DNA of 64,000 bases from a virus (taxonomy: Duplodnaviria > Heunggongvirae > Uroviricota > Caudoviricetes), in IMG/VR virus record IMGVR_UViG_3300047317_001031, positions 1 through 64,000 of that record. One strand, written 5' to 3'. A program made the position numbers and the translations under genes. The notes under the pieces were generated by a model. That model was given only the letters and a program-made list of their open reading frames with translations. It had not been told where the DNA came from and ran no database searches. Below, piece after piece: positions 1 to 64,000 of the stretch (position 1 is the stretch's first letter; each line of letters opens with the position of its first letter).

Positions 1-23
1 CCCACCAACTCACGACTAGATAT

Positions 24-98
24 GCAGACGTAGGCAAGCGGAAAGCCGTCGCATTTTCACTGCGAAGATCGCCGGTTCGAATCCGGTCGTCTGTACCA
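24..98 (+). tRNA. tRNA-Glu (anticodon UUC)
   Basis: 75-nt cloverleaf by eye: acceptor gcagacg/cgtctgt, perfect anticodon stem tcgca/tgcga with loop ttttcac (U33, A37), T-arm gccgg-ttcgaat-ccggt, 3' CCA encoded. Confidence 0.7.
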
Positions 99-177
99 TC
101 ATGCTCCATTCGAATAACGGCAATTCGCGACTCCCTCTAAGTCGAAACGCGAGATCAACACTCGCATGGAGTACCAT

Positions 178-252
178 GTTCCCGTAGCTCAGAGGAAGAG
201 CAATTGGTTGATAACCAATAGGTCGAGTTTTCGAAACACTCCGGGAACACCA
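178..252 (+). tRNA. tRNA-Ile (anticodon GAU)
   Basis: Acceptor gttcccg/cgggaac, D-arm gctc-agaggaa-gagc, anticodon stem attgg/ccaat with loop ttgataa, T-loop ttcgaaa, CCA end. Confidence 0.75.
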
Positions 253-942
253 TCAAATTTCCACGACGATCGGTTCATTCAACGGTTCGTAAGCCTCCGT
301 GCAATGGGATGCATTCACGTACAAAATCCCGTCCCGCATTTCCTGGCCGTAGGAATGATGGATATGTCCCATGATTACTAATTTAGGTTTTACCCGTTTG
401 ATATGAAACAGAAGTTCTTTGCTTCCCGCATGTTTGAAACTATTTTTCTTACTATGATCGGGGCATAGATCCAATATCCCGTACGGCGGACCATGGCATA
501 TGAGGACATCCGTCCCAACCGGGATCTTAGAGAAGTGTTCATGCCCCTCGTTTGGCGTCTTATACATGAAGGCCCAATCGAAAAATTCAGGAGTCCATGG
601 GGTTCCCCAAAAACTTTTTCCCTCAACAGAAACGCTACTATCCCGTAAATATATGGATTCCCCGATATTTTCTTCCATCACGTTTTCAAAATAATACTTA
701 TAGCATGACTCTAAAAAAAGGCAATGGTTGCCGGCTACGAATAATTTCGTGGGATGGGGTTGACGATTCATCCAACGAACAAAATCCCAATGCTCCTTTT
801 CCGTTCCGCGTGCGGTTGCGTCGCCTGCATGTACGAGTACATCGCCGTAAGGAAGGGAATCCGGCAGATATCCGTGCGTATCGCTAATGCAAACTATTTT
901 CACGTTATGGATCTTGAGGAAGAAGAACGAAATCCCTTTCAT
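253..942 (-). CDS. calcineurin-like metallophosphoesterase
   Basis: Motifs ISDTHG, VHAGD, GNHC and GHIHH in order, typical of the MPP superfamily; ORF is wedged between two tRNA genes. Confidence 0.7.
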   Translation of the reverse strand: MKGISFFFLKIHNVKIVCISDTHGYLPDSLPYGDVLVHAGDATARGTEKEHWDFVRWMNRQPHPTKLFVAGNHCLFLESCYKYYFENVMEENIGESIYLRDSSVSVEGKSFWGTPWTPEFFDWAFMYKTPNEGHEHFSKIPVGTDVLICHGPPYGILDLCPDHSKKNSFKHAGSKELLFHIKRVKPKLVIMGHIHHSYGQEMRDGILYVNASHCTEAYEPLNEPIVVEI

Positions 943-943
943 C

Positions 944-1018
944 CGCGATTAGCTCAGTTGGGAGAGCGTCCCGTTTACACCGGGAAGGTCCACCGTTCGA
1001 TCCGGTGATTGCGGACCA
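944..1018 (+). tRNA. tRNA-Val (anticodon UAC)
   Basis: Acceptor ccgcgat/attgcgg (one G-U), D-arm agctcagttgggagagc, anticodon stem tcccg/cggga with loop tttacac, T-arm caccg-ttcgatc-cggtg, CCA. Confidence 0.8.
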
Positions 1019-1382
1019 TTACTTTCGCATGGTACAATCCAATAAATATGCGGCGAGGATCGGTAAGTATCGAGCGGGGTCTCATAAGCCTCGAAAAGCA
1101 CGGGCAGTACGTGCTCCCGCTACCAATTTTTAGGAGACGATCCGTGAGAACGAATCACCAAAGAGGGAGCACGGATCGCCGATCCGATTTTCGAACAAAA
1201 CTCCAATGGAGCATGACGCGCGTTCTTGCAAACGGAACGGCCTTTACGGTCGGAATTCAAGGTAACGATTTCACCGATGGGCAGCACGGATATGCTCGTT
1301 CCCGAAGGGGAGCAAAACATGCGATGCATTGTGCAGAACGTCGTGCGGCGAAAGAGTTTATCTCACGCGAGGAATCAATTAT

Positions 1383-1457
1383 CCGCGGCTAGCTCAGTGG
1401 GAGAGCGCTTCCTTGACACGGAAGAGGTCGAAGGTTCAATCCCTTCGCGGCGGACCA
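1383..1457 (+). tRNA. tRNA-Val (anticodon GAC)
   Basis: D-arm gctcagtgggagagc, anticodon stem cttcc/ggaag with loop ttgacac, T-arm gaagg-ttcaatc-ccttc, acceptor 3' gcggcgg-a-CCA (one mismatch in acceptor stem). Confidence 0.8.
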
Positions 1458-1462
1458 TCATG

Positions 1463-1555
1463 GGCGAGTAGCTCAGAGAAAGAGCGGCGTTGAAAAACGC
1501 GTTAGAGTTTTCCCTGAAATTCTAGATGGAGTAGGGGGAAATGGCGGGGGTTTAA
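1463..1555 (+). ncRNA. tRNA-like RNA lacking a canonical anticodon arm
   Basis: 5' gggcgag plus D-arm gctc-agagaaa-gagc and 3' T-arm ggggg-tttaatt-ccccc plus tttgccc-t-CCA pair as a tRNA frame. The anticodon position holds a GNRA-tetraloop hairpin gcgtt-GAAA-aacgc followed by a ~35-nt insertion. Confidence 0.4.
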
Positions 1556-1583
1556 TTCCCCCTTTGCCCTCCAAAATCATTAT

Positions 1584-1660
1584 GCGGAAGTAGCTCAGTT
1601 GGCTAGAGCGTCTCCTTGCCAAGGAGAAGGTCGCGTGTTCGAGTCGCGTCTTCCGCACCA
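1584..1660 (+). tRNA. tRNA-Gly (anticodon GCC)
   Basis: Acceptor gcggaag/cttccgc, D-arm gctcagttggctagagc, anticodon stem tctcc/ggaga with loop ttgccaa, T-loop ttcgagt, CCA. Confidence 0.85.
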
Positions 1661-1671
1661 AGAAACCATAC

Positions 1672-1746
1672 GCGGGTGAATTGTTGATGGTTGCAAACGG
1701 GTCTTCCAAGCCTGGAGACCGGATTCGAATTCCGGCACCCGCACCA
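1672..1746 (+). tRNA. tRNA, anticodon unresolved (atypical anticodon arm)
   Basis: Perfect acceptor gcgggtg/cacccgc-a-CCA and T-arm ccgga-ttcgaat-tccgg. The anticodon region gggtcttccaagcctggagacc only folds as a bulged stem with a 6-nt loop by eye, possibly containing CCA (Trp-like). Confidence 0.5.
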
Positions 1747-1754
1747 TTTTTATT

Positions 1755-2306
1755 TTGATTGAGAGGAGCCGTATGAGCGCAAGTTGCTTAGTCCTTAATA
1801 GTACGTACGAACCACTCAACATAGCGACGATTGCCCGTGCCGTGCGGCTCGTTCTCGCGGGGAAGGCGGAGGTCGTACAAGATCGCGGTCGTGTATCTTC
1901 GCCGACCGTTTCCTTTCCGCTCCCTTCGATCATCCGCATGTTGTACTACATCAAGCACCGTCGTAAGCGTGTTCCTTTAACGAAGAAGAACGTTCTCTTG
2001 AGGGATAATTACAAGTGCGGATATTGCGACGATGCTATTGAACCGCGAGAGGCGACGGTTGATCATATCGTTCCTCGTAGTGCGGGCGGTACGTCTAGCT
2101 GGGAAAACCTTATCGCATCTTGCTCACCCTGCAACGGACGTAAGCGCGATAGGACCCCGGCACAAGCGAAGATGCCGTTGCTCAGAAAGCCGCCTAGGGA
2201 ACCGAAATTTATCCCGTTCGTATTGGTTCGCAGACATACCGAAGATCACGAATGGGCGAAGTATCTGAACCTATGGAATATCTCGATAGAAGAACGCGTC
2301 GTCTAA
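1755..2306 (+). CDS. HNH endonuclease
   Basis: YKCGYCDD...VDHIVPRSAGGTSSWENL...CSPCNGRK: a CxxC-H-N-H-CxxC HNH nuclease core. Confidence 0.85.
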   Translation: MIERSRMSASCLVLNSTYEPLNIATIARAVRLVLAGKAEVVQDRGRVSSPTVSFPLPSIIRMLYYIKHRRKRVPLTKKNVLLRDNYKCGYCDDAIEPREATVDHIVPRSAGGTSSWENLIASCSPCNGRKRDRTPAQAKMPLLRKPPREPKFIPFVLVRRHTEDHEWAKYLNLWNISIEERVV

Positions 2307-2322
2307 GGCGCGTTTTTTCTCT
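2288..2322 (+). terminator. rho-independent terminator after HNH gene
   Basis: GC hairpin aacgcgtc-gtctaag-gcgcgtt followed by a tttttt run. Confidence 0.5.
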
Positions 2323-2339
2323 CGCATGGCCTTGACGCA

Positions 2340-3062
2340 ATCGTATATTGCATGTTTACATAATCGTGCCGGCGAGCCGGATGAGAACGGTTATCTTTAG
2401 GGAAGATAAGGGTCGGGTTCAAATCCCGATGCGCTTCGTAAGAGGCGTATAGTGTAGTGGTAGCACGTAACCCCGTTTTCGACTTTTCGCCCGTTGGTGC
2501 CAAAGTTTTAGGAGTGCGCCGGATGAAGATGGTTAACTAGCAAGCAACGGGTCGCGGGTTCGATCCCCGCCATCGCCCTCACGGGAGGTGTAGCTCAGTG
2601 GTAGAGCAGTCGCATAAATCGCCATCCTCAAACTTTTCGCCCACTCCTCCGATTTCGGGAGCGAGCCGGATGACGAAGGTTCTCTTCGAACGATCTCCTT
2701 CATCAAACTTTTCGCCCGCTCCACCAACCTTTTGAGAACGAGCCGGATGGGTCAACGGTTATCGGATAAAAAGCCGGTCCTTGTGATTGGTTTGAAAGAC
2801 GGTTCAATCCCGTCGCCCGTTCCCGAAACTTCGCCCGTTCTATCATACCCCCAGAGTGAGCCGACTTGGAACGGTTATCTTGGTTCGATTCCGAGGGCAC
2901 CAACCGGGGGAAACCTCGTAAGAGCCCTGCTCAAATTGGCGAGCGCTCCGTTCTGAACCATTCGCCCACTCTGCATCATTTTACGTCCCGCCGAGCCGGA
3001 GACGATGGGTTATCTGCCAAATACGACCCCATCGTTATCATTTCGCCCGGCGGGCTCTGGAG
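2340..3062 (+). ncRNA. array of about 6 degenerate tRNA-like repeat units (candidate Y-RNA/YrlA-like RNAs)
   Basis: Recurring modules: tagtgtagtggtagcac and tagctcagtggtagagca D-arm-like segments, T-arm-like ggttcaaatcc, ggttcgatcc and ggttcaatcc, a conserved gagccggatg box (6 copies) and an AACTTTTCGCCC box (6 copies). No unit folds into a complete canonical cloverleaf by eye. The region lies directly upstream of the Ro60/Rsr gene. Confidence 0.35.
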
Positions 3063-3069
3063 ATTCCCC

Positions 3070-4773
3070 ATGCATTTAGCCGAACTTGGTCATCGCTTTG
3101 ACGCAACGCCGCAAACGGAGCAAGCAGATCCGCGCGAGGTCCAAAATAACGCCGGAGGGTTCGTCTTCGCGGTAGATGAATGGACGCGCCTGGATAGATT
3201 CTGCATTCTCGGAACTGCGGAACCGACGTATTACACGGATGCGCGCAAGCTTACGAAAGATAACTTTGCACACGTCAGCGTAATGATTAAAGCGCATGGC
3301 GTCGACGTCGTGAAGCGTGTCGTTGATATTTCCGTTTCCGGGCGTGCGGCGAAACAAGAATACGCGATCTTCGTTCTCGCCATGTGTGCGGGAGCCGAGG
3401 ATGTTGATGTCCGTCGTGCCGCACTTGACGCGCTGCCGAAGGTGTGTCGTACGGGTTCGACGTTGCTTTTGTTTGCGTCGTACGTTGAGCAGTTCCGCGG
3501 ATGGGGTCCGACTCTTTGTGACGGCATCCGAAATTGGTATAACGGAAAGGACGTGTCGGATCGTCTTGCTTACCAGGTTTTGAAATATCAGAACCGTTAT
3601 GGCTGGACGCATCGGGATCTGCTTCGTTTGGCGCATGTGAATCCGATCGTGACGGGAGAACCAAGCACGTTCAACTCAACGGAAGTTAAGCCTTATTCCC
3701 TTACATCCGAGCGTGATCGTCTTTATGCTTGGATTACGGGAAAGAAGGACGCGCCCACGACGTACGACCTTCCGATCATCGTAAAGGTATACGAACGCGC
3801 ACATGCGGCCAAGGAAATTGATTTCGAGTCGCTTGATGATCTCACGCATGAGATGATTCCGACCGATTGGAAAAAGAGCGGCGACGTTTGGACGAAGTTG
3901 TTGGGGAGAATGCCTCTCACGGCGATGATCCGCAACTTGGCGACCATGACCGTTTCGGGTGCGCTTGCTCCTGGCTCTCCAGGGGCGCATCGTGTGGTTT
4001 CTGCCTTGGGCGATGCGGAACACCTTCGCAAGTCTCGTGTCCATCCTGCGGCGATTCTCACGGCTTTGGCGGTGTATCGTTCGGGCAAGGGCATCAAGGG
4101 ATCGCAGACATGGATTCCGACTCCTGAAGTCGTGCAGGCGCTTGATGCGGCATTCTACCTCGCATTCCCGAATGTCGTACCTGCCGGCAAGCGTACGTTA
4201 ATCGGTTTGGACGTATCGGGATCAATGGAATTTCCGCTTAGTGCGCTTCCTGCATTGTCGTCTCGTGAGGCGACTGCGGCGCTCGCAATGCTTATGGTCG
4301 CGACGGAGCCGGAAGTCCAGGTTTACGGATTCACGGCGAACGAACGTGGATACGGCGGTCATTGGAGCAAGGGCGAGCCGAATATGACGCAGATCCCGAT
4401 GCATCGCGGACAGCATATCCCTGACGTATGTTCGTACGTAGCGCGCCTACCCATGGGCGGAACGGATTGTGCCACGCCGATGAACTACGCCCTCGCGAAT
4501 CGTATTCCCGTGGATACGTTCGTCATCATGACTGATAATGAAACGTGGGCTGGGAATATCCATCCGATGGAGGCGCTCCGCAAGTATCGCCGGGAAATGG
4601 GAATTCCGGCACGGCTTGCGGTGATTGGAACGACTGCGACGGAATTCTCAATCGCAGATCCAGACGATGCGGGAACTATGGATTTCGTCGGCTTTGATGC
4701 GGCGCTACCGATCATGCTCAACGACTTCTCGCGCGGTGGTCCGCATCCTCACGAAGTTGAAAACGAAGGCTAA
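3070..4773 (+). CDS. rsr: Ro60/Rsr ortholog (TROVE domain plus C-terminal vWA)
   Basis: N-terminus MHLAELGHRFDATPQTEQ...NNAGGFVFAVDEWTRLDRFCILGTAEPTYY matches the conserved Ro60/Rsr TROVE N-terminus. C-terminal vWA MIDAS motif LIGLDVSGSM. GGAGA RBS 7 nt upstream of the ATG at 3070. The ORF-track start at 2866 lies inside the tRNA-like repeats and is rejected. Confidence 0.8.
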   Translation: MHLAELGHRFDATPQTEQADPREVQNNAGGFVFAVDEWTRLDRFCILGTAEPTYYTDARKLTKDNFAHVSVMIKAHGVDVVKRVVDISVSGRAAKQEYAIFVLAMCAGAEDVDVRRAALDALPKVCRTGSTLLLFASYVEQFRGWGPTLCDGIRNWYNGKDVSDRLAYQVLKYQNRYGWTHRDLLRLAHVNPIVTGEPSTFNSTEVKPYSLTSERDRLYAWITGKKDAPTTYDLPIIVKVYERAHAAKEIDFESLDDLTHEMIPTDWKKSGDVWTKLLGRMPLTAMIRNLATMTVSGALAPGSPGAHRVVSALGDAEHLRKSRVHPAAILTALAVYRSGKGIKGSQTWIPTPEVVQALDAAFYLAFPNVVPAGKRTLIGLDVSGSMEFPLSALPALSSREATAALAMLMVATEPEVQVYGFTANERGYGGHWSKGEPNMTQIPMHRGQHIPDVCSYVARLPMGGTDCATPMNYALANRIPVDTFVIMTDNETWAGNIHPMEALRKYRREMGIPARLAVIGTTATEFSIADPDDAGTMDFVGFDAALPIMLNDFSRGGPHPHEVENEG

Positions 4774-4775
4774 AC

Positions 4776-4808
4776 AAAGCGCGTCTCAAACGAGGCGCGC
4801 TTCTTTAC
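4776..4808 (+). terminator. rho-independent terminator after rsr
   Basis: Hairpin agcgcgtctc-aaac-gaggcgcgct followed by ttcttt. Confidence 0.5.
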
Positions 4809-4814
4809 TATGGA

Positions 4815-5618
4815 GTGAAAATGCTTCCTCTCTGTGATCCGAAGCGATATCCGTTACTCGAAGAATACAAATATCCGCTCCTCTTCGTTACGATAAGCGG
4901 TTCGCATCTCTACGGGTTTTCCTCACCGGATTCCGATATCGACCTTCGCGGGGCTCATGCCGCATGGACGGAAGAGCTCGTCGGACTTTGTACGCCGAAA
5001 CAAACCCTTGAGCGCATGGAGGGCGATAACGATATTGTTACGCATGAGATCGGGAAGTTTTGTTTACTTGCGTTGAAAAATAGCGGATATTGCCTTGAGC
5101 AAGCGATGTCCCCGCTCGTCGTTATCACGTCCGGATGGTTTGCGGATCTCCGAGAAATACTTCCTCGTTGCGTTACGAAGAAGCATACGAAGCATTACCT
5201 CGGCTTCACGAATTCGCAGCTTTCGATTTTGCGACGGAAACCTGATAAGCAGATCAAGGTTATCTTGTATATGTTTCGTGCGCTCATGACGGGCATTCAC
5301 TTTGCTCGTACGAGACAGGTCGAAGCAAATATCCTCACCCTCAACGAGACGTTCAAGTTCACGTTCATTGACGAATTGGTGCGTGAGAAAATCGAGGGGA
5401 AGGAGAAGGCGGAATTAGCGGCGGGACATTCGCTTGAATTTTACATGCGAGAACAAGAGCGCCTTCTTGCTCAACTTGAATGTGAGATTTCCGCCTCTAG
5501 TTTGCCGGAAGAACTCCCCGATACCGTCATGGCGGAATTGAATAGACTTCTCATCCGTTTACGCCGGTTTCATTGGAAGAACCCGCTTCCCGGCGGAGGG
5601 ATCATCCTCGCTCGGTAA
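4815..5618 (+). CDS. Pol-beta superfamily nucleotidyltransferase (RlaP/YcgL-like, RNA-repair-associated type)
   Basis: N-terminal minimal nucleotidyltransferase signature VTISGSHLYGFSSPDSDIDLRG (GS...SDxD). Sits next to rsr. Confidence 0.5.
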   Translation: MKMLPLCDPKRYPLLEEYKYPLLFVTISGSHLYGFSSPDSDIDLRGAHAAWTEELVGLCTPKQTLERMEGDNDIVTHEIGKFCLLALKNSGYCLEQAMSPLVVITSGWFADLREILPRCVTKKHTKHYLGFTNSQLSILRRKPDKQIKVILYMFRALMTGIHFARTRQVEANILTLNETFKFTFIDELVREKIEGKEKAELAAGHSLEFYMREQERLLAQLECEISASSLPEELPDTVMAELNRLLIRLRRFHWKNPLPGGGIILAR

Positions 5619-5707
5619 AGCGCTTGACAACTTTGGGAATTTCATGGTTGGGTATGGATAGGCGACCCGCAAAGAGCGAACATCGCCGATCCGCATGGGA
5701 GTCATGC

Positions 5708-6793
5708 ATGAGCACGAAAGAATTCGACCTTCTCGTTTTCGTTGGCCGCTTTCAGCCGCCGCATCTCGGGCATCTTGCCGTTATTGAAGAGGCGCTCCGG
5801 CACTCTCAGAAATTACTCATTCTCGTAGGTTCTGCTAATCGTAGCCGGAGTTTACGTGATCCATTCTCGTTTGAGGAGCGGGCCGAAATGCTTCGTGCGA
5901 TGACGGGAGAAATACGAAAGAACGAATGCGGGATACTTGACATACGCCCCCTCAATGATCATCTCTATAATGATCCCGCATGGATCGAAGAAGTCCAGTC
6001 CAAGGTAACGGAAAGTCTTTCGTATATTCCTGGAGAGAAGAAGCGCGTCGGGATCATCGGCCATGCGAAAGATCATACCTCGTACTACCTTCGCGTTTTC
6101 CCTGGCTATGAGTGCGTTGATGTTGAGGGATATCATTCTCCGAATGTGGGGCTCCTGAATTCCACGATGATCCGTGAACTCGCATATGATTTTCTGACGA
6201 ATCAGGGAAATCGCGGTTGGGATTTATTCCATTTTCAGGACTATCTTCCCGAGCAAATGATCCGGCATTTCCAATATGCTTTAAAGTCGCCCGATATGCG
6301 CGGCGTAATCGCGGAGGCGGAATTCGTGAAGCGTTATAAGGACCAATGGAAATTTGCTCCGTATAAGCCGACCTTCAATACCGTAGATGCGGTCGTGCAG
6401 TGCTGTGGGCACGTTTTGATGGTCATGCGCGGCGAACAGCCTGGGGCTGGGAATTTCGCGCTTCCAGGCGGGTTTATAGGGCAAAATGAGCCGCTTCTCG
6501 ACGCCTGCATACGTGAACTTTTCGAAGAGACGCAGATTTCGGTTCCCCGCCCGGTTGTTCTGGGTTCATTGCATCGTCGTGAGGCGCGCGTGTTTGATGA
6601 TCCGCATCGTTCATCCCGCGGGCGCACGATCACGCATGCCTATCGTTTTGACCTTGCCGACAAGGAACTGCCAAGGGTCCGAGGCGGAGACGATGCGGCG
6701 GCGGCAATGTGGATTCCGATTAACGCCGTCAAACCGGAGAAGACCTTTGAGGACCACGCCTTCATCATCCGCGCCATGTTAGGGGTTTCGTAG
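5708..6793 (+). CDS. bifunctional NMN adenylyltransferase / Nudix ADP-ribose pyrophosphatase (NadM-Nudix, NatV-like)
   Basis: Start is the ATG at 5708, in frame within ORF 5573..6793. N-terminal rossmann HxGH motif FVGRFQPPHLGHLAVI. C-terminal Nudix box GNFALPGGFIGQNEPLLDACIRELFEETQI. Confidence 0.85.
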   Translation: MSTKEFDLLVFVGRFQPPHLGHLAVIEEALRHSQKLLILVGSANRSRSLRDPFSFEERAEMLRAMTGEIRKNECGILDIRPLNDHLYNDPAWIEEVQSKVTESLSYIPGEKKRVGIIGHAKDHTSYYLRVFPGYECVDVEGYHSPNVGLLNSTMIRELAYDFLTNQGNRGWDLFHFQDYLPEQMIRHFQYALKSPDMRGVIAEAEFVKRYKDQWKFAPYKPTFNTVDAVVQCCGHVLMVMRGEQPGAGNFALPGGFIGQNEPLLDACIRELFEETQISVPRPVVLGSLHRREARVFDDPHRSSRGRTITHAYRFDLADKELPRVRGGDDAAAAMWIPINAVKPEKTFEDHAFIIRAMLGVS

Positions 6794-8205
6794 TGTTGAA
6801 TCCGTTGCTTGCCGTTGACTCCTACAAGTCAAGCCATTTTCTCCAGTACCCGCCTGGGACAACGCGCGTCTCTTCATATATCGAATCGCGCGGAGGACCG
6901 TTCAAGGCTTCACGGTTTTTCGGCTTACAGGGGATTATCAAGAAATACCTCATTGATTCTTTTGATGAGGAAGGCGTTAATCGCGCTAATCTCCTGTTTA
7001 ATAACCATGGATTGCCTTTCAATGACAAATGGTATGAATTGTCACGCAGGCGTAAACATGACGGGAAGTTTGCTTTCCCTATAGAAATCCAAGCGGTTCC
7101 CGAGGGCATGGATATTCCCACCGGAAACGTTCTCATGCAGGTCGTCAATACCGATCCAGAGTTCGCATGGCTCACGTCGTACGTCGAAACGCTCTTGATG
7201 CAGGTGTGGTATCCGACGACGGTTTGTACGTTGAGTGCAGAGATTCGTGCAATTCTCATGGAGCGACTTGAAGAAACGTGCGATGATCCGAAGTCGGTTA
7301 TCCCGTTCCTCTTGCATGACTTCGGCTGCCGCGGAGTATCCTCAATGGAGTCAGCAGGGATCGGGGGATTAGGGCATCTCGTGAATTTCCGTGGTACGGA
7401 TACGATTCCGGCACTTGTTGAAGGTCAGGAGTATTATCACGAACCTATGGCTGGATTCTCAATTCCGGCGATGGAGCATTCAACCGTAACGGCATGGGGT
7501 CGCGATGGCGAAGCGAGAGCGTTTCGTAATATGCTCCAACGTTTCGGCGGACCAGGCAAGACACTGGCTATGGTTGTGGATTCGTATGACCTTTTTCATG
7601 CGGTTCGCTGCATAGTCGGCGATGAACTAAAGGATGAAATTATCAATAGCGGTTCGCGCGTCGTCGTACGCCCCGATAGCGGTGATCCACGCGTGATCGT
7701 TCCTAAAATTCTGCGTATCCTCAACGATTGTTTTGGAGGCGAAAATAACCATAAGGGCTATCGTGTACTTCATCCTGCCGTGCGTGTGATCCAAGGAGAC
7801 GGTATGGATATTGAATCCATTCGTGAAACAGGCGATGCAGTATGCGCTGCCGGTTTCTCGACGGAGAATGTTACATACGGCCTCGGCGGCGGATTGCTTC
7901 AGAAAGTCCATCGCGATACGGGGAAGTTTGCGATGAAGGCTTCGGCGATCGAGATTGACAGCATATGGTACGACGTTTACAAAGATCCTTTGACAGATCC
8001 CGAAAAACGTTCAAAGCGCGGAAGATTAGCGCTCATATGCTATGGACAAGAATGGAACGACTATAAGGTGAAGACCGGCATCGAAACAGTCCGTATTGAG
8101 CAAATGCACGATCGCGAAAACCTCTTGCGCCCGGTATATCGTGACGGAGAACTTCTCATTGATGATCCGCTTGAAACGATTCGGCGGCGCGCAGGGACCC
8201 TCTAA
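6793..8205 (+). CDS. nadV: nicotinamide phosphoribosyltransferase (Nampt/NadV)
   Basis: N-terminus NPLLAVDSYKSSHF is the conserved NadV start. Length 470 aa. GTG start overlaps the upstream stop codon by 1 nt. Confidence 0.85.
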   Translation: MLNPLLAVDSYKSSHFLQYPPGTTRVSSYIESRGGPFKASRFFGLQGIIKKYLIDSFDEEGVNRANLLFNNHGLPFNDKWYELSRRRKHDGKFAFPIEIQAVPEGMDIPTGNVLMQVVNTDPEFAWLTSYVETLLMQVWYPTTVCTLSAEIRAILMERLEETCDDPKSVIPFLLHDFGCRGVSSMESAGIGGLGHLVNFRGTDTIPALVEGQEYYHEPMAGFSIPAMEHSTVTAWGRDGEARAFRNMLQRFGGPGKTLAMVVDSYDLFHAVRCIVGDELKDEIINSGSRVVVRPDSGDPRVIVPKILRILNDCFGGENNHKGYRVLHPAVRVIQGDGMDIESIRETGDAVCAAGFSTENVTYGLGGGLLQKVHRDTGKFAMKASAIEIDSIWYDVYKDPLTDPEKRSKRGRLALICYGQEWNDYKVKTGIETVRIEQMHDRENLLRPVYRDGELLIDDPLETIRRRAGTL

Positions 8206-8225
8206 ACGAGAAGGAGTGCCCCTCT

Positions 8226-8254
8226 TGTCTTCGGCATCGCGCCTGCTATACTGT
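8226..8254 (+). promoter_or_regulatory. candidate sigma70 promoter (TTGTCT-N16-TATACT)
   Basis: Hexamers read directly from sequence upstream of the Pth2-like gene. Confidence 0.3.
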
Positions 8255-8300
8255 GGTCATGTTGTAGATTGATCATAAGCCGTCGCCCGAGCAGCAGTAT

Positions 8301-8594
8301 GTGTACGTCCTGGTTCGCACGGATATCCCTCTCCGGCAACAACTCGTTCAAAGCGTACATGCGGGAATCCAGGCAACGGCGCTCTTCCCGTCCCGCGAAC
8401 CTTGGCTCGTGGTCTGCGCTGTTCCCGATGCGGCAACGCTTAGACGCGCAAAAGAAGATCTTGCCGAATCCGATATTGATTCCGCGCTTTTTTATGAGCC
8501 TGATAACGAACTCGGATATACGGCCCTGGCGACGGCGCCGATTACCCGTGAGAAACGAAAAGTTCTTAGCAGGTATCCGCTATGGTCCGAATAA
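8301..8594 (+). CDS. peptidyl-tRNA hydrolase PTH2-like protein
   Basis: MYVLVRTDIPL...VQSVHAGIQAT resembles the PTH2 core VxVRxDL...AQxxHA. About 97 aa. Confidence 0.5.
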   Translation: MYVLVRTDIPLRQQLVQSVHAGIQATALFPSREPWLVVCAVPDAATLRRAKEDLAESDIDSALFYEPDNELGYTALATAPITREKRKVLSRYPLWSE

Positions 8595-8601
8595 GAAGTA
8601 T

Positions 8602-8693
8602 GCGGGAGCGTCTCCGCCGTGATCGTGCCCTCGGCGCGTTCATAGCGGAATGGGGCGGAAACCGGATCGTTGGTTCAAATCCAACTTCCCGCA
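8602..8693 (+). ncRNA. tRNA-like element (possible long-variable-arm tRNA)
   Basis: Acceptor gcgggag/ttcccgc pairs perfectly and the T-arm gttgg-ttcaaat-ccaac is clean. D-arm and anticodon arm are not canonical by eye. Confidence 0.3.
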
Positions 8694-8702
8694 CCGAATC
8701 TT

Positions 8703-8777
8703 GCCGGCCTAGCTCAAAGGCAGAGCATCGAACTCTAAAATCGAGGGATGCGGGTCCGATTCCCGTGGCCGGCACCA
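8703..8777 (+). tRNA. suppressor tRNA, anticodon CUA (reads UAG)
   Basis: Acceptor gccggcc/ggccggc-a-CCA, D-arm gctc-aaaggca-gagc, anticodon stem tcgaa/atcga (31-39 A-A) with loop ctCTAaa (U33, A37), T-arm gcggg-tccgatt-cccgt. Confidence 0.7.
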
Positions 8778-8778
8778 T

Positions 8779-8853
8779 GCCGAAGTAGCTTAACGTTAGA
8801 GCATCGCGGGTCACCCTGCGAGGGACGTGGTTCAATTCCATGCTTCGGCACCA
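8779..8853 (+). tRNA. tRNA with non-canonical (8-nt) anticodon loop, identity unresolved
   Basis: Acceptor gccgaag/cttcggc-a-CCA, D-arm gctt-aacgtta-gagc, T-arm cgtgg-ttcaatt-ccatg. Anticodon stem tcgcg/tgcga leaves loop ggtcaccc. Confidence 0.55.
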
Positions 8854-8932
8854 TCGGGGCTCTTGGGGAAACCCTGGAGCCTCGGCCATTCCCCCCTTCT
8901 CTTCCTTCCTCCATGCGTGATACGATTTTCGC

Positions 8933-9715
8933 ATGCATACATCCATACCCGTCCCCGGCATAACCTTCCGCGATGCGGCGAAGGTCGCGCCCCCATCCAC
9001 GGATGCGATCCCCAAGCCCATAGCGATATCAATGCTCCTTGATCGCTCCGGTTCGATGCACTCAATTAAGGAATCCACGATCGCCGGTATGAACACGTTC
9101 ATGGAGTCGCAGAAGAAACACGGCATCCCGACGACGTTTTCATTGACGCTATTTGATGAAAATCACGGACTCCAGTTGGATCACGTCATTACGAACGCAT
9201 CAATCGAAGGCATTAAGCCGTTGGATGATTTCTCTCCGCGTGGGATGACCCCATTGTTTGATGCGTTTTGGGATACGATTTCATGGTTTGAGGAGCAAAC
9301 GAATGGGAAGAACGTTCGCGTTTTGTTCGTCGTCATCACTGATGGAGAAGAGAATGCGAGCACGCGCCATAAATCCTCAGAACTCAAAGAACGCGTATCG
9401 CAGAAGACGGCTCAAGGATGGGAATTCGTCTATCTCGGAGCAAATCAAGATGCGTTTGCCGTCGGTGCTTCAATGGGGATTGCTGCGGGGAATACTATGT
9501 CATATCAGGCAACCCCACAAGGCGTGATGAGAGCTTCCTCTATGACGACGAAGAACTCCATCGCCTATGCGAACGCTGGAGATTCCTATAAGACCGGGAA
9601 TTTTTTCAACGGGCAAAATGTTGAAGTTGATAGATCCGTATCAATCCCCATGAGTTCCGTCGTTGATCCGCAGCAGCCGGATGCGAGCGGCCTTTCCTGG
9701 CAGAGTAAGCACTAA
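8933..9715 (+). CDS. vWA domain protein
   Basis: MIDAS motif LLDRSGSM near the N-terminus, later TDGEEN; vWA fold signature. Confidence 0.65.
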   Translation: MHTSIPVPGITFRDAAKVAPPSTDAIPKPIAISMLLDRSGSMHSIKESTIAGMNTFMESQKKHGIPTTFSLTLFDENHGLQLDHVITNASIEGIKPLDDFSPRGMTPLFDAFWDTISWFEEQTNGKNVRVLFVVITDGEENASTRHKSSELKERVSQKTAQGWEFVYLGANQDAFAVGASMGIAAGNTMSYQATPQGVMRASSMTTKNSIAYANAGDSYKTGNFFNGQNVEVDRSVSIPMSSVVDPQQPDASGLSWQSKH

Positions 9716-9723
9716 GTAATCGA

Positions 9724-9758
9724 AAAAGCCCTCGGCTTACGAAACGAGGGCTTTTTGA
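9724..9758 (+). terminator. rho-independent terminator
   Basis: aaaagccctcg-gcttacgaaa-cgagggcttttt hairpin plus T-run. Confidence 0.6.
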
Positions 9759-10970
9759 TTTGCTTATTCGCTACCTTGTGGTCATCTGTTTAACATGCAA
9801 CGTGCCCACGCTGCCTATAAAGTTTCTCATGCATTTTGGGTTTTGGCAAGCATTGCATAGGGGAGGCTTTCCGTGGTATAGGGGTCTTATGAATGCTCAA
9901 GTTTTCATGATTATCGCATTGATTGTCCTTGTCCCCAAGACGGCTGACATGATTTCCGATACGTTCGTACCGGATGATGCGCCATATGTTTTCAATTCCT
10001 ACGTTAGCATGTCGCTTTGCGTAATACTCCTAGGCTTGTCCTACAAATTCCTAGGAATTCACTAGAGGATATCCTTACTACTTTACACAACCATGCGAAC
10101 ATGAAAGCGGGAGGATCTTTGGGCAAGGGGATTAGCGGAACATCTATGAGGATGTCGTTCGAGCAAGTCGTGGATAGGGTGCGGGAAATGACCGCAGAAG
10201 AAATGCGTTCTCCTCTAGGCGTAGTCGCAGAGAAGTGGGGAGGGAAAGATCATGGAATAACGATAGAGCGGATACTTGATGCGTCAGACTGCTTGAAAAT
10301 GCTTCGTAGAGAACCTACATTAGAAAGTATTCGTACGATGAAGGGATATGCATGATAACCTTTAGCGATCCGGCAAAGACGAACTTTGACTCTAAATTCA
10401 CGAGATTGATGTCGTGCTATCCCGCTCATCGTGTTATCGGCGTGCAGTATGCTGCGATACAACGCATGATGCACGGCCAAGGGCGATTCATGATCGGTTA
10501 TGTCGCAAGTGCCGAAAGCTACGAGCGCGGATATTGCTATGAAGATTTCGCTTCGGCGCTTATCGCACTCGCCAAATGGGATGGACAGACTGAACCCCAA
10601 GGGTGGTTTCGCTCCTTAAACGATGGGCGCCGTCGCCCTAATGGCGATCCCGCGCTAGAATATATCAATCATTGATGTATTTGCATCCCGAGAAAAAAGA
10701 TAATTATCCCATAAGCTTTTATGATGCATGGCAGCGCATAAATTGCGGGAGAATGCCGCGAGCAAAGTCGCCTATTTTTTTTCGCATTCTTTGGCCCATT
10801 TTATTGATGCTTAATGGCTTTTTCTTGTATTTAAATATCATGCATGTTGCTTGCCATACTATCGTTATCATTACATGGCCTGCCGTTATCATAGGATTTC
10901 TCGCGACGAGCAATTCCCTCTATATGCTTATCCATGCATATCATACTTGGCCTGATTACCCGAGATTCTC

Positions 10971-11606
10971 ATGGAGAAAACCTTGGATCAGCTAGATCTC
11001 TGCCGACTCATCGCCGACGTAGCGCATGCCGCGAAGGGACAAACACGAGCGGACGGAGAGACTCCGTATATCGCTCATCCTGCACGCGTCGTGGAAATTC
11101 TCTTAGAATGGTATAACCGCAGAGAAAATCCTGCCCCACCATTAGATTTCTCCTTAATTGATATCATCCATGCGCTTGCCTCCGCATGGCTTCATGATGT
11201 CGTGGAAGATACGGACGTAACACTTTCAATGCTTGAGGCGTGGGGGATTGACGAACGAACGGTTCATCTCGTCAATCTCTTGACCAAGAAAAACGCTCAG
11301 AGCGAAGCAGAAACGCCGGAATATTATGCCGAGATTGCTAAGGATGATACGGCATTGCTCGTAAAAGCGGCGGACAGATGCTCGAATTTGGAAGATGCGA
11401 TTGAGGAAGTAAAGCGCGGATATGTCAGGCGTTGGAAGAACTATGTTATGCGTACCTATATCGACGTGCTTCCGCTTTATACCCGATTCCCGGTGCTCCT
11501 TACAGAAATCGCAAAGCGCTTACTGGCTATTGAGCAAGCGATCCTTGAGCAACAAATGGGCGGCCCTGTCGGCATTTTTGATTGTGGAGAAATAATCAAA
11601 AAATGA
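10971..11606 (+). CDS. HD-domain (p)ppGpp hydrolase, SpoT/Mesh1-like small alarmone hydrolase
   Basis: GETPYIAHPARVVEILLE followed by WLHDVVEDTDVT, the HD hydrolase motifs of RelA/SpoT-homolog hydrolases. Confidence 0.7.
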   Translation: MEKTLDQLDLCRLIADVAHAAKGQTRADGETPYIAHPARVVEILLEWYNRRENPAPPLDFSLIDIIHALASAWLHDVVEDTDVTLSMLEAWGIDERTVHLVNLLTKKNAQSEAETPEYYAEIAKDDTALLVKAADRCSNLEDAIEEVKRGYVRRWKNYVMRTYIDVLPLYTRFPVLLTEIAKRLLAIEQAILEQQMGGPVGIFDCGEIIKK

Positions 11607-11920
11607 TAGCCCTCTTAAGAAAGTACGATTGGCTTCGTCCGCTCGTGATTTCTTCCGTCGTCGTGCTTGCGAGCAGAAGCATTCTTGGCCTAGAGATATT
11701 ACTGCTTTCGGTTGTGCTTTTTTTCTTCATATGGTTCCCTCGCGCCCTTGTGCAGAAGTGTCCCGATGGGCTAAATGCTACATGGTGGAAAATTGAAAAA
11801 ATTGCCATGATAGCCATGCTTCTCGCTTCTGCTTATGTTTTTAATCGGTATTTCATGCCTCCACTGCTAGAGATATGGAATATGGGAGGATTTAATCCTT
11901 GGAAATCTCATCGTATATGA
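11582..11920 (+). CDS. small membrane protein
   Basis: Two to three hydrophobic segments; no recognisable domain. Confidence 0.3.
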   Translation: MWRNNQKMIALLRKYDWLRPLVISSVVVLASRSILGLEILLLSVVLFFFIWFPRALVQKCPDGLNATWWKIEKIAMIAMLLASAYVFNRYFMPPLLEIWNMGGFNPWKSHRI

Positions 11921-12216
11921 AAAATGCTATCTTCATGCTGATCCTACTCCTCGTCGCATGTGATGAAGATCTGCAGAAGACCTATTCTTGCGGCGGGCAA
12001 GGCGTATCATCCGCATCCGAGCATGTGGACGGGATGCTTTCCTGTGCAAAATTCTGTTCTTCCCATTATCAACCGACCGTGCAAGTTGACTGCCAGAACG
12101 GAACCGCTTACGTTCTTAATCGTGGTCCTGAATTTATGGGACCGGATATCCAGAAATACCTTGGGAACAATATTTCTCGTCTTGAATGGCATAACATGGA
12201 TGAATGGTTCAAATGA
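11899..12216 (+). CDS. putative lipoprotein
   Basis: MKNAIFMLILLLVAC signal peptide with lipobox Cys, followed by a Cys-rich mature part. Confidence 0.35.
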   Translation: MEISSYMKNAIFMLILLLVACDEDLQKTYSCGGQGVSSASEHVDGMLSCAKFCSSHYQPTVQVDCQNGTAYVLNRGPEFMGPDIQKYLGNNISRLEWHNMDEWFK

Positions 12217-12596
12217 TAGAAGACAAGAAACTTGACCGGATCATGGAGTACGCAGAACGAGCAACCATAAAGCAATGGCAGGCGAGTTATTTCGTTGATG
12301 GGCCGCATTTGAGGTCGTGGAGCCCAGCTCAAAGAAATATCGCTCGTAGGATGGAGGCGAAGACCATACGACTTCCTGGCGTAGTTGGATCTCCATCATG
12401 CAATCCAGCTTTCACGATCGAGGGACCATCTGCATCCCCTGAAAATGTTACATTTATTGGTTCGTGTGATCCCGAAACCATTATCGAAATGATTCTGGAA
12501 ATCAAGGAGCATCGCCGGATATCAACTGCGAATGAGGCATGGACGGCATATAGTGATATGAACCATAGGAACGCATTGAGGAACCATAAGATTTGA
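12204..12596 (+). CDS. hypothetical protein
   Basis: Intact 130-aa ORF; its stop overlaps the next gene's start. Confidence 0.35.
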   Translation: MVQMIEDKKLDRIMEYAERATIKQWQASYFVDGPHLRSWSPAQRNIARRMEAKTIRLPGVVGSPSCNPAFTIEGPSASPENVTFIGSCDPETIIEMILEIKEHRRISTANEAWTAYSDMNHRNALRNHKI

Positions 12597-12994
12597 TGAA
12601 AGTTATTATTTTCGGCGGTCGGGATCTGACGGATTACGGCCTTGTTGTTGAGGCAGTCTTCCTCGCGAAATGTGGCATACTAAAAGATATGGAAATTACC
12701 GAAGTCGTCTCAGGCGCATGCGGAATAGATGCGGATGATCCTGATCGTGAAGACATAGAAGCGAAAGGCGGAGACGGCCTCGGCGAATTATGGGCGAAGA
12801 CGAACGGTATCCCCGTAAAACGCTTTTATGCCGCATGGAAACGTCTAGGGAAGCCCGCAGGGCCTATCCGCAACGGCAAGATGGGAAAATATGCGGATGC
12901 CGGCATATCGCTCTCCGGAGGCTTCGGAACGGCCAATATGGCGAAGCAGTTACGGGGATTGAGAAAGCCCATGTTCGAAATCAAAATATCATGA
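12593..12994 (+). CDS. DprA/SLOG-like Rossmann-fold protein (DUF2493-like)
   Basis: MKVIIFGGRD...VSGACGIDA pattern typical of phage DUF2493/SLOG proteins; ATGA overlap with the downstream gene. Confidence 0.4.
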   Translation: MMKVIIFGGRDLTDYGLVVEAVFLAKCGILKDMEITEVVSGACGIDADDPDREDIEAKGGDGLGELWAKTNGIPVKRFYAAWKRLGKPAGPIRNGKMGKYADAGISLSGGFGTANMAKQLRGLRKPMFEIKIS

Positions 12995-13521
12995 CCGAAC
13001 CTGAAGCCCAAGAAATGCTCGCGAAACTATCCGTGCATTACCGCGAGCCAGTTCGCCGCATTTCGGAATACTGCGAGGCGTTCGAACATTGGTTGCGCGT
13101 GATTGACGAATCCGCCGCGTGCGATGAGCATTCGCCGTGGAAAAACGAGGAATGGGTTGGGCATATCGACGGGATCAGACTTGCCGTCCGCAAGTCATGC
13201 CTCTTGGATCGGCTCATTTACGACGGGCAAAAGCTCCGCCAAGAGAAATGCCCGAAGCATCAAGGGCGCTGGTCCGGCATCGACGGTGGCCCGAGCATGC
13301 CGCATTCGCATTGCGAGCATGGCTGCGATCTCACCGGATGGTTGCCGGAGCCGGAAGACTTGGATCGTTGGCATCGCGAGATGTTTGCCGAAATACAGGC
13401 AAAATTCTCGGGGGATGCGCTACAGGCAGAATGCGAACGGCGTAGGTTTACGCACTGGGCTATTGCTCACCGTCCGCAATGGGTTGCCTTCTATGAGGAG
13501 CAGATTAGCTCAAAATCATGA
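12991..13521 (+). CDS. hypothetical Cys/His-rich protein
   Basis: In frame within ORF 12790..13521; ATG at 12991 overlaps the upstream TGA (ATGA); multiple Cys/His clusters. Confidence 0.45.
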   Translation: MTEPEAQEMLAKLSVHYREPVRRISEYCEAFEHWLRVIDESAACDEHSPWKNEEWVGHIDGIRLAVRKSCLLDRLIYDGQKLRQEKCPKHQGRWSGIDGGPSMPHSHCEHGCDLTGWLPEPEDLDRWHREMFAEIQAKFSGDALQAECERRRFTHWAIAHRPQWVAFYEEQISSKS

Positions 13522-13538
13522 AATAATGATTATGTGAT

Positions 13539-14117
13539 CTAGGAAATTTCCTGAGTCCAGAAAGCAAGCTTGGGATACTTCGGCTTCGGATTGTATTTGT
13601 TAAACATGCCAACCTGGCAGAATCCGGCGGCGGCTAATCCATGCGCGCCGATAGAGTGATTTAGTTCGTGCGCTAGACGTACTCCAGCGGCATCTCCGCC
13701 GTAAATGCGCGGGTCGTCGGTGTCCGGGATGATTTCCTTGGAGGCAAGCCCTAGGTGCATTCCAGCGGCCCAAGCCCACGCAGTTGCCTCGGGATCGGAG
13801 CACTGAAGCAATGCGCGCATGAGCGGCGCTTCCGGGTGCGGATCAATACGGGATGCGTCTTCCCATGCGGCCTTAATCGCGGGAGCGATGTCGCCGTTGA
13901 GCATGTGGCGATACCGTCGCGGCATGATCGCAATATGCCCGGCTTCGTGGAGAACATCGGCAACCTGGCAATGTGGATCAACGGCAAGCACGCCGTTCGT
14001 GATTCGTACGCCAGGAACGAAGCCGGACGCGCCGACCTCCCAGCGCGCTTCGATGCCGATTTCGTTGAGGAATGAGAGGACGGAATCAAGCATCCACAAC
14101 ATTCCCTTCATCATCAA
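13539..14117 (-). CDS. hypothetical protein with HExxH motif (possible zinc metallopeptidase)
   Basis: VLHEAGHIAI motif. Confidence 0.35.
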   Translation of the reverse strand: MMMKGMLWMLDSVLSFLNEIGIEARWEVGASGFVPGVRITNGVLAVDPHCQVADVLHEAGHIAIMPRRYRHMLNGDIAPAIKAAWEDASRIDPHPEAPLMRALLQCSDPEATAWAWAAGMHLGLASKEIIPDTDDPRIYGGDAAGVRLAHELNHSIGAHGLAAAGFCQVGMFNKYNPKPKYPKLAFWTQEIS

Positions 14118-14424
14118 CGAATTTCACAATTCTCATCCTCTCTGCCATGCGGATTTGTTGTGTAGGATATGCATCGAAAAACGCACGACAGCATACCGCC
14201 TCCGGAGTATACGATCGTACCTCGCCGTTGAAAGAAAAACGATGACATACGAAATACGTATCATCCGCTAGAGCATTTTTTATTATATCCGTTGCCCGAT
14301 TTTTATCGGTGAGCCTCTCCGAAGAAAATAAACATTCTCCGCAACGCTTCGCCGCAACCGTGAAGCCGCGAACCTTTTTTAAGCGTTCGCGGACTTTCTT
14401 CGGCGCCCCAAATCTCGGCTTCAA
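14086..14424 (-). CDS. hypothetical Cys-containing protein
   Basis: ORF overlaps the neighbouring genes by a few nt on the same strand. Confidence 0.3.
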   Translation of the reverse strand: MKPRFGAPKKVRERLKKVRGFTVAAKRCGECLFSSERLTDKNRATDIIKNALADDTYFVCHRFSFNGEVRSYTPEAVCCRAFFDAYPTQQIRMAERMRIVKFVDDEGNVVDA

Positions 14425-15290
14425 GCCATGAGCTCAATTCTATACGCAAAAAGTACGTCTTCAACGATTTTACGGACATCTTCTTGCGTTGAGATCTTGT
14501 GGATATCCCGGAACGCTTCAATGACGTCGGCGCGATCGAACGGAATGACTTTCTCCTTAATGATCCCTCTTTTCGCATGGACGTTGTTTATCGCCTCGTC
14601 GATATGCTTTCTCGTTGCTTTCTTCTTGCCTTGCTTATGCGCAATATCCACAGCCTCAGAAATGACGGCGGTTGCTTCCTTCGATCCATGCGCCCGAATT
14701 TCAATAACCGCTTCGGTAGGTGAAACCTTCTCTTCGCCGATCATTCGCTGCAAGTCGTTCGGAGCCTCATGGAGCATGAGCCTGCTCGCGATATGGGCGC
14801 GGCTCAATCCGCTCTTTTGCGCGATTTCGGCTTCCGTCCAATTGAATTTCAGAAGCCGTGCGAATGCGACGGCTTCCTCTAGCGCATTTACATTTTTCCC
14901 AGAATTTCTCGTTATTAACGAAAGAACGCGCTCGGCCTCGTTCATTCCTCGCGACTCCGCCAGAGCGAGGATTCCTTTTAGATCACATCCTTCTTCCATC
15001 GCGAGACGCGCTGCGCGGACCCGACATTCTCCGTCAACAAGAAAAACCTGTCCGTCGACATACCGAATAGTGATTGCTTGCAAAACGCCGCTTTGTTTGA
15101 TCGAATCAGCAAGCCAACGAACATGCGCGATGTTTTCCTGCAACGAAAAATCTCTGATATTAAATCCCGGCTCAATTATTATTATACGAGGGTCAATAAG
15201 GAAAGCGTCCTTGGTCGTGATCGCGGCATCTTTAAGCCGGGTTATCGGCTTGAATGGAAGAACGACGTTCTCTTCTTTGCGCTGAATCAT
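14421..15290 (-). CDS. ParB/Srx-like N-terminal domain protein
   Basis: IIIEPGFNIRDF...VRWLADSIKQSGVLQAITIRY...LVDGECRVRAARLA matches ParB N-terminal boxes. The mirrored plus-strand ORF 14428..15285 is low-complexity and rejected. Confidence 0.6.
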   Translation of the reverse strand: MIQRKEENVVLPFKPITRLKDAAITTKDAFLIDPRIIIIEPGFNIRDFSLQENIAHVRWLADSIKQSGVLQAITIRYVDGQVFLVDGECRVRAARLAMEEGCDLKGILALAESRGMNEAERVLSLITRNSGKNVNALEEAVAFARLLKFNWTEAEIAQKSGLSRAHIASRLMLHEAPNDLQRMIGEEKVSPTEAVIEIRAHGSKEATAVISEAVDIAHKQGKKKATRKHIDEAINNVHAKRGIIKEKVIPFDRADVIEAFRDIHKISTQEDVRKIVEDVLFAYRIELMA

Positions 15291-15381
15291 CTAGGCTACT
15301 ATCTCCTTGTAGGCTTCGATCGGTGGATGGATCGGGGCGAATCTTTCACGCCGGCTCTTTACATAGAATAATTTATCTATT

Positions 15382-15627
15382 GTGAAAAAGCAATCCCCTG
15401 GCCTGAACTTTTTCTATTGTGGTATTATAATGTGGATGAAGAAACCAAAGACGAGGCTAGGACGGCCGCCCATGAGGCTGCGTGATCGACGTATAACGGT
15501 AAGTGTTTGCATGCGCCCTGATGCGGCGAAGCTCTTGAGGAAGATATCCTCCATGCGAAGCGAGTCTCAGGGAGTCATCGTCGAATCCCTCGTAATCGCA
15601 GCGGCGGCGCAAGAAGGCCTCATATGA
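15382..15627 (+). CDS. small ribbon-helix-helix-like protein
   Basis: ITVSVCMRPDAAKLLRKISSMRSESQGVIVESLVIAA resembles an RHH beta-strand plus two helices. Located immediately upstream of the RuvC nuclease gene. Confidence 0.35.
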   Translation: MKKQSPGLNFFYCGIIMWMKKPKTRLGRPPMRLRDRRITVSVCMRPDAAKLLRKISSMRSESQGVIVESLVIAAAAQEGLI

Positions 15628-15690
15628 ACAGCCTAGGAAGATTATTAAGAATGCTTGACATGCCTAGAAAATATTGTTAGCGTCTAGGCA

Positions 15691-17514
15691 ATGCTTAAAG
15701 CGAAGGCGCGTGATGCGTCTGAGGAATCACCGACAGAAGGGCGCTTCGTTCATGAAGTTCCTTTCGTCGTTGATTTTGATGCGGATCGCGAGATTCGTCT
15801 TCGCTTTGAAGTCGCGCGGAAAATTTATAATGCTTTGCTAGGAGAAGCACTTCGTCGCGTTCGTCGCGTTCGTCATGCGATGCGTCAGCATTATCCTGTT
15901 TTTCAGAAATGCAAGGCTGAAGCGACCCTAGCGATTACGGAAAACGAACTTCATCCGGCGAGCCTTGCGGCACGAAAGATCACTAAAAAGGCATATTCGC
16001 CGTACAATGAACTTCGTAAACCATTACTACGCGAATATGGATGCTCTCGATTCGGCCTGTCCGCATATGGAACGAAGCTCTCGCGTGATACGCCGTTATG
16101 GGCGCGACAACATGCGATAGGAGCGACGGTCGTCCAGGAACTTGTTCGGCGTGCATGGTTGACTGCTGAAAAGAATCTCCTTAACCCGCGGATTAAGTGT
16201 AAGTTCATGCGGTACGGAGAACTACGTAGCGTCGAATCCATGAACGAAGCGGATGCTATACGCATTGCCGATGATAGAATCATTTGGTCTTCCGGCAAAG
16301 GCGGCGGCGTTATCTCCATGCGGATGCGCCTTGATCGCAAGGGCCGTGACTGGGTAGAGTATTTCGCCTCTTATGCGGAGATCATTAAGACGCGTCTTGT
16401 CCGTCGCGATATCAACGGCAGGAAGCGCGGAGCGGCGCAGATTGTGCTTGCCGGCGATCCCGTTGATCGTCCCTGGATTACTACGATTCCCGGCGACGAT
16501 ATTGGGATTGATCTTGGCCTTTCCGTCGTCGCGATCGATTCTGATTCTGAGAGCGCAATATATTCCCTTACCACGGTAACTCCTGAGCAGCGCGCGGAAC
16601 TTGCGCTCAAGCAACGGCGTACGAACCGTGCTTTAGATCGCTCTCGCCGTGCATCCAATCCCGATAAGTATGATGAAAAGGGACGGGCTCTCCACCGCAG
16701 AACGCACAAGCGGCTTAAGACTGAGAGCGCCCCTCGTCTACGGTGGAATTTCTCAACGGCATATAGGCAGATGAAGGCTGATTATGCTGAAGCCTCGCGG
16801 ATTGTTACTGAGCGGCGCAAGAACGCAACGCGTACGCTCGTAAATCATATCGCTACGCTTGGGAATGTCGCCGTTATCGAGAACCTGTCGCTACAAAAAT
16901 GGCAACAGGAGTACGGTAAAGCAACGGGATTTGCGCCGGGGGAATTCACCGCAGCGCTTGATCGGCGTATGAAATCCCTTAACGGCGATCTGCATAAGAT
17001 TCCCGCGCATACCGCGAAGCTTTCGCAGTTTTGCATTGCGTGTGGAGTATACGAAAAAAGAGATTTTGAGATTCGCGTTCTTGAGCGACGGCAACGTTGT
17101 TCGTCCTGCGGGTCCAATCAGGGCGGCGTGCAAGCCGACTTGGTTCAAGCTTTCCTCGCGCGGCATGTTCGTGTCGAGGGAACTATCGACGTTAGTCAAG
17201 CTCAAAAGGCTTGGCCGGGTGCGAGCATGCGCCTAGGTTCGGCATCGTCGGTAGTAAAAAACGCAGCAAAGACCGTGCTTGCGCGGTCGCGTCGGTGGAG
17301 AAATCGGCTGGCGGCAGAGCAGCGTGCCGTACAAAGCGGATCAGCATCGCCCCTAGGTCCCGAGTCCTTGTGTCTTGGGAAGCGCGGCGAAAGCGTCTCC
17401 GTCAAAGTCCCTATTGATCTTCGAGCGGCCAGGTGGGGCTCGCCTCGTGCTGGCCCGCTCGATCCTGCTACGATAAGGAAAAAGCGACCTCCTCGTTCCG
17501 TTCCCATTGGTTAG
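15691..17514 (+). CDS. TnpB/Cas12-like RuvC nuclease, putative compact type V CRISPR effector
   Basis: TnpB-like N-terminus (RFVHEVPFVVDF...RKIYNALL), RuvC-I DIGIDLGLSVVAI, RuvC-II VAVIENLSLQKW, zinc finger CIACG...CSSCG, RuvC-III QADLVQAFLARHV. The last ~110 aa are low-complexity and Arg-rich. A CRISPR array begins 53 nt downstream. Confidence 0.75.
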   Translation: MLKAKARDASEESPTEGRFVHEVPFVVDFDADREIRLRFEVARKIYNALLGEALRRVRRVRHAMRQHYPVFQKCKAEATLAITENELHPASLAARKITKKAYSPYNELRKPLLREYGCSRFGLSAYGTKLSRDTPLWARQHAIGATVVQELVRRAWLTAEKNLLNPRIKCKFMRYGELRSVESMNEADAIRIADDRIIWSSGKGGGVISMRMRLDRKGRDWVEYFASYAEIIKTRLVRRDINGRKRGAAQIVLAGDPVDRPWITTIPGDDIGIDLGLSVVAIDSDSESAIYSLTTVTPEQRAELALKQRRTNRALDRSRRASNPDKYDEKGRALHRRTHKRLKTESAPRLRWNFSTAYRQMKADYAEASRIVTERRKNATRTLVNHIATLGNVAVIENLSLQKWQQEYGKATGFAPGEFTAALDRRMKSLNGDLHKIPAHTAKLSQFCIACGVYEKRDFEIRVLERRQRCSSCGSNQGGVQADLVQAFLARHVRVEGTIDVSQAQKAWPGASMRLGSASSVVKNAAKTVLARSRRWRNRLAAEQRAVQSGSASPLGPESLCLGKRGESVSVKVPIDLRAARWGSPRAGPLDPATIRKKRPPRSVPIG

Positions 17515-17566
17515 ATCCTTGAAAACTGAAGGTGCTCGAAAATCCTGCGGGAACCCATGCGGTGCT

Positions 17567-18922
17567 ATCGCAACGAGGATCAGATCTCAGGGACGATGCG
17601 AGCACGACCTCAAGCGCCTATGCGAGCTACGGGGGTGGACAATCGCAACGAGGATCAGATCTCAGGGACGATGCGAGTTTCATAATCGCCGAAATCCCAA
17701 GCGTTCCATGGGGAAATCGCAACGAGGATCAGATCTCAGGGACGATGCGAGCGTGTACGTGATGCACTCGGAGCTTCCTTCCCACTGATCGCAACGAGGA
17801 TCAGATCTCAGGGACGATGCGAGCAAGAAACTCAGGCGGCGTGCGAGCGAAGCCCACGCCATCGCAACGAGGATCAGATCTCAGGGACGATGCGAGCTGA
17901 GCGATAAAAGCGAGCGCTTCGGCGGTCCCTGCATCGCAACGAGGATCAGATCTCAGGGACGATGCGAGGTAAGCATGCGGGTATCGAGCGTCAATGCGTA
18001 CAACCATCGCAACGAGGATCAGATCTCAGGGACGATGCGAGAAGATGTCAGGAATTCCGCCTTGTCTCTCGGGATGCACATCGCAACGAGGATCAGATCT
18101 CAGGGACGATGCGAGGCGGAGATTTGCAAAAATTTTCGCGAGCGCTTTTGATCGCAACGAGGATCAGATCTCAGGGACGATGCGAGCATAGTGCCGTGCG
18201 ACTAGTAGCCGTGCGAGTATCAAGATCGCAACGAGGATCAGATCTCAGGGACGATGCGAGTAATGGAAGGGCGTGGCGTATGTGCGGAGAGCTATATTGC
18301 AACGAGGATCAGATCTCAGGGACGATGCGAGGTGGATGGGCATTCCACTCCGTATAGAGCTGTGCTACTCGTCGTAGTGACGATCAGATCTAAGGGACGA
18401 TGCGAGCCATAACGTGATGTGGCCGGAATCCATACAAGGCGTCGTAGCGACGATCAGATCTAAGGAACGATGCAAGCGTTTAGCGTTTTAGGATGTGGAG
18501 AAGCGCGTCTCCGTCGTAGCGAGGATCAGATCTAAAGGACGATGTGAGTAAAGGATTCATAGTGCATAGGGACGATGCGAGTGTGGTACGACAAAAAAAT
18601 CTGGGAGGAAAGTTCGGCATCGTAGCGGGGATCGGATCTAAGGGACGATGCGAGACGTATATTTCGGAAGCGGTTGCCAATTTCCCCATTGATCGTAACG
18701 AGGATCAGATTCTAAAGGACGATGCGAGCTTGGAATCCGCAGCGGGTCGAGCAGCGCATTGGTCGCGTCATAGCGAGGATCGGATCTCAGGGACGATGCA
18801 AGTTGATTGGCTGGGTTCGGCACGATATTCCAAGATAGACGTCGCAACAAGGATCAGATCTCAGGGACGATGCGAGTGAGCGACAAACAGGCGGATGCTA
18901 AGATCAAAGGGGACGATGCGAG
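17567..18922 (+). CRISPR. CRISPR array: 11 conserved 36-nt repeats plus about 8 degenerate repeats
   Basis: Repeat ATCGCAACGAGGATCAGATCTCAGGGACGATGCGAG at 17567, 17642, 17716, 17788, 17861, 17933, 18006, 18080, 18151, 18225, 18296. Unique spacers of 35-39 nt. Repeats degenerate progressively from 18371 to 18922 (gtcgtagtgacgatcagatctaagggacgatgcgag etc.), placing the leader at the cas-proximal end. Confidence 0.9.
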
Positions 18923-18974
18923 GGGTGACCCGCGCCGTTGTGATTTTCGGAGATCGGCGGAATCGCTCAACACT

Positions 18975-19592
18975 TTATTCCGAAAAAAGTCTCTCTACTT
19001 CTTTGACGAGATTTTGCATGTAAAGTGGGGCTTGCGGGTCCAGGGTCAGCCCAAACGGCCCGCGGGAAGCAGATATGCGGATCTTCGCTTGAGCATCTGC
19101 TGGGAGGCTCGCGAAGCCCGCTAGAGCACGTTCTCGCCTGGTTTCTTGATCATCACGAAGACGAAGCATCCGCATTCTACTTTCGATATCCTGAATGATC
19201 GCGGGCCGATGATCTAGGCAAGCCCAAATCGGGGTTCGCCATTCCGCCGGGGAACGGATATACGCAACGGTATCGGAACTTGCACAGCTTGCTTCCGAAC
19301 AGAAGCCCCGTTTGATTTTTCCACGCTTGATGTAAACCGAAAGCTTCGATCGTGCTACATGGAGGGCACGGTCTTCTTCCGCTTCGTCTTTCGTGGCAGT
19401 TCGGCGGTTAAGGAGAACAGTTTTTCGGTTCTTCTTATACCATCGGCGAAACGCAGCAGAATTACAATGCCGGCAATCGTATCCCCCGACTCGCGCTTGC
19501 CTGCTACATCCTTTGGTACTGCATTCGCGTTTGCGGGGAATAAGCGGCAGGGCTTCTTCTCTAGCCTCTATCATCATGCCGCACCATCGCAT
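18975..19592 (-). CDS. hypothetical Cys-rich protein
   Basis: CSTKGC...CRHCN clusters; convergent with the CRISPR array. Confidence 0.35.
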   Translation of the reverse strand: MRWCGMMIEAREEALPLIPRKRECSTKGCSRQARVGGYDCRHCNSAAFRRWYKKNRKTVLLNRRTATKDEAEEDRALHVARSKLSVYIKRGKIKRGFCSEASCASSDTVAYIRSPAEWRTPIWACLDHRPAIIQDIESRMRMLRLRDDQETRRERALAGFASLPADAQAKIRISASRGPFGLTLDPQAPLYMQNLVKEVERLFSE

Positions 19593-20106
19593 TACCTATT
19601 TCTCGCGCCCGAGCGAGCGTGCTCTCCCGGTGCTCCTTCAGGGCGCGATCATAGGCTTCCCATGCGGACGGCGGTTCTATACGATCAGAAAGCTTGGGAG
19701 CGGGCTTCTTCGCCTGCACGGGCTTGGGATCGGGGTTCATCTTCCGTGCTCGCTTGCGTTCGTACTCTTCCCAGATCCCCTTATGGGCTGGAACGAATGC
19801 CTCGCGCCCCTTCAGATGCAAGGTTTCCGGCCAATAAACAAGCCTCATCGTATTGCAACGAGCATGCGCTAGCCGATAATTCAAAGTAGTACTAAGCCCC
19901 TTAAATGCTCGCGGCGTTACATGGTCTATCGTCGCCGAGCGGGCTTCCCTGGGGCCGGCATGGAGATCAACGGCTATCCCACAAAGCCAACAGGCGATAC
20001 CGTCGCGATTGATGACGATACGGATAGCATCTCGATGCCAAAGCGATTCGAGAGACACCCCTTCGGGAACCGGAATAAACGGGTGGGGAGCGTCTTTCGT
20101 GCTCAT
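19561..20106 (-). CDS. HNH endonuclease
   Basis: CWLCG...TIDHVTPRAFKG...NYRLAHARCN, HNH core. Confidence 0.75.
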   Translation of the reverse strand: MSTKDAPHPFIPVPEGVSLESLWHRDAIRIVINRDGIACWLCGIAVDLHAGPREARSATIDHVTPRAFKGLSTTLNYRLAHARCNTMRLVYWPETLHLKGREAFVPAHKGIWEEYERKRARKMNPDPKPVQAKKPAPKLSDRIEPPSAWEAYDRALKEHRESTLARAREIGNAMVRHDDRG

Positions 20107-20458
20107 TTTCCTGATTTACGGCACGTTGGCGGAGATAACATCTTAGACGCAAACACTCATTTTAAGTGAGTAGATGGAAACAACCCTAGGCGAACGTTTC
20201 CATGCCGATGTTCGCCCATATCCCCCACGTACTACATTAAAATAGGTGGTTCGTGGGGAATCGCCCAAGGAAACGGCATGTCCAAGGACCTTACGATTAC
20301 CCCCCCCCCAAGAGGTTGACGAATGCCTTCACCGCCTCGGGGTTCCAGCTGACGCGACCCCATACGAACGCTTCGTCGCGCTCGTTCGCCTCTGCCTTAA
20401 TACGCCTCCCCCTCCAGGCGGATTTCATCCAAGAATAACAGGCTAGCTTAATTTTTCA

Positions 20459-20504
20459 TATAAGAAGGCGGCATGCTATGAACTAAGCAGGTCGCCTTCT
20501 TATA
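20459..20504. repeat. 12-bp inverted repeat (tataagaaggcg / cgccttcttata) with 22-nt spacer
   Basis: Read directly; lies just 3' of the parG-like gene. Candidate terminator or centromere-like site. Confidence 0.4.
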
Positions 20505-20512
20505 CTACAACG

Positions 20513-20893
20513 CTACGTGGTTAGCGTGTTTGATCCTATAGGATGCCTAGATGCCTCATTCGCACGACGATTCCGCTCTGCCGCGAGCATGTCTTCGATG
20601 AAATGGGAATAGGCGGTACTACGTTGACCATTTGGTCGCACATGACCACGCCGCGCTTCTTCAACAAACGCATCTAAATCCGGGGGCAAATCAATCGTCT
20701 TTTTTCGGTATATTCCGCGCCCCTTGGGACCAGGACGCTTCGGAGCCCTCTCTACTGATAATATGACGGGAACAGCTTCTTCCGCCTTCTCGCCTTCTTT
20801 TCCGATCGGACTCTCAGAAGGCGCAGAATGTTTCTTTAGTACGCTCTTCATATCAAACTTATTCGTGGTTGAACTCGTCTTATGCACGGGCAA
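20513..20893 (-). CDS. ParG-like centromere-binding protein (C-terminal RHH)
   Basis: Downstream partner of ParA on the same strand; C-terminal TIDLPPDLDAFVEEARRG is RHH-like; overlaps the ParA stop. Confidence 0.5.
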   Translation of the reverse strand: MPVHKTSSTTNKFDMKSVLKKHSAPSESPIGKEGEKAEEAVPVILSVERAPKRPGPKGRGIYRKKTIDLPPDLDAFVEEARRGHVRPNGQRSTAYSHFIEDMLAAERNRRANEASRHPIGSNTLTT

Positions 20894-21656
20894 GGTACTC
20901 CTCGGCTAGGGCGATATAGTCTTGTGCTCCATGTGAGCGGCAATCATAGGCGATAACTGAACATCTCAGAAGGTAGGATTCCGGGATACGAACATTATTC
21001 CTTATCACCGTCTGAAATGTAGGGAACGAGGATTCTGCTCTTAGCTCCGTTAGACTTTCAGGATCTATCCGATTTCTCGCATCGTATTGCGTTGCGAGGT
21101 ATGTTCCACGCGGCCTACCATGCGGCATCAGATCCGGGTCGTCCACAAGCTGAGAAAGTAGTGCATGCATATCCGCAACCCCCTCAAGCGCCTTCGGCTT
21201 CGTTTCTACTGGAATGAGCAATTCGTCGGCGGCGATGATCGCATTACTCGTAAGAATCCCCGGCGACGGCGGAGCGTCGATAAGCGCGATATCGTAATGA
21301 TCAGAAACCATTCGAAGGCATTTCCGTAGCCGAAGAACGGCGGTCGCTGGATTCTTCATGAGCATAATCTCGGCTCCGGCTGTACTCAAAGATCCGTGGG
21401 CAACATCTACTCCGGGAGATCGGCTTGGGGCGATACATTCAGGGAAAAGCCTTGGATCATCTAGCGCATCGGCTACTCGACATGAACTTCCCGTTCCGAT
21501 GTATGTCGTCGCATTTGCTTGAGCGTCAAGATCAACCACAAGAACTCGCTTGCCATGCATCCCAAGAGCATGTGCAAAATTGACGGCTGTCGTCGTCTTC
21601 GCTACGCCGCCCGCGATATTCACAACTGAAATGACGTTCATCTTGCATTCTCGCAT
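20880..21656 (-). CDS. parA: ParA/Soj partition ATPase
   Basis: Deviant Walker A NIAGGVAKTTTAVNFAHAL plus VLVVDLDAQANAT. Confidence 0.85.
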   Translation of the reverse strand: MRECKMNVISVVNIAGGVAKTTTAVNFAHALGMHGKRVLVVDLDAQANATTYIGTGSSCRVADALDDPRLFPECIAPSRSPGVDVAHGSLSTAGAEIMLMKNPATAVLRLRKCLRMVSDHYDIALIDAPPSPGILTSNAIIAADELLIPVETKPKALEGVADMHALLSQLVDDPDLMPHGRPRGTYLATQYDARNRIDPESLTELRAESSFPTFQTVIRNNVRIPESYLLRCSVIAYDCRSHGAQDYIALAEEYLARA

Positions 21657-21758
21657 GGCGAGAGGGTCGTTTCTGGATCAATTATTCTCATAAAGATACC
21701 AATTATATGTGATAAATCATCTTGCCTTCTTAGATTACTTCATGATATACAGGGCGAG

Positions 21759-22223
21759 ATGATTGAATATTCGAATGGCGATATTTTCACAAGCGGAGCC
21801 GAGGCGATCGTGAACCCCGTGAATTGCGTGGGCATCATGGGCGGGGGATTAGCGGCGGATTTCAAGGCACGTTTCAAGGGGAACTACCAAAGATATCGAC
21901 GCGCCTGTGATGCAGAAGAAGTCAAGCCTGGGGAGATGTTCATTATTGAAGAGATTGTCGCTGGAACTCGTACTGTTATTTTCAATTTCCCGACGAAATT
22001 CCACTGGCGAAACGATAGCAAAATAGAATGGATCGAATCCGGGCTTCGCGCGCTCGTGGAAGAAGTGAAAAAGCGTGAGATAAAGTCCATCGCGATCCCG
22101 GCCCTCGGATGCGGCCTCGGCGGATTAAAGTGGAACGACGTGCGCCCGCTTATCGAAGGCGCCGGGAAGATGATCCCGGAAGTTCGCGTTATCATTTTCC
22201 CGCCGAAGGAAAATCATGACTAA
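21759..22223 (+). CDS. macrodomain protein (ADP-ribose binding/hydrolase)
   Basis: GDIFTSGAEAIVNPVNCVGIMGGGLAADF matches the macro domain N-terminal signature. Confidence 0.7.
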   Translation: MIEYSNGDIFTSGAEAIVNPVNCVGIMGGGLAADFKARFKGNYQRYRRACDAEEVKPGEMFIIEEIVAGTRTVIFNFPTKFHWRNDSKIEWIESGLRALVEEVKKREIKSIAIPALGCGLGGLKWNDVRPLIEGAGKMIPEVRVIIFPPKENHD

Positions 22224-22396
22224 TCCAAACGATATTCTCGTGCATTGCCAATCCCCTCAAGAGATGCTAAGTGCAAAGAGCTTTCTCGTACAGGGCATGT
22301 TCTATGGAGGCTTTGCAATAGGCGTATGCATGAATTGCGCGGCGAACATTTCCTTTCGAATTTGGGGGACGATAATGCACACGCTATGTTCCCGAT

Positions 22397-22834
22397 GTGA
22401 ATATCCGATGGACCCGAACCGAGGAAAAGAAGACCCTTGTGGATAGGATAAAACATGCTCGTAGTGAATGGAATCGCTTCGAGGCTCATTTTCGACATGG
22501 GAATAGGGGGGTTATTGGAATCAGTTCATCTTTCCCTTATGAAGATATTTGGTTCGCGGATTATCCGTGGATACGTGCTATCGTTCGATATAATATTTCG
22601 GAAAAGAGACTTATGATAACGCTCCGTCCTGGAACGGCAAAGGATGACGGGTTGCTTCCCCTCACTCGTTTTTGGCCGCATGCTCTTGGACGCTATACTT
22701 ATGCAGACGCACAAAGCATGTGTCTATATAGCAACCCTGAAATATCGCGAGAAGAAGCAATGCATACCGCGAATGTACTAGCGGCCCACATTGATGAAGT
22801 AAGCATCATCGAGAGCGGGAAGATATCAACATGA
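22397..22834 (+). CDS. hypothetical protein
   Basis: Intact ORF; no recognisable domain. Confidence 0.3.
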   Translation: MNIRWTRTEEKKTLVDRIKHARSEWNRFEAHFRHGNRGVIGISSSFPYEDIWFADYPWIRAIVRYNISEKRLMITLRPGTAKDDGLLPLTRFWPHALGRYTYADAQSMCLYSNPEISREEAMHTANVLAAHIDEVSIIESGKIST

Positions 22835-23154
22835 ATATTCTCACAAAAATCCTTGCAATCTTGATCCATACGGCATTCGTAATTCTTGCCGCATGGATTA
22901 TTGTAAAATTTAGTGGAATTCTTCCTTGGGCACAGTTTATTGTTATAATAATGGCGAAGATTTGCATTGTTTTGGGAGTCATCTCCACAATCGCGCACAT
23001 TCTTCTTGAGATTTCATCGCGGCAGAAAACGATCACGATAACCCGTTCCATAAAGTGGAAATAATGGGGGCTAGTTTTTTCACGCCCGTTTATCGAACGT
23101 ATGATGAATGCAAAGGCCGTGGAGTTATCTATGTCCCGGTTTTAGTTGATCTAG

Positions 23155-23547
23155 ATGGAGAAATGCGAGATGGATTCACCGTCTATGCATGCGAAGTATG
23201 TAATGGGAGCGGCAAGAAATAACTTGGAATACAACGCTGAGAAATTTCGCGACCTTGGAAGGCGGCAATTAGGATCATGCTCACCAAAATCGCGCGGTGC
23301 TGCGCGGGCTTTACTTCTGGCGGTGAGCGAAGCCGAACGTCTTCGAGAGATTTCCTTTGCACTTGTTGATGATCTCATGAGCATGGCAAAGAAACAGCCC
23401 AACCCTGATATTCTCGATCTATGCGGTATTCGCTCAATGCGTAAAAATATTATTTCGAAACGCCCGATAAGTAAAAAGATGCCGTATGCCGTTAGAGCTT
23501 TTCTTGGCATTCCTCTGGAACCTTCCAAGGTCCACAAGCTTCAATGA
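23155..23547 (+). CDS. hypothetical protein
   Basis: Intact ORF; no recognisable domain. Confidence 0.3.
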   Translation: MEKCEMDSPSMHAKYVMGAARNNLEYNAEKFRDLGRRQLGSCSPKSRGAARALLLAVSEAERLREISFALVDDLMSMAKKQPNPDILDLCGIRSMRKNIISKRPISKKMPYAVRAFLGIPLEPSKVHKLQ

Positions 23548-23919
23548 GGCTACAGTTTTTACATCAGAAAATATAGCAACCCGAGAAGTACGTCGCCATA
23601 GAAGATGATACACCTTCTTTTTCGGGATATTTCAGGCGCCCCCCAATCACTAGGATTAGGACCCTGAACGGAGAAACATCGGAGGCGCTGGTTTTCACCG
23701 CGCCTCCTTAAAAATTAGGAGCGACCCATCTCGCACCTCTCGCTAACGCCCATCCAAGCAAAGATCCGCGTTAGAAAGATTTCGGGATTGCCCTCAAGAG
23801 GGCCGCAATGCACCACCCCATACCCTATTACCGATAAGGAAGCATGCCTTGAGACGATTCGCAAAAGGAAGTTCATCCCCTTCAAGTCTCGGAAAACTTA
23901 ATAATACGGGTGACCGCGC

Positions 23920-25164
23920 GTGATCGAACATATCGCCCAACCCATCATGCTCAATCTGAGCCTCATGCTTTCGCCGGAGATGGGCGCCGCTCTCTTCGCC
24001 GCGATTCCAGGGCTTCAAGCCCTCCAAGGATCGCCGATCGTTGACCCTGCCGTCGCGCAACTCACGCTCCAAGCGTTGCAGTCTGCGAAGACGGAGGATA
24101 CGGGCCTACGTCGAGCCGTAGCCGTCAAGGCCGCTTCTCAAGCGAAGGAGACCGCTTCCCGCATGGAGTCGGAACTTGACCCGTTGAGCGTTGATATGCT
24201 CCTCGTCATGTGCCGACTCTCCGGCGGGGGCATTTGTACGGCCTCCCAAGCAAGGATCGCGCGAGAAGCCGGGTGTCATAAATCCAGCTTGCAAGCGCGC
24301 CTTGACGACGGTCGCTTCCACGAGTGGATTATCGTTCGCCCGCGGCCCGGCTATCGGGTCACCAACGAGACCCACTTCACGGAAGGGACCGCCGAAGCGC
24401 TCGCTTTTATCGCTCAGGGACGCCGACGCGAGAAACGGGCTGGAAACGGTCGTCGGAAGCCTGTGGATAAGTCGTATCGCTCTGTGCAAAAACCGCCAAT
24501 ACCTGTGCAAAAACCGCCTAAGGCTACGCCTAATAACAATCCCTCGTTACCTCGTGATTGTTTTCATACTGAGCAACATAGCAAGTCTGTTGTTCCATGC
24601 GAAAAAGAAAAAAGAATGACCGTGCCTCCGATGAAAGTCGCAGAAATTGAGCACTCTCTTCCCGAGGTTTCCCTGACGGAAACCCCGGAATCTATATTTT
24701 TAGGTTTTTTGACCGACGAAGGAGTAACAACAAAGCAAGCGAGCGTCATCATAAAAACCTTCTCGCGGGATCGAATCGCTCGCAATCTGGCATTATCGGG
24801 GCGTGAGAAAGCGACGAATCCGGCGGGTTGGCTTGTGCAGGCGATCCGGGAGGATTGGGCGGGGGAAACGTCTCTTTCGCATGGGGGAAACCCGTCTTTC
24901 AGGGGTGGAAAATCTGTCGGCGGATCGGTGATGCGGGGGTCCTATGCGGTTCAATCGGTCCCTATCGCTCGAGTTCCGGCTCCGACGTCGCCCCCGATTT
25001 CGGATGCGGAGGAGCGAGCGGAATCAGCCCGGCAGGTTCTGCGAATTCGTGCTGAGCGGGAGCGTTTTGAGCGCCTTGACGCTGAAGATCGTGCGAACGG
25101 GAAGGGCCGCTACGCCCTCAAAGGGGGGAGACTCCTGCCTTTTCGGGTCCTGGATCGGATGTAA
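23920..25164 (+). CDS. hypothetical protein with wHTH-like segment (possible replication or regulatory protein)
   Basis: ASQARIAREAGCHKSSLQARL is HTH-like; internal duplicated PVQKPP peptide encoded by a DNA direct repeat. Confidence 0.3.
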   Translation: MIEHIAQPIMLNLSLMLSPEMGAALFAAIPGLQALQGSPIVDPAVAQLTLQALQSAKTEDTGLRRAVAVKAASQAKETASRMESELDPLSVDMLLVMCRLSGGGICTASQARIAREAGCHKSSLQARLDDGRFHEWIIVRPRPGYRVTNETHFTEGTAEALAFIAQGRRREKRAGNGRRKPVDKSYRSVQKPPIPVQKPPKATPNNNPSLPRDCFHTEQHSKSVVPCEKEKRMTVPPMKVAEIEHSLPEVSLTETPESIFLGFLTDEGVTTKQASVIIKTFSRDRIARNLALSGREKATNPAGWLVQAIREDWAGETSLSHGGNPSFRGGKSVGGSVMRGSYAVQSVPIARVPAPTSPPISDAEERAESARQVLRIRAERERFERLDAEDRANGKGRYALKGGRLLPFRVLDRM

Positions 25165-25418
25165 AGTTTTTGTATAGGGGAACCATGCGACGGCTTATAA
25201 GTATTGCCGCAGGAGGCAAGCGAGGCGAGTAAAATCCGCCGTAAGCCTCCAATTCCGGCCTGGTTGCTAGCAGGCGGCTAGGTTCTCTGATCGGAAACCG
25301 GGCGAAGATTGAAGCCGGAGGCGCATGGGACCCATTGAACGCAGTGATCAATCTTCGTCAGGCGGAGAACCGGGGCCGACGCCGATTTTCGCCGCAGAGA
25401 AGATGGAACGGATTTCGT

Positions 25419-26387
25419 TCATCGCTTTTTGCGATCGTGCTCAAGCGTGGGTACGGCAGGCGATACGTGATTCGCTTGGGCGCGAAGAAAAACTAAAATC
25501 TGATCAAGCACGGTTGCCGTTTCTGATCCATGTCGATTCAGTTCCTCAATCATGCGATGTTGAGAGCGAACGGCATCTTGAGTATCCCGGAGATCCTTGT
25601 GAAGTTCGAGCAGAGAAGACGGGGAATCAGGCGATTTGACGAGATGGATATGCGATGACGGTTCGTCCGTTTTGCATATGAGATACTCGACGGAGCATTT
25701 GAGGATTTTCGCGGCGTCTACGATCATATAAACGCTCGGATGTTGAACGAATCCGCTTTCGATCCGTTGGAGATTCGAACGTGTAATCATAATCTTTTCC
25801 GAAAACGTATGCAAGCTGATATTCGCATCGCGTCGTAGCCGGTGGAGTCTTTGCCCGAGGGTCTCCTGTTTTAGATCGGGCTTCATTTCGCTTATATTTG
25901 GATGCTGCGGAGCGATAATTTCCGGAGAAACCCCAAGGGTAGAGGCGCATAGTATCGCATCCTCGGGAGAAATGTCTTTAGCGCCTTGTTCATATCGCAT
26001 AATCACGCGATACGGGACATTCGCGAGGCTTGCAAAGACGCGTTGGGACATGCGCCTTTTTTCACGAAGATCGCGTAATACGACGCCGCCGGGGAACATT
26101 TTTTCGCGCGGGACAAGAGGCGTCTTAAGATTCGCGAGTTCTCGAAGATATTTCTCGCGTATATCGTCTCCCATGAGCGTTTCGATACCGACGTTGCATA
26201 AACGCGCATAGGTTCCGAGCATGTCGAGAACCGGAATTTTGGAATCATTTTCATGGCATCGGTATACGGATTCGCTAATTCGTGCGAGGTGGGCAAAATC
26301 GTTAGGCTTGTAGCCGAGCGCTAGGCGTGCGGAACGAAGGCGCTCTCCGGTCGTCGGAGATGCATGTTCTGATGAGCGAATTTTCAC
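25419..26387 (-). CDS. XRE-family regulator with three HTH_XRE domains
   Basis: Three tandem segments ending in IESG / YEQG motifs, each XRE-like; divergent from the next gene. Confidence 0.65.
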   Translation of the reverse strand: MKIRSSEHASPTTGERLRSARLALGYKPNDFAHLARISESVYRCHENDSKIPVLDMLGTYARLCNVGIETLMGDDIREKYLRELANLKTPLVPREKMFPGGVVLRDLREKRRMSQRVFASLANVPYRVIMRYEQGAKDISPEDAILCASTLGVSPEIIAPQHPNISEMKPDLKQETLGQRLHRLRRDANISLHTFSEKIMITRSNLQRIESGFVQHPSVYMIVDAAKILKCSVEYLICKTDEPSSHIHLVKSPDSPSSLLELHKDLRDTQDAVRSQHRMIEELNRHGSETATVLDQILVFLRAQANHVSPAVPTLEHDRKKR

Positions 26388-26491
26388 GGTGCCTTCCTTA
26401 AATTAGTCGGTTATGTTCACTATCGGGAGACGTTGGACAGATCCAAGAACAAGCCTCGCGCCCGAATCCTCCCCCCATTTGTTCAAAAAAT

Positions 26492-27109
26492 GTGGCCGGT
26501 ATGCCTTTACATTCAGGCGACCTTGACTTATATTTGGAGGGTACGCTGCCGGGTGCGTACGGCAACCTCCCTATAGTCACAGGAGCCAAGAGATACGTGG
26601 TTAATACTCCGACTACTCTCGCTTCCGTCCGAGTCGGACAACGGGTAAAGGTTGCTCCGCATGGAACCGTTGGATATGAGCGCACGGGGCGCATTTCCGA
26701 TTTAATTTTCTGTCGGGAACTTTTCGCTCGTGTTATTCTCGAATGCGGAGGCGTGCTGCCGACTGTGGGAGCAACGCTGCTTTCCCCGGCTCCGTCAATC
26801 CCCGAGAGACTGCCGCAATATCGTGAGATAACCGCGAGGGAAGCGTTACATCGCATCGTGCTCGCGAGGTTAGGAGTCGCGCTCACCTTCAAAGAGACCG
26901 CTCATCGTATGGGCGTGAACGTCACCACGATTAGCAATTGGAATAAAGCGGGGAAGGTATCGTCGGATCGTCTTCAGCAGCTTGCAGACGTGCTTGACGT
27001 GACGGCAGCCCAAGTACGTTTTTTGCTTGAGCGTGAGAATGCTCCGATCGTCGGGAAAGACTCCTCGCTCACGTCGTATGCGGGAAAGTCCATATACGGG
27101 CGGGCGTGA
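26492..27109 (+). CDS. HTH DNA-binding protein (Cro/CI-type neighbour)
   Basis: C-terminal TFKETAHRMGVNVTTISNWNKAGKVSSDRLQQLADVL is HTH-like; divergent from the XRE repressor. Confidence 0.45.
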   Translation: MAGMPLHSGDLDLYLEGTLPGAYGNLPIVTGAKRYVVNTPTTLASVRVGQRVKVAPHGTVGYERTGRISDLIFCRELFARVILECGGVLPTVGATLLSPAPSIPERLPQYREITAREALHRIVLARLGVALTFKETAHRMGVNVTTISNWNKAGKVSSDRLQQLADVLDVTAAQVRFLLERENAPIVGKDSSLTSYAGKSIYGRA

Positions 27110-27419
27110 CGATGCGTGACGTACGACGAGTGGAAGCTCGATCTTCCGGACGAAATATATTGCCCGGAGTGCGAACGCGCTGTGGAGACTCTCGGGAAAT
27201 ATCGAGAAGAACATCGAGAATGGTGCTCGTCGCGGCAAAACGGGGGGTTCGAAGAATATGAGACTTGAGAGAAGTGAAAAATATCTAAGCGATCCGCTTT
27301 TGCCTGTTCCATATACGTCAAGATGTGCGGACAGAAATGATCCCTATCGCCCTTGGTGGAAGCGATTGATCGCATTCTTGGCGTCTGTATGTTTTTAAGT
27401 ATAGCGGAATTCCCGTAGC

Positions 27420-27752
27420 ATGAAATGGCCTTTTTCGCGGAAATCGGAAAAAAATTCCGTGCCCGAGGAAATCCCTAGTCCGACTCCGCCGGTTCGGACT
27501 CTTGACGATGTTTTCAGTTCCGTCGTGCGTGATATGAAATTAGGCCGTCTTTCTTGCGGAGATCGAGAATTCATAAAGAGGATGACGACTTCTATGGATG
27601 AAGGCAAAAGAGGCGCTATTTTCATCTTAAATGAAGACGATAGTTTAGACTACCTTATAGCGAATGATACTTATTCCGGAGCCATTGAACTTTTTGGAAG
27701 AATGTCCATGAGATCCGCGAGAGAAATTCAAAAAAACGGGAAGGACTCATAG
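27420..27752 (+). CDS. hypothetical protein
   Basis: Intact ORF ending in TAG, in the same frame as the next gene. Confidence 0.3.
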   Translation: MKWPFSRKSEKNSVPEEIPSPTPPVRTLDDVFSSVVRDMKLGRLSCGDREFIKRMTTSMDEGKRGAIFILNEDDSLDYLIANDTYSGAIELFGRMSMRSAREIQKNGKDS

Positions 27753-27758
27753 CCGTTG

Positions 27759-28211
27759 ATGGTCCGCTTCACGGTCCCAGGAAAGGCGGTCGGAAAGAAC
27801 GCCGCATATCTTCGACTGCGCGAAGACGTCGTGACGAACGGCGGTCGGCACATGGGGCTTATCCTCACGACTGCGGGCCGAAATTACAAGGCGTTAGTTC
27901 ATACGTATGGCCTACTCGCCCGAAATCAATCGGATTGGCCCCGTAATTCTTGGATTCCGAAGAGCGTACGCATTACCGTGGCGATGTACGGAACGCGCCA
28001 TGATGCAGGAGCGGCCACGCAGCTAATAAAAGACGCGCTTGAGGGTGTCTACTATCAAAACGATCGTATTGTTTCTCACGGGCCGGAGGAGCCCTCAGTC
28101 CGCGACGGGTCATCCCCGCGAGTGGATGTGCTAATGGAACTCTTGGAATGCCGTTCTCCGGAGGAAGTTCAGGAAAGAATGTTCGCATTCCGGAAGAGAA
28201 GGAAGATATGA
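27759..28211 (+). CDS. RusA-like Holliday junction resolvase
   Basis: MVRFTVPGKAVGKN... start and later LIKDALEGVYYQNDRIV resemble RusA. Confidence 0.5.
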   Translation: MVRFTVPGKAVGKNAAYLRLREDVVTNGGRHMGLILTTAGRNYKALVHTYGLLARNQSDWPRNSWIPKSVRITVAMYGTRHDAGAATQLIKDALEGVYYQNDRIVSHGPEEPSVRDGSSPRVDVLMELLECRSPEEVQERMFAFRKRRKI

Positions 28212-29755
28212 CGAGAATTTACGATTCCCCTGAAAAAGCTATTCGCGTCGCGAAAGAAATCATCAGAGAAGACGACGTTCTTCTCATCGGAGTCCCGGAA
28301 GATTCGATGCATTTCACGTCTTCCCGTCGTCGTTCACGAAATAATCGTTCTGATCTCCTCAAGGCTATTGAGATATTACAAGATGAGAAAGAATCGGCGC
28401 TAAAGCGTCTTGCGGCGATCAGTTCATGAAAGAGATTCAACTAGCTTCCTCCGTAAGAGAAGGAGATAAATGCAACATAACACGTTAGGGCCGCGTACAT
28501 TGCGGCTTTCTTTGTATCGTCATGTCGTATACATTCATTGGTTTCATCCATGCGAGGCTATAGAGAAAGGAGAGAGATGCAAAGGTAGGCAGACGGTTCG
28601 TATTATGGATCTACTAGAAGTCTATCGCGGCGTTTGCTCGCTACACTCAGACGATAAAAACGTATGCCTTCCAGTAGTTCTCCCGATGGAGAAAGTAACA
28701 TCTCTTCCGATTTTCGTGGAAGAAGAGTGCCGTCCGAGAAATCTAGCTCCTCTCGTATACCCGACTAGACCGAAAGGCCCAAAAGCCAAAGAACGTATTT
28801 TTTCTTACGCTGCCATGTACTGAGGCTCGCTTGTTCTCGTCGTCGTAATCTTTCCCGAAACGAAGACGTGAAAATGGATCGTGATCCTCTTGAAACCATG
28901 AACGATTGCATGGTAATGAAAAGTCATGCCCCTTTTGCGCTTGCCGCCGGCAAACGAAAAGATTCTCGTAAAGCAGTTTACGGGAAGAAAGCACGCATGC
29001 CCTAAGATCGGTCCCCGATGAAGTGGGATCTTCGCATGGTAGGCGGACCTCATGACGGATGGGCGCTCCCCTACGTCGGCGAGAATCCTCCGCTCGGCGA
29101 GTATTTTGGAGATATCCCGTATCGGCGCGAATGCACGATTACTTCCCCGTTTTTTAGCAGGGATATTCTTCCGCAAGGCTTCCCGCATGTCGCGTACCGC
29201 TTAGAGATGTTCTTTAAGGATCAATATAAGAATATCGCGATATACGGATATACCGGACCCTCGTGCCGCTTGGAGCACGTTTAATACATATGTTATTTTT
29301 CTATGCATATCCAACCCCATGCGTGATGGATCATACGGGAGAATGGTTATCTAGCCCTGGATTCCATTGCCTTCTTCCGGAAGAGCGTCTCCACATACAA
29401 CACCTTGAGCATGGGCGCGAAACCGCTTGGTGTGATGCTTCTCCATTACGTCCGTCCTTATTCGGGATCACGGTTTGGATTTTTCTCGCGCTACTCGTAG
29501 TTTTTGCTTTAGGCATGATTCGCCGGTGAGCATACTAGGTATTCCCCCCAATAGGCTAGGAGTTTGAAGAATATGGATAAGTTTTCCGTTGCGGTGAATG
29601 AGTCATCGCAATACGTGGTATCAGCCAAGAACTTCATAGGGGCATTGAAGTCGGCCCTCCCCGTTATTGAGGCGAGCGAGCCTGATGAAGTCGGCATGGA
29701 CATCGTGAATATCCGCGTTTCGAGAATAATGATCTCGAAGAAGAAGCCTTCGTAA

Positions 29756-30199
29756 ATGAAACAATTTTACGATGAAGATAAAGACGTGATGCATTGGGGC
29801 AAAATCGGCGTCGGAATTTTCCTCGTATTCATATTTTTTGCGGTCATTGGAATTCCGTTATGGTATATCCATGCGGCGGGATCTGTCGTTACGGCGCCCG
29901 CACGAGTGCTCACTCGCACGATGGATACGGATCATATTATTGATTCATACGAAGATTTCCGTGATACGTATCAGGCCTATAATGCCCGCGTTGCTCAAAT
30001 CAAGGAATTCGGGAAGCAAATTCCTGCGGATGCGGACGATAAGAAACAGCTACGAACGGAACTCTCCGGACAGAGGCAATCATGCAGGGAACTCGTTGCG
30101 CGCTACAATTCGAATAGTTCGAAAGCGAATCATAATATCTTCAAGCTCGGCGGCGGATCGCTTCCGAACGAACTTGACATGGAGGAATGCAACACATGA
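29756..30199 (+). CDS. membrane-anchored hypothetical protein
   Basis: N-terminal TM helix GVGIFLVFIFFAVIGIPLWYI; first gene of a tightly overlapping five-gene plus-strand cluster. Confidence 0.35.
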   Translation: MKQFYDEDKDVMHWGKIGVGIFLVFIFFAVIGIPLWYIHAAGSVVTAPARVLTRTMDTDHIIDSYEDFRDTYQAYNARVAQIKEFGKQIPADADDKKQLRTELSGQRQSCRELVARYNSNSSKANHNIFKLGGGSLPNELDMEECNT

Positions 30200-30771
30200 T
30201 CGGGATGAAGTCCGTCGTTCTGGCGGTCGCGTTGCTTGCGCAGGCATCAACGAATTCAGGCTGTTATTCGGCCACAGTCGCAACCCCGGAGAACACCGCA
30301 TCACGGAATCTCTTGGGGAGTTCCCAGCTTAAAAACGCCACGCAATCGGCCCGTTTTTACAATAAAATCCATATAACTGAAAACGGCGAAATGGAAAATA
30401 TACAGCGTTACGTCGAGGAAACGACGCAACCTGGAATGATGGGATTTATCACGCTCTTCACGCTTGGGCGCCCTATCGCATATTATGCGGTAAAAGGACC
30501 TGTAACGGATTGTGCTCGTGAGCTTACGCCGATGCAACACCCTGCGGCGTCGTATGTTGATCCCGGAGGATCTAATGGTTCATACCACTACGAATACATG
30601 GCTGATTCTCCGAACGATGAAGGAACATACGGGGGGTTAAGTCATGCTTGTATTTTCTTCTACGACGAGAACGGCGTTTTGGTTCGTTGGTCAGGAGAAT
30701 ACCTCTATTCGGACAAGCCGATCCGCCTTTCTGAAAAACCGCTTGTTATAAACGTTGTGGTAAGAAAATAA
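30187..30771 (+). CDS. putative secreted lipoprotein
   Basis: Signal peptide MKSVVLAVALLAQASTNSGC with lipobox Cys. Confidence 0.4.
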   Translation: MQHMIGMKSVVLAVALLAQASTNSGCYSATVATPENTASRNLLGSSQLKNATQSARFYNKIHITENGEMENIQRYVEETTQPGMMGFITLFTLGRPIAYYAVKGPVTDCARELTPMQHPAASYVDPGGSNGSYHYEYMADSPNDEGTYGGLSHACIFFYDENGVLVRWSGEYLYSDKPIRLSEKPLVINVVVRK

Positions 30772-30977
30772 TGCGGGATGAAATCGTTGTCGGGAAAATC
30801 GCTCGTGTGATCGAGGCGATAGATCCCAAGTTTGACGGAGTAGTTTCGATCCCCGTTCGGGGAGGAACCGAAAATTTCAACGCGCATGCGACTCAAGCTT
30901 TCAAGCGCGGAGATATGGTTCAAGTTACCGAGTATTTCCCGCCGCGAGACGTGTACGTAGCGGCGTTAAAGGGCTGA
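30771..30977 (+). CDS. NfeD-like OB-fold protein (short form)
   Basis: 68-aa VVGKIARVIEAID...GVVSIPVRGGTE...FKRGDMVQVTE beta-rich OB pattern, immediately upstream of an SPFH gene (classic NfeD-SPFH pairing). Confidence 0.45.
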   Translation: MRDEIVVGKIARVIEAIDPKFDGVVSIPVRGGTENFNAHATQAFKRGDMVQVTEYFPPRDVYVAALKG

Positions 30978-30978
30978 T

Positions 30979-32274
30979 ATGCTTTGGACTGTCGCAGAGC
31001 CGAACGAGGCTCTTATCATATCCGGATTGCGCGGAGGGAAATCCGATTCGCTCGGGTTTAAGATCGTTACAGGAGGCGGAACGTTCGTCTTCCCGATTGC
31101 CCAGAAGGTTCGTAAGCTCTCGCTAGGATTACGCGAGGCGTCTCTTTCGACCGATTGCGTAACGCAACAGGGGATTCCGGTCGGCATACGAGGGGTCGCA
31201 ATATTTAAGATAAGCGACGATTCGGTGTCGATCGCGAATGCCGCACGTCGTTTTCTTGATGAAGACGACGAAATGATAACGCGGAACATACAAAACCTGT
31301 TCGACGGGCATCTTCGTTCGATTATCGGCGGCATGACGATTGAAGGTCTTATACGAGAGCGAGACTCTCTTACGAGCGAAACAAGGAAAACCGCCGGCGA
31401 GGACATGATAAAGCTCGGTTTTATCATTGATTCCTTGCAGATAAAAGAGATCATTGATCCGAGCGGATACATAAAGAACCTCGCCGCTCCGCACGTCGCG
31501 GATGTAACGAAGAATGCCCGTATCGCTGCGGCCAATGCGGATCTTGAGGCGACGCAGCGCGAACAAGAGGCCGCGGCGAATAAGGCCGCATCCATACGAG
31601 ACAGCGAAATCAAACGCGCGGGATTTCAGGCGGAAGTCGATAAGGCCAAAGCGGAGGCGGCTCAGGCCGGGCCTCTCGCTCAAGCGACCGCGATGCAGAA
31701 CGTAACGCGGGCCGAGACGACGACGGCGGAACTCAACGCGGCGCTCGCCGAACAAAATCTTCAGGCGACAGTAAGAAAGCCGGCAGACGCCGCCGCTTAT
31801 GCCGTGAAGGTAGAGGCGCAAGCCGCTCGTGACGCCGCTATTAACCATGCGGAAGCGGAAGCAAAGCGCGTCGAACTTGAGGCAACGGCAAAGGCAAATG
31901 CCGTCCGTATAACCGGGGAAGCGCAAGCCTCGGCAACGACGGTAAACGGCGAGGCGGACGGATCGGCAAAGCGTGCCGTCTTACTAGCGGAAGCGGACGG
32001 CATTAAAGCGCGTGCCGAGGCTCTAGCGCTCAATCAAGATGCGGTTATCGGGCAGCTCCTGGCGGAGAAGATGCCGGAAATCGTGCGTGCGGCGGCGAGC
32101 GCATATAGCAACGTCAAAGAACTTATGGTGCTAGACGGAGCGGATGGGATCGCAAGGGGAATAGGTACGTTCGCCGGTCTCGCGACGACGCTCTTGCCGG
32201 CTATCCGCGGCGCCGTGGGGGCGATGAAGAACGCTGTCTCTACTCCGCCCGATTCCGGCTTGGTCTCTCCGTGA
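30979..32274 (+). CDS. SPFH/band-7 flotillin-like protein
   Basis: N-terminal SPFH segment (EALIISGLRGG...FKIVTGGGTFVFPIAQ) and C-terminal Ala/Glu-rich coiled coil (EAEAKRVELEATAKANA), typical of flotillin. Confidence 0.75.
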   Translation: MLWTVAEPNEALIISGLRGGKSDSLGFKIVTGGGTFVFPIAQKVRKLSLGLREASLSTDCVTQQGIPVGIRGVAIFKISDDSVSIANAARRFLDEDDEMITRNIQNLFDGHLRSIIGGMTIEGLIRERDSLTSETRKTAGEDMIKLGFIIDSLQIKEIIDPSGYIKNLAAPHVADVTKNARIAAANADLEATQREQEAAANKAASIRDSEIKRAGFQAEVDKAKAEAAQAGPLAQATAMQNVTRAETTTAELNAALAEQNLQATVRKPADAAAYAVKVEAQAARDAAINHAEAEAKRVELEATAKANAVRITGEAQASATTVNGEADGSAKRAVLLAEADGIKARAEALALNQDAVIGQLLAEKMPEIVRAAASAYSNVKELMVLDGADGIARGIGTFAGLATTLLPAIRGAVGAMKNAVSTPPDSGLVSP

Positions 32275-33146
32275 AAAAGGAAATCTCCGGCATAGAAACG
32301 ATCACGCCGGGGGCCGCCGACCGTATGCTTGAAAAAAACGAGAATCGTCGTATAAGCGAAGCTCGCGTCTTGGAGTACGGTTCAGCGATGGAGCGCGGGG
32401 AATGGAAAGTTTCCAACGATGCGATCATGATCGCTGAAGACGGAACGCTCATTAACGGACAGCACCGTCTTCGGGCGGTCTCCGTCTCCGGCATTGAGAT
32501 CGAAGCGCTCGTCGTACGAAATGCGAAAAAAGAATCCCGTATCGTGATGGATATCGGGAGGAAAAGAACATATGCTGATCATCGGCAGATTTCAACGGGC
32601 GATCGTCCCTCGACCGAATTCGCTCCGGTTATGCGTGCATTGCTTACATGCAAGAGAATTTTCCGTGACGGCCTGCGTCTCACGGTCGCGGAAGTCGCCT
32701 CTCAAAATGAGCGAAAATCTCCCACGTTTCAAATGATGGACGAAGAGCTCGTCGCGTTTCCAGATCTCCAAGATGCTCTTACCTTTGGGCGTAAGCTCTC
32801 GACAAATTCCGCCAAAGTCCCGCGCATACTAAGTCTTACGACGACGGCATGCGTTACCGGCGTTCTCGTAACGCGACGCGCGGCATACGGAACAGATATT
32901 GATATCTCCGATTGGGAGAAAGGCTTGCATTCCGGAGTAGGGCTTTATGAGGGAGATCCTCGTCTTCGTCTACGGACGTTTCGAGCGGATCGTCGTAGTC
33001 ATTTCAACGTCGGGAACATCCGAGAATTAGCGGTATATATCAAGGCGTTTAACGCATGGGCGGAAGGGAAGAAAGTCGCATTGCTTGCCGTGAAGGATGA
33101 GGAGAAATTCCCGATGCCTCTTGGGAAAGATCCGTTCCGACCATGA
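32271..33146 (+). CDS. ParB-like nuclease domain protein
   Basis: DGTLINGQHRLRA motif of ParB/Srx-like nuclease domains; overlaps the flotillin stop. Confidence 0.55.
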   Translation: MKKEISGIETITPGAADRMLEKNENRRISEARVLEYGSAMERGEWKVSNDAIMIAEDGTLINGQHRLRAVSVSGIEIEALVVRNAKKESRIVMDIGRKRTYADHRQISTGDRPSTEFAPVMRALLTCKRIFRDGLRLTVAEVASQNERKSPTFQMMDEELVAFPDLQDALTFGRKLSTNSAKVPRILSLTTTACVTGVLVTRRAAYGTDIDISDWEKGLHSGVGLYEGDPRLRLRTFRADRRSHFNVGNIRELAVYIKAFNAWAEGKKVALLAVKDEEKFPMPLGKDPFRP

Positions 33147-33895
33147 AAAGAGAAGAGCGTTCTCGCCTGGCGGCTGATTGGGTTCCTACGGAAGAGGAAC
33201 TAGCGGCGATACAAGCGGGGGAGGAAACTTCTCTCTCTACCGAATTTGAGGAAGAAAAAGGAGAGGAAGAAGCTGATCCTCGCTATTTGCCGGGCGGTAA
33301 ATTTTACCGATATTTTCCGCATGGCGGATATTCGACCGATGAGGAAGAGGCCGATGCATTACAATCAATGCGAGAGTCTTTGCCTTGGGACCCCTATGCG
33401 GGATGGGTTCGCGATCTCATACAGCCTGCGGAAATAGGTGATATCCCGCGAGGAAAAGGATCGCGTAACGGCAAGAGACGTCGTAGCCCGGTGGTCAAAG
33501 TCAAGAAACAGAGTGATCGTAACGACGACGATCAAGCGAAAGAGCGCGTTCTCCTCTATCGCTTCCAGGCGCGCTTAAGCGCCGGGGAATATTGGTTTTA
33601 CGATGTCCGCGGCGATTATGATCTTGTCGTCGTACGTCGGTATCTCATGGAGATTCGCGAGAATGGATTTGATCGTGAGGATCGGCGTAAGCGGTTTCTC
33701 ACGGCTGGAATTCGACGCATGCGGTTTCGATCGGTATACGTTGAGGAAGAAGAACTCAAGGATCTTCGGCTATGTCCCGGCGGCGCGATGCGTGCGCTTG
33801 CTGAACGCGCGAGAACGGAGCAACCCTTGCGAGTAGCGGCGATCGACCGCCTCGCAAAAAAGAAACTTCCTATTGAGAGAATACGAAGAACCTGA
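33143..33895 (+). CDS. hypothetical acidic protein
   Basis: Glu/Asp-rich N-terminus; overlaps the previous gene. Confidence 0.3.
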   Translation: MKREERSRLAADWVPTEEELAAIQAGEETSLSTEFEEEKGEEEADPRYLPGGKFYRYFPHGGYSTDEEEADALQSMRESLPWDPYAGWVRDLIQPAEIGDIPRGKGSRNGKRRRSPVVKVKKQSDRNDDDQAKERVLLYRFQARLSAGEYWFYDVRGDYDLVVVRRYLMEIRENGFDREDRRKRFLTAGIRRMRFRSVYVEEEELKDLRLCPGGAMRALAERARTEQPLRVAAIDRLAKKKLPIERIRRT

Positions 33896-33986
33896 TATAA
33901 TTGCGGAGCGGAAAAGGCTCTCGTCATATCCTCTGGTGTGACGAAATTATGTCGTTTAAGGGGAAGGCAGCGAAGGCTGTCTTTTT

Positions 33987-34247
33987 TTGTTGGAGGTTTC
34001 ATATATGCGAGGAAGACGAACGAATCTTACTCGTGAAACCATGCAAATTATTATTACCGCGAAGCAATCAGGCCTATCAAATGAAGACGCTATTGCAAAA
34101 TCAGGAGTAAACAGCAGGGCGTTCTACCGTTGGCTACGAGACGGGAAGCAAGAAAAACTTCCCTATTCGGTATTCTACCATGCGTTTTGCGATGCTGAAG
34201 TTTCCGGACTCAATAAAAAACTTGCGGATTTGCGGCGTGTTTCATAA
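33987..34247 (+). CDS. small HTH protein
   Basis: ETMQIIITAKQSGLSNEDAIAKSGVNSRAFYRWL is HTH-like. Confidence 0.3.
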   Translation: MLEVSYMRGRRTNLTRETMQIIITAKQSGLSNEDAIAKSGVNSRAFYRWLRDGKQEKLPYSVFYHAFCDAEVSGLNKKLADLRRVS

Positions 34248-34814
34248 ATGGCGGACTTCAATTGCGGCGATGTAGGCGTTCCTTTTAAGGTTACGCCGCA
34301 AAATCCCATTCCCCCCGGATCGACGAATATACAACTTGTTTTTCTCGGAGTTACGACAGGAACACGAGTGGAAGTGACGGCGATAGTACAGAATAGCGGA
34401 GTGTACGTAACATACATAACGACCGGGACGGATTTCACTGTCCCCGATACGTATAGCGTACAACTTGTTTATCAGGGCACAGGATATAATTTAGGTTCTG
34501 TTTTTTGTAATAAGCAAGTCGTCGTTCAAGCGAGAGAGTAAGATTTTGGAAAACATACATGACGATGATGATTCGATAGCGGAAAGAATACGAACGCTAG
34601 GCCCTGTCTTTAGTGAAGATATGGCGCAACATTCGGAATACGAAGAATCTAGAACTATTCCTCACAGTTACGACTTTAAGGACACGATACGCAAGAGATT
34701 GGAAGAAGTGTCTATTCAACTCGGAGGAATATACGACGTTCAAAAAATCATAGCCCATTTTGAGGCCCAAGGGTTCTACCTCGTAGATAAAGCATCAGGA
34801 AGCGGTCGTCTCGC

Positions 34815-35870
34815 ATGGTAACGTATCCATCTATTCCCCGCGGTCTTAGGCCGATCGCTCTCCCCTATGATAATCGAGAACAGTGGTTAGAATTACGCAA
34901 GGACGGGATCGGCGCGAGCGATGCGGCTGCGGCATGCGGCGTATCAAAATATAAGACCCCGTACAAGTTATGGGCGGAGAAAGTCGGGATTATCGCTCCC
35001 GATGATTTGAGCAAAAACGAAGCGGTCGAAATAGGCACGCTATTAGAGCCGCAAGTCGCCGAATTATACATGCGGAGAACGGGAAGAAAAGTTCACTCCG
35101 TCAATCGCATTCTCGCGCATGCTGAATATCCGTATATTATGGCGAGCCTCGATCGTTCGGCATACGGAGAGAATCGCCCGGTAGAGCTCAAGACGGCCGG
35201 CATCGTTTCCCCCATAAACCTTTCCGATTGGGGAGAGCCGGGATCGTCAAAAGTCCCCGATGCGTATTATCTTCAATGCCAACAGCAGGCTTTTGTGCGA
35301 GACGCGGACGTTGTAGACCTGGCGGCCATGTTCGGCGGTCGTCCTTTCGCGGTGTACGAGATTCCGCGTAACGATGCGGAGATCGCCGGCATGGTATATC
35401 TTATTACCGAGATTTGGAATCGCATTCTTCTCGGTCGTGATATATGGCGCCGCATGAACGAGACGAAAGACCGGGACGAGTACGGGGAACTTGAAATGCA
35501 GTTGCGACGATGCGCGCCTGCATCAAGCACAATAGACGACGCCCGTCTGAAGTTCCCGCATGAGAAGTACGGATCTTCGATAATAGCAACAAGCGAAATC
35601 GTTGGGCTAGTAAAGAAAATAGCGGAGATAAAAAAAGACAAAAGCGAGTATGAGAAAGCCGCTCGCGATATTGATAAAGAAGTCAAAGCGCTAGAAGGAA
35701 CGCTCGGCGATTTCATGGGCGATAACGAGACGTTGCAAGACGAGCAGGGCAACCCGATCGCAACATATGAGACGAATTCGCGTTCCGGTTACTATGTCGA
35801 ACCAAGCGAAAAAAGATCCATAAAAATCGAAAAGCATAACCCTCTCATCAAGAAAGACAAAGTAGCTTGA
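34815..35870 (+). CDS. YqaJ-like (lambda-Exo family) recombination exonuclease
   Basis: LELRKDGIGASDAAAACGVSKYKTPYKLW is the YqaJ N-terminal signature; PD-(D/E)xK fold family. Confidence 0.75.
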   Translation: MVTYPSIPRGLRPIALPYDNREQWLELRKDGIGASDAAAACGVSKYKTPYKLWAEKVGIIAPDDLSKNEAVEIGTLLEPQVAELYMRRTGRKVHSVNRILAHAEYPYIMASLDRSAYGENRPVELKTAGIVSPINLSDWGEPGSSKVPDAYYLQCQQQAFVRDADVVDLAAMFGGRPFAVYEIPRNDAEIAGMVYLITEIWNRILLGRDIWRRMNETKDRDEYGELEMQLRRCAPASSTIDDARLKFPHEKYGSSIIATSEIVGLVKKIAEIKKDKSEYEKAARDIDKEVKALEGTLGDFMGDNETLQDEQGNPIATYETNSRSGYYVEPSEKRSIKIEKHNPLIKKDKVA

Positions 35871-36811
35871 ACGCAATTGAAAAGTCCGCATCGTTAAATC
35901 CGTTTGGGGAAGTCCCGGTAAAGATGCCGGCAAGCAGCGTAGCGGAAATGGATAGTTCGCGCGCCGTCTCCGAAGTGAATGCCGCCGTTATGATGGCGAA
36001 GAAGTTCCCGCGTAATCAGGTAGATGCGGTCGATAAGATCCTAAATGCCTTCACGCGTAAGACGCTCGCGGAGAAAGCAATGTACTCCTACGCCCGCGGG
36101 GGATCGGACATCACCGGCCCGAGCATCCGCGCCGCAGAAGCGATCGCCCAATATTGGGGAAACCTTGACATCGAGACCAAGATCCTCGAACAGCGCATGA
36201 CGGAGAGTACCGTCCAGGTTGTCGCATGGGACCTCGAAACCAATCTTCGCCAGGTGATTAACTTCGTCGTCAAGCATGAACGGCACTCGAAGAAGGGCAT
36301 TCAGCCCCTTCAGGACCCGCGTGACGTATACGAACTCATTGCGAATCAAGCCTCACGGCGCCGTCGTGCATGCATCCTAGCCGTTATCCCAAGCGATGTA
36401 ACGGAAGCAGCGATTCAACAAGCGGAAGCAACGCTACGAACGAACGTCAAGATCACCGATGAACTCATCCAATCGCTAAAAGAACGGTTTGCGGATATCG
36501 GCGTTCCCCTCGCAGCGTTAGAGGCGAAGATCCAGCGTCGTATTCAAGCGATAACGCCCGCCCTCGTGGTAAACCTCGGAAAGATATACAATTCCATTCA
36601 GGACGGGGTAGGCTCGGTTAGTGATTACTTCGACGTGAGCATAAAGGTCGTTGAAGATAAGCCCGAAGACGGCGGCGATGCGAAGAGTAAAATCGCGAAC
36701 ATGATTGAAAAGCGCGTTGCCAATATTCAACAGCGTAGCGCGAACGAAGATGCCGCGAAGCCGCAAGAAGATAAGGCGAAGACGTCTCCGCCGCCTCAGA
36801 CGCAGGCTTAG
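35867..36811 (+). CDS. putative single-strand annealing protein (Erf/RecT-like)
   Basis: Immediately follows and overlaps the YqaJ gene (canonical exo-SSAP pair); ...SYARGGSDITGPSIRAAEAIAQYWG... segment. Confidence 0.45.
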   Translation: MNAIEKSASLNPFGEVPVKMPASSVAEMDSSRAVSEVNAAVMMAKKFPRNQVDAVDKILNAFTRKTLAEKAMYSYARGGSDITGPSIRAAEAIAQYWGNLDIETKILEQRMTESTVQVVAWDLETNLRQVINFVVKHERHSKKGIQPLQDPRDVYELIANQASRRRRACILAVIPSDVTEAAIQQAEATLRTNVKITDELIQSLKERFADIGVPLAALEAKIQRRIQAITPALVVNLGKIYNSIQDGVGSVSDYFDVSIKVVEDKPEDGGDAKSKIANMIEKRVANIQQRSANEDAAKPQEDKAKTSPPPQTQA

Positions 36812-37041
36812 GACAAATGCCTACAGGTTCGGCAGACGCCTCCACCAAGAACGTAGCTATCGAAGCGACGGTAACAAAAGCGGACGGTTTCGTCATTGAC
36901 TACGGCGTCATTTCCTACAACGGCAAGAATCCGTTCAAGAAACTTCTCTTCAAAGCGACAAACCTTTTCCACCATGCGGATAACGGCATTCATCCGACTA
37001 TTGCCGCAATACAACGGCGCTTCCTAATCAAGAGGTAGATC

Positions 37042-37443
37042 ATGGCAACGACAACGGTCCTAACGACGGCGGGGAAAGCCGTGCTAACAAATACGCTCGT
37101 TAGTCTTGGAACACAGCCGAAATATGTCGCTATCGGGACAGGCGTGCATACGGCGGCAGTCGGAGATACGGCGCTAACGACGGAAGTCACCACGGGAAAT
37201 TGGGCCGGATATGCTCGGGCGACCGGAACGGCTTCGCAAGTTACAACGAGCGTTACGAATGATACGTTTCAAATCCAAGGATCGCTTACCTCGCCGGGAA
37301 CGACCGATCCTATCGCTATCACGGAAGCCGGAACATTTGATGCAAGCACGAGCGGGAATATGTGCGTTGAAAGTACGTTCTCAGCAATAAATCTTAGCAT
37401 CAATGACCAACTCACGTTGAAGATGCAAGTGCAATTCACATAA
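37042..37443 (+). CDS. hypothetical Thr/Ala/Gly-rich protein
   Basis: Low-complexity beta-rich composition; precedes the large repeat protein. Confidence 0.3.
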   Translation: MATTTVLTTAGKAVLTNTLVSLGTQPKYVAIGTGVHTAAVGDTALTTEVTTGNWAGYARATGTASQVTTSVTNDTFQIQGSLTSPGTTDPIAITEAGTFDASTSGNMCVESTFSAINLSINDQLTLKMQVQFT

Positions 37444-37478
37444 TAGCATTAAAAAACGTGTAAGGTTAGGTCGTTGAT

Positions 37479-39248
37479 ATGGCGATTACCGGCATTCAAT
37501 CGGGAAGCGGCAATTCTGCCGTTTCCACCACGGTAACGCTTACCTACGGTTCTACGCCGACGAACGGCAATTATCTCATTTGCTTTCTGCTTACGAGCAG
37601 CACGACGGGAAGTACAGGCCCCGCCGGATGGAGTAAAATAGATAGCGCAAGCACGGCAAATGCGATCGGGGAATTATGGTGGAAAAACGCAGGAGCGGGC
37701 GAATCGACAACCTATCAATGGACGGGCCTTTCCGCGCTTGCCGATTCCCTGGTGATTGCGCGAGAGTATAGCGGCGTTCATGCCGGCGTTGTCGGAATAA
37801 ATTCTGAAGGGTTTCGTACTGGAAGCAATAGCACGAGTACAGAAATCGCATCCGTTCTTAATTGTCGTGCCTTAGCTTGGTGGGGCGTTTATTTTAGCGG
37901 TTCAAACCCAACATGGAGCGGATTATCAAGCGGATGGACGGCGAATACAACCGTTGATAGCGTTCTTGTTCATTGCCAAATGGCGACGAGAGACACAATA
38001 ACAGCCGAGGGCGGAGCTAATAATCCATCGAACACGCCTTCTTCGCAAACGCAAAGAATCAATTGCCTTGTCATTTTGCAGCCCGCTAGCCCATATACGG
38101 AAACGCGCACGGTAACCTCTGCGACGACGGATAAAAGTCTTCGTCTTCCTTCGGCTATTCGAGTAAAAGCCTCGGCGACAACCTCAAAACGTGTAGTTTC
38201 TGATACGGCGCTGCGTAAGATCGTAACTGGAATATATAAACGAATTTTATCCGATGCTGTTTCGCATAAGATTATAAGCGCGACTATTCCAAAATCAATA
38301 CGTATTGACTCTGCAAAGAGAATAATTATAAGCGCGACTGCGGGCGTATCACGACGATTGCTTAGCGCAATACGTAAGATTGGAAGCGGATCATATCGGA
38401 GAGCCGTCTCTGCTTTGGTCGGCAGAAAAAATACAAGTGGAGCAACTGCGCATTCTCTACGCCTTCCTAATTCCTTACGAAAAATCGCGAACGTATCTAG
38501 CGCGCATAGTATCCGATCGTCACTTCCGCTTCGTCATGTTCTGAGCGCGACGGCGAAATCCCGTAGGTTTTCCGGTTTATCTATTCGCAGAGTCGCCTCG
38601 GGAACAATAGGGATTTTTCGAAGGGCTTTAATTCTAAAGCGCATTGTTGTAGTGATAATAGCCAATCGTTTAATCCGTTTGTCGCTCTCTGCTAGACGTA
38701 TTATGACGGGCGCATATCATCTGTTCACGGCAATTATAAGCGTACGGCATATCGCAAGCCTCGTAAATGCTTACAAAATACACACGCATTTCTTTACCGG
38801 GCATATTTCCTCATCGGGGATAGGCCGCCGTCTTGCGTTAATCGCTGCTTCTCGTCGCGACATAAGCGCAACAGGCAAGAAGTCTTTACGCCTTATAACT
38901 GCGATCCGTCGCCTCGCTTCTAGGGCCGTTGCAACTTCCTCGTCTCAATCCGCGATTGAAGTTTTCGTTGTTGCAAGCGTAGCGGTCGGGCATAGTTTGC
39001 GGAATATAATCGCCGAAAGAAGAAGCGGTTCGCCCGTCGCCGGGGCATCTCAAAAAATCATCGGATCTCTTCGTCGGATCGCCTCACGAGTAGTCGGCTT
39101 CTTTAGCGGAAACAAATATGGAAGAGCCCCAATTCTCTTAACCGTAACGATGCCGACAATCATCATAGGCAGCGTGATTATGCCTACAATGATTGCACGG
39201 AACGTAACGATGCCCGTCGAAATCGACCTTTCCCTAATCATCCCATAA
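37479..39248 (+). CDS. 589-aa protein with N-terminal S/T/G-rich domain and about 15 tandem degenerate basic 17-aa repeats
   Basis: C-terminal 370 aa is built from units like SAIRKIGSGSYRRAV / SDAVSHKIISATIPKSIRI / SAKRIIISATAGVSRRLL and ends in three TMPTIII-like units. No competing ORF in other frames. Confidence 0.5.
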   Translation: MAITGIQSGSGNSAVSTTVTLTYGSTPTNGNYLICFLLTSSTTGSTGPAGWSKIDSASTANAIGELWWKNAGAGESTTYQWTGLSALADSLVIAREYSGVHAGVVGINSEGFRTGSNSTSTEIASVLNCRALAWWGVYFSGSNPTWSGLSSGWTANTTVDSVLVHCQMATRDTITAEGGANNPSNTPSSQTQRINCLVILQPASPYTETRTVTSATTDKSLRLPSAIRVKASATTSKRVVSDTALRKIVTGIYKRILSDAVSHKIISATIPKSIRIDSAKRIIISATAGVSRRLLSAIRKIGSGSYRRAVSALVGRKNTSGATAHSLRLPNSLRKIANVSSAHSIRSSLPLRHVLSATAKSRRFSGLSIRRVASGTIGIFRRALILKRIVVVIIANRLIRLSLSARRIMTGAYHLFTAIISVRHIASLVNAYKIHTHFFTGHISSSGIGRRLALIAASRRDISATGKKSLRLITAIRRLASRAVATSSSQSAIEVFVVASVAVGHSLRNIIAERRSGSPVAGASQKIIGSLRRIASRVVGFFSGNKYGRAPILLTVTMPTIIIGSVIMPTMIARNVTMPVEIDLSLIIP

Positions 39249-39251
39249 GAC

Positions 39252-39896
39252 TTACCCTACGTGTACCGCGATTATCCGAGGCCTATGCTTTGGAATTCTC
39301 TGGTTACGAAGCGCAATTTCTTCTTGATGCCGGCGACGTCGGAAAGCGCGGCGGTGAACCGCTATGTCTTCCCTGATTGCGGCCATGAAGAGCCGTTGTA
39401 TGCGGCATGCGAGCCCATAGAGGCAGAAGAAGACCAGGGCGAAGAGGAAACATAGCGCGACATGATTGACCGCTCCCAAGGGGCTGAAATCGGCCTGATT
39501 GGGGGGATGAGCGACATGCGAAGAATATTGATGGAGGATCTTCGCATGTCCCTGATAACTTGCCCGGCGCGTATGGCGATTCCCCCGATGCGGAAGGAAT
39601 GCTTTATACTTTCCGGAGCGATGCGTTGACCATGCGTTCCACCCTTGCTTATGCCGCACGTACGTAGCGGCGAGAGCGCAGAGATAAGGGTCTTCGGTGA
39701 GGGAGTGCGCATTGAACGGATGAACGCCGTTAATTTGAAACGCGCAGTAACTTCCTCCGAAGGGATCGCTATGGTTGACCGCATGGTTGTTTCCCCCGGA
39801 TTCGGCTTCTGCGACTGCGGCGGCGGTATCGGCCTCTTTAGGCGGTCCCCCTGCGATTATCCATTCTTGACGTAGCGCGGCGAAGGTTAGGCTCAT
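39252..39896 (-). CDS. lytic transglycosylase (SLT/GH23 lysozyme-like) with C-terminal hydrophobic extension
   Basis: AEAESGGNNHAV...GAFQING catalytic-Glu region typical of the SLT domain. Confidence 0.65.
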   Translation of the reverse strand: MSLTFAALRQEWIIAGGPPKEADTAAAVAEAESGGNNHAVNHSDPFGGSYCAFQINGVHPFNAHSLTEDPYLCALAATYVRHKQGWNAWSTHRSGKYKAFLPHRGNRHTRRASYQGHAKILHQYSSHVAHPPNQADFSPLGAVNHVALCFLFALVFFCLYGLACRIQRLFMAAIREDIAVHRRAFRRRRHQEEIALRNQRIPKHRPRIIAVHVG

Positions 39897-40202
39897 CGTA
39901 GCAGCCCCTCGATCGCTTCTCGCAGTTGACGCCCAAGCGCGCGAGCGTTGCTTACGAGCACGAGCCGGGGAAGGTCAATCTTTATCAAGACGAGCCGGAA
40001 CGATCGCTTGTTCGCGACCGCGATTTCGACGGCTTCTTCCATGGGGATAGGTAGGGGCGCATCGTCCGCGCCGCGTAGAGTATCGTCAGGCATGGGGTCC
40101 TCTCACCTAGGATTCCTTGCTCAGGGTTCAAGCGCGTTGATCTCGCGGCTTGAACCCGTTTTATTTTCTATCGTCGCTTCGGCTACTAAGTTTAGCTTAC
40201 GA

Positions 40203-40493
40203 CTACAGAATCTCGTCAAAATTGAAGAAGATCGTGCTCATATCTCGGCGACCATCAATGATGCGCATAACATGCACCACATTCGGGTTTATCACGATTG
40301 AACGTAATCCGCCCGGCTTGAATTCTGGACGAGGACGCCCAGAAAACGGAAACTTTTCTAACATTGCAGAACGATCATCAATACGTTCGATAATCACTTG
40401 GGCGCGAAATTCACTTCCGCTTGTTGCGATGATGTTCGTTCTCAGGGTTGCAAGATCACGGAGAGACGCAGGAGTGTATTTTACGCTTGTCAA
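40203..40493 (-). CDS. parE: ParE/RelE-family toxin
   Basis: C-terminal INPNVVHVMRIIDGRRDM matches the ParE signature. Confidence 0.75.
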   Translation of the reverse strand: MTSVKYTPASLRDLATLRTNIIATSGSEFRAQVIIERIDDRSAMLEKFPFSGRPRPEFKPGGLRSIVINPNVVHVMRIIDGRRDMSTIFFNFDEIL

Positions 40494-40657
40494 GACGATC
40501 GTTGCTTTCTCTCAATACCGAACATTGCTCGCATCTCTTTAGCAGGTACGGAAAGACCCGCTTTCACCTCTTCGTAAGCTTCGAGAATGTCGGCCTGTAA
40601 GCGATTAAAAGTCTCGTCATGCACGGGCGGGATAGGGTCGGGAATCGGAATTGCCAT
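40490..40657 (-). CDS. small PaaA2-like antitoxin (55 aa, below ORF-track cutoff)
   Basis: Manual translation: MAIPIPDPIPPVHDETFNRLQADILEAYEEVKAGLSVPAKEMRAMFGIERKQRSS. Stop overlaps the ParE start. Paralog of the 53-aa protein at 44846..45004 (shared ...EMRAMFG motif). Confidence 0.5.
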   Translation of the reverse strand: MAIPIPDPIPPVHDETFNRLQADILEAYEEVKAGLSVPAKEMRAMFGIERKQRSS

Positions 40658-40659
40658 GA

Positions 40660-40884
40660 CTAGGCCGAGGCCAATGCTCGGAGCAGAGTCGCATCCTCGG
40701 AAACGATCTCCGATGCGAGAGCACGCAGGCGCTCACGGGGAATGGGGCGAGCGTCAAAGTGAGCGCGGAGGGCATCTCTCGTTACCTCGTTCATCGATCG
40801 TCCCTCCGCCTTTGCCTGGAGCTGGAGCCTGTGATACATCGCTAGATCGAGGCGAACAGGAAGGGCTTTTGCATGTAGTGACAT
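40660..40884 (-). CDS. RHH (CopG/ParD-like) regulator
   Basis: MSLHAKALPVRLDLAMYHRLQLQAKAEGRSMNEVTRDALRAHF, RHH fold signature. Taken from the internal Met of ORF 40660..40980. Confidence 0.5.
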   Translation of the reverse strand: MSLHAKALPVRLDLAMYHRLQLQAKAEGRSMNEVTRDALRAHFDARPIPRERLRALASEIVSEDATLLRALASA

Positions 40885-42191
40885 GGCGTTATGATACCAC
40901 AGTATCATTCGAGGGGCAAGAGGTTTGAAGTCGTTTCCCGCATAGGTAGCATTTCGCAGGTTTGCTGATCGTACGAACATGCGGTATGTTTCACACGGTT
41001 AGGGCAAGCGTTATCTCCCGGAATATGTCCTACCCGCAACGAACGCCATTGCCCGTGCGCGCAAAGGTGTTCCATAAAGCAATCGCACTCCTTTGCCGGT
41101 TCATCGCAGTCATGGGCAAGCGTAATCCCGTTTTTCTCCGCCATTGCTTGCGCCTCATCATAGGTTAGCATTTCGCCTCTTTCCGTGCGGCAATATCTAG
41201 CAGGTCCTTCGCTCCGTTGACCATCGCGGCAATAAGCATGGCGTCAAAAGAACTTCCCGAATGAGAAATAGGCCCAAACTTTGCAACGATCTGATCGTTC
41301 GCGTCGGCAATGCAGACGATGCTAGGTTCGTCTTCGCATGTTGATACGCGCCAAGGTAGCGGAGATATATTCGGATTCGCGAGAAGTCGGCGCATGTTCC
41401 GCTTCTGGGAAACACGCTCGCATGCCTTATCTTTGCTTGTGGGGTCTTCCACTTGACAGCCAAGAAGTGCTAGGAAAACCCTTGTATTTGCGTTCATGTT
41501 ATTTTACGCTTTCTTGACGACGGTTGCTAAGGATGATGCATTCGGGATCATGGCAGTTTCCAGCCTCGTCTAGCGCTCGCGTATCGGCACACCATATGCA
41601 TTCCGCACGGCCCTCCCAACGCTTCCGGGAAGCCTCCTCGTGAGCCTTGCGCGCCTTTGCACATCTTACTTTTTTCATGAGACTTTCCGCAATGTTATCG
41701 ACGATGGTCGTCGTTTCGTCCGGCATTTGCTCGCGAACCCATCGGGCCGCATCGTCAAAGGAAGAGAACTGCGGCGGGTTCATGTTAGCGGCTATCTCGT
41801 TGCATTCGCTCATTTGCGGCATTCCTGTATGTTGCCGAGGGCGATAGCGAAGCCGGGATTATCGGTTTTGTACGCTGCGATAGCCGTGATGCTCTCCGCA
41901 TCTATCCAGTTATCCCATGCGAGTGAAAGAGCGTGACCAGGGTTTAGCCCCTTCACCTCGTCCTCGTGTACGAGCCCATCGTTCCAGCGCACACGCACCG
42001 AAAGCGAAACCGGGTAGTTCTGTTCGTGGTAGCCTTTCACGACTTCCCCTCCTTCGCGAGCCGGTTTTTTACTGTGCGTGAAACGTCAGGATTGAGTTTC
42101 AGAAATTTTTCGGCGCCAGGATCAAGCCGTAAGAAGCAGTCCCCGCACATTCCATTCAGGATTGCATAGCGGGCACATTGAGTGCAAACCA

Positions 42192-42500
42192 TTACGCCGC
42201 AACCTGCAAACGCACTTCAGTTTCGATCTGGGCCTCGTTGAAAACCGTATAACACTTGCGGATACAGACTTTTTTGCCCGTCTCCTCTTCCTTGCCCGGT
42301 TGAATGAACCATATCTTCGTACCCTTGGACCCCTTGAGAACCGGGCGGCCGAGGCTTAACGCCTGCATGAAGGTGACCCATCCCGCCGTTGGGTACGCAT
42401 TCGAAATCTGTGCGCCTAAGAGCGTTCCCACGTTTTCGCCGGAATATTCGGCCAGGGTGGAGAGATTGAACGGGGCGGCGTATTCTACGTTTTGCATCAT
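42192..42500 (-). CDS. ArdC N-terminal-like (DUF1738-like) ssDNA-binding protein
   Basis: ISNAYPTAGWVTFMQALSLGRPVLKGSKGTKI resembles the ArdC-N motif (..WLTFKQA..LGG.VRKGEKG). Start moved to the MMQNV Met with GAGGAG RBS because the ORF-track start lies inside the promoter. Confidence 0.5.
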   Translation of the reverse strand: MMQNVEYAAPFNLSTLAEYSGENVGTLLGAQISNAYPTAGWVTFMQALSLGRPVLKGSKGTKIWFIQPGKEEETGKKVCIRKCYTVFNEAQIETEVRLQVAA

Positions 42501-42570
42501 GGACTCCTCAAGCGTCTTTGCTGCGTGAGGCCTGCGGCGGTCAGAACGTCGTCGGCCTCTTCTTGAATCT

Positions 42571-42600
42571 ATATTACCATTATATAAACTCAAGAGTCAA
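42571..42600 (-). promoter_or_regulatory. repeated strong sigma70 promoter, copy A (TTGACT-N18-TAATAT)
   Basis: Near-identical 33-nt element also at 44385..44414. Confidence 0.55.
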
Positions 42601-43124
42601 GGGGTAGGCCCCGTTTTTTTGCCTTTCTTTTTTGATGCTTCTCCGGCGTGTAGGCGCATTTGGGATCGTTGCAATAGCCGTTCCCATCGGCTGGACGTAT
42701 CAGGCAACGGATGCAGAACCCCTCGGCAATTTGATTTTCGCGGTAGCGCTTTTGAGCCTCTACCATGCCGATAGGCATCGGGCGCTTGCAATGAGGGCAC
42801 GGAGGGCCGATAGGAGCGGGCATATTAGTTCTTACTTTCTCGCAGTGAAGTTCTTCGAAGCATGATTGAGCTTTGAGCAGTAATCTTGCGCTGCCTCTAG
42901 CGTCTCGAACTTATCGCCTACATTACGACCCATAGGCGCGCACGTCGTACACTTTTCCCGCGAATCAAGATAGCCGCATTCGGCAGGTTTTTCGATTAAG
43001 ACGCAAGGATCAAAGCTTCCCCAACGTGTAAGGCGAGCTTCGAAGTGCTCGCACGAATGCCGCACGGGAATATACTGGAGCGCCGAACCGACGCGGGAAA
43101 TCGTTGTGTTCACGTTTTTCTTTC

Positions 43125-44378
43125 TTATGCCGAAATTGCCAGGCGGGTGAGGAGCGTTTCCTTGCGCTCGCGATAGGTCTCATGTTTCTTCACGGTTCCG
43201 GTTATCCGGATGGTCGCGCCGCTCTCGAAGGCGTAGGAGCCTGAGTAGAACGACTTTAGCACGTTCCCGCCGGCAACCATCGTTACAAGTTGCGTCGTTC
43301 CGCCCATATAGCCGTCCAGCATGCGCACTGCGAGAACCTTCGCCTCAATGTCACGCATACGCTTGCCGATCTCGCCGACGTGCTCGCTATGCCCGGAAAG
43401 CGCTTCCCGCTCGGTACGCTTCGCGGTCATGTTCTGATAGGATGCAACGGCGGAAACCGCAATCCCAAGGTCTTTAAAATAAAGATAATCAAGTTTTGAA
43501 AGCGTCGCAAGGTTCCATTCGTAATCATTTTTTGGAGCAAGTTCCTTTATCCATGCGTGAACGAGGTCGGCCATAGCATCGTCTCCAGCGAAATCTTCCG
43601 CAGTTTCTTCTCCCGCGTACTGGTCGCCCTCCATATATTGTAGCACCATGTCTTTCGTTGAAGAGCCGCAGCCTCTCTCGTTTTTCATTTTCGCGCTTAC
43701 CCAACCATGCCGGCGGATGCAGCGCGCCGCAACGACGAGAATCATCCGCAGGTCGAATTCCGAACGATGCCCTCCGCTTAAAAAGTCCCCGTCCGCATCC
43801 GTCATGTCGTCCGCAAGCGCGTTAATCCGCGTGAGCATCCAAAGCAGCGCATGGGGATCGTGCCCCAAGAAGTCCGCGATGCATGTCGAGCCGACTTGCT
43901 TCCAGGCGCCTTCGTCAGAAACTAAGAAGTAGGTTGTGTTTCTGCGGCGGTCTTGGTCGCAATGTTCGCAGGTCGGCGCACAGGTCGCAATCGTCGCAGC
44001 GATCGTCTCGGGGAGTTCACGCTCGCGCGTCGACGTTATCAGGTTCGCATACTCGCGTGTTTTGTTTTCGGCGTCCGTTACCCGCCGATGATCGACATGC
44101 GCGGCGAACGTCCAACCCGCTATCTTGATCGGCCCCGCCGTTAGCGTTATGTCGACGATCGTTTCCATTGCATAAGTGGGCGGCATGTCAATTTCATAAT
44201 TTCCAAATAGGTTTGCATTCGCCTTGCCGGCAACGAGAACCGAGACTCTGCGGGATTCCCCGATCACCATTTCGCATGGCGGAACCCCGATTTTCGCGGC
44301 CTTGGCATTGAGTTTGGCAACCATTTCTTTCGCGCGGGAAACCTTGGCGGCCGGAACGGAGAATGTTTGCGTCTTCAT
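43125..44378 (-). CDS. hypothetical 417-aa protein
   Basis: Long intact ORF; the ATG coincides with the predicted TSS of promoter copy B (possible leaderless mRNA). Confidence 0.45.
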   Translation of the reverse strand: MKTQTFSVPAAKVSRAKEMVAKLNAKAAKIGVPPCEMVIGESRRVSVLVAGKANANLFGNYEIDMPPTYAMETIVDITLTAGPIKIAGWTFAAHVDHRRVTDAENKTREYANLITSTRERELPETIAATIATCAPTCEHCDQDRRRNTTYFLVSDEGAWKQVGSTCIADFLGHDPHALLWMLTRINALADDMTDADGDFLSGGHRSEFDLRMILVVAARCIRRHGWVSAKMKNERGCGSSTKDMVLQYMEGDQYAGEETAEDFAGDDAMADLVHAWIKELAPKNDYEWNLATLSKLDYLYFKDLGIAVSAVASYQNMTAKRTEREALSGHSEHVGEIGKRMRDIEAKVLAVRMLDGYMGGTTQLVTMVAGGNVLKSFYSGSYAFESGATIRITGTVKKHETYRERKETLLTRLAISA

Positions 44379-44384
44379 GTGTTC

Positions 44385-44414
44385 ATATTACCATTATATA
44401 AACTCAAGAGTCAA
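44385..44414 (-). promoter_or_regulatory. repeated strong sigma70 promoter, copy B
   Basis: TTGACT-N18-TAATAT; identical core to copy A. Confidence 0.55.
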
Positions 44415-44528
44415 GAGAAGGCCGATAAGTTTTTCTCCGTGAGGCAGGCGCGAGAAGAAGGCGGAGGAATCCTTCCTTGCCCTCCTTCGGGGTCGGGAAG
44501 CGAATTGTGCCGCGCTTCCCGAGTTGTC

Positions 44529-44849
44529 TTACTCGAATTCGCTAAAGTCAAACGATAGCGTTCCTAGGTCGCGGCGCCCGTCAACGATTCGGGCAATGAA
44601 AACCGTTTCCAACGCTTTGACGTACTCATAAAATACAACGTTCGGACGTATTGAAAAAGAACGTATGCTCGGCCATAATTCCGGGCGGCTACGGCCTAGC
44701 CTCGGGAATAGTACCAATTTCGCGCAGGCCGCATCAATACGTTCGAGAATCGCCCGCACGTAACTGTCGCTTCGCTTACTCTCAAGCAAATAAGCACGTA
44801 TAGATGCGAGATCGCTCAATGCCTCGGCAGAATATCGAAGAGCAATCAC
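44529..44849 (-). CDS. parE: ParE/RelE-family toxin
   Basis: IRPNVVFYEYVKALETVFIARIVDGRRDL is the ParE signature; GTG start overlaps the upstream antitoxin stop (GTGA). Confidence 0.75.
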   Translation of the reverse strand: MIALRYSAEALSDLASIRAYLLESKRSDSYVRAILERIDAACAKLVLFPRLGRSRPELWPSIRSFSIRPNVVFYEYVKALETVFIARIVDGRRDLGTLSFDFSEFE

Positions 44850-45004
44850 GCAGTAGGCTCCGATAGTCCAAACATGGCGCGCATTTCTTCAGCCGATACC
44901 GTGCGCCCGGCATCAATGGAAGCAACGCCTGCAAGCACGTCGTTCTTCAATTGATCGAAAACTTGGTCTTGATGAATCGGCGTCGGCTCCGGCAAGGCAC
45001 TCAT
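44846..45004 (-). CDS. small PaaA2-like antitoxin (53 aa, below ORF-track cutoff)
   Basis: Manual translation: MSALPEPTPIHQDQVFDQLKNDVLAGVASIDAGRTVSAEEMRAMFGLSEPTA. Confidence 0.5.
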   Translation of the reverse strand: MSALPEPTPIHQDQVFDQLKNDVLAGVASIDAGRTVSAEEMRAMFGLSEPTA

Positions 45005-45252
45005 GTTCGAAGCCCCTTTGATTCGCGAACAGCATGCCGCATACGGCAGAATTCATCCACTTCTCGCATAGCCGCGCGAGATTCTTCGTTCGGAGTTTTT
45101 AGTTCGAGTGGAAGTCCTTTTTCGCGAACGATCGTCGTCAACAGCATGCGAACCGCATCCGATACCGTGAGGCCAAACTTCGCGAGGACTAGGGCAGCCT
45201 CGGCCTTTACCTTGCCGTCTATGCGGGTTTGCACAAGAGCGTTTGCAGCCAT
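45001..45252 (-). CDS. DinJ/RelB-like RHH protein
   Basis: MAANALVQTRIDGKVKAEAALVLAKFGLTVSDAVRMLLTTIVREKGLPLEL matches DinJ. Taken from the internal Met of ORF 45001..45408; stop overlaps the small antitoxin start. Confidence 0.55.
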   Translation of the reverse strand: MAANALVQTRIDGKVKAEAALVLAKFGLTVSDAVRMLLTTIVREKGLPLELKTPNEESRAAMREVDEFCRMRHAVRESKGLRT

Positions 45253-45343
45253 TTCACGCCCCTCCTCAAGGGCGCATGTAAATTGTAATGCAATCGAAAG
45301 GCAATTGCAAGGGCAGAGGTGACGACCGCAACCTCCATGCATG

Positions 45344-46273
45344 TCATAGGATTTTCCACCCTTTATGAAGCGCTGCGTACCGGCGGGTCGCGCATGATCG
45401 GCTATCAATCTTCACCGCGAGCACGCCCCCGCGCATCACGATAACCCCCTCAATAAGCGATTGCCCCACGAGCGACGGCACAAGCAGAGAAACCCGCTGC
45501 CCCGTGCGAAAACCATGCGCGATAGCGTTCGTGTTGAAATCCATTTTCCGCCCCGTCTGAGTAGCCCGAAAGCGTCGATTGATCTCCGCGCATATCACGC
45601 GTAAGGAAACTTCGTTTTCCGTCGTCGAAAGAATCATGCCCTTATAGCGACCCTTCGGGCAACGCTCGCCGGGCAGCGCATCATATAGTACTTGCAGCTC
45701 CTCGTCGCTCGCATCGTCAAGCTTGAGCAAGGCATGCTGAATACGATCGGCCTTTTTCGCATGGTCCTCTCGCGCTTTTTTCTCAGCCTTCGCACGCTCC
45801 CATGCGGAAGGAACAGGGGGAGCCTCGGCAAGGATTCGAGTAACCACGTAGGGCGGTTCTTCGCTTACAGTAAGAACTCCTAGTCTTACTTGCGCGAACG
45901 TATCGTCCGCCGGCAGGTTCGTTTCCGGGATAATCAGGCGCGGATGAGAAGCGGTTATTTCCGCTAGCCAGGCAGGCGCGCTCACAGGTGCGTCCTTGAA
46001 AATATCCTGAAGCATGTCGCAATAGACTTCGTGGTAATCTTCGATAAGCGTCGCCTCGAACGTCTTCGTGGAGTGCTTGAAAAACTTCACGGTATACGTA
46101 TCTATGGGGTCAAGGGTAATGGTTACCATATTGATTTTTATGCCGGCATAGCGCGGAAGGCGGAACCGTAGCCCGCTCTCAATCGCGACGAAGTTTCTTG
46201 CGCCCGTCATGACGATGAACCGCTTACCGCCTAGCTGCTCTAGGATGGTTTGCGCTATGTCCGCGTTGTTCAT
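45344..46273 (-). CDS. hypothetical protein
   Basis: Intact 309-aa ORF; no recognisable domain. Confidence 0.4.
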   Translation of the reverse strand: MNNADIAQTILEQLGGKRFIVMTGARNFVAIESGLRFRLPRYAGIKINMVTITLDPIDTYTVKFFKHSTKTFEATLIEDYHEVYCDMLQDIFKDAPVSAPAWLAEITASHPRLIIPETNLPADDTFAQVRLGVLTVSEEPPYVVTRILAEAPPVPSAWERAKAEKKAREDHAKKADRIQHALLKLDDASDEELQVLYDALPGERCPKGRYKGMILSTTENEVSLRVICAEINRRFRATQTGRKMDFNTNAIAHGFRTGQRVSLLVPSLVGQSLIEGVIVMRGGVLAVKIDSRSCATRRYAALHKGWKIL

Positions 46274-46606
46274 TAGCGCGGCTCCATGCCGACGTGCTTA
46301 TATATATGGCACGGCTTCGATGTTGAGCAGCAGGGCGTCGTTCCGGCGAGAACCGCGCTCTGCCGGGTGTACCATGAGTCTCCTCCTGGGAGAGCGAGAA
46401 CGCCGGCAAGCGTGCGCCCGAGAGCGTTGTTTGTGCGTGTTAAGTTACGCGCTGCGCGGGGGGATTTTGAGGCCAGGTACCCTTGCGCCGCCGAGCGGAG
46501 AAAACGGATCATAGCCAAAGTAGTAAGCTGCATTTCGAGGCTCCTGTAAAGCTTCGGGTGCGGGAGCCGGGCGGGTATCAGGTCGCTCGGCTCTCTTGTG
46601 TCTTGA

Positions 46607-46635
46607 TTATGTCATAGTCACGATGCGGAGTCAAG
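46607..46635 (-). promoter_or_regulatory. repeated sigma70 promoter, copy C (TTGACT-N17-CATAAT)
   Basis: Shares core ATTATGTCATAGTCACGA(T/A)GCGGAGTCAAG with copy D. Confidence 0.5.
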
Positions 46636-47497
46636 CCTTTTCAGATTCTTTTCCGTCACGAAGGCGGCGCTGAACGATAGTGTTTTCCGCAGCGCATTTT
46701 CCGCACGTCGTACGATCTGCCCGAGCCTTGCGCTTGCAGCAATTTTCACACTTGCCCGATTTCCTCGCGCGCTTACGTTGGTTCGCCTTGCGTTCCGCCG
46801 CCGTCATTACCATTTTCGATTCCTCACGTACGCCATGTTTTTCTTGCTCCGATTGCTCTCAGCATCGCACATTTGATTTAGCCGCGCGATCTCCTTACGC
46901 ACGCCAAGGGTATACACTACGGATTCGGAAGGAGACAGCCCCAATTCGATAACGCGAGCAACAAAATAAACCTCCTGCGAAGGCAAGGGGGAGAGGCCGA
47001 GATAGTTCTCAGCCTCGTTCGTTAGGTCATAGATCAATCGCACGTCTCCAGTGACTCAACCCATGCGCGCGAAACCTCATCCGTATCTTCGTACCACGTA
47101 GTATGGAATCCGCTCTCGCCATTATGGTTCTGCGCCCGCGTATCCTGCTTACGATATTTCCCGCAGTGCGCGCAGCATTCCGTGATGAAAACGCCGCCGT
47201 TATTGTTGCTCCATATCCCCGGCGCGCTCTCGATTCCGCCGACAACCTCTAGATCGTCTCGCCAATCGTGTACGCCCGCGGAACAATCAGGCTCGGGCGG
47301 ATCAAGAACGACCGTGATCTGATCGCACTCTCCGGTCTCGATATCCTCCAGGAAGACCGTAACAAAGATCGAGCGATCCTCCGCATCCCAGTCTCCGACT
47401 CGCGCCCAAGCCTCCGCCTTCTCGCGTGCCTCGGCAAACGTCGCCGCTTGGATTTCCTCTTCCGATCCGTACTCGTCACGCAGGCGATAGCCCGTAA

Positions 47498-48097
47498 TCA
47501 TGCGTAGCCCATCCGGTCGCACATGCTCTCACATGCTCGGCACAGGCGATCCGGCGCATCCCATTGCATAGCGCTGATGCATTCGCGGGGGGACGTGCAA
47601 TACTTGGACGGCGGCCCTGCATTTGAGGCGGAGGAAGGCGTGGTTTTGCGTTCAGTCGCGTATTCTTGGAGCTTGCGTAAGCTCATTGCGGAACGGTATC
47701 GCTTCTCAATTTGCACGGAGGCACGCTCGGCGAAAAACGTCTTTGATCCGTCGCGGAATAGCAGGCGAACCCAATCACCTTTAGCCGATGTTCCCTCGCC
47801 TACAAAATAATAGCTTTTGCCGTCTTTTTTCGCTGTGCCGAGGATATTCTCTCGATCACGCTCCAATCGCTCCGCATCTTGATCGGCCTTCACTTTTTCC
47901 GCCACGGCGGGATTCGTGAGACGGGCAACGAGCGCGTCCGCCTCATCATGCTTCCCGATCCACCATGCGCGACGATCACCGTCCCAATGCGCACCGGCAT
48001 CTTTAATCGCGGATTTGAAAGCGAATGTATTGCCCAGAATGTAGGAGCGACGGCCTTCACGGCTAACGGTAATACTCATGGGTTCGAGCCTCCTCAA
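47498..48097 (-). CDS. hypothetical protein
   Basis: Intact ORF about 50 nt downstream of promoter copy D. Confidence 0.4.
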   Translation of the reverse strand: MRRLEPMSITVSREGRRSYILGNTFAFKSAIKDAGAHWDGDRRAWWIGKHDEADALVARLTNPAVAEKVKADQDAERLERDRENILGTAKKDGKSYYFVGEGTSAKGDWVRLLFRDGSKTFFAERASVQIEKRYRSAMSLRKLQEYATERKTTPSSASNAGPPSKYCTSPRECISAMQWDAPDRLCRACESMCDRMGYA

Positions 48098-48152
48098 GCG
48101 GTTCGGATCAGAGGCCGAGCGTTACGAGCGCTGCGGCCTCGTTTGTGTTCTC

Positions 48153-48181
48153 ATTATGTCATAGTCACGAAGCGGAGTCAA
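48153..48181 (-). promoter_or_regulatory. repeated sigma70 promoter, copy D (TTGACT-N17-CATAAT)
   Basis: Read directly. Confidence 0.5.
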
Positions 48182-48611
48182 GGGGTTTGAGGAAAGTTTT
48201 TCGAAAGACGTAAGGCCAAAGCATAGCCCTTCCCAACAAGAAAAAGGCCGTCTCACCCGATCGGCTACGCTCGACCTAATACCCCAACCATGCGAGAACG
48301 AGGGAACCTTCATATTTCGCATGGTCCCCGTGATCGCGAACGAACGATTCCCAGGAAATGCCGCTTCCTTCGTGCTTCTCGATTTCACGATGGGCTTCGG
48401 CAGCGCTTATCGTCGCTTCGCATGCCTCATCATAATTCATTTCCTGCCCCTTTTGCTTTTAGCATGGCGATAAACGTTTCCGCTTCCTCAAGGCTTTTAA
48501 CGCGCTTCCATTCCTGAAGGGATACGTACTTATTCCCCGTTGCCCATGATGCATTGATGTTCGCTTCGCGAGCAAGGGCTAGGATCTTTTTCGCTTCAGA
48601 AGTCTTCATAG

Positions 48612-49136
48612 TTACGCTATAATCCCCGCAAATAGTTCATCAAAGTATGCAAGCATTTCAGGATTACGCGCGCCGAGCAAAGCCCGGTCGGCAATCATCG
48701 TCGGCATCCCGCCGTTCTCGCCAAGATACGCACGGAAGCACTCTGCGAAAAATTCATCGACGCCGGCAGTCGCGTAAAATGTTACAAATTGAAGAGCGCT
48801 ATGAAACGCGTTTAGAATTTTTGCAGTATACCCTGATACGTAGAATCCTTTCCCAAGCGCACAATCTAATGCATGACCCAGTTCGTGAGCGATAACCCCG
48901 CGCTCCAATCTGCGAACGTAAACCGTGCGTTCCCGAACCACGAACAACCCGGAAGGCTTCATTCCATCAATATCTATATGCAAGTTTGATAATTCTTTCG
49001 AAGCCGTTTTGAAGGTTTCATCAGGCGCTAATACCCGCACGACTATTCCCTGTTCGTCCAACAATTCCACAATATGGGCAGGCAAGGTTTTAATTACTCC
49101 CAGAACCGTTTCGTTTTCGTGATTTAGCAGTCCCAT
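48612..49136 (-). CDS. HExxH zinc metallopeptidase-like protein (ImmA/IrrE-type candidate)
   Basis: VIAHELGHALD motif. Confidence 0.45.
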   Translation of the reverse strand: MGLLNHENETVLGVIKTLPAHIVELLDEQGIVVRVLAPDETFKTASKELSNLHIDIDGMKPSGLFVVRERTVYVRRLERGVIAHELGHALDCALGKGFYVSGYTAKILNAFHSALQFVTFYATAGVDEFFAECFRAYLGENGGMPTMIADRALLGARNPEMLAYFDELFAGIIA

Positions 49137-49174
49137 GTCGTCCCTCTCGAAGCTTTGTTGTACTCTGTGCGTTT

Positions 49175-49203
49175 ATATTATCATTATATACACACACAGT
49201 CAA
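49175..49203 (-). promoter_or_regulatory. repeated sigma70 promoter, copy E (TTGACT-N17-TAATAT)
   Basis: Read directly. Confidence 0.5.
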
Positions 49204-49504
49204 GCCCCCACGCGCACAAACTTTCTACTTCGTACCGATTGCGAGAAAAGCAGCATGGCCCTTAACGGAATCCCTATGACCCATGAATGCCCCCCGGCCA
49301 TGAGGGATCGACTCGAAAGGTTCTGCTTCTTTCAACGCCTAGGAATGAGCGTCGTCATACAACGAGCGCTCGAAAATCTTTTCGAAAAATACAAAGACGA
49401 TAAAAAACTTGCAGCCGTCATGATCCCATACCTCTTCGCTAACGGATACGGCATACGCAAAATTGGATACGAACGACAAGTGAAAGCAGAACAATTCAAA
49501 AAAT

Positions 49505-50329
49505 ATGGGCGCACAATACACAAACATGCAAAACCAAAATTCTGAACAAGAATTCCTAATCTACAAACAGCAAAAAGCTTACGCCCAATCACTACGACGA
49601 CCGCCCAAATACGTCAAAGCCCCAACACTAACGCCGGAACTCATAGCCTTTCAAACAAATTACAAAAAAAATATAACCAAAACAATCGTAAAAAGACACA
49701 ACGTAAAAAAATTAGCAACAAGAAATAATCTCCTCAAAATTCACACGCAGGCAATCGCCATGCAAACACAAATGGCAAAACAAGAAATTCAAGAATTTAA
49801 ATTACTCCAAGCAAGAAAACTCTTCGAAGCCGGAGAGGCAAAAGAAATAATAGCAAAAGAACTTTCCCTAAACATTACAGACATAAAACAGAAAATGCAA
49901 CAAGACGCAAAACAAAGCAACCCCTGGCAAGAACTAAATAAAACCCTGAAACATACACCAAAACAAAGAAGGCAAGAAATGGAATATATTCCGCCCGGCA
50001 AAAATTCCCTCGCACCCATGCCCGCCGATAACCAAGAACACCTCGAACAAGCACTCAATTCGCAAAATATCGTCTGTCACGAACTCACGATCGCATTACG
50101 CCAAACCATCCAATCCTACAAAGAAGGACGAATCCTTCCGTCACATACCCAGAACGAAGCGGATATCTTAACTTCCATAACTACCGCAGCTAAAAATGTT
50201 ATCGCTATTACTAGAGATGTTGCAGGATTAAAAGTTGGACAGCCGAACGAGTTACAATCAAAACAAAGGCAGAACATAAGAATGTTCAAAATTGTTTCTA
50301 GGCCTAAAGAAGTAGCTACTAGCGAATAG
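49505..50329 (+). CDS. hypothetical Gln/Lys-rich protein in an A-rich, G-poor island
   Basis: 274-aa ORF open through strongly A/C-biased sequence. Confidence 0.4.
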   Translation: MGAQYTNMQNQNSEQEFLIYKQQKAYAQSLRRPPKYVKAPTLTPELIAFQTNYKKNITKTIVKRHNVKKLATRNNLLKIHTQAIAMQTQMAKQEIQEFKLLQARKLFEAGEAKEIIAKELSLNITDIKQKMQQDAKQSNPWQELNKTLKHTPKQRRQEMEYIPPGKNSLAPMPADNQEHLEQALNSQNIVCHELTIALRQTIQSYKEGRILPSHTQNEADILTSITTAAKNVIAITRDVAGLKVGQPNELQSKQRQNIRMFKIVSRPKEVATSE

Positions 50330-50773
50330 TAAGTTCCAACTGGTTTGCATTAACTTAGGAAAGATAGAATGAAAAGTAACCCAATGCCGCAGAAGGTAAC
50401 TTTGTATTTTGAAGACGTTGCAAGAGAATTTCGCACGTTAGCAATTGGACAAGGTTACGATGCGACAAAATACCCAAGCCGAGGCGTGAGGGTACATGCC
50501 TACCATGATCGCGTGAAGTTTCGGTTACGCGATAACTGGAACGTTCTCCGCATGGGAATTTTCGTCGTTGACGAGAGCTTTACGCTAAAAATTCTTGCAT
50601 ACGAACTTGCCGCGCGGATCTTCAACGAACTCCAACAGCGCGCGTATGTCGTGGAACCGGGTACGCAGCCGAAGCAATTCCGGGAGCAGGAAGCCTTGCT
50701 CCGTCCCGCCCCATGAAGAACGCCTAATCTTTCGAGCATAACTTTTCCATAGACGGTCGTTGTTTATTTTGTT

Positions 50774-51463
50774 ATGCTCGGGGACATGAGGCACATCGTA
50801 AGCTACCTGCGGGTTTCGACAAGGGAGCAAGGGCTCGGGATTGAGGCGCAGCGTTCGGTCGTCTTGGCCTACTGCGAGGCGACGGGTTCGGAAGTCGTCA
50901 GCGAATTCGCGGAAATGGAAAGCGGGAAGAAAAACGATCGTCCGCAGTTAGCCCTCGCGATAGCCGACGCGCAACGGCGGAAGACGGTTCTCGTCGTCGC
51001 GAAGCTTGACCGGCTTTCCCGCGATGTTCATTTCATTTCAGGGCTACTAAAGTCGGACGTGGAATTCTACTTCTGTGACTTGCCCCAGGCAAATCGGATG
51101 CTACTGCACATTATGGCGTCGGTCGCAGAGGGCGAACGCGAGATGATCTCACAACGGACGAAAGCGGCCCTACAAGCGGCCAAGGCGCGCGGGGTGAAGT
51201 TGGGGGGGCAGAACCCCGCATGTCGCGGGAACCTCTCTCCTGGGGCGATTCTAGCGGGCCATGCGAAAGCGGCGAAAGCGATCTCGGCGAAGGCGCGCAA
51301 GGGCGATGCTCTTTTCCTTCCGGACATCCTGGCGATGCAGGCGACCGGGCTGTCATTCGAGGCGATTGCGAAGGAGCTGAACGCGAAAGGGCTAACCGGC
51401 CCGCGCGGCAACCCCTGGCACGCGATGCAAGTTTACCGAGCGATAAAACGCGCGAATCCGTAA
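50774..51463 (+). CDS. serine recombinase (resolvase/invertase family)
   Basis: YLRVSTREQ catalytic-Ser motif and resolvase N-terminal domain layout. Confidence 0.85.
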   Translation: MLGDMRHIVSYLRVSTREQGLGIEAQRSVVLAYCEATGSEVVSEFAEMESGKKNDRPQLALAIADAQRRKTVLVVAKLDRLSRDVHFISGLLKSDVEFYFCDLPQANRMLLHIMASVAEGEREMISQRTKAALQAAKARGVKLGGQNPACRGNLSPGAILAGHAKAAKAISAKARKGDALFLPDILAMQATGLSFEAIAKELNAKGLTGPRGNPWHAMQVYRAIKRANP

Positions 51464-51467
51464 CCCC

Positions 51468-52322
51468 ATGCGGGAGAACCGTTCCCGTGCTCCTAGCCCG
51501 AGGCATTGCGCTTCGGGCTTTTTTGTTTTCCACACCGAAAGACAGGTTTTTTTGTTACCCCATCCCCATCAAGCGCCCAAGGATGAGCTTGCCGGCGCGC
51601 TCCCCGTTGTTCTTCGCCAAGTCGGCGAGGCAACCGCGCAAACCGTGAACGCCCGGAACTTGCATGTTTTCTTGCAGGTGAACACGCGCTTCAATGATTG
51701 GATCGTTCGCCGCCTTGATCAATACGATTTCACGGAGGGACTTGATTACTCACGCGAGAGCAGTAACGATTTCCACTTAACGCTCGACATGGCGAAAGAA
51801 TTCTGCATGCTTGAGCGTAACGACCGAGGCAAGCAGGCTAGGCGCTATTTTCTCGCATGTGAACGGCAACTAAAGGCGGGGGTTGCTCTCGATCTCAACG
51901 ACCCTCGGCAGTTACGTGCGGCGCTTGGTAGCTATACCGAAAAAGTGATCGCCCTAGAGTCGAAAATAGAGGCGGATCGTCCCAAGGTTGCCTTTGCCGA
52001 CGTCGCCGCGCGGGCGGACGGTGAACTCGTTCCCACGGATTTTGCTAAGGAGGTTGCTCCGTCGCTCGGGGTAGGCATGCGCGAGGTTCTTGCCCGCCTA
52101 GTAAGTGATCGTATTCTTTTCCGCCGCGGGAAGCGGTTGCGCCCATATCAGCATTGGATTGATTCCGGGTATCTTCGCCTCGTCGAAATCGTCGGTTCGC
52201 ATCCCAGGACGGGGGAGCCCGTACTCTACCCGCAGTCAGTGATTACGCCGCAGGGCTACCAGTGGATTCTTGACCGTTGGAACGTCGACGGGCGCCATGA
52301 AGTATACGATTCCGGAGATTAA
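51468..52322 (+). CDS. phage antirepressor (Bro-N/ORF6N plus KilA-C)
   Basis: VNARNLHVFLQVNTRFNDWIVRRL is Bro-N/AntA-like; C-terminal FAKEVAPSLGVGMREVLARLVSDRILFRR is KilA-C-like. Confidence 0.6.
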   Translation: MRENRSRAPSPRHCASGFFVFHTERQVFLLPHPHQAPKDELAGALPVVLRQVGEATAQTVNARNLHVFLQVNTRFNDWIVRRLDQYDFTEGLDYSRESSNDFHLTLDMAKEFCMLERNDRGKQARRYFLACERQLKAGVALDLNDPRQLRAALGSYTEKVIALESKIEADRPKVAFADVAARADGELVPTDFAKEVAPSLGVGMREVLARLVSDRILFRRGKRLRPYQHWIDSGYLRLVEIVGSHPRTGEPVLYPQSVITPQGYQWILDRWNVDGRHEVYDSGD

Positions 52323-53075
52323 CTTCATGCGCTGGGCGACCGCAGTCTATTCGGTCGTTTCGCGTCGGCCGGCATGCGCTATCGACCATGAGAAGAACGG
52401 TTCCGGCGGGTATTGGGGAGTGAGCAAACCCGCCGAAAAGGCATGCTCGTTCTGCTTGGAAGCGCTTATTTTGTCGGCATCGGGAGAGCATCGGAACGAG
52501 GAATTTCTCCGCACATACATGATCAACGGGACGAAGCCGAAGGAACTTGTCGGCTGCATTGTTTCGGAGGTTGCCGCCGGCGGTTACGCGCTTTCTTGGC
52601 CTATCGGATTCGCCGCATGGTACGAACGGGAACATCCCCAACCAGGCGGTTAGCCTTTTCGATCGCATCGTGTAACCGGATTCCCGGCTCGTTCCCGGTC
52701 GGAGGAGCGGAGAGCACGATCCCGCTTTCTCGTTGCTTGGCTAGATAGGCGAGGCTTGCTTTTCGCATGGTTGCGGCGGTCTTCATGCCGGCGGCGTTCC
52801 CTGGTTGCGGAATAGCACCCTTGCGCCGGAGGGAGGACGAGCCGGAACCGTCTCTCGTTGTGCGTAGGCAGGGGCTTTCTTCTCGCGCTTGCGCCGTGTG
52901 GGAGGTCTTCGCCGTTTACCGTCGCGCGAAGCGCTAGCGGGGTCGGCAAGGGCGCTTTAGCGGCGAAGCGTAGCGGAGCGAACCCTTTCCGGCTCTGCTA
53001 CCCTCCGGGGACGGTAAACGACGAGGACCGCATGCGGAATCGTGAGCGGAGAGGCCGGAGCGCGATCGTAACGGG

Positions 53076-53429
53076 CTAGAGCAAGGGGACGACGCGAAGA
53101 GCCGCCTCATGGTCTAATTCGATGCAACGGAGGAGGAAGGTAGTTCCCGCATCCGGCTTGCGGTCCCCAGACTCCAACGCTTCCATTTGTCTTGCCTTGA
53201 GTCCAAAAATCGCCTCAAATTTCCGAGTTGACCGCGCAACTTTTTTTCTTATTTGCTGTATGTAGGCGCCGGTAAGCGGGCGAACGCTCGGGGTGTACTC
53301 TTCTACGTCGCACTCGTTAGGCTCGCCATTACAGTAGGCTTCCCATTCGCGAAAGTCCTCCGCTAGTTGTCCTCCGAGGTCTAGCTTGCGATACTCCTCG
53401 TCACTCATGGTATCCCCTTTCTTTTTCAT
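53076..53429 (-). CDS. XRE-family HTH antitoxin (HigA-like)
   Basis: HTH_XRE segment RKKVARSTRKFEAIFGLKARQMEALESGDRKP; downstream of a Gp49-like gene. Confidence 0.55.
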   Translation of the reverse strand: MKKKGDTMSDEEYRKLDLGGQLAEDFREWEAYCNGEPNECDVEEYTPSVRPLTGAYIQQIRKKVARSTRKFEAIFGLKARQMEALESGDRKPDAGTTFLLRCIELDHEAALRVVPLL

Positions 53430-53733
53430 TGCGGATAAAGGCTTTGATCCAATCCCGCTGGGCGTTAGTTAGGTCTTTTTGCTTGCTCTTGGCGTAAGCG
53501 AAAAGGAAGAAAATGCGGCCAAAAATCGCGACGAAGTAGATAACCCGCGCACCGTCCCGCTTTCCCTTATTTTGGAGTCCGTAGCGAGCCTTTTGCGCGC
53601 CCTCCATGTTTTCCATGATCGGCCATTTGTCGGGGTTATCGGCTATTGATGCGGAAATTTCTTTCATATCCCGCAACGTGAGGCCCATTTCCCCGCACGC
53701 TACGCGAAACGCCTTGGCCTTGATGATCTTCAC
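53401..53733 (-). CDS. Gp49/HigB-like RelE-superfamily toxin
   Basis: GARVIYFVAIFGRIFFLFAYAKSKQKDLT matches the Gp49-like toxin signature. Confidence 0.55.
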   Translation of the reverse strand: MKIIKAKAFRVACGEMGLTLRDMKEISASIADNPDKWPIMENMEGAQKARYGLQNKGKRDGARVIYFVAIFGRIFFLFAYAKSKQKDLTNAQRDWIKAFIRNEKERGYHE

Positions 53734-53801
53734 TTACTAATTATACGGCATTGCGGTAATAAAAGCAACCGAGTATTACGATCACTTGCTAGCATGGAGG
53801 T

Positions 53802-54515
53802 TTGATGGGGAAGGCGCTTGCGTTGGTGCTCGGGCGTTTGCCTAGCGCGCGGAAGGTAAGCGACGGGTACCGTGCTCGTTGCCCTGTTCACGGGGGTTCG
53901 GCGCTTAGCCTGAAGGTTAGGGAGAACGCTCGCGGGGTTGCGTTGCATTGCTTTGCCGGCTGCCTTGTTTTGGATATTGCGCGCTCGCTCGGGTTGCTAG
54001 TTCAAGATTTATTTAATGACGACGGGGAAGCGACGACGAGGTACGCCATGCGGGAGAAGCGTTCTGCGTCGCCTGCCGAGGTTGGCTGGGCGGTTCGTGA
54101 GCATATCCGGGTGATGCTCGCGGAGGAGGCGGAGGCGCTCGGGTACGTTCCGCCGCCGGAGACGCGCCGCGACAATGAGGCGAAAAGGGCTGCTGCGGGC
54201 ATTCTGGGCGTGGTTATCCCCCAGGGACGATATAAACGGCACGAAATCGGCTTGCCGCACTCTAGCGACCCTTTGTGGGCAGTTTTCGAGGAAAGGGCGT
54301 TGCAAGAGGTCGTCTGGGAGCGTCGCGGGTTTGATTTCCCGGTCGAGAAGGCTCCGTTACGGGACGTATGCGACGCGCAGGAGCGTGCGGCGGGTTGGAT
54401 TCGGTCGCTAGCGCGGTGTTCGTGCGGGGAATGTAGCCAATGCCGGGGGTGGGCGCATGCGGAGAAGTTGCGTTTGCCCGGTTGCGGGACGGTTCGATGC
54501 GGGCAGGGAGCGTAG
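53802..54515 (+). CDS. protein with primase-type CHC2 zinc finger
   Basis: RCPVHGGSALSLKV...ALHCFAGC equals the CxH...CxxC zf-CHC2 signature; no primase catalytic domain follows. Confidence 0.45.
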   Translation: MMGKALALVLGRLPSARKVSDGYRARCPVHGGSALSLKVRENARGVALHCFAGCLVLDIARSLGLLVQDLFNDDGEATTRYAMREKRSASPAEVGWAVREHIRVMLAEEAEALGYVPPPETRRDNEAKRAAAGILGVVIPQGRYKRHEIGLPHSSDPLWAVFEERALQEVVWERRGFDFPVEKAPLRDVCDAQERAAGWIRSLARCSCGECSQCRGWAHAEKLRLPGCGTVRCGQGA

Positions 54516-54663
54516 GGCATTCCTTTCCGCATGGTTACGCATAAACGGTCGCGGCGGGGAGACTTGGGTCCCGTGCGGATTGGGGGATGCCGGGAATTTT
54601 TTAGCTTGCTTGCATCGGTCGTTCACCACTTACGATTACGTACGATGTAAATCGTGCTCAAAT

Positions 54664-54702
54664 GTTACCTGTAGGGGTAACGTGGTTACCTGTAGGGGTA
54701 AC
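54664..54702. promoter_or_regulatory. two tandem 18-bp palindromic sites GTTACCTGTAGGGGTAAC (candidate operator)
   Basis: Exact direct duplicate separated by GTG; each copy has inverted 6-bp arms; 44 bp upstream of the wHTH gene. Confidence 0.5.
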
Positions 54703-54745
54703 ATTGCGCGTCTAGCCCTGTATTTTCAATGATCGGAGCCTTAAA

Positions 54746-55213
54746 ATGGCCTCTTTGCCACGTAATTTGGGGACGGTTGATCTAGTAAGCGGGGAACTTC
54801 TTCAGGGAGTTTTCGCCTTCTCGCCAAGCAAGGCAAAGAAACCGCATGTGCATGCACTTGATGAACCGCATTTGATCATGTTTCAGTCTGGGCTAAAGGC
54901 TGTCGCAACGGATAAGCATTTCAAGTGGCAAGATGTCCGCGTATTGCTCTATTTGATCGGGGTTATCGGCTTCGAAAACGAGTGGAGGAAGTTAAATCAA
55001 AGTGAAGTTGCGGGCGTTCTCGGGATGCGTCGTTTTCATGTGAATCGTTCGGTCCAGAAGCTTGTAAATGCGGGGATTGTAGTCATGGGAACGCGTATTG
55101 GGAGCGGTCACGTATATCGGATGAATCCTTACTTTGGGTATAAAGGCAAGCTTATCTCCATAGACGATGCTCGTCGGGCACATGATAAGAGAGTGAACAA
55201 TGCCGCTTCGTAA
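54746..55213 (+). CDS. wHTH DNA-binding protein
   Basis: LNQSEVAGVLGMRRFHVNRSVQKLVNAGIV is a winged-helix recognition segment. Confidence 0.4.
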   Translation: MASLPRNLGTVDLVSGELLQGVFAFSPSKAKKPHVHALDEPHLIMFQSGLKAVATDKHFKWQDVRVLLYLIGVIGFENEWRKLNQSEVAGVLGMRRFHVNRSVQKLVNAGIVVMGTRIGSGHVYRMNPYFGYKGKLISIDDARRAHDKRVNNAAS

Positions 55214-55679
55214 GAGTGTTAGCCGGCATACATTCCGGCCTCGCACGCATGGTTCTGGAATTTATGCAATTACGTGTACTGCGACAGGGAAAATATATGT
55301 TGGATCTTCGGTTAATATGACGAAGCGATATGATGATCATTGTAAAGCATTATCAAGCGGAAACAGCAGATGCCGCGTCCTGCAAAAAGCTTGGAATCAA
55401 TATGGTCCTACTGCGTTTACTTTTCGTGTCCTTGAGTATGTTAGGAGCAGGAAAGGGTTAGAGGAATTCGAGCAAAATTGGATTGATCGTATTGGGCAGG
55501 AAAATTTGCTCAATATGCAGATGACGGTGACCCGTAAGGATGCATATCGTTCCCTTTGTTGTCAAATAAGATTAGGTCTTATAAAGTACAAGGTAATTCT
55601 ATCTAAGAATATGACTCCTACGGGGTATTTTTGTCCAGACTGTAATCCCAAAAACAGAATTCCTCCGAGGATCGGATGA
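55200..55679 (+). CDS. GIY-YIG homing endonuclease
   Basis: GIYAITCTATGKIYVGSSVNMTKRYDDH has GIY...YVG...R spacing. Confidence 0.75.
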   Translation: MPLRKSVSRHTFRPRTHGSGIYAITCTATGKIYVGSSVNMTKRYDDHCKALSSGNSRCRVLQKAWNQYGPTAFTFRVLEYVRSRKGLEEFEQNWIDRIGQENLLNMQMTVTRKDAYRSLCCQIRLGLIKYKVILSKNMTPTGYFCPDCNPKNRIPPRIG

Positions 55680-56044
55680 TTGAGGACCCCGTGGGCGAAG
55701 AGTCTTCGAATGAATGAAGAGGAAGTCGCCTATCGTACGGAGGTTCATCGGATTGCGCGGAAGACGTTCATTGTCGTGCTTCAGACGCAGGCCGTCGTGC
55801 ATGCCGAAATGTGCGAGGCGGGATTTGCGTTCATGATGGATGCTTGTAGCGGTTCGGATTGGATGAAGCGGCCTTTGGACGTGTTGCGTTTGTCGCCGCA
55901 TCGGGACGGGTTGCCGGAGCATGTGCGGAAGACGATTGCGGAGGCGAAGATGCCGGAGATGCTTGCGTTGGCGGCATTCTCGTCGGACGTGATGTCTCGG
56001 ATGGTGGAAATCGGTCGTTCGCGTTCGGGGGTTGTGATCGCGTG

Positions 56045-56332
56045 ATGAAGATGAAATCGCCTCCACATCCCGGCGGGTTTATTCTCCGAGAGTGCATTGA
56101 GCCTTTGGGCCTTACTATCACGGATGCTGCTGCCGCCCTTGGGGTTACATGCACGATGCTCTCGGAGATTGTGAACGAGAAGCGCGGCGTCTCTCCTGAA
56201 ATGGCCGTTCGGCTTTCCAAGGTCTTCGGGGGTAGCGCAGAGAACTGGATCATTCAACAAGCGCAATATGATCTTTCGCAGGTGGACGATGGGCAGATAC
56301 ATCTCAAACGTTTTAATCCGGTAATTTTATGA
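56045..56332 (+). CDS. HigA-family HTH antitoxin-like protein
   Basis: HPGGFILRECIEPLGLTITDAAAALGVTCTMLSEIVNEKRGVSPEMAVRLSKVFG matches the HigA N-terminus. Confidence 0.6.
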   Translation: MKMKSPPHPGGFILRECIEPLGLTITDAAAALGVTCTMLSEIVNEKRGVSPEMAVRLSKVFGGSAENWIIQQAQYDLSQVDDGQIHLKRFNPVIL

Positions 56333-56658
56333 GCGGAAGACACAAATGGGAGGACCTGCGTAAGAAGTCAAAACTCACGCCTGAGCAACTTGAGGAGTGT
56401 GACCGCAAGGCGCGAGAGGAGTCCGAAAGATTGCCGGCTATAGTTCAGCCGTTGCCGCCCGGCGCAAAGCGCGTGTCGGTCGTGTTTTCCCCGGAGACCT
56501 ATGAGAAGATCCTCTACATCGCCGAGCATAAGGGCACGAATAAAACCGAGGCGCTCCGCCAATCAGTTTTATTGACCGAGTATCTTGTTAAGGCGGCGGA
56601 GGAAGGGGCGAAAATTTATATAGATCGCGATGGCAAACTGACAGAATTAGTTTTATGA
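56329..56658 (+). CDS. small protein, paralog of 57899..58084, with C-terminal RHH-like segment
   Basis: N-terminus MSGRHKWEDLRKKSKLTPEQLEE versus MSGHNKWEDTRGKSELTPEQLLE. Confidence 0.4.
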   Translation: MSGRHKWEDLRKKSKLTPEQLEECDRKAREESERLPAIVQPLPPGAKRVSVVFSPETYEKILYIAEHKGTNKTEALRQSVLLTEYLVKAAEEGAKIYIDRDGKLTELVL

Positions 56659-57898
56659 CCCAAGAAGAAGCGTTTGAGGCGGCTATCGTTGCTCTCCGCG
56701 CGCAAGGCTTGGCCCCGGACGAATTTGGTTTAAAGATTCGCGATCGTATGATACACGGCGAACTTGACGAAGATCAGGCGATTGCGGAAATCAAGGCATA
56801 CCATACGGATCGCATTCGCGGGCATGCTATTACAGATCCCCTAACTTAGAGATTATTTTAATCGGTCTGTTTACCGTAGCGGGGGAATTTGCTAGTTTGG
56901 TTATTTTTCGCCTCACGGTTTCTACGATTTTCGGCCTGGGACTGCTCCCTGTATTCTCTCCGACGACGCCATAGTCCATAAAGGATAGCATGTAATTCGT
57001 CCACGCTAAATTCTCCGCTCAATGCAATTGAATCTCTTGATCCGCTATACGCTTGCAATATCGTATTGATATCATCCTCACCAATCGCCCCTTCCCTTTC
57101 CAATGTAAAATGCACGGGCGGCGGACCTGTCCACCGCGATAGTGCTCGAAAATCATAAACTTCATTCAGGAGCTTGCGGATAGTATTGGGATTGAACGAT
57201 TGCACGAAGTCGTTGAGATGTTCATGAGCATGGATCATCTTGTCAAGCATGTCGTCGTCAATCTCGTTCATATCAGTAATTGATACGACAAATTCCCTTA
57301 TTATCCTAGTCCGTGATTTCGTTAAATCAATATATAATTGGTCTTGTGCTAGAGGATTCCCATTGCGGCTATAGCACTCCTAATGTGTATGAGGAAACTT
57401 ACAAACCCAGAGACCGATGATATGATATCAACATTCGAGATGGAACTCGGCGATGGAATCAGTATTGGATTAGTTGACAATGGGGCCTTTGGATCTGTTA
57501 CATTTTGGGACATAAAAGAAGATAAATGTCTTGAAGTCCTCATTCCAGTAGATGCGTGGGCCGCTTTCAAAACTATGTTCTCTAGAGAATTATTCGATGG
57601 GACTTTGACATTATGAGTGACGATAAGCCAAAGAAACGTTTGAATCCGCAGTACCCTGGGCCGCCGCCGATCACCGCCGCGAACTACCGGCAAGATGAGT
57701 CCGTGCGTGAGTTGTTGCGGTCGTGGGGGTATGTCTTAGAATCACCGAAGCCGAAGGGGAAGCCGCCTTCATTGGAGTAGGTCGTAATGCCCGGCACGGG
57801 TCTGCCATGCAGACGGCTAACGACGAACCGTGTGTCGAACAAAGGGGCCGTTAGGTCGCCGATGACCCCAATGTAGAATCGTTTTTCGTGCGAAGGGA

Positions 57899-58084
57899 GT
57901 GGTCATAATGAGCGGACATAATAAATGGGAGGATACGCGTGGGAAGTCTGAACTTACTCCCGAGCAGCTATTAGAGAATACGCGTGTTGCTGAAGCGATT
58001 GCTTTGCAGGATGAATTATGCGCGCAAATAACCGAGGGGATTCGTGCTGAGATTGCGCGTCGTAAGGCGTTAATGGATGAGTAA
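57899..58084 (+). CDS. small protein, paralog of 56329..56658 N-terminus
   Basis: Shared 22-aa N-terminal motif. Confidence 0.35.
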   Translation: MVIMSGHNKWEDTRGKSELTPEQLLENTRVAEAIALQDELCAQITEGIRAEIARRKALMDE

Positions 58085-58226
58085 TCGTCCGGCCTACATG
58101 GAGGAGAAGCGTCGTCGGCGTGAGGATCGTCATGGATTTCGTTATGTTTCCGGCGAGCCGTCGAAGTTGTATCGTAGTGAGCGTTTCTTCGCAGCCGCCG
58201 CGAGGCTTGGATTCGCGACGTATCTA

Positions 58227-58925
58227 TTAGATCCAATACGGAAGCTGAAAGATCAAGCAGATAAAGATGCCCGTCCATGCGAGGAGCATGCCGAGCCAAA
58301 AGGCGACCCGAAGGGAAACTGATTCTCTATATTTGAATTCAAGAAGTATCATACATACAAGAATTGAAAATGATCCGACGATTCTCATCGTCATGGAAAT
58401 TGCAACCATGCAGTCTTTAATGATTTGCGTATCGGTCATGTCAAGAGCCGTGATGGAATGTGAGTCCGATACAAAGCATGATTCCCCCAACGGCTACGAG
58501 ACATGCGCCGGTAGTGCGCCATAGATCGAGGGCGAGGCTATTCGTTTCACGGAGCGCCGATTTTTCTATTGCGAATATAGCGATGCAAACGATGCCGGCG
58601 GCGATGAGCCCGAGGCCCATTCCTTGAATAACTATAAAATCATTTTCGGTCATGGTATGGAGTATAATACGAGTGCCTGATGGAATCATTTAAGGAAGCG
58701 GCTAGCCACGATAAGGATCAAGCCGGAAGTAATGAGGCACTGGGCAACGATGAGAGTGCCGAAGTCTTTGCAATAACGTAGCGTGATAAGAGCGAGCACG
58801 CCGGAAATCGCGCCTAAAAAAACGAGATCGGTCCCTGAGTAGGTCAAGAAATCCTTTGGGGGCAGTGCGCTCATCATGGCGATAAGTATATCATAGAACG
58901 CCCCGTGTTTAAGCGGCATGGGCAA
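58227..58925 (-). CDS. three consecutive overlapping small membrane proteins (holin-like or exclusion-type candidates)
   Basis: ORFs 58686..58925, 58441..58689 and 58227..58490, each with 2-3 hydrophobic helices and overlapping start/stop codons. Confidence 0.35.
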
Positions 58926-61672
58926 ATGAACAATACGGGAACGGAGCTTGGGAGCGCCGTTACTTGGGCGTTCTTATCTTGTAATTGGTTCTCATTACAT
59001 GGTAGCGTTTCCGCATGGTTACCTCGTCGTTTGCCCCTTTTGACGGGGTAGAGAACCGGCTTATCGGCTTCCATGCGTACGGCCCGAACGAGAAGGTTTC
59101 GGATCTTGATAAGCTTTTGGTCGAGCGTCGTGCGCGCGAGGCGTTCCCTATATGTTCGCATCTTGCGGTTAGCGGCGTAACGGATGATCAGGGAGCCGTC
59201 GTCGTTCGTATGTCGAGCCATGCGATGCGGTTTACTCTTGTGGATATGCGTTGTGGAAAGAAAGTGTTGATATGATTGATGTTGCTGAATCTGATTGGAT
59301 GAAAGATAATTTACCATATCGTTCCTTATCAGAGGTTGCGCGGCAGTTGGGTTCGGAGATGAGCGGCGACCCCCTTTTGGAGATGGCTTCGGCGGCGGTG
59401 GAGAGCCGTGAGGTCGATATGCTTGTTGAGGCATGCAAGCGTCTTGGCGTATATTATATGTTGAAGGATGAGTGTAACGAGTGCGGCGAGGTATGTCCGC
59501 ATGTATGCCCCGACTGTTTGCTAGAAATAGATTCCGACGACGAAGACGAGGAATAAGTCCCGATAAGCCTTGTATTCTTTTTGCGATGCGTGCTAGCGTT
59601 TTCGCATGAAATTCTCCGACGAAGCCGGATGGGATACATCTCGCGCGAACAATAAGGATGCATACGGGAAGTGTATCCTTGACTATGCCGAGACGTGGGC
59701 GAACGCTATGGAAGCGGCGATGGATGCGGGTGAGTCGCTTGAGGCGTGTGCGAAACGGGCATCTCACGAGGCAGATACCGAGGGAATAACGGGATTCATG
59801 TACGGTGCGGCGGTTTCGACGCTTGCCCAGGCGTGGGTTCACGGGGATCGTCTGCGTCGTTGGCATAATTTGGACGTGCAGATCGGGAACGAAGGGGAGA
59901 AGGCGAACGAGAGCGGCGGGACATTGAATCCGGCGCTAATGAATATCGGGTAATGCGACTCGGTTCCCATTGATTCCGCATGGAATTGCGTGCTAGCGTT
60001 TTCGCATGTTACATACCTATGCGTATCATAAGCCGTCCGCTGCCGGGATTGAGAAGATCGCGACGATGCGTAAGGCGTTTAGCGACCTTCAGGAGTTGCT
60101 TGAGGAAACGGCGGGGCCTTCGCGCGAGCGTTCCGTTGCGATAACGAATCTTGAGGCGGCGCATATGTGGGTGAATAAGGCGATCGTGCTCAACGATCCC
60201 GGTTCGACGGTTGATCCTGACGCGACGTTCGGGATTGGTAGGCAGGTCGTTACGAGCATGCCGATCAGCGGGAAAACGGAACTCGGCGACGGCGGCATTC
60301 CGATAACGCGTGAAGTCTCGGTGTAATGCCTCTCTTTCGCATGGGGGTTCGTCATGATTGATCAAATCATGCTCTTCTTGGTGATAGCCGCTTTTATCAC
60401 TATCTCCGTTGCATTTGGGGCATCCCTAAAAGATAAAGTGCAACCAAAGGAAGTAAGGAATATGAACGTGATTGAGCCGAATGAACAATTGACGCATATC
60501 GTTAAGGTGACTCGTACGGACGGAACAAGTATTACTTGCGGTCCCTACTCCTATCAAAAAGCGAAAGACGAATTAGATTGGATCATTGACTTTGTAAATG
60601 AGGAAGATGTTCCCGCTAATCGTCTTGTGGCTATTGGAGATTACGAGTCGGCCATATGGGTATCGGCGATTTATTGTATTGACGTCGTGAAATTGCCGGA
60701 TACGGGGCTATTGAGCGTTTCGTGAATTCTCAATCGAATCCGGCATACGACTATGGGGAACTCGGGGATCATCCGGAGGACGTAATGCCGTCGTTCGAGA
60801 TCGGGTTTGCGGAGCGGGTTGAGCGGCTTCGTTGTATTTGGCGCGAGACGAAGCGGGAGATCCTCGCTCTTCTTCGTACAAAGTATTCGTGAACGTCAAC
60901 GATATTGAGAAGATCGCGAAGGATCTTACGGATCAAGCGACGCTTGTCGCGAAACAGTATGGCCCGCAGGCATGGAATGTCATATGCGGAGTCAAGCGGA
61001 TAGATTCGATCGGATATCTTGTTATTGGGTTTATTCTTTTGATCGTCGGCATATTTTCCGGTCTTTTTTTACGTGCGCTAACACGGCATCATGACGAATG
61101 GGGCTGGAGCCCGGATGCATGCATAGCTAGTATTGTCGCGAGCATAGTCGGGGTTTTTTTAGGGGTTATTGGGATTTGCATGGTTTTGAACGTGTGGAAC
61201 TGGGTCGGCATCTCTGATCCGGGTTTAGCGATTGCGCACGATGTTATCGAGAAGGCTCTCGCGCCCCGTAATTAGCGGCTTGAATGCCCGATATGCCAAG
61301 CATAGCAAGCGCGGCATAGATAGGTTTGAAGGCGATCTTTGCCTGGTCCTCCGAGGCCTCTTCGCCCGCGTTGATGCATGAAATTCTTGGCCGCTCGCTC
61401 GCTTCCGAAACAGACCTTGCCGCATTCTCCTCGCATGGGGTTATCGTTTCTCCTTATAACTGTCGGTGCGCGGTTGTCGTGATCGTCCCATGCGGCAATG
61501 GGGCTTCCCGCAATAACATGAGATAACGAAACGACGTCGTATTTTCCAATAGACGGTTGGATTATGGGTTGTTGTAAGTTCTTCATGCAACGTATGCGGT
61601 AATTGCATACCGTCTTTCTTCCAGCGACCCTGGACATCTTGGATGTGCTACTTCTGCCGCATAATACTTCTG

Positions 61673-62068
61673 CTAGGGCAAGAGGATATCTTGCTGTTGA
61701 AGACCCAGGGCGTCGCTGACGGCCATGACGCAGCGCATGAACCCGTCTGCTTCTTCGGGCGTGATCAGTCGTTCCGGTTCGCAGCCGTAGGGGCACTGCA
61801 TGCGCGGATCGGAGACGATACCGAATAGCCGGCAAATAATCGGTCGCTTAGCATGGGCTTTGCATCGGTTGTCACGGTCCAGGATACCGCAAGAGATGCC
61901 GTCTTTATGAACGGTGCGCGAGGTTGAGCGGAGGCGCAGTTCTTCGAGCGGCGTAACGACGATCGGGCCGCACGTCGTATGGCAATCGCCCTTGCAGTTG
62001 ATTTTCGGAAGTTCTGCATAGATAGCGTCAAGGGCTTTGTAGGCTGCTATGAGTTTAGCGCTCGTCAT
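61673..62068 (-). CDS. Cys-cluster protein (YkgJ-like Fe/Zn-binding candidate)
   Basis: CKGDCHTTCG...CGILDRDNRCKAH. Confidence 0.35.
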   Translation of the reverse strand: MTSAKLIAAYKALDAIYAELPKINCKGDCHTTCGPIVVTPLEELRLRSTSRTVHKDGISCGILDRDNRCKAHAKRPIICRLFGIVSDPRMQCPYGCEPERLITPEEADGFMRCVMAVSDALGLQQQDILLP

Positions 62069-62132
62069 ATGAAAAAAGGCCGATTTCGTGCATTCCGAGT
62101 TGTTTGCTCGTGGACGAAATCGGCCTTCCTCG

Positions 62133-63071
62133 TTAGCGGATTGCGAGCGCCTGCGGGAGGGAGAGGCCGGGCGTTGCTATTTGTCCGACGACGGTTCCGG
62201 CCGAATCAATAACGGCGATGTGCGAGGTATGAGGTATCCCTAGGCCGATAGTCGCATATGTGCGGCCGTTCGGGCCGACTGCGATCCCATATGGGCCGGG
62301 AATATAGAACTTAGTTGCATGATTGATCGTTCCGTTGGGATTGAAAACGGCAAGTTCTCCGAATGAAGCGTTTCCTTTGGGGTACCCCACATAAACTTGG
62401 TCGGAAGAATCCACGGCAACGAGGCCGGTTACCGGATAGTTTTGTGTTGGGATTCCGTCCGGTGTAAACATGGTCACGCATCCGAGAGCGCATGTCCCTT
62501 GGGTTGAAGCGTTTGCGACATAGATATCGCCGACTGAATTGACGGCCAAGCTCGTAGGGAATGGTACGGTAAATGATTTGGGAAAGGATGCCGGGTTTCC
62601 GTTGGGGTTGTAGATCGTGACGTTGTTCGCGGACGGGTTCGCAACATATATTTTACTATTCTGATCAACGGCTATAGAACACGGATCAGAAACGGCTATC
62701 GTCGGCGTTGTTTGGGTTCCGTCCGAATTGTAGGTCGTAATTTGTGATGGTCCCGTTCCAGTGCTCCCGACGTATATCTTTCCGTATTTGTCTGCGGCGA
62801 CGCTACACGGATAGGTATTTTGGGGGAGTTGAATTGTCGGGTTAATTCGCGTGCCGTCGTTCGCATTATAGGTTGCAATGATGCCGCCTGCTTCATCTGC
62901 CACATAGAGCTTGTGAGCGGTCGGCGTTGCGGGCGACGTCGTAATGAATGCGACGGTTGAGGAGAGCGGTGATTTAGTTGTTTCCTGAGTAATGGGCGGT
63001 GTTGCCGAGCCTCCACATGCGGAAAGGAGCGAGGCGAGTAACGCTGCCCCGAGGGATCTCATGATAATCAT
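62133..63071 (-). CDS. lipoprotein with NHL/beta-propeller-like repeats
   Basis: Signal peptide with lipobox LLSAC; repeated IYVA / VYVG blades. Confidence 0.5.
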   Translation of the reverse strand: MIIMRSLGAALLASLLSACGGSATPPITQETTKSPLSSTVAFITTSPATPTAHKLYVADEAGGIIATYNANDGTRINPTIQLPQNTYPCSVAADKYGKIYVGSTGTGPSQITTYNSDGTQTTPTIAVSDPCSIAVDQNSKIYVANPSANNVTIYNPNGNPASFPKSFTVPFPTSLAVNSVGDIYVANASTQGTCALGCVTMFTPDGIPTQNYPVTGLVAVDSSDQVYVGYPKGNASFGELAVFNPNGTINHATKFYIPGPYGIAVGPNGRTYATIGLGIPHTSHIAVIDSAGTVVGQIATPGLSLPQALAIR

Positions 63072-63090
63072 GAGGGATTTCTTCCGTCAA

Positions 63091-63387
63091 TCAAGGCGGC
63101 GATCCCCTCATAGACAAAAGTCGCTCATTTTTAAATCGTATGAATTCGTTTTCATCGGCAAGGTAGGAGAGGCACGGCGGGATGCGTCCTGCGAGCAGGG
63201 TGAGATATTCTTCGTCAATCTGGAGAATGCGTGCGAAGCGTTGGAGCATTTCTTCGCTTAGATTCCGGCGGTCATGCTCAATATCGTGAAAGAAGGCTGG
63301 AGAGCACCCTATAGTGCCTGCGAGTGCTTTTTGCGTAAGCTTGAAGCTTTCTCGTCTCTCCTGGATTTTTTTCCCGAGAGTCATCAT
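63091..63387 (-). CDS. XRE-family HTH regulator
   Basis: LTQKALAGTIGCSPAFFHDIEHDRRNLSEEMLQRFARIL. Confidence 0.65.
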   Translation of the reverse strand: MMTLGKKIQERRESFKLTQKALAGTIGCSPAFFHDIEHDRRNLSEEMLQRFARILQIDEEYLTLLAGRIPPCLSYLADENEFIRFKNERLLSMRGSPP

Positions 63388-63815
63388 GGCGTGGATTTAT
63401 CTTCCATTTTCGTAACGTCAAAACGGCAATCATGTATTCCGCATTCTTCCTTATGATGAATTCTCCAATTTTTTTCCAGGAGTGCTTTCTCGGCCCGCAG
63501 TTGCTCGCATTCTTTCTCAAGTTCGGCAACGCGTTCGTGCAAAGAGTCTGGACCTTCCCCGAAGTGATTTTTTGCGGCATCGTACTCCACGAAGCGTTCC
63601 CCGCAATGGAAGCAAACCCATCCTTCGCCGGGCTTCGTGTATGTCGCGTCTCGTCGTTCGATAGTTCCGCACTGTTGCTTGATGATCGCGGCTAATTTTT
63701 TTCCGATAGGCAGAACCTCGCTAACCTCAATCATATCATGTTCGTATCTTTCGCATAGTTCTGTGAAGTCAGATAATTCTTCCGAAATTTGCTCGGACGT
63801 GAAATGCTCGATCAT
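63384..63815 (-). CDS. hypothetical protein
   Basis: Overlaps the XRE gene start; no recognisable domain. Confidence 0.35.
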   Translation of the reverse strand: MIEHFTSEQISEELSDFTELCERYEHDMIEVSEVLPIGKKLAAIIKQQCGTIERRDATYTKPGEGWVCFHCGERFVEYDAAKNHFGEGPDSLHERVAELEKECEQLRAEKALLEKNWRIHHKEECGIHDCRFDVTKMEDKSTP

Positions 63816-64000
63816 TCTGATTCTTCCATACGTCTATCAATGGCTGGGCGATAAAAAGACAATGCATCCCTCCAGCCCGCAAAATAGGCTGCTTTCATCC
63901 CGTGTGATTCCATGTTGTCGGCTTTCCACGAGCGAAAATCAGATTCGCAACGATTCCCCGCGAGGTCGATCACCTCGTCCGACGCCGTGCGTATTTTGAT

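What the first reader, a model, noticed from the sequence alone, without database searches (positions are those of the whole stretch)
2340..4773. Ro60/Rsr ortholog preceded by a ~700-bp array of degenerate tRNA-like repeats: candidate Y-RNA (YrlA-like) locus inside a tRNA island
The gene at 3070-4773 has the conserved Ro60/Rsr TROVE N-terminus and a C-terminal vWA MIDAS motif. In bacteria and some phages, rsr is flanked by Y RNAs whose effector domain mimics tRNA. Here about six units carry D-arm-like and T-arm-like modules (tagctcagtggtagagca; ggttcaaatcc, ggttcgatcc, ggttcaatcc) plus two conserved boxes, gagccggatg and AACTTTTCGCCC. None folds into a complete cloverleaf. A tandem family of tRNA-mimic RNAs of this length next to rsr does not match known Y-RNA loci. 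They could be Rsr-bound decoys or processing substrates.
Basis: partly seen in the sequence, partly recalled or inferred. Interest (0 to 1): 0.7.

Follow-up and report, generated by a model that had tools for sequence, protein, structure and literature searches.

The report
Six tandem Y RNAs before rsr
A phage-like element carries a Ro60/Rsr gene preceded by six tandem genes for Y RNAs, the small RNAs that bind Ro60; this kind of locus is already known, and the unusual points are the high copy number and an animal-like Y RNA stem.

Summary
Window 2366-3056 holds six head-to-tail units of 65-139 nt, 8-13 nt apart. They end 14 nt before a full-length Ro60/Rsr gene (3070-4773, TROVE + vWA/MIDAS).

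Each unit pairs its 5' and 3' ends into a long stem with a bulged C, a 4-6-nt bulge on the opposite strand, and GGUUAUC nine bases after the bulged C's neighbouring G. This is the Ro60-binding module of Y RNAs. The flanking stems covary strongly: 86% of cells pair against 38-47% in slid controls, and 15 of 22 pairs show compensatory changes.

Only the apical modules differ:
- three are YrlA-type tRNA mimics (T arm, closed acceptor-like stem, D arm);
- one has a T arm only;
- two are plain hairpins.

A covariance model built from these stems hits nothing else in the 64-kb window. In 160 other rsr loci, all 120 hits lie on the rsr strand.

Arrays of 3-6 such units turn out to be common next to rsr in uncultured phages and in bacteria. 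Four isolated actinophages I checked have 2-3, none annotated. This is therefore a large member of a known kind, not a new system. The mechanism is inferred: a co-transcribed set of adaptor RNAs for the element's own Ro ring.

The parts
2293..2318 (+). Possible intrinsic terminator closing the upstream HNH gene: AACGCG / CGCGTT stem, 10-nt loop, T run.
   Evidence: Read directly. The consensus scan did not list it because its loop limit is 8 nt. Inference only.
2332..2337 (+). TTGACG, a candidate -35 element for the array-rsr transcript.
   Evidence: TTGACG also sits just upstream of the first unit in relatives L004 and L005. In L005 it reads TTGACG-N17-GATACT. No good -10 at standard spacing was found in the window. 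Inference.
2366..2501 (+). Y RNA unit 1, YrlA type. Ro-binding stem with bulged C at 2378, then a hairpin, a T arm (about 2412-2428), a closed acceptor-like stem, and a D arm (about 2449-2466).
   Evidence: Fold -53 kcal/mol, z = -2.8. R1 51.7 bits, E = 2e-10. Partial Rfam YrlA match at 18 bits over the T and D arms. Orthologous to L004 5496-5630.
2510..2648 (+). Y RNA unit 2, YrlA type. Bulged C at 2520, T arm about 2553-2571, D arm 2588-2606.
   Evidence: Rfam YrlA RF02553 38.5 bits, E = 9e-7, full-length model match but below the gathering score of 69. Fold.
2658..2722 (+). Y RNA unit 3, a short hairpin type with no tRNA-like module. Bulged C at 2667.
   Evidence: R1 59 bits, E = 3e-12. Fold.
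2735..2842 (+). Y RNA unit 4. Ro-binding stem plus a hairpin and a T arm (GGTTCAATCC at 2801), with no D arm. Bulged C at 2744 and an 11-nt rather than 9-nt spacer.
   Evidence: It was not used to build R1, yet R1 finds it at 33.7 bits, E = 7.5e-6. Fold.
2852..2973 (+). Y RNA unit 5, YrlA type. Bulged C at 2862, T arm about 2878-2894, long closed stem, D arm GCUC/GAGC with a GG-containing loop.
   Evidence: R1 51.9 bits, E = 2e-10. Fold.
2987..3054 (+). Y RNA unit 6, a short hairpin type. Bulged C at 2997.
   Evidence: R1 63 bits, E = 3e-13. Rfam nematode stem-bulge RNA family RF01656 37.8 bits against a gathering score of 38, E = 5e-6. Fold z = -2.8.
3058..3062 (+). GGAGA, the likely ribosome-binding site of rsr, starting 4 nt after the stem of unit 6 (3054).
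   Evidence: Read. Homologues align from residue 13 of the ATG-3070 product.
3070..4773 (+). rsr, a Ro60 orthologue of 567 aa: a TROVE/HEAT ring plus a vWA domain with the DVSGSM MIDAS motif.
   Evidence: Pfam TROVE 7e-38 and vWA_Ro60 2.8e-53. PDB 9nen, 1yvp and 2nvo at E = 4e-96 to 8e-93. The MIDAS residues are invariant in alignment A3.
4777..4802 (+). Terminator-like hairpin (11 pairs) right after the rsr stop codon. It probably ends the array-rsr transcription unit.
4821..5618 (+). RlaP-family nucleotidyltransferase (RNA-ligase-associated Pol-beta NTase). It is a neighbour and a possible functional partner in RNA repair.
   Evidence: Pfam PF10127 1.5e-35. Its role is taken from PMC7824862. 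The link to the Y RNAs is inference.

Best explanation
The region is a six-gene array of Y RNAs sitting directly in front of the element's own Ro60/Rsr gene.

Shown:
- Each unit pairs its 5' and 3' ends into a long stem. The stem has a variable lower helix, a conserved helix interrupted by a single bulged C, a 4-6-nt bulge on the 3' strand, a variable upper helix, and GGUUAUC at its top.
- This stem is the Ro60-binding module of Y RNAs.
- The apical parts differ between units: three tRNA elbow mimics (T arm, closed stem, D arm), one with a T arm only, and two plain hairpins.

Inferred:
- One promoter near 2332 drives a single transcript that ends at the hairpin at 4777-4802.
- Host nucleases cut the 8-13-nt U-rich spacers, releasing six stable RNAs and the rsr mRNA.
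- Each RNA docks through the shared stem on the outer face of one Rsr ring. There it gates the ring's central cavity, and its apical module tethers the ring to a different partner.
- By analogy with D. radiodurans RYPER and the Thermus phage phiLo complex, the hairpin types would recruit host PNPase. The tRNA-like types would engage proteins that recognise the tRNA elbow.
- Set next to a tRNA island, a metallophosphoesterase and an RlaP nucleotidyltransferase, the likely job is RNA quality control or repair, probably of tRNA, during infection.
For: Architecture:
- All six units, and 15 units from three related contigs, fold the same way.
- On a 13-unit stem alignment, 86.4% of cells pair against 38-47% when partners are slid by 1-3 columns.
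- On that alignment, 15 of 22 pairs carry compensatory changes, and the covariation score is 0.705 against 0.10-0.15.

Specificity:
- Model R1 hits only the array within the 64-kb window.
- In 80 viral and 80 bacterial rsr loci it gives 72 + 48 hits, all on the rsr strand and nearly all within 1 kb upstream of rsr.

Family resemblance:
- Unit 2 matches Rfam YrlA end to end (38.5 bits, E = 9e-7).
- Unit 6 matches the nematode stem-bulge (Y RNA homologue) family at 37.8 bits.
- The T arm covaries across 10 tRNA-like units.

Conservation of the arrangement:
- The closest Rsr relatives carry arrays in the same place and on the same strand: L004 (67% identity) with 4 units, L005 (56%) with 6, and L007 (55%) with at least 5.
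- L005 also shares the HNH ... array-rsr-NMNAT/Nudix-NAMPT gene order.

Protein: rsr is a complete Ro60 homologue with the MIDAS motif.

Literature:
- Y RNAs are encoded next to rsr on the same strand. Each studied species has one tRNA-like and one hairpin Y RNA. A polycistronic precursor is known (PMC4201824).
- Phage phiLo Ro60 binds two upstream Y-like RNAs and forms ternary complexes with host PNPase (PMC12135203).
Against: - There is no expression, processing or binding data for this element. Transcript ends, stability and Rsr binding are all inferred.
- No unit reaches a curated Rfam threshold: YrlA 38.5 against 69, RF01656 37.8 against 38, and no Y_RNA RF00019 match at E <= 10.
- The published GNCGAA(N)G motif is matched with one substitution (GCCGGAUG) in most units.
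- No convincing -10 element was found.
- The stem alignment was curated by hand with the structure in mind, which inflates the percentage paired. The slid controls and the independent recovery of unit 4 and the L005 units mitigate this.
- The partners of the apical modules are unknown.
- No RNA ligase or PNPase gene turned up among the window ORFs I scanned.
Confidence: 0.85

Rival explanations
1. The array acts mainly in cis, as a structured 5' leader of the rsr mRNA. Rsr would bind its own leader and repress translation, unit 6 being the obvious candidate because its stem ends 3 nt before the ribosome-binding site. The units would not be released as stable trans-acting RNAs.
For: The array abuts rsr. 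Unit 6 ends at 3054 and GGAGA starts at 3058. No terminator-like site lies between the array and rsr. This reading is compatible with the Y RNA reading rather than exclusive of it.
Against: In relatives the last unit lies further from the start codon: about 25 nt in both L004 and L005. Some loci carry the units downstream of rsr, and in Salmonella the Y RNAs are 3' of rsr (10.1101/312249). Six different apical modules are hard to explain by autoregulation alone. Characterised Y RNAs accumulate as discrete RNAs (PMC4201824).
Confidence: 0.08
2. The units are decayed tRNA genes, or tRNA pseudogenes with introns or permutations, left over from the neighbouring tRNA island. They would have no Rsr-related function.
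For: T-arm and D-arm strings are present. ARAGORN calls a tRNA-Pro at 2362-2437. The tRNA model gives a weak 23-bit hit. A real tRNA island lies at 24-1740.
Against: Two of the six units have no tRNA-like sequence at all. What repeats is a non-tRNA stem, and it covaries. The T-before-D order fits YrlA, not tRNA. The same stem is found on the rsr strand in 120 of 120 hits across unrelated genomes. No tRNA-model hit in the array reaches the threshold.
Confidence: 0.02
3. The tRNA-like units work independently of Rsr as decoys or sponges for host tRNA-targeting defence nucleases or tRNA-modifying enzymes. The shared stem would only be a stabilising clamp.
For: This is a phage-like context with a tRNA island, RlaP and NAD-salvage counter-defence genes. 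YrlA modules are substrates for TruB, DusA and RNase P (PMC4201824).
Against: The stem keeps the specific Ro-site features (bulged C, opposite bulge, fixed 9-nt spacing, GGUUAUC) across phyla. That argues for protein recognition rather than a generic clamp. The link to rsr is strict. Units without a tRNA module keep the same stem.
Confidence: 0.05

Closest known systems
Bacterial and phage YrlA/YrlB-type Y RNAs next to rsr (Chen et al. 2014, PMC4201824; Rfam RF02553)
   Same: - Encoded beside rsr on the same strand.
- The 5' and 3' ends pair into a Ro-binding stem carrying a GNCGAA-like motif.
- A tRNA-like module in the order T arm, closed stem, D arm with canonical T and D loops sits alongside plain-hairpin Y RNAs in the same locus.
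- Phage examples exist.
   Different: - Six units here, against the two or so characterised per species.
- The motif is GCCGGAUG, with G in place of A.
- Scores fall well below the Rfam YrlA threshold (38.5 against 69).
- The top of the stem reads GGUUAUC rather than the GGgaaCUA of the Rfam YrlA consensus.
Thermus phage phiLo Ro60 with Yrl1 and Yrl2 (PMC12135203)
   Same: A phage-encoded Ro60 with Y-like RNAs in the noncoding region directly upstream. Binding and a ternary complex with host PNPase were shown in that system.
   Different: phiLo has two units, this element six. The phiLo protein did not appear among PDB sequence matches to this Rsr at E <= 0.001, so the proteins are distant. 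No tRNA-like modules were reported there in the text I read.
D. radiodurans Yrn2-tRNAAsp-Yrn1 locus and the RYPER complex (PMC4201824; 10.1101/312249)
   Same: Several small RNAs lie upstream of rsr and are made from a polycistronic precursor together with a tRNA. The Y RNA tethers Rsr to PNPase.
   Different: Fewer canonical Y RNAs (two, plus RNAs a, b and d that bind Rsr less strongly). No phage context. Stem sequences differ.
Vertebrate Y RNAs and nematode stem-bulge RNAs (PMC4726728; Rfam RF01656)
   Same: [quoted passage not shown]
- The spacing is the same as in the RF01656 consensus: CCG-N9-GGUUAUC.
- Bacterial units from L118 and L107 pass that family's gathering score.
   Different: - The 3'-strand bulge is 4-6 nt here against 3 nt in vertebrates.
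- The animal RNAs are separate Pol III genes with La-binding U tails. These are tandem units in a bacterial-type operon.
- There is no match to Rfam Y_RNA RF00019.
- The loop domains are unrelated.
Unannotated Y-like units in isolated actinophages (Sparky, Cali, BearBQ, FuzzBuster)
   Same: The layout is the same, and in Sparky a tRNA island precedes the Y units and the Ro gene. The GCCG/GUCG-N9-10-GGUUAYC half-site is shared, and each has one tRNA-like unit plus hairpin units.
   Different: They carry 2-3 units rather than six, and their Ro proteins are only 41-47% identical to this one.

Membership tests
Prokaryotic Y RNA (Ro60/Rsr-associated ncRNA) | Encoded adjacent to rsr on the same strand. 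| tested here: met
   The array at 2366-3054 ends before rsr at 3070, both on the + strand. The same holds for 120 of 120 model hits in other loci.
Prokaryotic Y RNA (Ro60/Rsr-associated ncRNA) | The 5' and 3' ends pair into a long stem that contains a conserved bulged helix, the Ro60 binding site. | tested here: met
   Folds. Covariation: 86% paired, 15 of 22 pairs compensatory. The bulged C is invariant.
Prokaryotic Y RNA (Ro60/Rsr-associated ncRNA) | GNCGAA(N0-1)G motif in the 5' strand (Chen 2014). | tested here: inconclusive
   The window units read GCCGGAUG, GCCGACUU or GCCGGAGA, each with at least one mismatch to the motif. The consensus over 185 related units is GGGCCGRAG, which includes the published motif.
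Prokaryotic Y RNA (Ro60/Rsr-associated ncRNA) | Bound by Rsr in vivo, with accumulation that depends on Rsr. | not testable with these tools
   Needs RIP, EMSA or northern blots.
YrlA subfamily (Rfam RF02553) | An effector module that mimics tRNA: T arm, closed acceptor-like stem, D arm, with conserved T-loop and D-loop nucleotides. | tested here: met
   Met for units 1, 2 and 5 only. T loops are UUCAAAU, UUCGAUC and UUCGAUU, and the D loops contain GG. The T arm covaries. Unit 4 has a T arm only, and units 3 and 6 have none.
YrlA subfamily (Rfam RF02553) | Score at or above the curated gathering threshold of 69 bits. | tested here: not met
   The best is 38.5 bits for unit 2. Unit 1 scores 18.2 bits and unit 5 gets no hit. 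Related loci score 28-41 bits.
Metazoan Y RNA / nematode sbRNA (RF00019, RF01656) | Lower-stem helix with a single bulged C, an opposite-strand bulge, and a UUAUC motif. | tested here: met
   The features are as described in PMC4726728.
Metazoan Y RNA / nematode sbRNA (RF00019, RF01656) | A curated Rfam threshold is reached. | tested here: not met
   RF01656 gives 37.8 bits against 38 for unit 6. RF00019 gives no hit at E <= 10. Two bacterial relatives do pass RF01656.
Metazoan Y RNA / nematode sbRNA (RF00019, RF01656) | Individual Pol III genes with a 3' oligo-U tail bound by La. | tested here: not met
   These are tandem units 8-13 nt apart in a prokaryotic operon-like layout.
Ro60/Rsr protein | TROVE (HEAT-repeat ring) plus a C-terminal vWA domain with a MIDAS motif. 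| tested here: met
   Both Pfam models score above their cut-offs. DVSGSM, T465-D466 and D489 are invariant in alignment A3. Full-length PDB matches. The NCBIfam Rsr equivalog scores 423.6 bits, below its cut-off of 900, so this is a divergent member.
Genuine tRNA genes or pseudogenes | A cloverleaf with the acceptor stem formed by the 5' and 3' ends, and a tRNA-model score of at least 29 bits. | tested here: not met
   The only hit scores 23.1 bits and spans two units. The single ARAGORN call overlaps the Ro-binding strand.

The most novel reading that the evidence does not exclude
Prokaryotic Y RNAs of this type may be true homologues of animal Y and stem-bulge RNAs rather than merely analogues.

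- They carry the full animal stem signature: a bulged C, an opposite-strand bulge, a fixed 9-nt spacer and GGUUAUC. This holds across phages and at least seven bacterial phyla.
- UUAUC has so far been tied to DNA-replication activity in animals. On this reading it would be an ancient element linked to Ro60.
- Multi-gene arrays of 3-6 units with different apical modules would be a general 'adaptor library' that couples one Ro ring to several effectors. Phages would exploit this during infection.
Probability: 0.3. Interest if true: 0.6.

Novelty: new member of a known kind. Interest (0 to 1): 0.4.

Why it matters
- It gives a compact natural set of six Y RNAs that share one Ro-binding stem but differ in their effector modules. 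That is a convenient system for asking what the variable modules recruit.
- Y-RNA arrays appear to be under-annotated. None of the four isolated phages I checked has them annotated. The tRNA model also produces above-threshold chimeric "tRNA" calls across neighbouring units in some bacterial arrays.
- The animal-type GGUUAUC signature in prokaryotic units bears on whether bacterial and animal Y RNAs share ancestry. A 2015 review states they do not (PMC4726728).
- None of this changes the known picture of what a Ro60-Y RNA system is.

Tried and rejected
- A structure-only scan (G[CT]CG plus lower and upper helices, with no GUUAUC requirement) gave dozens of hits on both strands and was useless. 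Adding the half-site motif fixed the specificity.
- Running R1 with filters off lost all units with long interiors, so counts from R1 are lower bounds. R1 with default filters also missed unit 2, L004 unit 2 and L007 units 2-3.
- I tested whether each locus has its own version of the Ro box, which would suggest co-evolution with the cognate Rsr. Within-locus identity is only slightly higher than between-locus identity (0.72 against 0.59). The variable stems show a similar excess (0.36-0.41 against 0.27-0.29), so there is no clear signal.
- RNAalifold on ten full-length tRNA-like units recovered the stems and the T arm but not the D arm, because MAFFT misaligned it.
- The supplementary tables of Chen 2014 and the two Wolin-lab reviews are not held. 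I therefore could not find a published maximum number of Y RNAs per locus.
- The window shows no close DNA or protein match among isolated phages; the best Ro identity is 47%. No virion genes turned up among the ORFs I scanned, so 'phage' rests on gene content and on the related contigs.
Full report
**What is there**

Window 1-2306 holds a tRNA island. ARAGORN and Rfam find Glu, Ile, two Val and Gly, plus two weaker Rfam tRNA hits. The same stretch carries a metallophosphoesterase on the minus strand and an HNH endonuclease gene.

After the HNH stop codon comes a hairpin with a T run, then a TTGACG hexamer.

From 2366 to 3054 there are six head-to-tail units of 65-139 nt, separated by 8-13-nt U-rich spacers. 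A GGAGA ribosome-binding site follows at 3058, and an ATG at 3070 opens a 567-aa ORF.

That ORF matches Pfam TROVE (7e-38) and vWA_Ro60 (2.8e-53). It aligns end to end with human Ro60, Xenopus Ro60 and D. radiodurans Rsr at E = 4e-96 to 8e-93. An 11-pair terminator-like hairpin follows the stop codon.

Downstream lie an RlaP nucleotidyltransferase, a bifunctional NMN adenylyltransferase/Nudix protein and a nicotinamide phosphoribosyltransferase.

**Anatomy of the units**

Folded individually, all six units give the same outline:
- a variable lower helix of 6-9 bp;
- a conserved helix, 5' (A)GC-C-GGA paired with 3' UUC-GC(C), in which the middle C is bulged;
- a 4-6-nt bulge on the 3' strand;
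- a variable upper helix of about 9 bp that ends in GG;
- UUAUC immediately after that.

In five of the six units the distance from the G after the bulged C to GGUUAUC is exactly 9 nt. In unit 4 it is 11 nt.

The interiors differ.
- Units 1, 2 and 5 carry a T arm, a closed stem and a D arm, with canonical T loops and GG-containing D loops.
- Unit 4 has a hairpin and a T arm.
- Units 3 and 6 are simple hairpins.

**Is the structure real?**

I cut the interiors out of 13 units (five from the window, eight from relatives) and aligned the stems (A2).

| Measure (22 named pairs) | Observed | Control |
|---|---|---|
| Cells forming standard pairs | 86.4% | 38-47% with partners slid 1-3 columns |
| Pairs with compensatory double changes | 15 of 22 | 7-12 with partners slid |
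| Covariation score | 0.705 | 0.10-0.15 with partners slid |
| Shuffles reaching the observed covariation score | 0 of 500 | - |

The alignment was curated with the structure in mind, which favours it. However, a covariance model built from it (R1) also recovered sequences it had never seen:
- unit 4 (E = 7.5e-6);
- two L005 units that use a different, covarying version of the conserved helix, GGGU-C-GGA paired with UUC-AUCU;
- units in many other genomes.

Within the 64-kb window R1 has no hit outside the array better than E = 0.44.

**Related loci**

The closest Rsr proteins come from uncultured, phage-like contigs.

| Locus | Rsr identity | Contig length | Units upstream of rsr |
|---|---|---|---|
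| L004 | 67% | 75 kb | 4 |
| L005 | 56% | 123 kb | 6 |
| L007 | 55% | 8 kb | at least 5, plus one cut by the contig end |

All three carry the array in the same position and on the same strand. L005 also keeps the HNH ... array-rsr-NMNAT/Nudix-NAMPT gene order. Window units 1, 2 and 6 have evident orthologues in L004, with compensatory changes in the internal stems.

**Wider survey**

I fetched 80 viral and 80 bacterial rsr loci. R1 gave 72 and 48 hits at E <= 0.1. Every one is on the rsr strand, and nearly all lie within 1 kb upstream of rsr.

I then counted a 5' half-site regex, G[CT]CG-N9-11-[GCT]GTT[ACT][TCA][CT], in the 1.3 kb upstream of rsr.

| Units counted | 0 | 1 | 2 | 3 | 4 | 5 | 6 |
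|---|---|---|---|---|---|---|---|
| Viral loci (n = 70) | 19 | 8 | 7 | 15 | 17 | 1 | 3 |
| Bacterial loci (n = 76) | 15 | 21 | 9 | 14 | 11 | 5 | 1 |

As controls, the opposite strand of the same region shows none in 66 of 70 viral and 58 of 76 bacterial loci (one in each of the others). The background on the same strand is 0.10-0.15 per kb.

Inspection of the top loci confirms mixed arrays of tRNA-like and hairpin units. These include Nocardia terrae and a Mycobacterium sp. MAG (a metagenome-assembled genome), both with 4 units, and a Capsulimonadaceae MAG with 6.

Across 185 units from 49 loci the consensus is GGGCCGRAG-N6-GGUUAUC. Positions that the regex left loose are still strongly conserved: -4 G 96%, +15 A 91%, +17 C 97%.

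Four isolated actinophages have 2-3 units each, none annotated. In Sparky the units follow a tRNA island, as they do here.

Six units is therefore at the top of the observed range but not unique. L005, L048, L063, L069 and L107 also give six half-site matches, though one of L048's six lies 623 nt upstream of its five-unit array.

**Comparison with known systems**

The published picture (PMC4201824) is as follows:
- Y RNAs lie next to rsr on the same strand.
- They have a long terminal stem that carries the Ro site.
- Each studied species has at least one tRNA-like Y RNA (YrlA) and one long hairpin with a small loop.
- D. radiodurans makes a polycistronic Yrn2-tRNAAsp-Yrn1 precursor.
- YrlA candidates were reported in 254 bacteria and 22 phages.

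The YrlA module is a crystallographically confirmed tRNA mimic with a closed acceptor-like stem (bioRxiv 10.1101/312249). Thermus phage phiLo Ro60 binds two upstream Y-like RNAs and assembles with host PNPase (PMC12135203). TROVE proteins and RlaP are listed among jumbo-phage RNA-repair genes (PMC7824862).

The window fits this picture feature by feature. It fails only the curated score thresholds:
- YrlA 38.5 bits against 69;
- RF01656 37.8 bits against 38;
- no RF00019 hit.

**A side result**

The stems look more like animal Y RNAs than the Rfam YrlA consensus does. [quoted passage not shown]

The RF01656 consensus printed reads GGUCCG-GAGUCGAUG-GGUUAUC. That is the same spacing as in these units.

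In other loci, bacterial units hit RF01656 repeatedly, and two pass its gathering score: L118 (Candidatus Sungbacteria) at 41.4 bits and L107 at 38.4 bits. I found no paper in the held library that links UUAUC to prokaryotic Y RNAs. The same review calls the bacterial RNAs 'not homologous' with vertebrate Y RNAs.

**Mechanism**

Shown:
- the sequence architecture;
- covariation in the stems;
- a strict positional and strand link to rsr;
- conservation of arrays in relatives;
- a complete Ro60 protein.

Inferred:
- co-transcription from a promoter near 2332 to the terminator at 4777-4802;
- endonucleolytic release of the units;
- one Rsr ring per Y RNA, bound through the shared stem;
- apical modules acting as tethers, with hairpins recruiting PNPase and tRNA mimics recruiting proteins that recognise the tRNA elbow;
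- a role in RNA surveillance or repair during infection.

The close approach of unit 6 to the ribosome-binding site also allows Rsr autoregulation. I rate this a minor, non-exclusive rival.

**Nature of the element**

The window also encodes ParA, a serine recombinase, an antirepressor, repressor-like regulators, a RecE-like exonuclease and a TnpB-like protein. The related contigs carry DnaB, a methylase, CsrA, an Acb2/Tad1-like protein and a phage scaffold protein.

I read it as a large temperate phage or phage-plasmid. No virion gene turned up among the ORFs I scanned, so this is an inference.

**Verdict**

- The Y RNA interpretation is supported. The claim that the locus falls outside known Y-RNA loci is not.
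- It is a large, heterogeneous member of a known kind.
- Two modestly new points are worth noting: multi-unit arrays are widespread and unannotated, and prokaryotic units carry the animal-type GGUUAUC stem signature.

Noticed in passing
window 1462-1570 and 1674-1740: Two extra Rfam tRNA hits (33.4 and 29.9 bits) that ARAGORN does not call. The first looks like a tRNA with an insertion of roughly 40 nt between the anticodon arm and the T arm.
   Followed up: no
window 8703-8777 and 8779-8853: A tRNA with a CUA anticodon, a potential amber suppressor that ARAGORN labels Pyl. Directly after it is a tRNA with an irregular anticodon loop. Whether the element reads TAG as sense was not checked.
   Followed up: no
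window 5573-8205; also L005 7889-10374: A bifunctional NMN adenylyltransferase/Nudix gene plus a nicotinamide phosphoribosyltransferase gene lie just downstream of rsr (right after RlaP in the window). Both are also present in L005 and L006, which lack RlaP. Together they form an NAD+ salvage pair. From memory, similar pairs have been described as phage counter-defence against NAD-depleting immunity.
   Followed up: partly
window 4821-5618: An RlaP (RNA-ligase-associated Pol-beta nucleotidyltransferase) gene next to rsr. No RNA ligase (RtcB or Rnl) was found among the window ORFs I scanned.
   Followed up: partly
L107 2162-2287, 2325-2432, 2652-2787; L163 2383-2504: The Rfam tRNA model gives above-threshold 'tRNA' hits (40-47 bits) that span 108-136 nt inside bacterial Y RNA arrays. 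These appear to be chimeras joining one unit's D arm to the next unit's T arm, which is an annotation hazard. The window's equivalent at 2444-2578 scores 23 bits.
   Followed up: partly
L118 2626-2887; L107 2799-2892: Bacterial hairpin-type units hit the nematode stem-bulge RNA family RF01656, twice above its gathering score (41.4 and 38.4 bits). One host is a Candidatus Sungbacteria (CPR) genome with three tandem units.
   Followed up: partly
L168 (Mycobacterium phage Sparky) 1619-1756: A 45-aa 'hypothetical protein' is annotated between the second Y-like unit and the Ro gene. The Y-like units themselves (around 1380-1605) are not annotated in any of the four isolated phages examined.
   Followed up: no
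window 15691-17514, 20880-21656, 50774-52322: TnpB/OrfB-like, ParA-like, serine recombinase and antirepressor genes. They suggest a temperate phage or phage-plasmid lifestyle. No structural (virion) genes turned up among the ORFs I scanned in the 64 kb.
   Followed up: partly

What the first reader, a model, noticed from the sequence alone, without database searches (positions are those of the whole stretch)
8703..8777. Apparent amber-suppressor tRNA (anticodon CUA) in the element's tRNA set
A clean cloverleaf (acceptor, D-arm and T-arm all pair) carries the anticodon loop cuCUAaa with U33 and A37, so the anticodon reads UAG. Phage-encoded suppressor tRNAs are associated with stop-codon recoding (TAG to sense) or with late-gene control. 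In this window TAA and TGA dominate as stops and TAG is rare: it occurs at nadM (6791), the nuclease gene (17512) and 27750. Partial or late-stage recoding elsewhere in the genome is conceivable.
Basis: seen in the sequence. Interest (0 to 1): 0.6.

Follow-up and report, generated by a model that had tools for sequence, protein, structure and literature searches.

The report
Amber-suppressor tRNA in a standard-code phage
A well-formed tRNA gene whose anticodon reads the stop codon UAG sits in a 129-kb, tRNA-rich phage genome that uses the ordinary genetic code throughout, so it belongs to a known but functionally unexplained class of phage suppressor tRNAs and is not a sign of a changed genetic code.

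Summary
ARAGORN and Rfam both call a tRNA at 8703-8777(+) with anticodon CUA (8735-8737), U33, A37, G18G19 and an encoded CCA. Two deviations exist: C55 in the T-loop and an A31·A39 mismatch.

The recoding idea does not hold. I rebuilt the whole circular genome (128,791 bp) from near-identical public assemblies. Terminase, portal, major head, tape-measure, baseplate and tail-fibre genes are all uninterrupted under the standard code. The late block has 93-97% coding density. TAG ends 28 of 188 called genes (15%; 18 of 99 in the window), including DnaB and portal. The distance to the next in-frame stop is the same after TAG as after TGA or TAA.

The same situation is published for the standard-code phages XacN1 and RsoM2USA. 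More than 100 IMG/VR phage contigs carry CUA tRNAs with the same CUCUAAA loop. Both deviations recur in other phage CUA tRNAs, one of them in a clearly TAG-recoded contig, so neither marks a pseudogene.

Best reading: a functional general amber suppressor, probably charged with Lys (U35 + A73), whose benefit is unknown. The gene is flanked by two anticodon-less tRNA-like RNAs next to a Ro60/Y RNA/RlaP/NAD-salvage island. This is a new member of a known kind, of modest interest.

The parts
8703..8777 (+). tRNA gene with anticodon CUA (amber suppressor type). It is class I, 72 nt plus an encoded CCA, with discriminator A73.
   Evidence: ARAGORN; Rfam RF00005 59.3 bits, E 2.7e-10; identical in 5 assemblies.
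8733..8739 (+). Anticodon loop CUCUAAA, with anticodon CUA at 8735-8737. A31 (8732) and A39 (8740) do not pair, so nine nucleotides are unpaired.
   Evidence: Sequence and Infernal alignment with the mismatch flagged. The same loop occurs in XacN1 tRNA-Sup and in 102 unique IMG/VR phage CUA tRNAs.
8754..8760 (+). T-loop UCCGAUU with C at position 55 instead of the near-universal U/pseudouridine.
   Evidence: Infernal alignment. The same T-arm occurs in CUA tRNAs of other IMG/VR contigs, one of them TAG-recoded.
8779..8853 (+). Tandem paralogue, 67% identical and 1 nt downstream. It is tRNA-like with a normal acceptor stem, T-arm and CCA. Its 18-nt anticodon arm folds as a 7-bp stem with a UCAC tetraloop (or an 8-nt loop GGUCACCC), and its D-loop lacks G18G19. 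It is probably non-decoding.
   Evidence: ARAGORN reports a 2-base anticodon; Rfam tRNA 48.7 bits; MFE fold z = -3.4; identity.
8602..8695 (+). tRNA-like RNA 7 nt upstream. It has an acceptor stem and a canonical T-arm (GUUGG UUCAAAU CCAAC), but one long irregular hairpin replaces the D and anticodon arms. There is no recognisable anticodon loop.
   Evidence: MFE fold. Only a weak tRNA-Sec-model match, 15.5 bits, E 4.8. Not called by ARAGORN.

Best explanation
This is a functional phage-encoded amber suppressor tRNA in a phage that keeps the standard genetic code.

Shown: a canonical class I tRNA gene with anticodon CUA, U33, A37, A38 and an encoded CCA lies in a tight three-gene cluster of tRNA-like RNAs. 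The cluster sits downstream of the NAD-salvage genes of a 128.8-kb tailed phage that carries about 34 sense tRNAs. The genome has no in-frame TAG in any recognisable gene and uses TAG as the terminator of 15% of its genes.

Inferred: the cluster is transcribed as one precursor and processed by host RNase P and 3' nucleases. The tRNA is charged by a host synthetase. By E. coli identity rules, U35 plus A73 with G1-C72 points to LysRS, with GlnRS as the alternative. The charged tRNA is delivered by EF-Tu and competes with RF1 at UAG. The outcome is partial, non-gene-specific read-through: short C-terminal extensions on a fraction of the products of the 28 TAG-terminated phage genes and of host TAG genes.

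The selective benefit is not established. The published 'suppressor first' view is my preferred guess: a rare stop codon is buffered against amber mutations, which is also a pre-adaptation for recoding. Manipulation of host or rival-phage translation is the second guess.
For: Both predictors agree on a genuine tRNA with anticodon CUA.

The loop CUCUAAA followed by A39 matches the two tRNA-Sup genes of the standard-code phage XacN1. It also matches 102 unique CUA tRNAs recovered from IMG/VR. Of those CUA tRNAs (119 counted before removing duplicates), 66% have A73 and 79% have G1-C72, as here.

The two apparent defects recur in other phage suppressors. A mismatched 31-39 pair occurs in 29 of 102 phage CUA tRNAs against 24 of 414 other tRNAs from the same loci (Fisher p = 1.7e-9). 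The C55 T-arm GGUCCGAUUCC occurs in CUA tRNAs of L102/L107, L103, L104 and probably the truncated L106, with different stem sequences that still pair. L104 is clearly TAG-recoded: an endolysin-like ORF with SpoIID, NlpC/P60 and PG_binding domains has 5-6 in-frame TAG, and a 956-codon ORF has 17.

Published precedents exist. XacN1 has two CUA tRNAs, and in-silico read-through of its 18 amber stops found nothing (PMC5852040). RsoM2USA also carries one (PMC8504454). A standard-code close relative of TGA-recoded Agate phages carries a TGA-suppressor tRNA (10.1101/2021.08.26.457843).

Lys assignment: U35 and A73 are the lysine determinants identified with amber suppressors, and G73 shifts charging towards Gln (PMC9976931). 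The tRNA body is least like the Gln tRNAs in a nearest-neighbour comparison.

Standard code.
Against: No expression, charging or read-through data exist.

C55 removes the G18-Ψ55 tertiary contact, and A31·A39 cannot pair even as a wobble, unlike the common C·A.

The genome shows no accommodation to suppression. TAG terminates DnaB, the NadM-Nudix protein, portal and four other late genes. The distance to the next in-frame stop after TAG (median 10.5 codons) does not differ from that after TGA or TAA (12.5 and 13).

No read-through product with a meaningful extension was found. The two TAG stops followed in frame by the next gene (27750 and 37036) each precede a gene with its own RBS and ATG.

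No relative of this phage was found, so conservation of this particular gene over evolutionary time is untested.

Its two immediate neighbours are degenerate tRNA-like RNAs, which is also what a decaying tRNA cluster would look like.

The amino-acid assignment rests on E. coli rules, and the host is unknown.
Confidence: 0.6

Rival explanations
1. Neutral or decaying tRNA paralogue. A sense tRNA of the phage's large set was duplicated and its anticodon drifted to CUA. The gene is weakly active or inactive and is on the way to the state of its two anticodon-less neighbours.
For: C55 and the A31·A39 mismatch. The flanking genes 8602-8695 and 8779-8853 have lost a readable anticodon loop. The downstream one is a 67% identical paralogue. 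The phage's other tRNAs also carry many T-loop deviations. The genome shows no adaptation to read-through.
Against: The anticodon is exactly CUA in the CUCUAAA context shared by more than 100 phage suppressors. All four stems, G18G19, U33, A37 and the CCA are intact. Both 'defects' recur in other phage CUA tRNAs, including one in a recoded phage. The sequence is fixed in all sampled assemblies.
Confidence: 0.2
2. Non-decoding role. The CUA tRNA and the two flanking tRNA-like RNAs form an RNA module of the adjacent counter-defence island (Ro60, Y RNA, RlaP, NAD+ salvage). They would act as decoys or substrates for tRNA-targeting host nucleases or for the Ro60/RlaP RNA-repair machinery, not in translation.
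For: The three RNAs are packed within 252 nt, about 400 nt downstream of the NAMPT gene. The island also holds Ro60 (TROVE + vWA), RlaP and a YrlA-like Y RNA. At least four anticodon-less tRNA-like RNAs exist in the genome: window 1462-1570, 8602-8695, 8779-8853 and L007 15293-15384. Phage tRNAs as countermeasures to anticodon nucleases are documented (PMC10264068, listed).
Against: Nothing links a CUA anticodon to any known nuclease target. The gene keeps every feature needed for decoding, which a decoy would not need. The same kind of tRNA occurs in phages without Ro60, and in recoded phages it clearly decodes.
Confidence: 0.12
3. One reading: the phage reassigns TAG to a sense codon in part of its genome (late or structural genes), and this tRNA is the decoder.
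For: Suppressor tRNAs are strongly associated with recoded phages (10.1101/2021.08.26.457843). TAG is the least used stop (15%).
Against: In the whole 128,791-bp genome, all large late genes are uninterrupted in code 11. Late-block density is 0.93-0.97. TAG stops make up 5 of 37 late genes and 23 of 151 others. TAG flanked by long same-frame ORFs is no commoner than TGA or TAA. No release-factor or aaRS domain appears among the Pfam hits listed for the called genes.
Confidence: 0.02
4. It is a pyrrolysine tRNA, which is ARAGORN's label.
For: ARAGORN labels any CUA tRNA 'Pyl'.
Against: The cloverleaf is canonical: 2 nt between the acceptor and D stems, a 7-nt D-loop with G18G19, a 5-nt variable loop, and an anticodon stem of 4-5 bp rather than 6. 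No pyl genes appear among the Pfam annotations of the genome.
Confidence: 0.01

Closest known systems
tRNA-Sup(CUA) genes of the standard-code jumbo phage XacN1 (AP018399, 36047-36122 and 36130-36205) and of Ralstonia phage RsoM2USA
   Same: All are tRNA-rich phages using the standard code. In each, a CUA tRNA is set apart from the main tRNA array, and in XacN1 it forms a tandem pair. The loop CUCUAAA, A39, a mismatched 31-39 pair, G1-C72 and (for XacN1 Sup1) A73 are shared. No identifiable read-through target was found.
   Different: Masked identity is only about 68%, so common descent is not shown. XacN1 has two intact copies; here the second copy has lost its anticodon loop. XacN1's copies look derived from its own tRNA-Lys (identical T-arm), which is not evident here. 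XacN1 has a canonical U55. XacN1 carries tRNAs for all 20 amino acids, whereas this phage lacks Trp and His.
Suppressor tRNAs of TAG-recoded (code 15) phages such as crAss-like, Lak and the IMG/VR contig L104
   Same: Same anticodon and loop context. L104 shares the unusual C55 T-arm.
   Different: [quoted passage not shown] This genome has none and uses TAG as a terminator in 15% of genes.
Laboratory E. coli amber suppressors (for example su7 from tRNA-Trp, supE, and synthetic tRNA(CUA) sets)
   Same: The anticodon loop CUCUAAA is the same (su7 loop recalled from memory). The charging logic, U35 with A73 giving Lys and G73 giving Gln, comes from these suppressors (PMC9976931).
   Different: Those are single-mutation derivatives of host tRNAs. 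This one is a natural phage gene of unresolved isotype origin.
tRNA-Pyl
   Same: Anticodon CUA.
   Different: None of the tRNA-Pyl structural hallmarks is present, and there are no pyl genes.

Membership tests
Canonical elongator tRNA (Rfam RF00005) | Cloverleaf scoring above the family's gathering score | tested here: met
   59.3 bits against a gathering score of 29, full-length model match. ARAGORN agrees.
Canonical elongator tRNA (Rfam RF00005) | Conserved core nucleotides U8, A14, G18G19, A21, U33, R37, G53-C61, U54, Ψ55, C56, A58 | tested here: inconclusive
   All are present except position 55, which is C. The same C55 T-arm occurs in CUA tRNAs of other phage contigs, one of them TAG-recoded.
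Canonical elongator tRNA (Rfam RF00005) | 5-bp anticodon stem closing a 7-nt loop | tested here: not met
   Four pairs plus A31·A39. A mismatched 31-39 pair is 6-fold enriched among phage CUA tRNAs.
Amber suppressor tRNA | Anticodon CUA at 34-36 with U33 and a purine at 37 | tested here: met
   Loop CUCUAAA at 8733-8739.
Amber suppressor tRNA | Aminoacylated and decodes UAG in vivo | not testable with these tools
   Needs tRNA-seq or acid gels, a reporter, or proteomics.
Stop-codon-recoded phage (TAG to sense, code 15) | In-frame TAG in conserved (structural or lysis) genes | tested here: not met
   Terminase, portal, major head, tape measure, baseplate J and the other long late genes are single uninterrupted ORFs.
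Stop-codon-recoded phage (TAG to sense, code 15) | Low coding density under code 11, restored by reading TAG as sense | tested here: not met
   Late block density is 0.93-0.97 in code 11. The gain from TAG-as-sense is no larger than from TGA or TAA. The positive control L104 behaves as expected.
Stop-codon-recoded phage (TAG to sense, code 15) | TAG no longer used as a terminator | tested here: not met
   28 of 188 called genes end in TAG.
Stop-codon-recoded phage (TAG to sense, code 15) | Accessory code-change genes (RF2, aaRS); these are optional | tested here: not met
   No RF or aaRS Pfam family appears among the hits listed for called genes. Coverage of window 42-53 kb is incomplete.
Standard-code, tRNA-rich phage with tRNA-Sup (XacN1 / RsoM2USA type) | Large tRNA complement, a CUA tRNA, standard code, and no recognisable read-through target | tested here: met
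   36 tRNA(-like) genes. Standard code. Extensions after TAG are short, or run into separately initiated genes. Published descriptions.
tRNA-Pyl | 6-bp anticodon stem, 3-nt variable loop, small D-loop without G18G19, and 1 nt between the acceptor and D stems | tested here: not met
   Canonical geometry.
YrlA-type Y RNA (considered because of the Ro60 context and a weak hit across 8742-8806) | Permuted tRNA-like domain closed by a Ro60-binding stem | tested here: not met
   The 19.7-bit hit (E 0.22) spans the T-arm and 3' acceptor strand of one tRNA and the 5' acceptor strand and D-arm of the next. It is an artefact of tandem tRNAs. The real YrlA-like RNA is at 2526-2631.

The most novel reading that the evidence does not exclude
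The CUA tRNA is not there for the phage's own genes. Together with the anticodon-less tRNA-like RNAs around it, it would form a co-transcribed RNA arm of the neighbouring counter-defence island (Ro60, Y RNA, RlaP, NAD+ reconstitution). It could act as a decoy or substrate for tRNA-directed host nucleases. Alternatively it could be a weapon that forces read-through of UAG-terminated host or rival-phage genes. A related possibility is that the 4-bp-stem/9-nt-loop architecture (N31·A39), which I find enriched in phage CUA tRNAs, is a selected device that tunes suppressor strength.
Probability: 0.1. Interest if true: 0.65.

Novelty: new member of a known kind. Interest (0 to 1): 0.3.

Why it matters
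It removes a tempting misreading. A suppressor tRNA in a phage window does not by itself indicate an alternative genetic code. Here the whole genome could be checked, and it uses the standard code. The case adds a well-documented example, from a phage lineage with no close relatives in the collections searched, to the unexplained class of standard-code phages that carry amber suppressors (XacN1, RsoM2USA). It also shows that two features which look like defects, C55 and an unpaired 31-39, recur in other phage suppressors. The open question of what an amber suppressor does for a phage that ends 15% of its genes with TAG can be tested directly on this system by proteomics or by deletion.

Tried and rejected
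**Searches for relatives**
- There is no close relative in INPHARED by DNA.
- tRNA BLAST gave only generic tRNA hits.
- The exact 25-mer of the anticodon arm is absent from IMG/VR.
- Searching with the neighbouring 260-aa vWA protein found no relative in IMG/VR, and NAMPT found only one distant locus without tRNAs.
- The single metagenome-contig scan, with a sugar epimerase, returned only cellular homologues at or below 40% identity. That collection does not hold this phage.

**Walking the genome**
- The look-up of encoding contigs refuses proteins that are not encoded in the window.
- Fusing far-end proteins into one homologous-protein query worked twice. It failed completely with a 1778-aa fusion.

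**Isotype origin**
- A pattern with a free anticodon hit only tRNA-Arg(UCU) genes in IMG/VR. However, A20 and C35, the Arg determinants (recalled from memory, not verified here), are absent in this tRNA, and converting the loop needs several changes.
- A nearest-neighbour comparison with 578 labelled tRNAs was undecided: Arg, Thr, Met, Gly and Lys scored 0.67-0.73 and Gln scored low.
- Derivation from the missing tRNA-Trp is rejected: the tRNA has G1-C72 and A73 and no Trp-like body.

**Other ideas rejected**
- C55 is not a hallmark of suppressors. The canonical U55 version is at least 20 times commoner.
- The YrlA hit at 8742-8806 is a tandem-tRNA artefact.
- The in-frame gene pairs across TAG at 27750 and 37036 are not programmed fusions, because each downstream gene has its own RBS and ATG.
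- The promoter/terminator scan of 8100-9100 gave one promoter-like site (8225-8252), which is no more than chance, and no terminator.

Full report
**1. The observation**

ARAGORN finds eight tRNA genes in the window. One is at 8703-8777(+) with anticodon cta; ARAGORN labels it 'Pyl' only because of that anticodon. Infernal with Rfam RF00005 scores 8703-8774 at 59.3 bits (gathering score 29, E = 2.7e-10 for the window). This lies in the middle of the range of the element's other tRNAs.

Reading the sequence against the Infernal alignment gives this layout:
- acceptor stem GCCGGCC/GGCCGGC, then U8 A9
- D-arm GCUC-AAAGGCA-GAGC, with G18G19
- A26
- anticodon arm UCGAA-CUCUAAA-AUCGA
- variable loop GGGAU
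- T-arm GCGGG-UCCGAUU-CCCGU
- A73 and an encoded CCA

The four pairs 27-43 to 30-40 fix the register, so CUA (8735-8737) cannot be shifted away. The 340 nt around the gene are identical in five independent assemblies.

**2. What the element is**

The window belongs to a tailed phage of about 129 kb. It was assembled several times in JGI metagenomes 3300046679, 3300048088, 3300046511 and 3300047444, and in Logan runs SRR26076581 and SRR26077922. It has no close relative in INPHARED or IMG/VR. Its terminase is at most 28% identical to any known one.

I reconstructed the whole genome by walking outwards with the look-up of encoding contigs. Protein ids came from fused-query homology searches and from exact cluster look-ups. 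The result is a composite that closes on itself at 128,791 bp with a 1,779-nt identical overlap; GC content is 0.51.

The genome has 36 tRNA or tRNA-like genes. A main array of about 30 lies just upstream of the window and in its first 2.4 kb. The CUA gene and its neighbour lie 6 kb further on. No tRNA-Trp, tRNA-His or tmRNA is found.

**3. Test of the recoding idea**

Gene calls supplied with the loci were made with the standard code. They give 188 genes with stops TGA 88, TAA 72 and TAG 28. Within the window the counts are TGA 48, TAA 33 and TAG 18. TAG is therefore not rare. It ends the genes for DnaB, the NadM-Nudix enzyme, the TnpB-like protein and portal.

The late block is at window-equivalent 68,986-101,699 and lies entirely on the + strand. 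It contains:
- sugar-modification genes
- terminase L, 651 aa
- portal, 545 aa
- major head protein, 467 aa
- a 641-aa protein
- tape measure, 747 aa
- baseplate J, 412 aa
- a 717-aa fibre-like protein

All are single ORFs. Coding density is 0.97 for 68,986-83,878 and 0.93 for the stretch from 68,986 to 108,401, which includes the late block.

Further tests agree:
- TAG stops make up 5 of 37 late genes and 23 of 151 others, which is no difference.
- TAG codons flanked on both sides by long same-frame ORFs are no more frequent than TGA or TAA.
- Reading TAG as sense lengthens ORFs no more than reading TGA or TAA as sense. The same measure picks out a truly recoded control contig, L104.
- The in-frame distance to the next stop after TAG (median 10.5 codons) equals that after TGA or TAA (12.5 and 13). 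There is neither back-up-stop enrichment nor a conserved extension.
- Two TAG stops (27750 and 37036) are followed in frame by the next gene. Each downstream gene has its own Shine-Dalgarno sequence and ATG within 10 nt.
- No release-factor or aminoacyl-tRNA-synthetase domain appears in the Pfam lists.

The recoding interpretation is therefore refuted for the whole genome. Two caveats apply. The genome is a composite of near-identical strains, and Pfam coverage of window 42-53 kb is partial.

**4. Is the tRNA likely to work?**

The loop CUCUAAA followed by A39 is the context found in the two tRNA-Sup genes of XacN1. It is also found in every one of 102 unique CUA tRNAs that I pulled from IMG/VR, although that pattern fixed only the loop and the T-loop. 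Of the 119 CUA tRNAs counted before removing duplicates, 66% have A73 and 79% have G1-C72, as here.

The unpaired 31-39 position is not peculiar to this gene. 29 of 102 phage CUA tRNAs have a non-pairing 31-39 (26 are C·A), against 24 of 414 other tRNAs from the same loci. The odds ratio is 6.5 and p = 1.7e-9. XacN1's suppressors also have C31·A39, plus A27·C43.

The literature links opened anticodon stems to stronger stop-codon read-through, but those cases concern the top pair of the stem (PMC13092985).

The C55 T-arm GGUCCGAUUCC combined with the CUCUAAA loop occurs in six IMG/VR contigs. Four hits are called CUA tRNAs by ARAGORN (L102, L103, L104, L107; L102 and L107 are identical), a fifth (L106) is a truncated tRNA with the same arm, and the sixth (L105) has an aberrant loop. 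Their acceptor and anticodon stems differ but still pair. One of these contigs (L104, 33% GC) is plainly TAG-recoded. An endolysin-like ORF with SpoIID, NlpC/P60 and PG_binding_1 domains needs 5-6 TAG codons read through, and the next ORF has 17. C55 is therefore compatible with a working suppressor. It is a minority variant, since the U55 version gave at least 120 hits.

**5. Which amino acid?**

No isotype-specific models were available. Similarity to 578 ARAGORN-labelled tRNAs, with anticodons masked, is undecided. Arg, Thr, Met, Gly and Lys tRNAs score 0.67-0.73, and Gln tRNAs are among the least similar. A free-anticodon pattern of the anticodon arm hit only tRNA-Arg(UCU) genes. However, the Arg determinants A20 and C35 (recalled from memory) are absent here.

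By E. coli identity rules, U35 and A73 direct amber suppressors to LysRS, and G73 diverts them to GlnRS (PMC9976931). This tRNA has A73, G1-C72 and C2-G71. Lys is the best guess and Gln the alternative. This is inference, and the host is unknown.

**6. Surroundings**

The CUA gene is the middle member of three RNAs packed into 8602-8853.

The upstream RNA (8602-8695) has an acceptor stem and a canonical T-arm, but a long hairpin replaces the D and anticodon arms.

The downstream RNA (8779-8853) is a 67% identical paralogue. Its anticodon arm is an 18-nt hairpin, either a 7-bp stem with a UCAC loop or an 8-nt loop, and it has no G18G19.

Similar anticodon-less tRNA-like RNAs occur at 1462-1570, with a GAAA tetraloop in place of the anticodon loop and a roughly 45-nt insert, and upstream of the window at L007 15293-15384.

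The trio follows an island with these genes:
- a YrlA-like Y RNA at 2526-2631 (38.5 bits, below the gathering score of 69)
- Ro60 at 3070-4773
- RlaP at 4821-5618
- NMN adenylyltransferase-Nudix at 5708-6793
- NAMPT at 6793-8205

This context motivates the decoy or RNA-module rival explanation, but nothing ties a CUA anticodon to it.

**7. Comparison with what is known**

Standard-code, tRNA-rich phages with CUA tRNAs of unknown purpose are already described. XacN1 has two tandem copies, 18 amber stops examined and no target found. RsoM2USA has one. A standard-code close relative of TGA-recoded Agate phages carries a TGA-suppressor tRNA, which the authors read as a possible precursor state to recoding.

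In my local test, 43 of 73 IMG/VR loci around a CUA tRNA looked standard-coded, 1 looked recoded and 29 were unclear. This test is weak, because suppressors in recoded phages usually sit in standard-coded early regions.

The present gene is thus a new member of a known kind. What this work adds is a whole-genome demonstration that recoding is absent, and the finding that its two 'defects' recur among phage suppressors.

**8. Verdict**

The recoding interpretation is not supported.

The best explanation is a functional, general amber suppressor, probably Lys-inserting, in a standard-code phage, with an unknown benefit (confidence 0.6). The rivals are a decaying paralogue (0.2), a non-decoding RNA module (0.12), recoding (0.02) and tRNA-Pyl (0.01). 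Interest is 0.3.

Noticed in passing
window 2526-2631 (+), with a weaker partial unit at 2413-2466; Ro60 gene at 3070-4773; RlaP at 4821-5618: A YrlA-like Y RNA (permuted tRNA-like domain closed by a stem) lies directly upstream of a phage Ro60 (TROVE + vWA) gene and an RlaP nucleotidyltransferase. Rfam RF02553 gives 38.5 bits, below the gathering score of 69, with E 6e-7. The ARAGORN 'tRNA-Pro(agg)' at 2362-2437 is probably part of this Y-RNA region and not a tRNA.
   Followed up: partly
window 1462-1570, 8602-8695, 8779-8853; L007 15293-15384 (about 4.4 kb upstream of the window): Four tRNA-like RNAs keep the acceptor stem and T-arm but have the anticodon loop replaced by a closed hairpin (GAAA or UCAC tetraloop, or a long stem). 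Their role is unknown. They may be decayed tRNAs or non-decoding RNAs linked to the Ro60/Y RNA system.
   Followed up: partly
whole reconstructed genome (tRNA array at window -4441..2437, plus 8703-8853): The phage encodes about 34 sense tRNAs for 18 amino acids, but neither ARAGORN nor Rfam finds a tRNA-Trp or tRNA-His. A weak tRNA hit at 1674-1740 reads as Gly(UCC) with an aberrant D-arm.
   Followed up: partly
IMG/VR loci L102-L107 and L127-L246 (CUA tRNAs), compared with other tRNAs of the same loci: Phage CUA tRNAs are strongly enriched for an unpaired 31-39 position. It is mostly C31·A39, occurs in 29 of 102 against 24 of 414, with p = 1.7e-9, and A39 is present in 64%. This gives a 4-bp stem and 9-nt loop. 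XacN1's suppressors and the window's tRNA share the architecture. I do not know of a published description.
   Followed up: partly
L104 (IMGVR_UViG_3300021399_000301), tRNA at 5556-5630; ORFs 3702-5246 and 5667-8537: A 33% GC phage contig is clearly TAG-recoded. An endolysin-like ORF has 5-6 in-frame TAG and the next ORF has 17. Its only local tRNA is a CUA tRNA with the same unusual C55 T-arm as the window's gene.
   Followed up: yes
L123 7934-8000+ (Lacipirellula sp. MAG, contig of 5.2 Mb): A chromosomal class I tRNA with anticodon CUA and the same GGUCCGAUUCC T-arm sits next to tRNA-Ser(GCU) in a planctomycete genome. It is cut off by the end of the locus. Whether it lies in a prophage was not checked.
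   Followed up: no
window 5708-6793 and 6793-8205: A bifunctional NMN adenylyltransferase/Nudix gene and a NAMPT gene overlap by one base (TAGTG). From memory, this pair resembles the phage NAD+ reconstitution pathway that counters NAD-depleting defence systems.
   Followed up: no
window 59606-59953 and 60006-60326 (+): Adjacent small genes have Pfam hits to Tad4 and to the Acb2/Tad1 hairpin family, which are sponges for immune signalling nucleotides. The genome also has ParE/RelB-like pairs, an ArdC-N domain gene and a macro-domain gene (21759-22223).
   Followed up: no
window 15691-17514 (+) and 17515-18582: A 607-aa protein has weak OrfB_IS605/TnpB-type transposase matches. It is followed by about 1 kb without called genes that differs between assemblies, with an indel around 17602-18295. 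This could be the guide-RNA region of a TnpB-like nuclease.
   Followed up: no
L007 17471-19930 (window-equivalent -8987..-6528): A DNA cytosine methylase gene is interrupted by an intein with a LAGLIDADG homing endonuclease. Several free-standing HNH and GIY-YIG endonuclease genes differ between strains.
   Followed up: no
window about 48000-50400: GC drops to 0.46, and the two 128.8-kb JGI contigs have ends elsewhere, one at window position 49968. The 274-aa gene at 49505-50329 is found whole only on a short contig. A serine recombinase (50774-51463) and an AntA/ANT gene follow.
   Followed up: no
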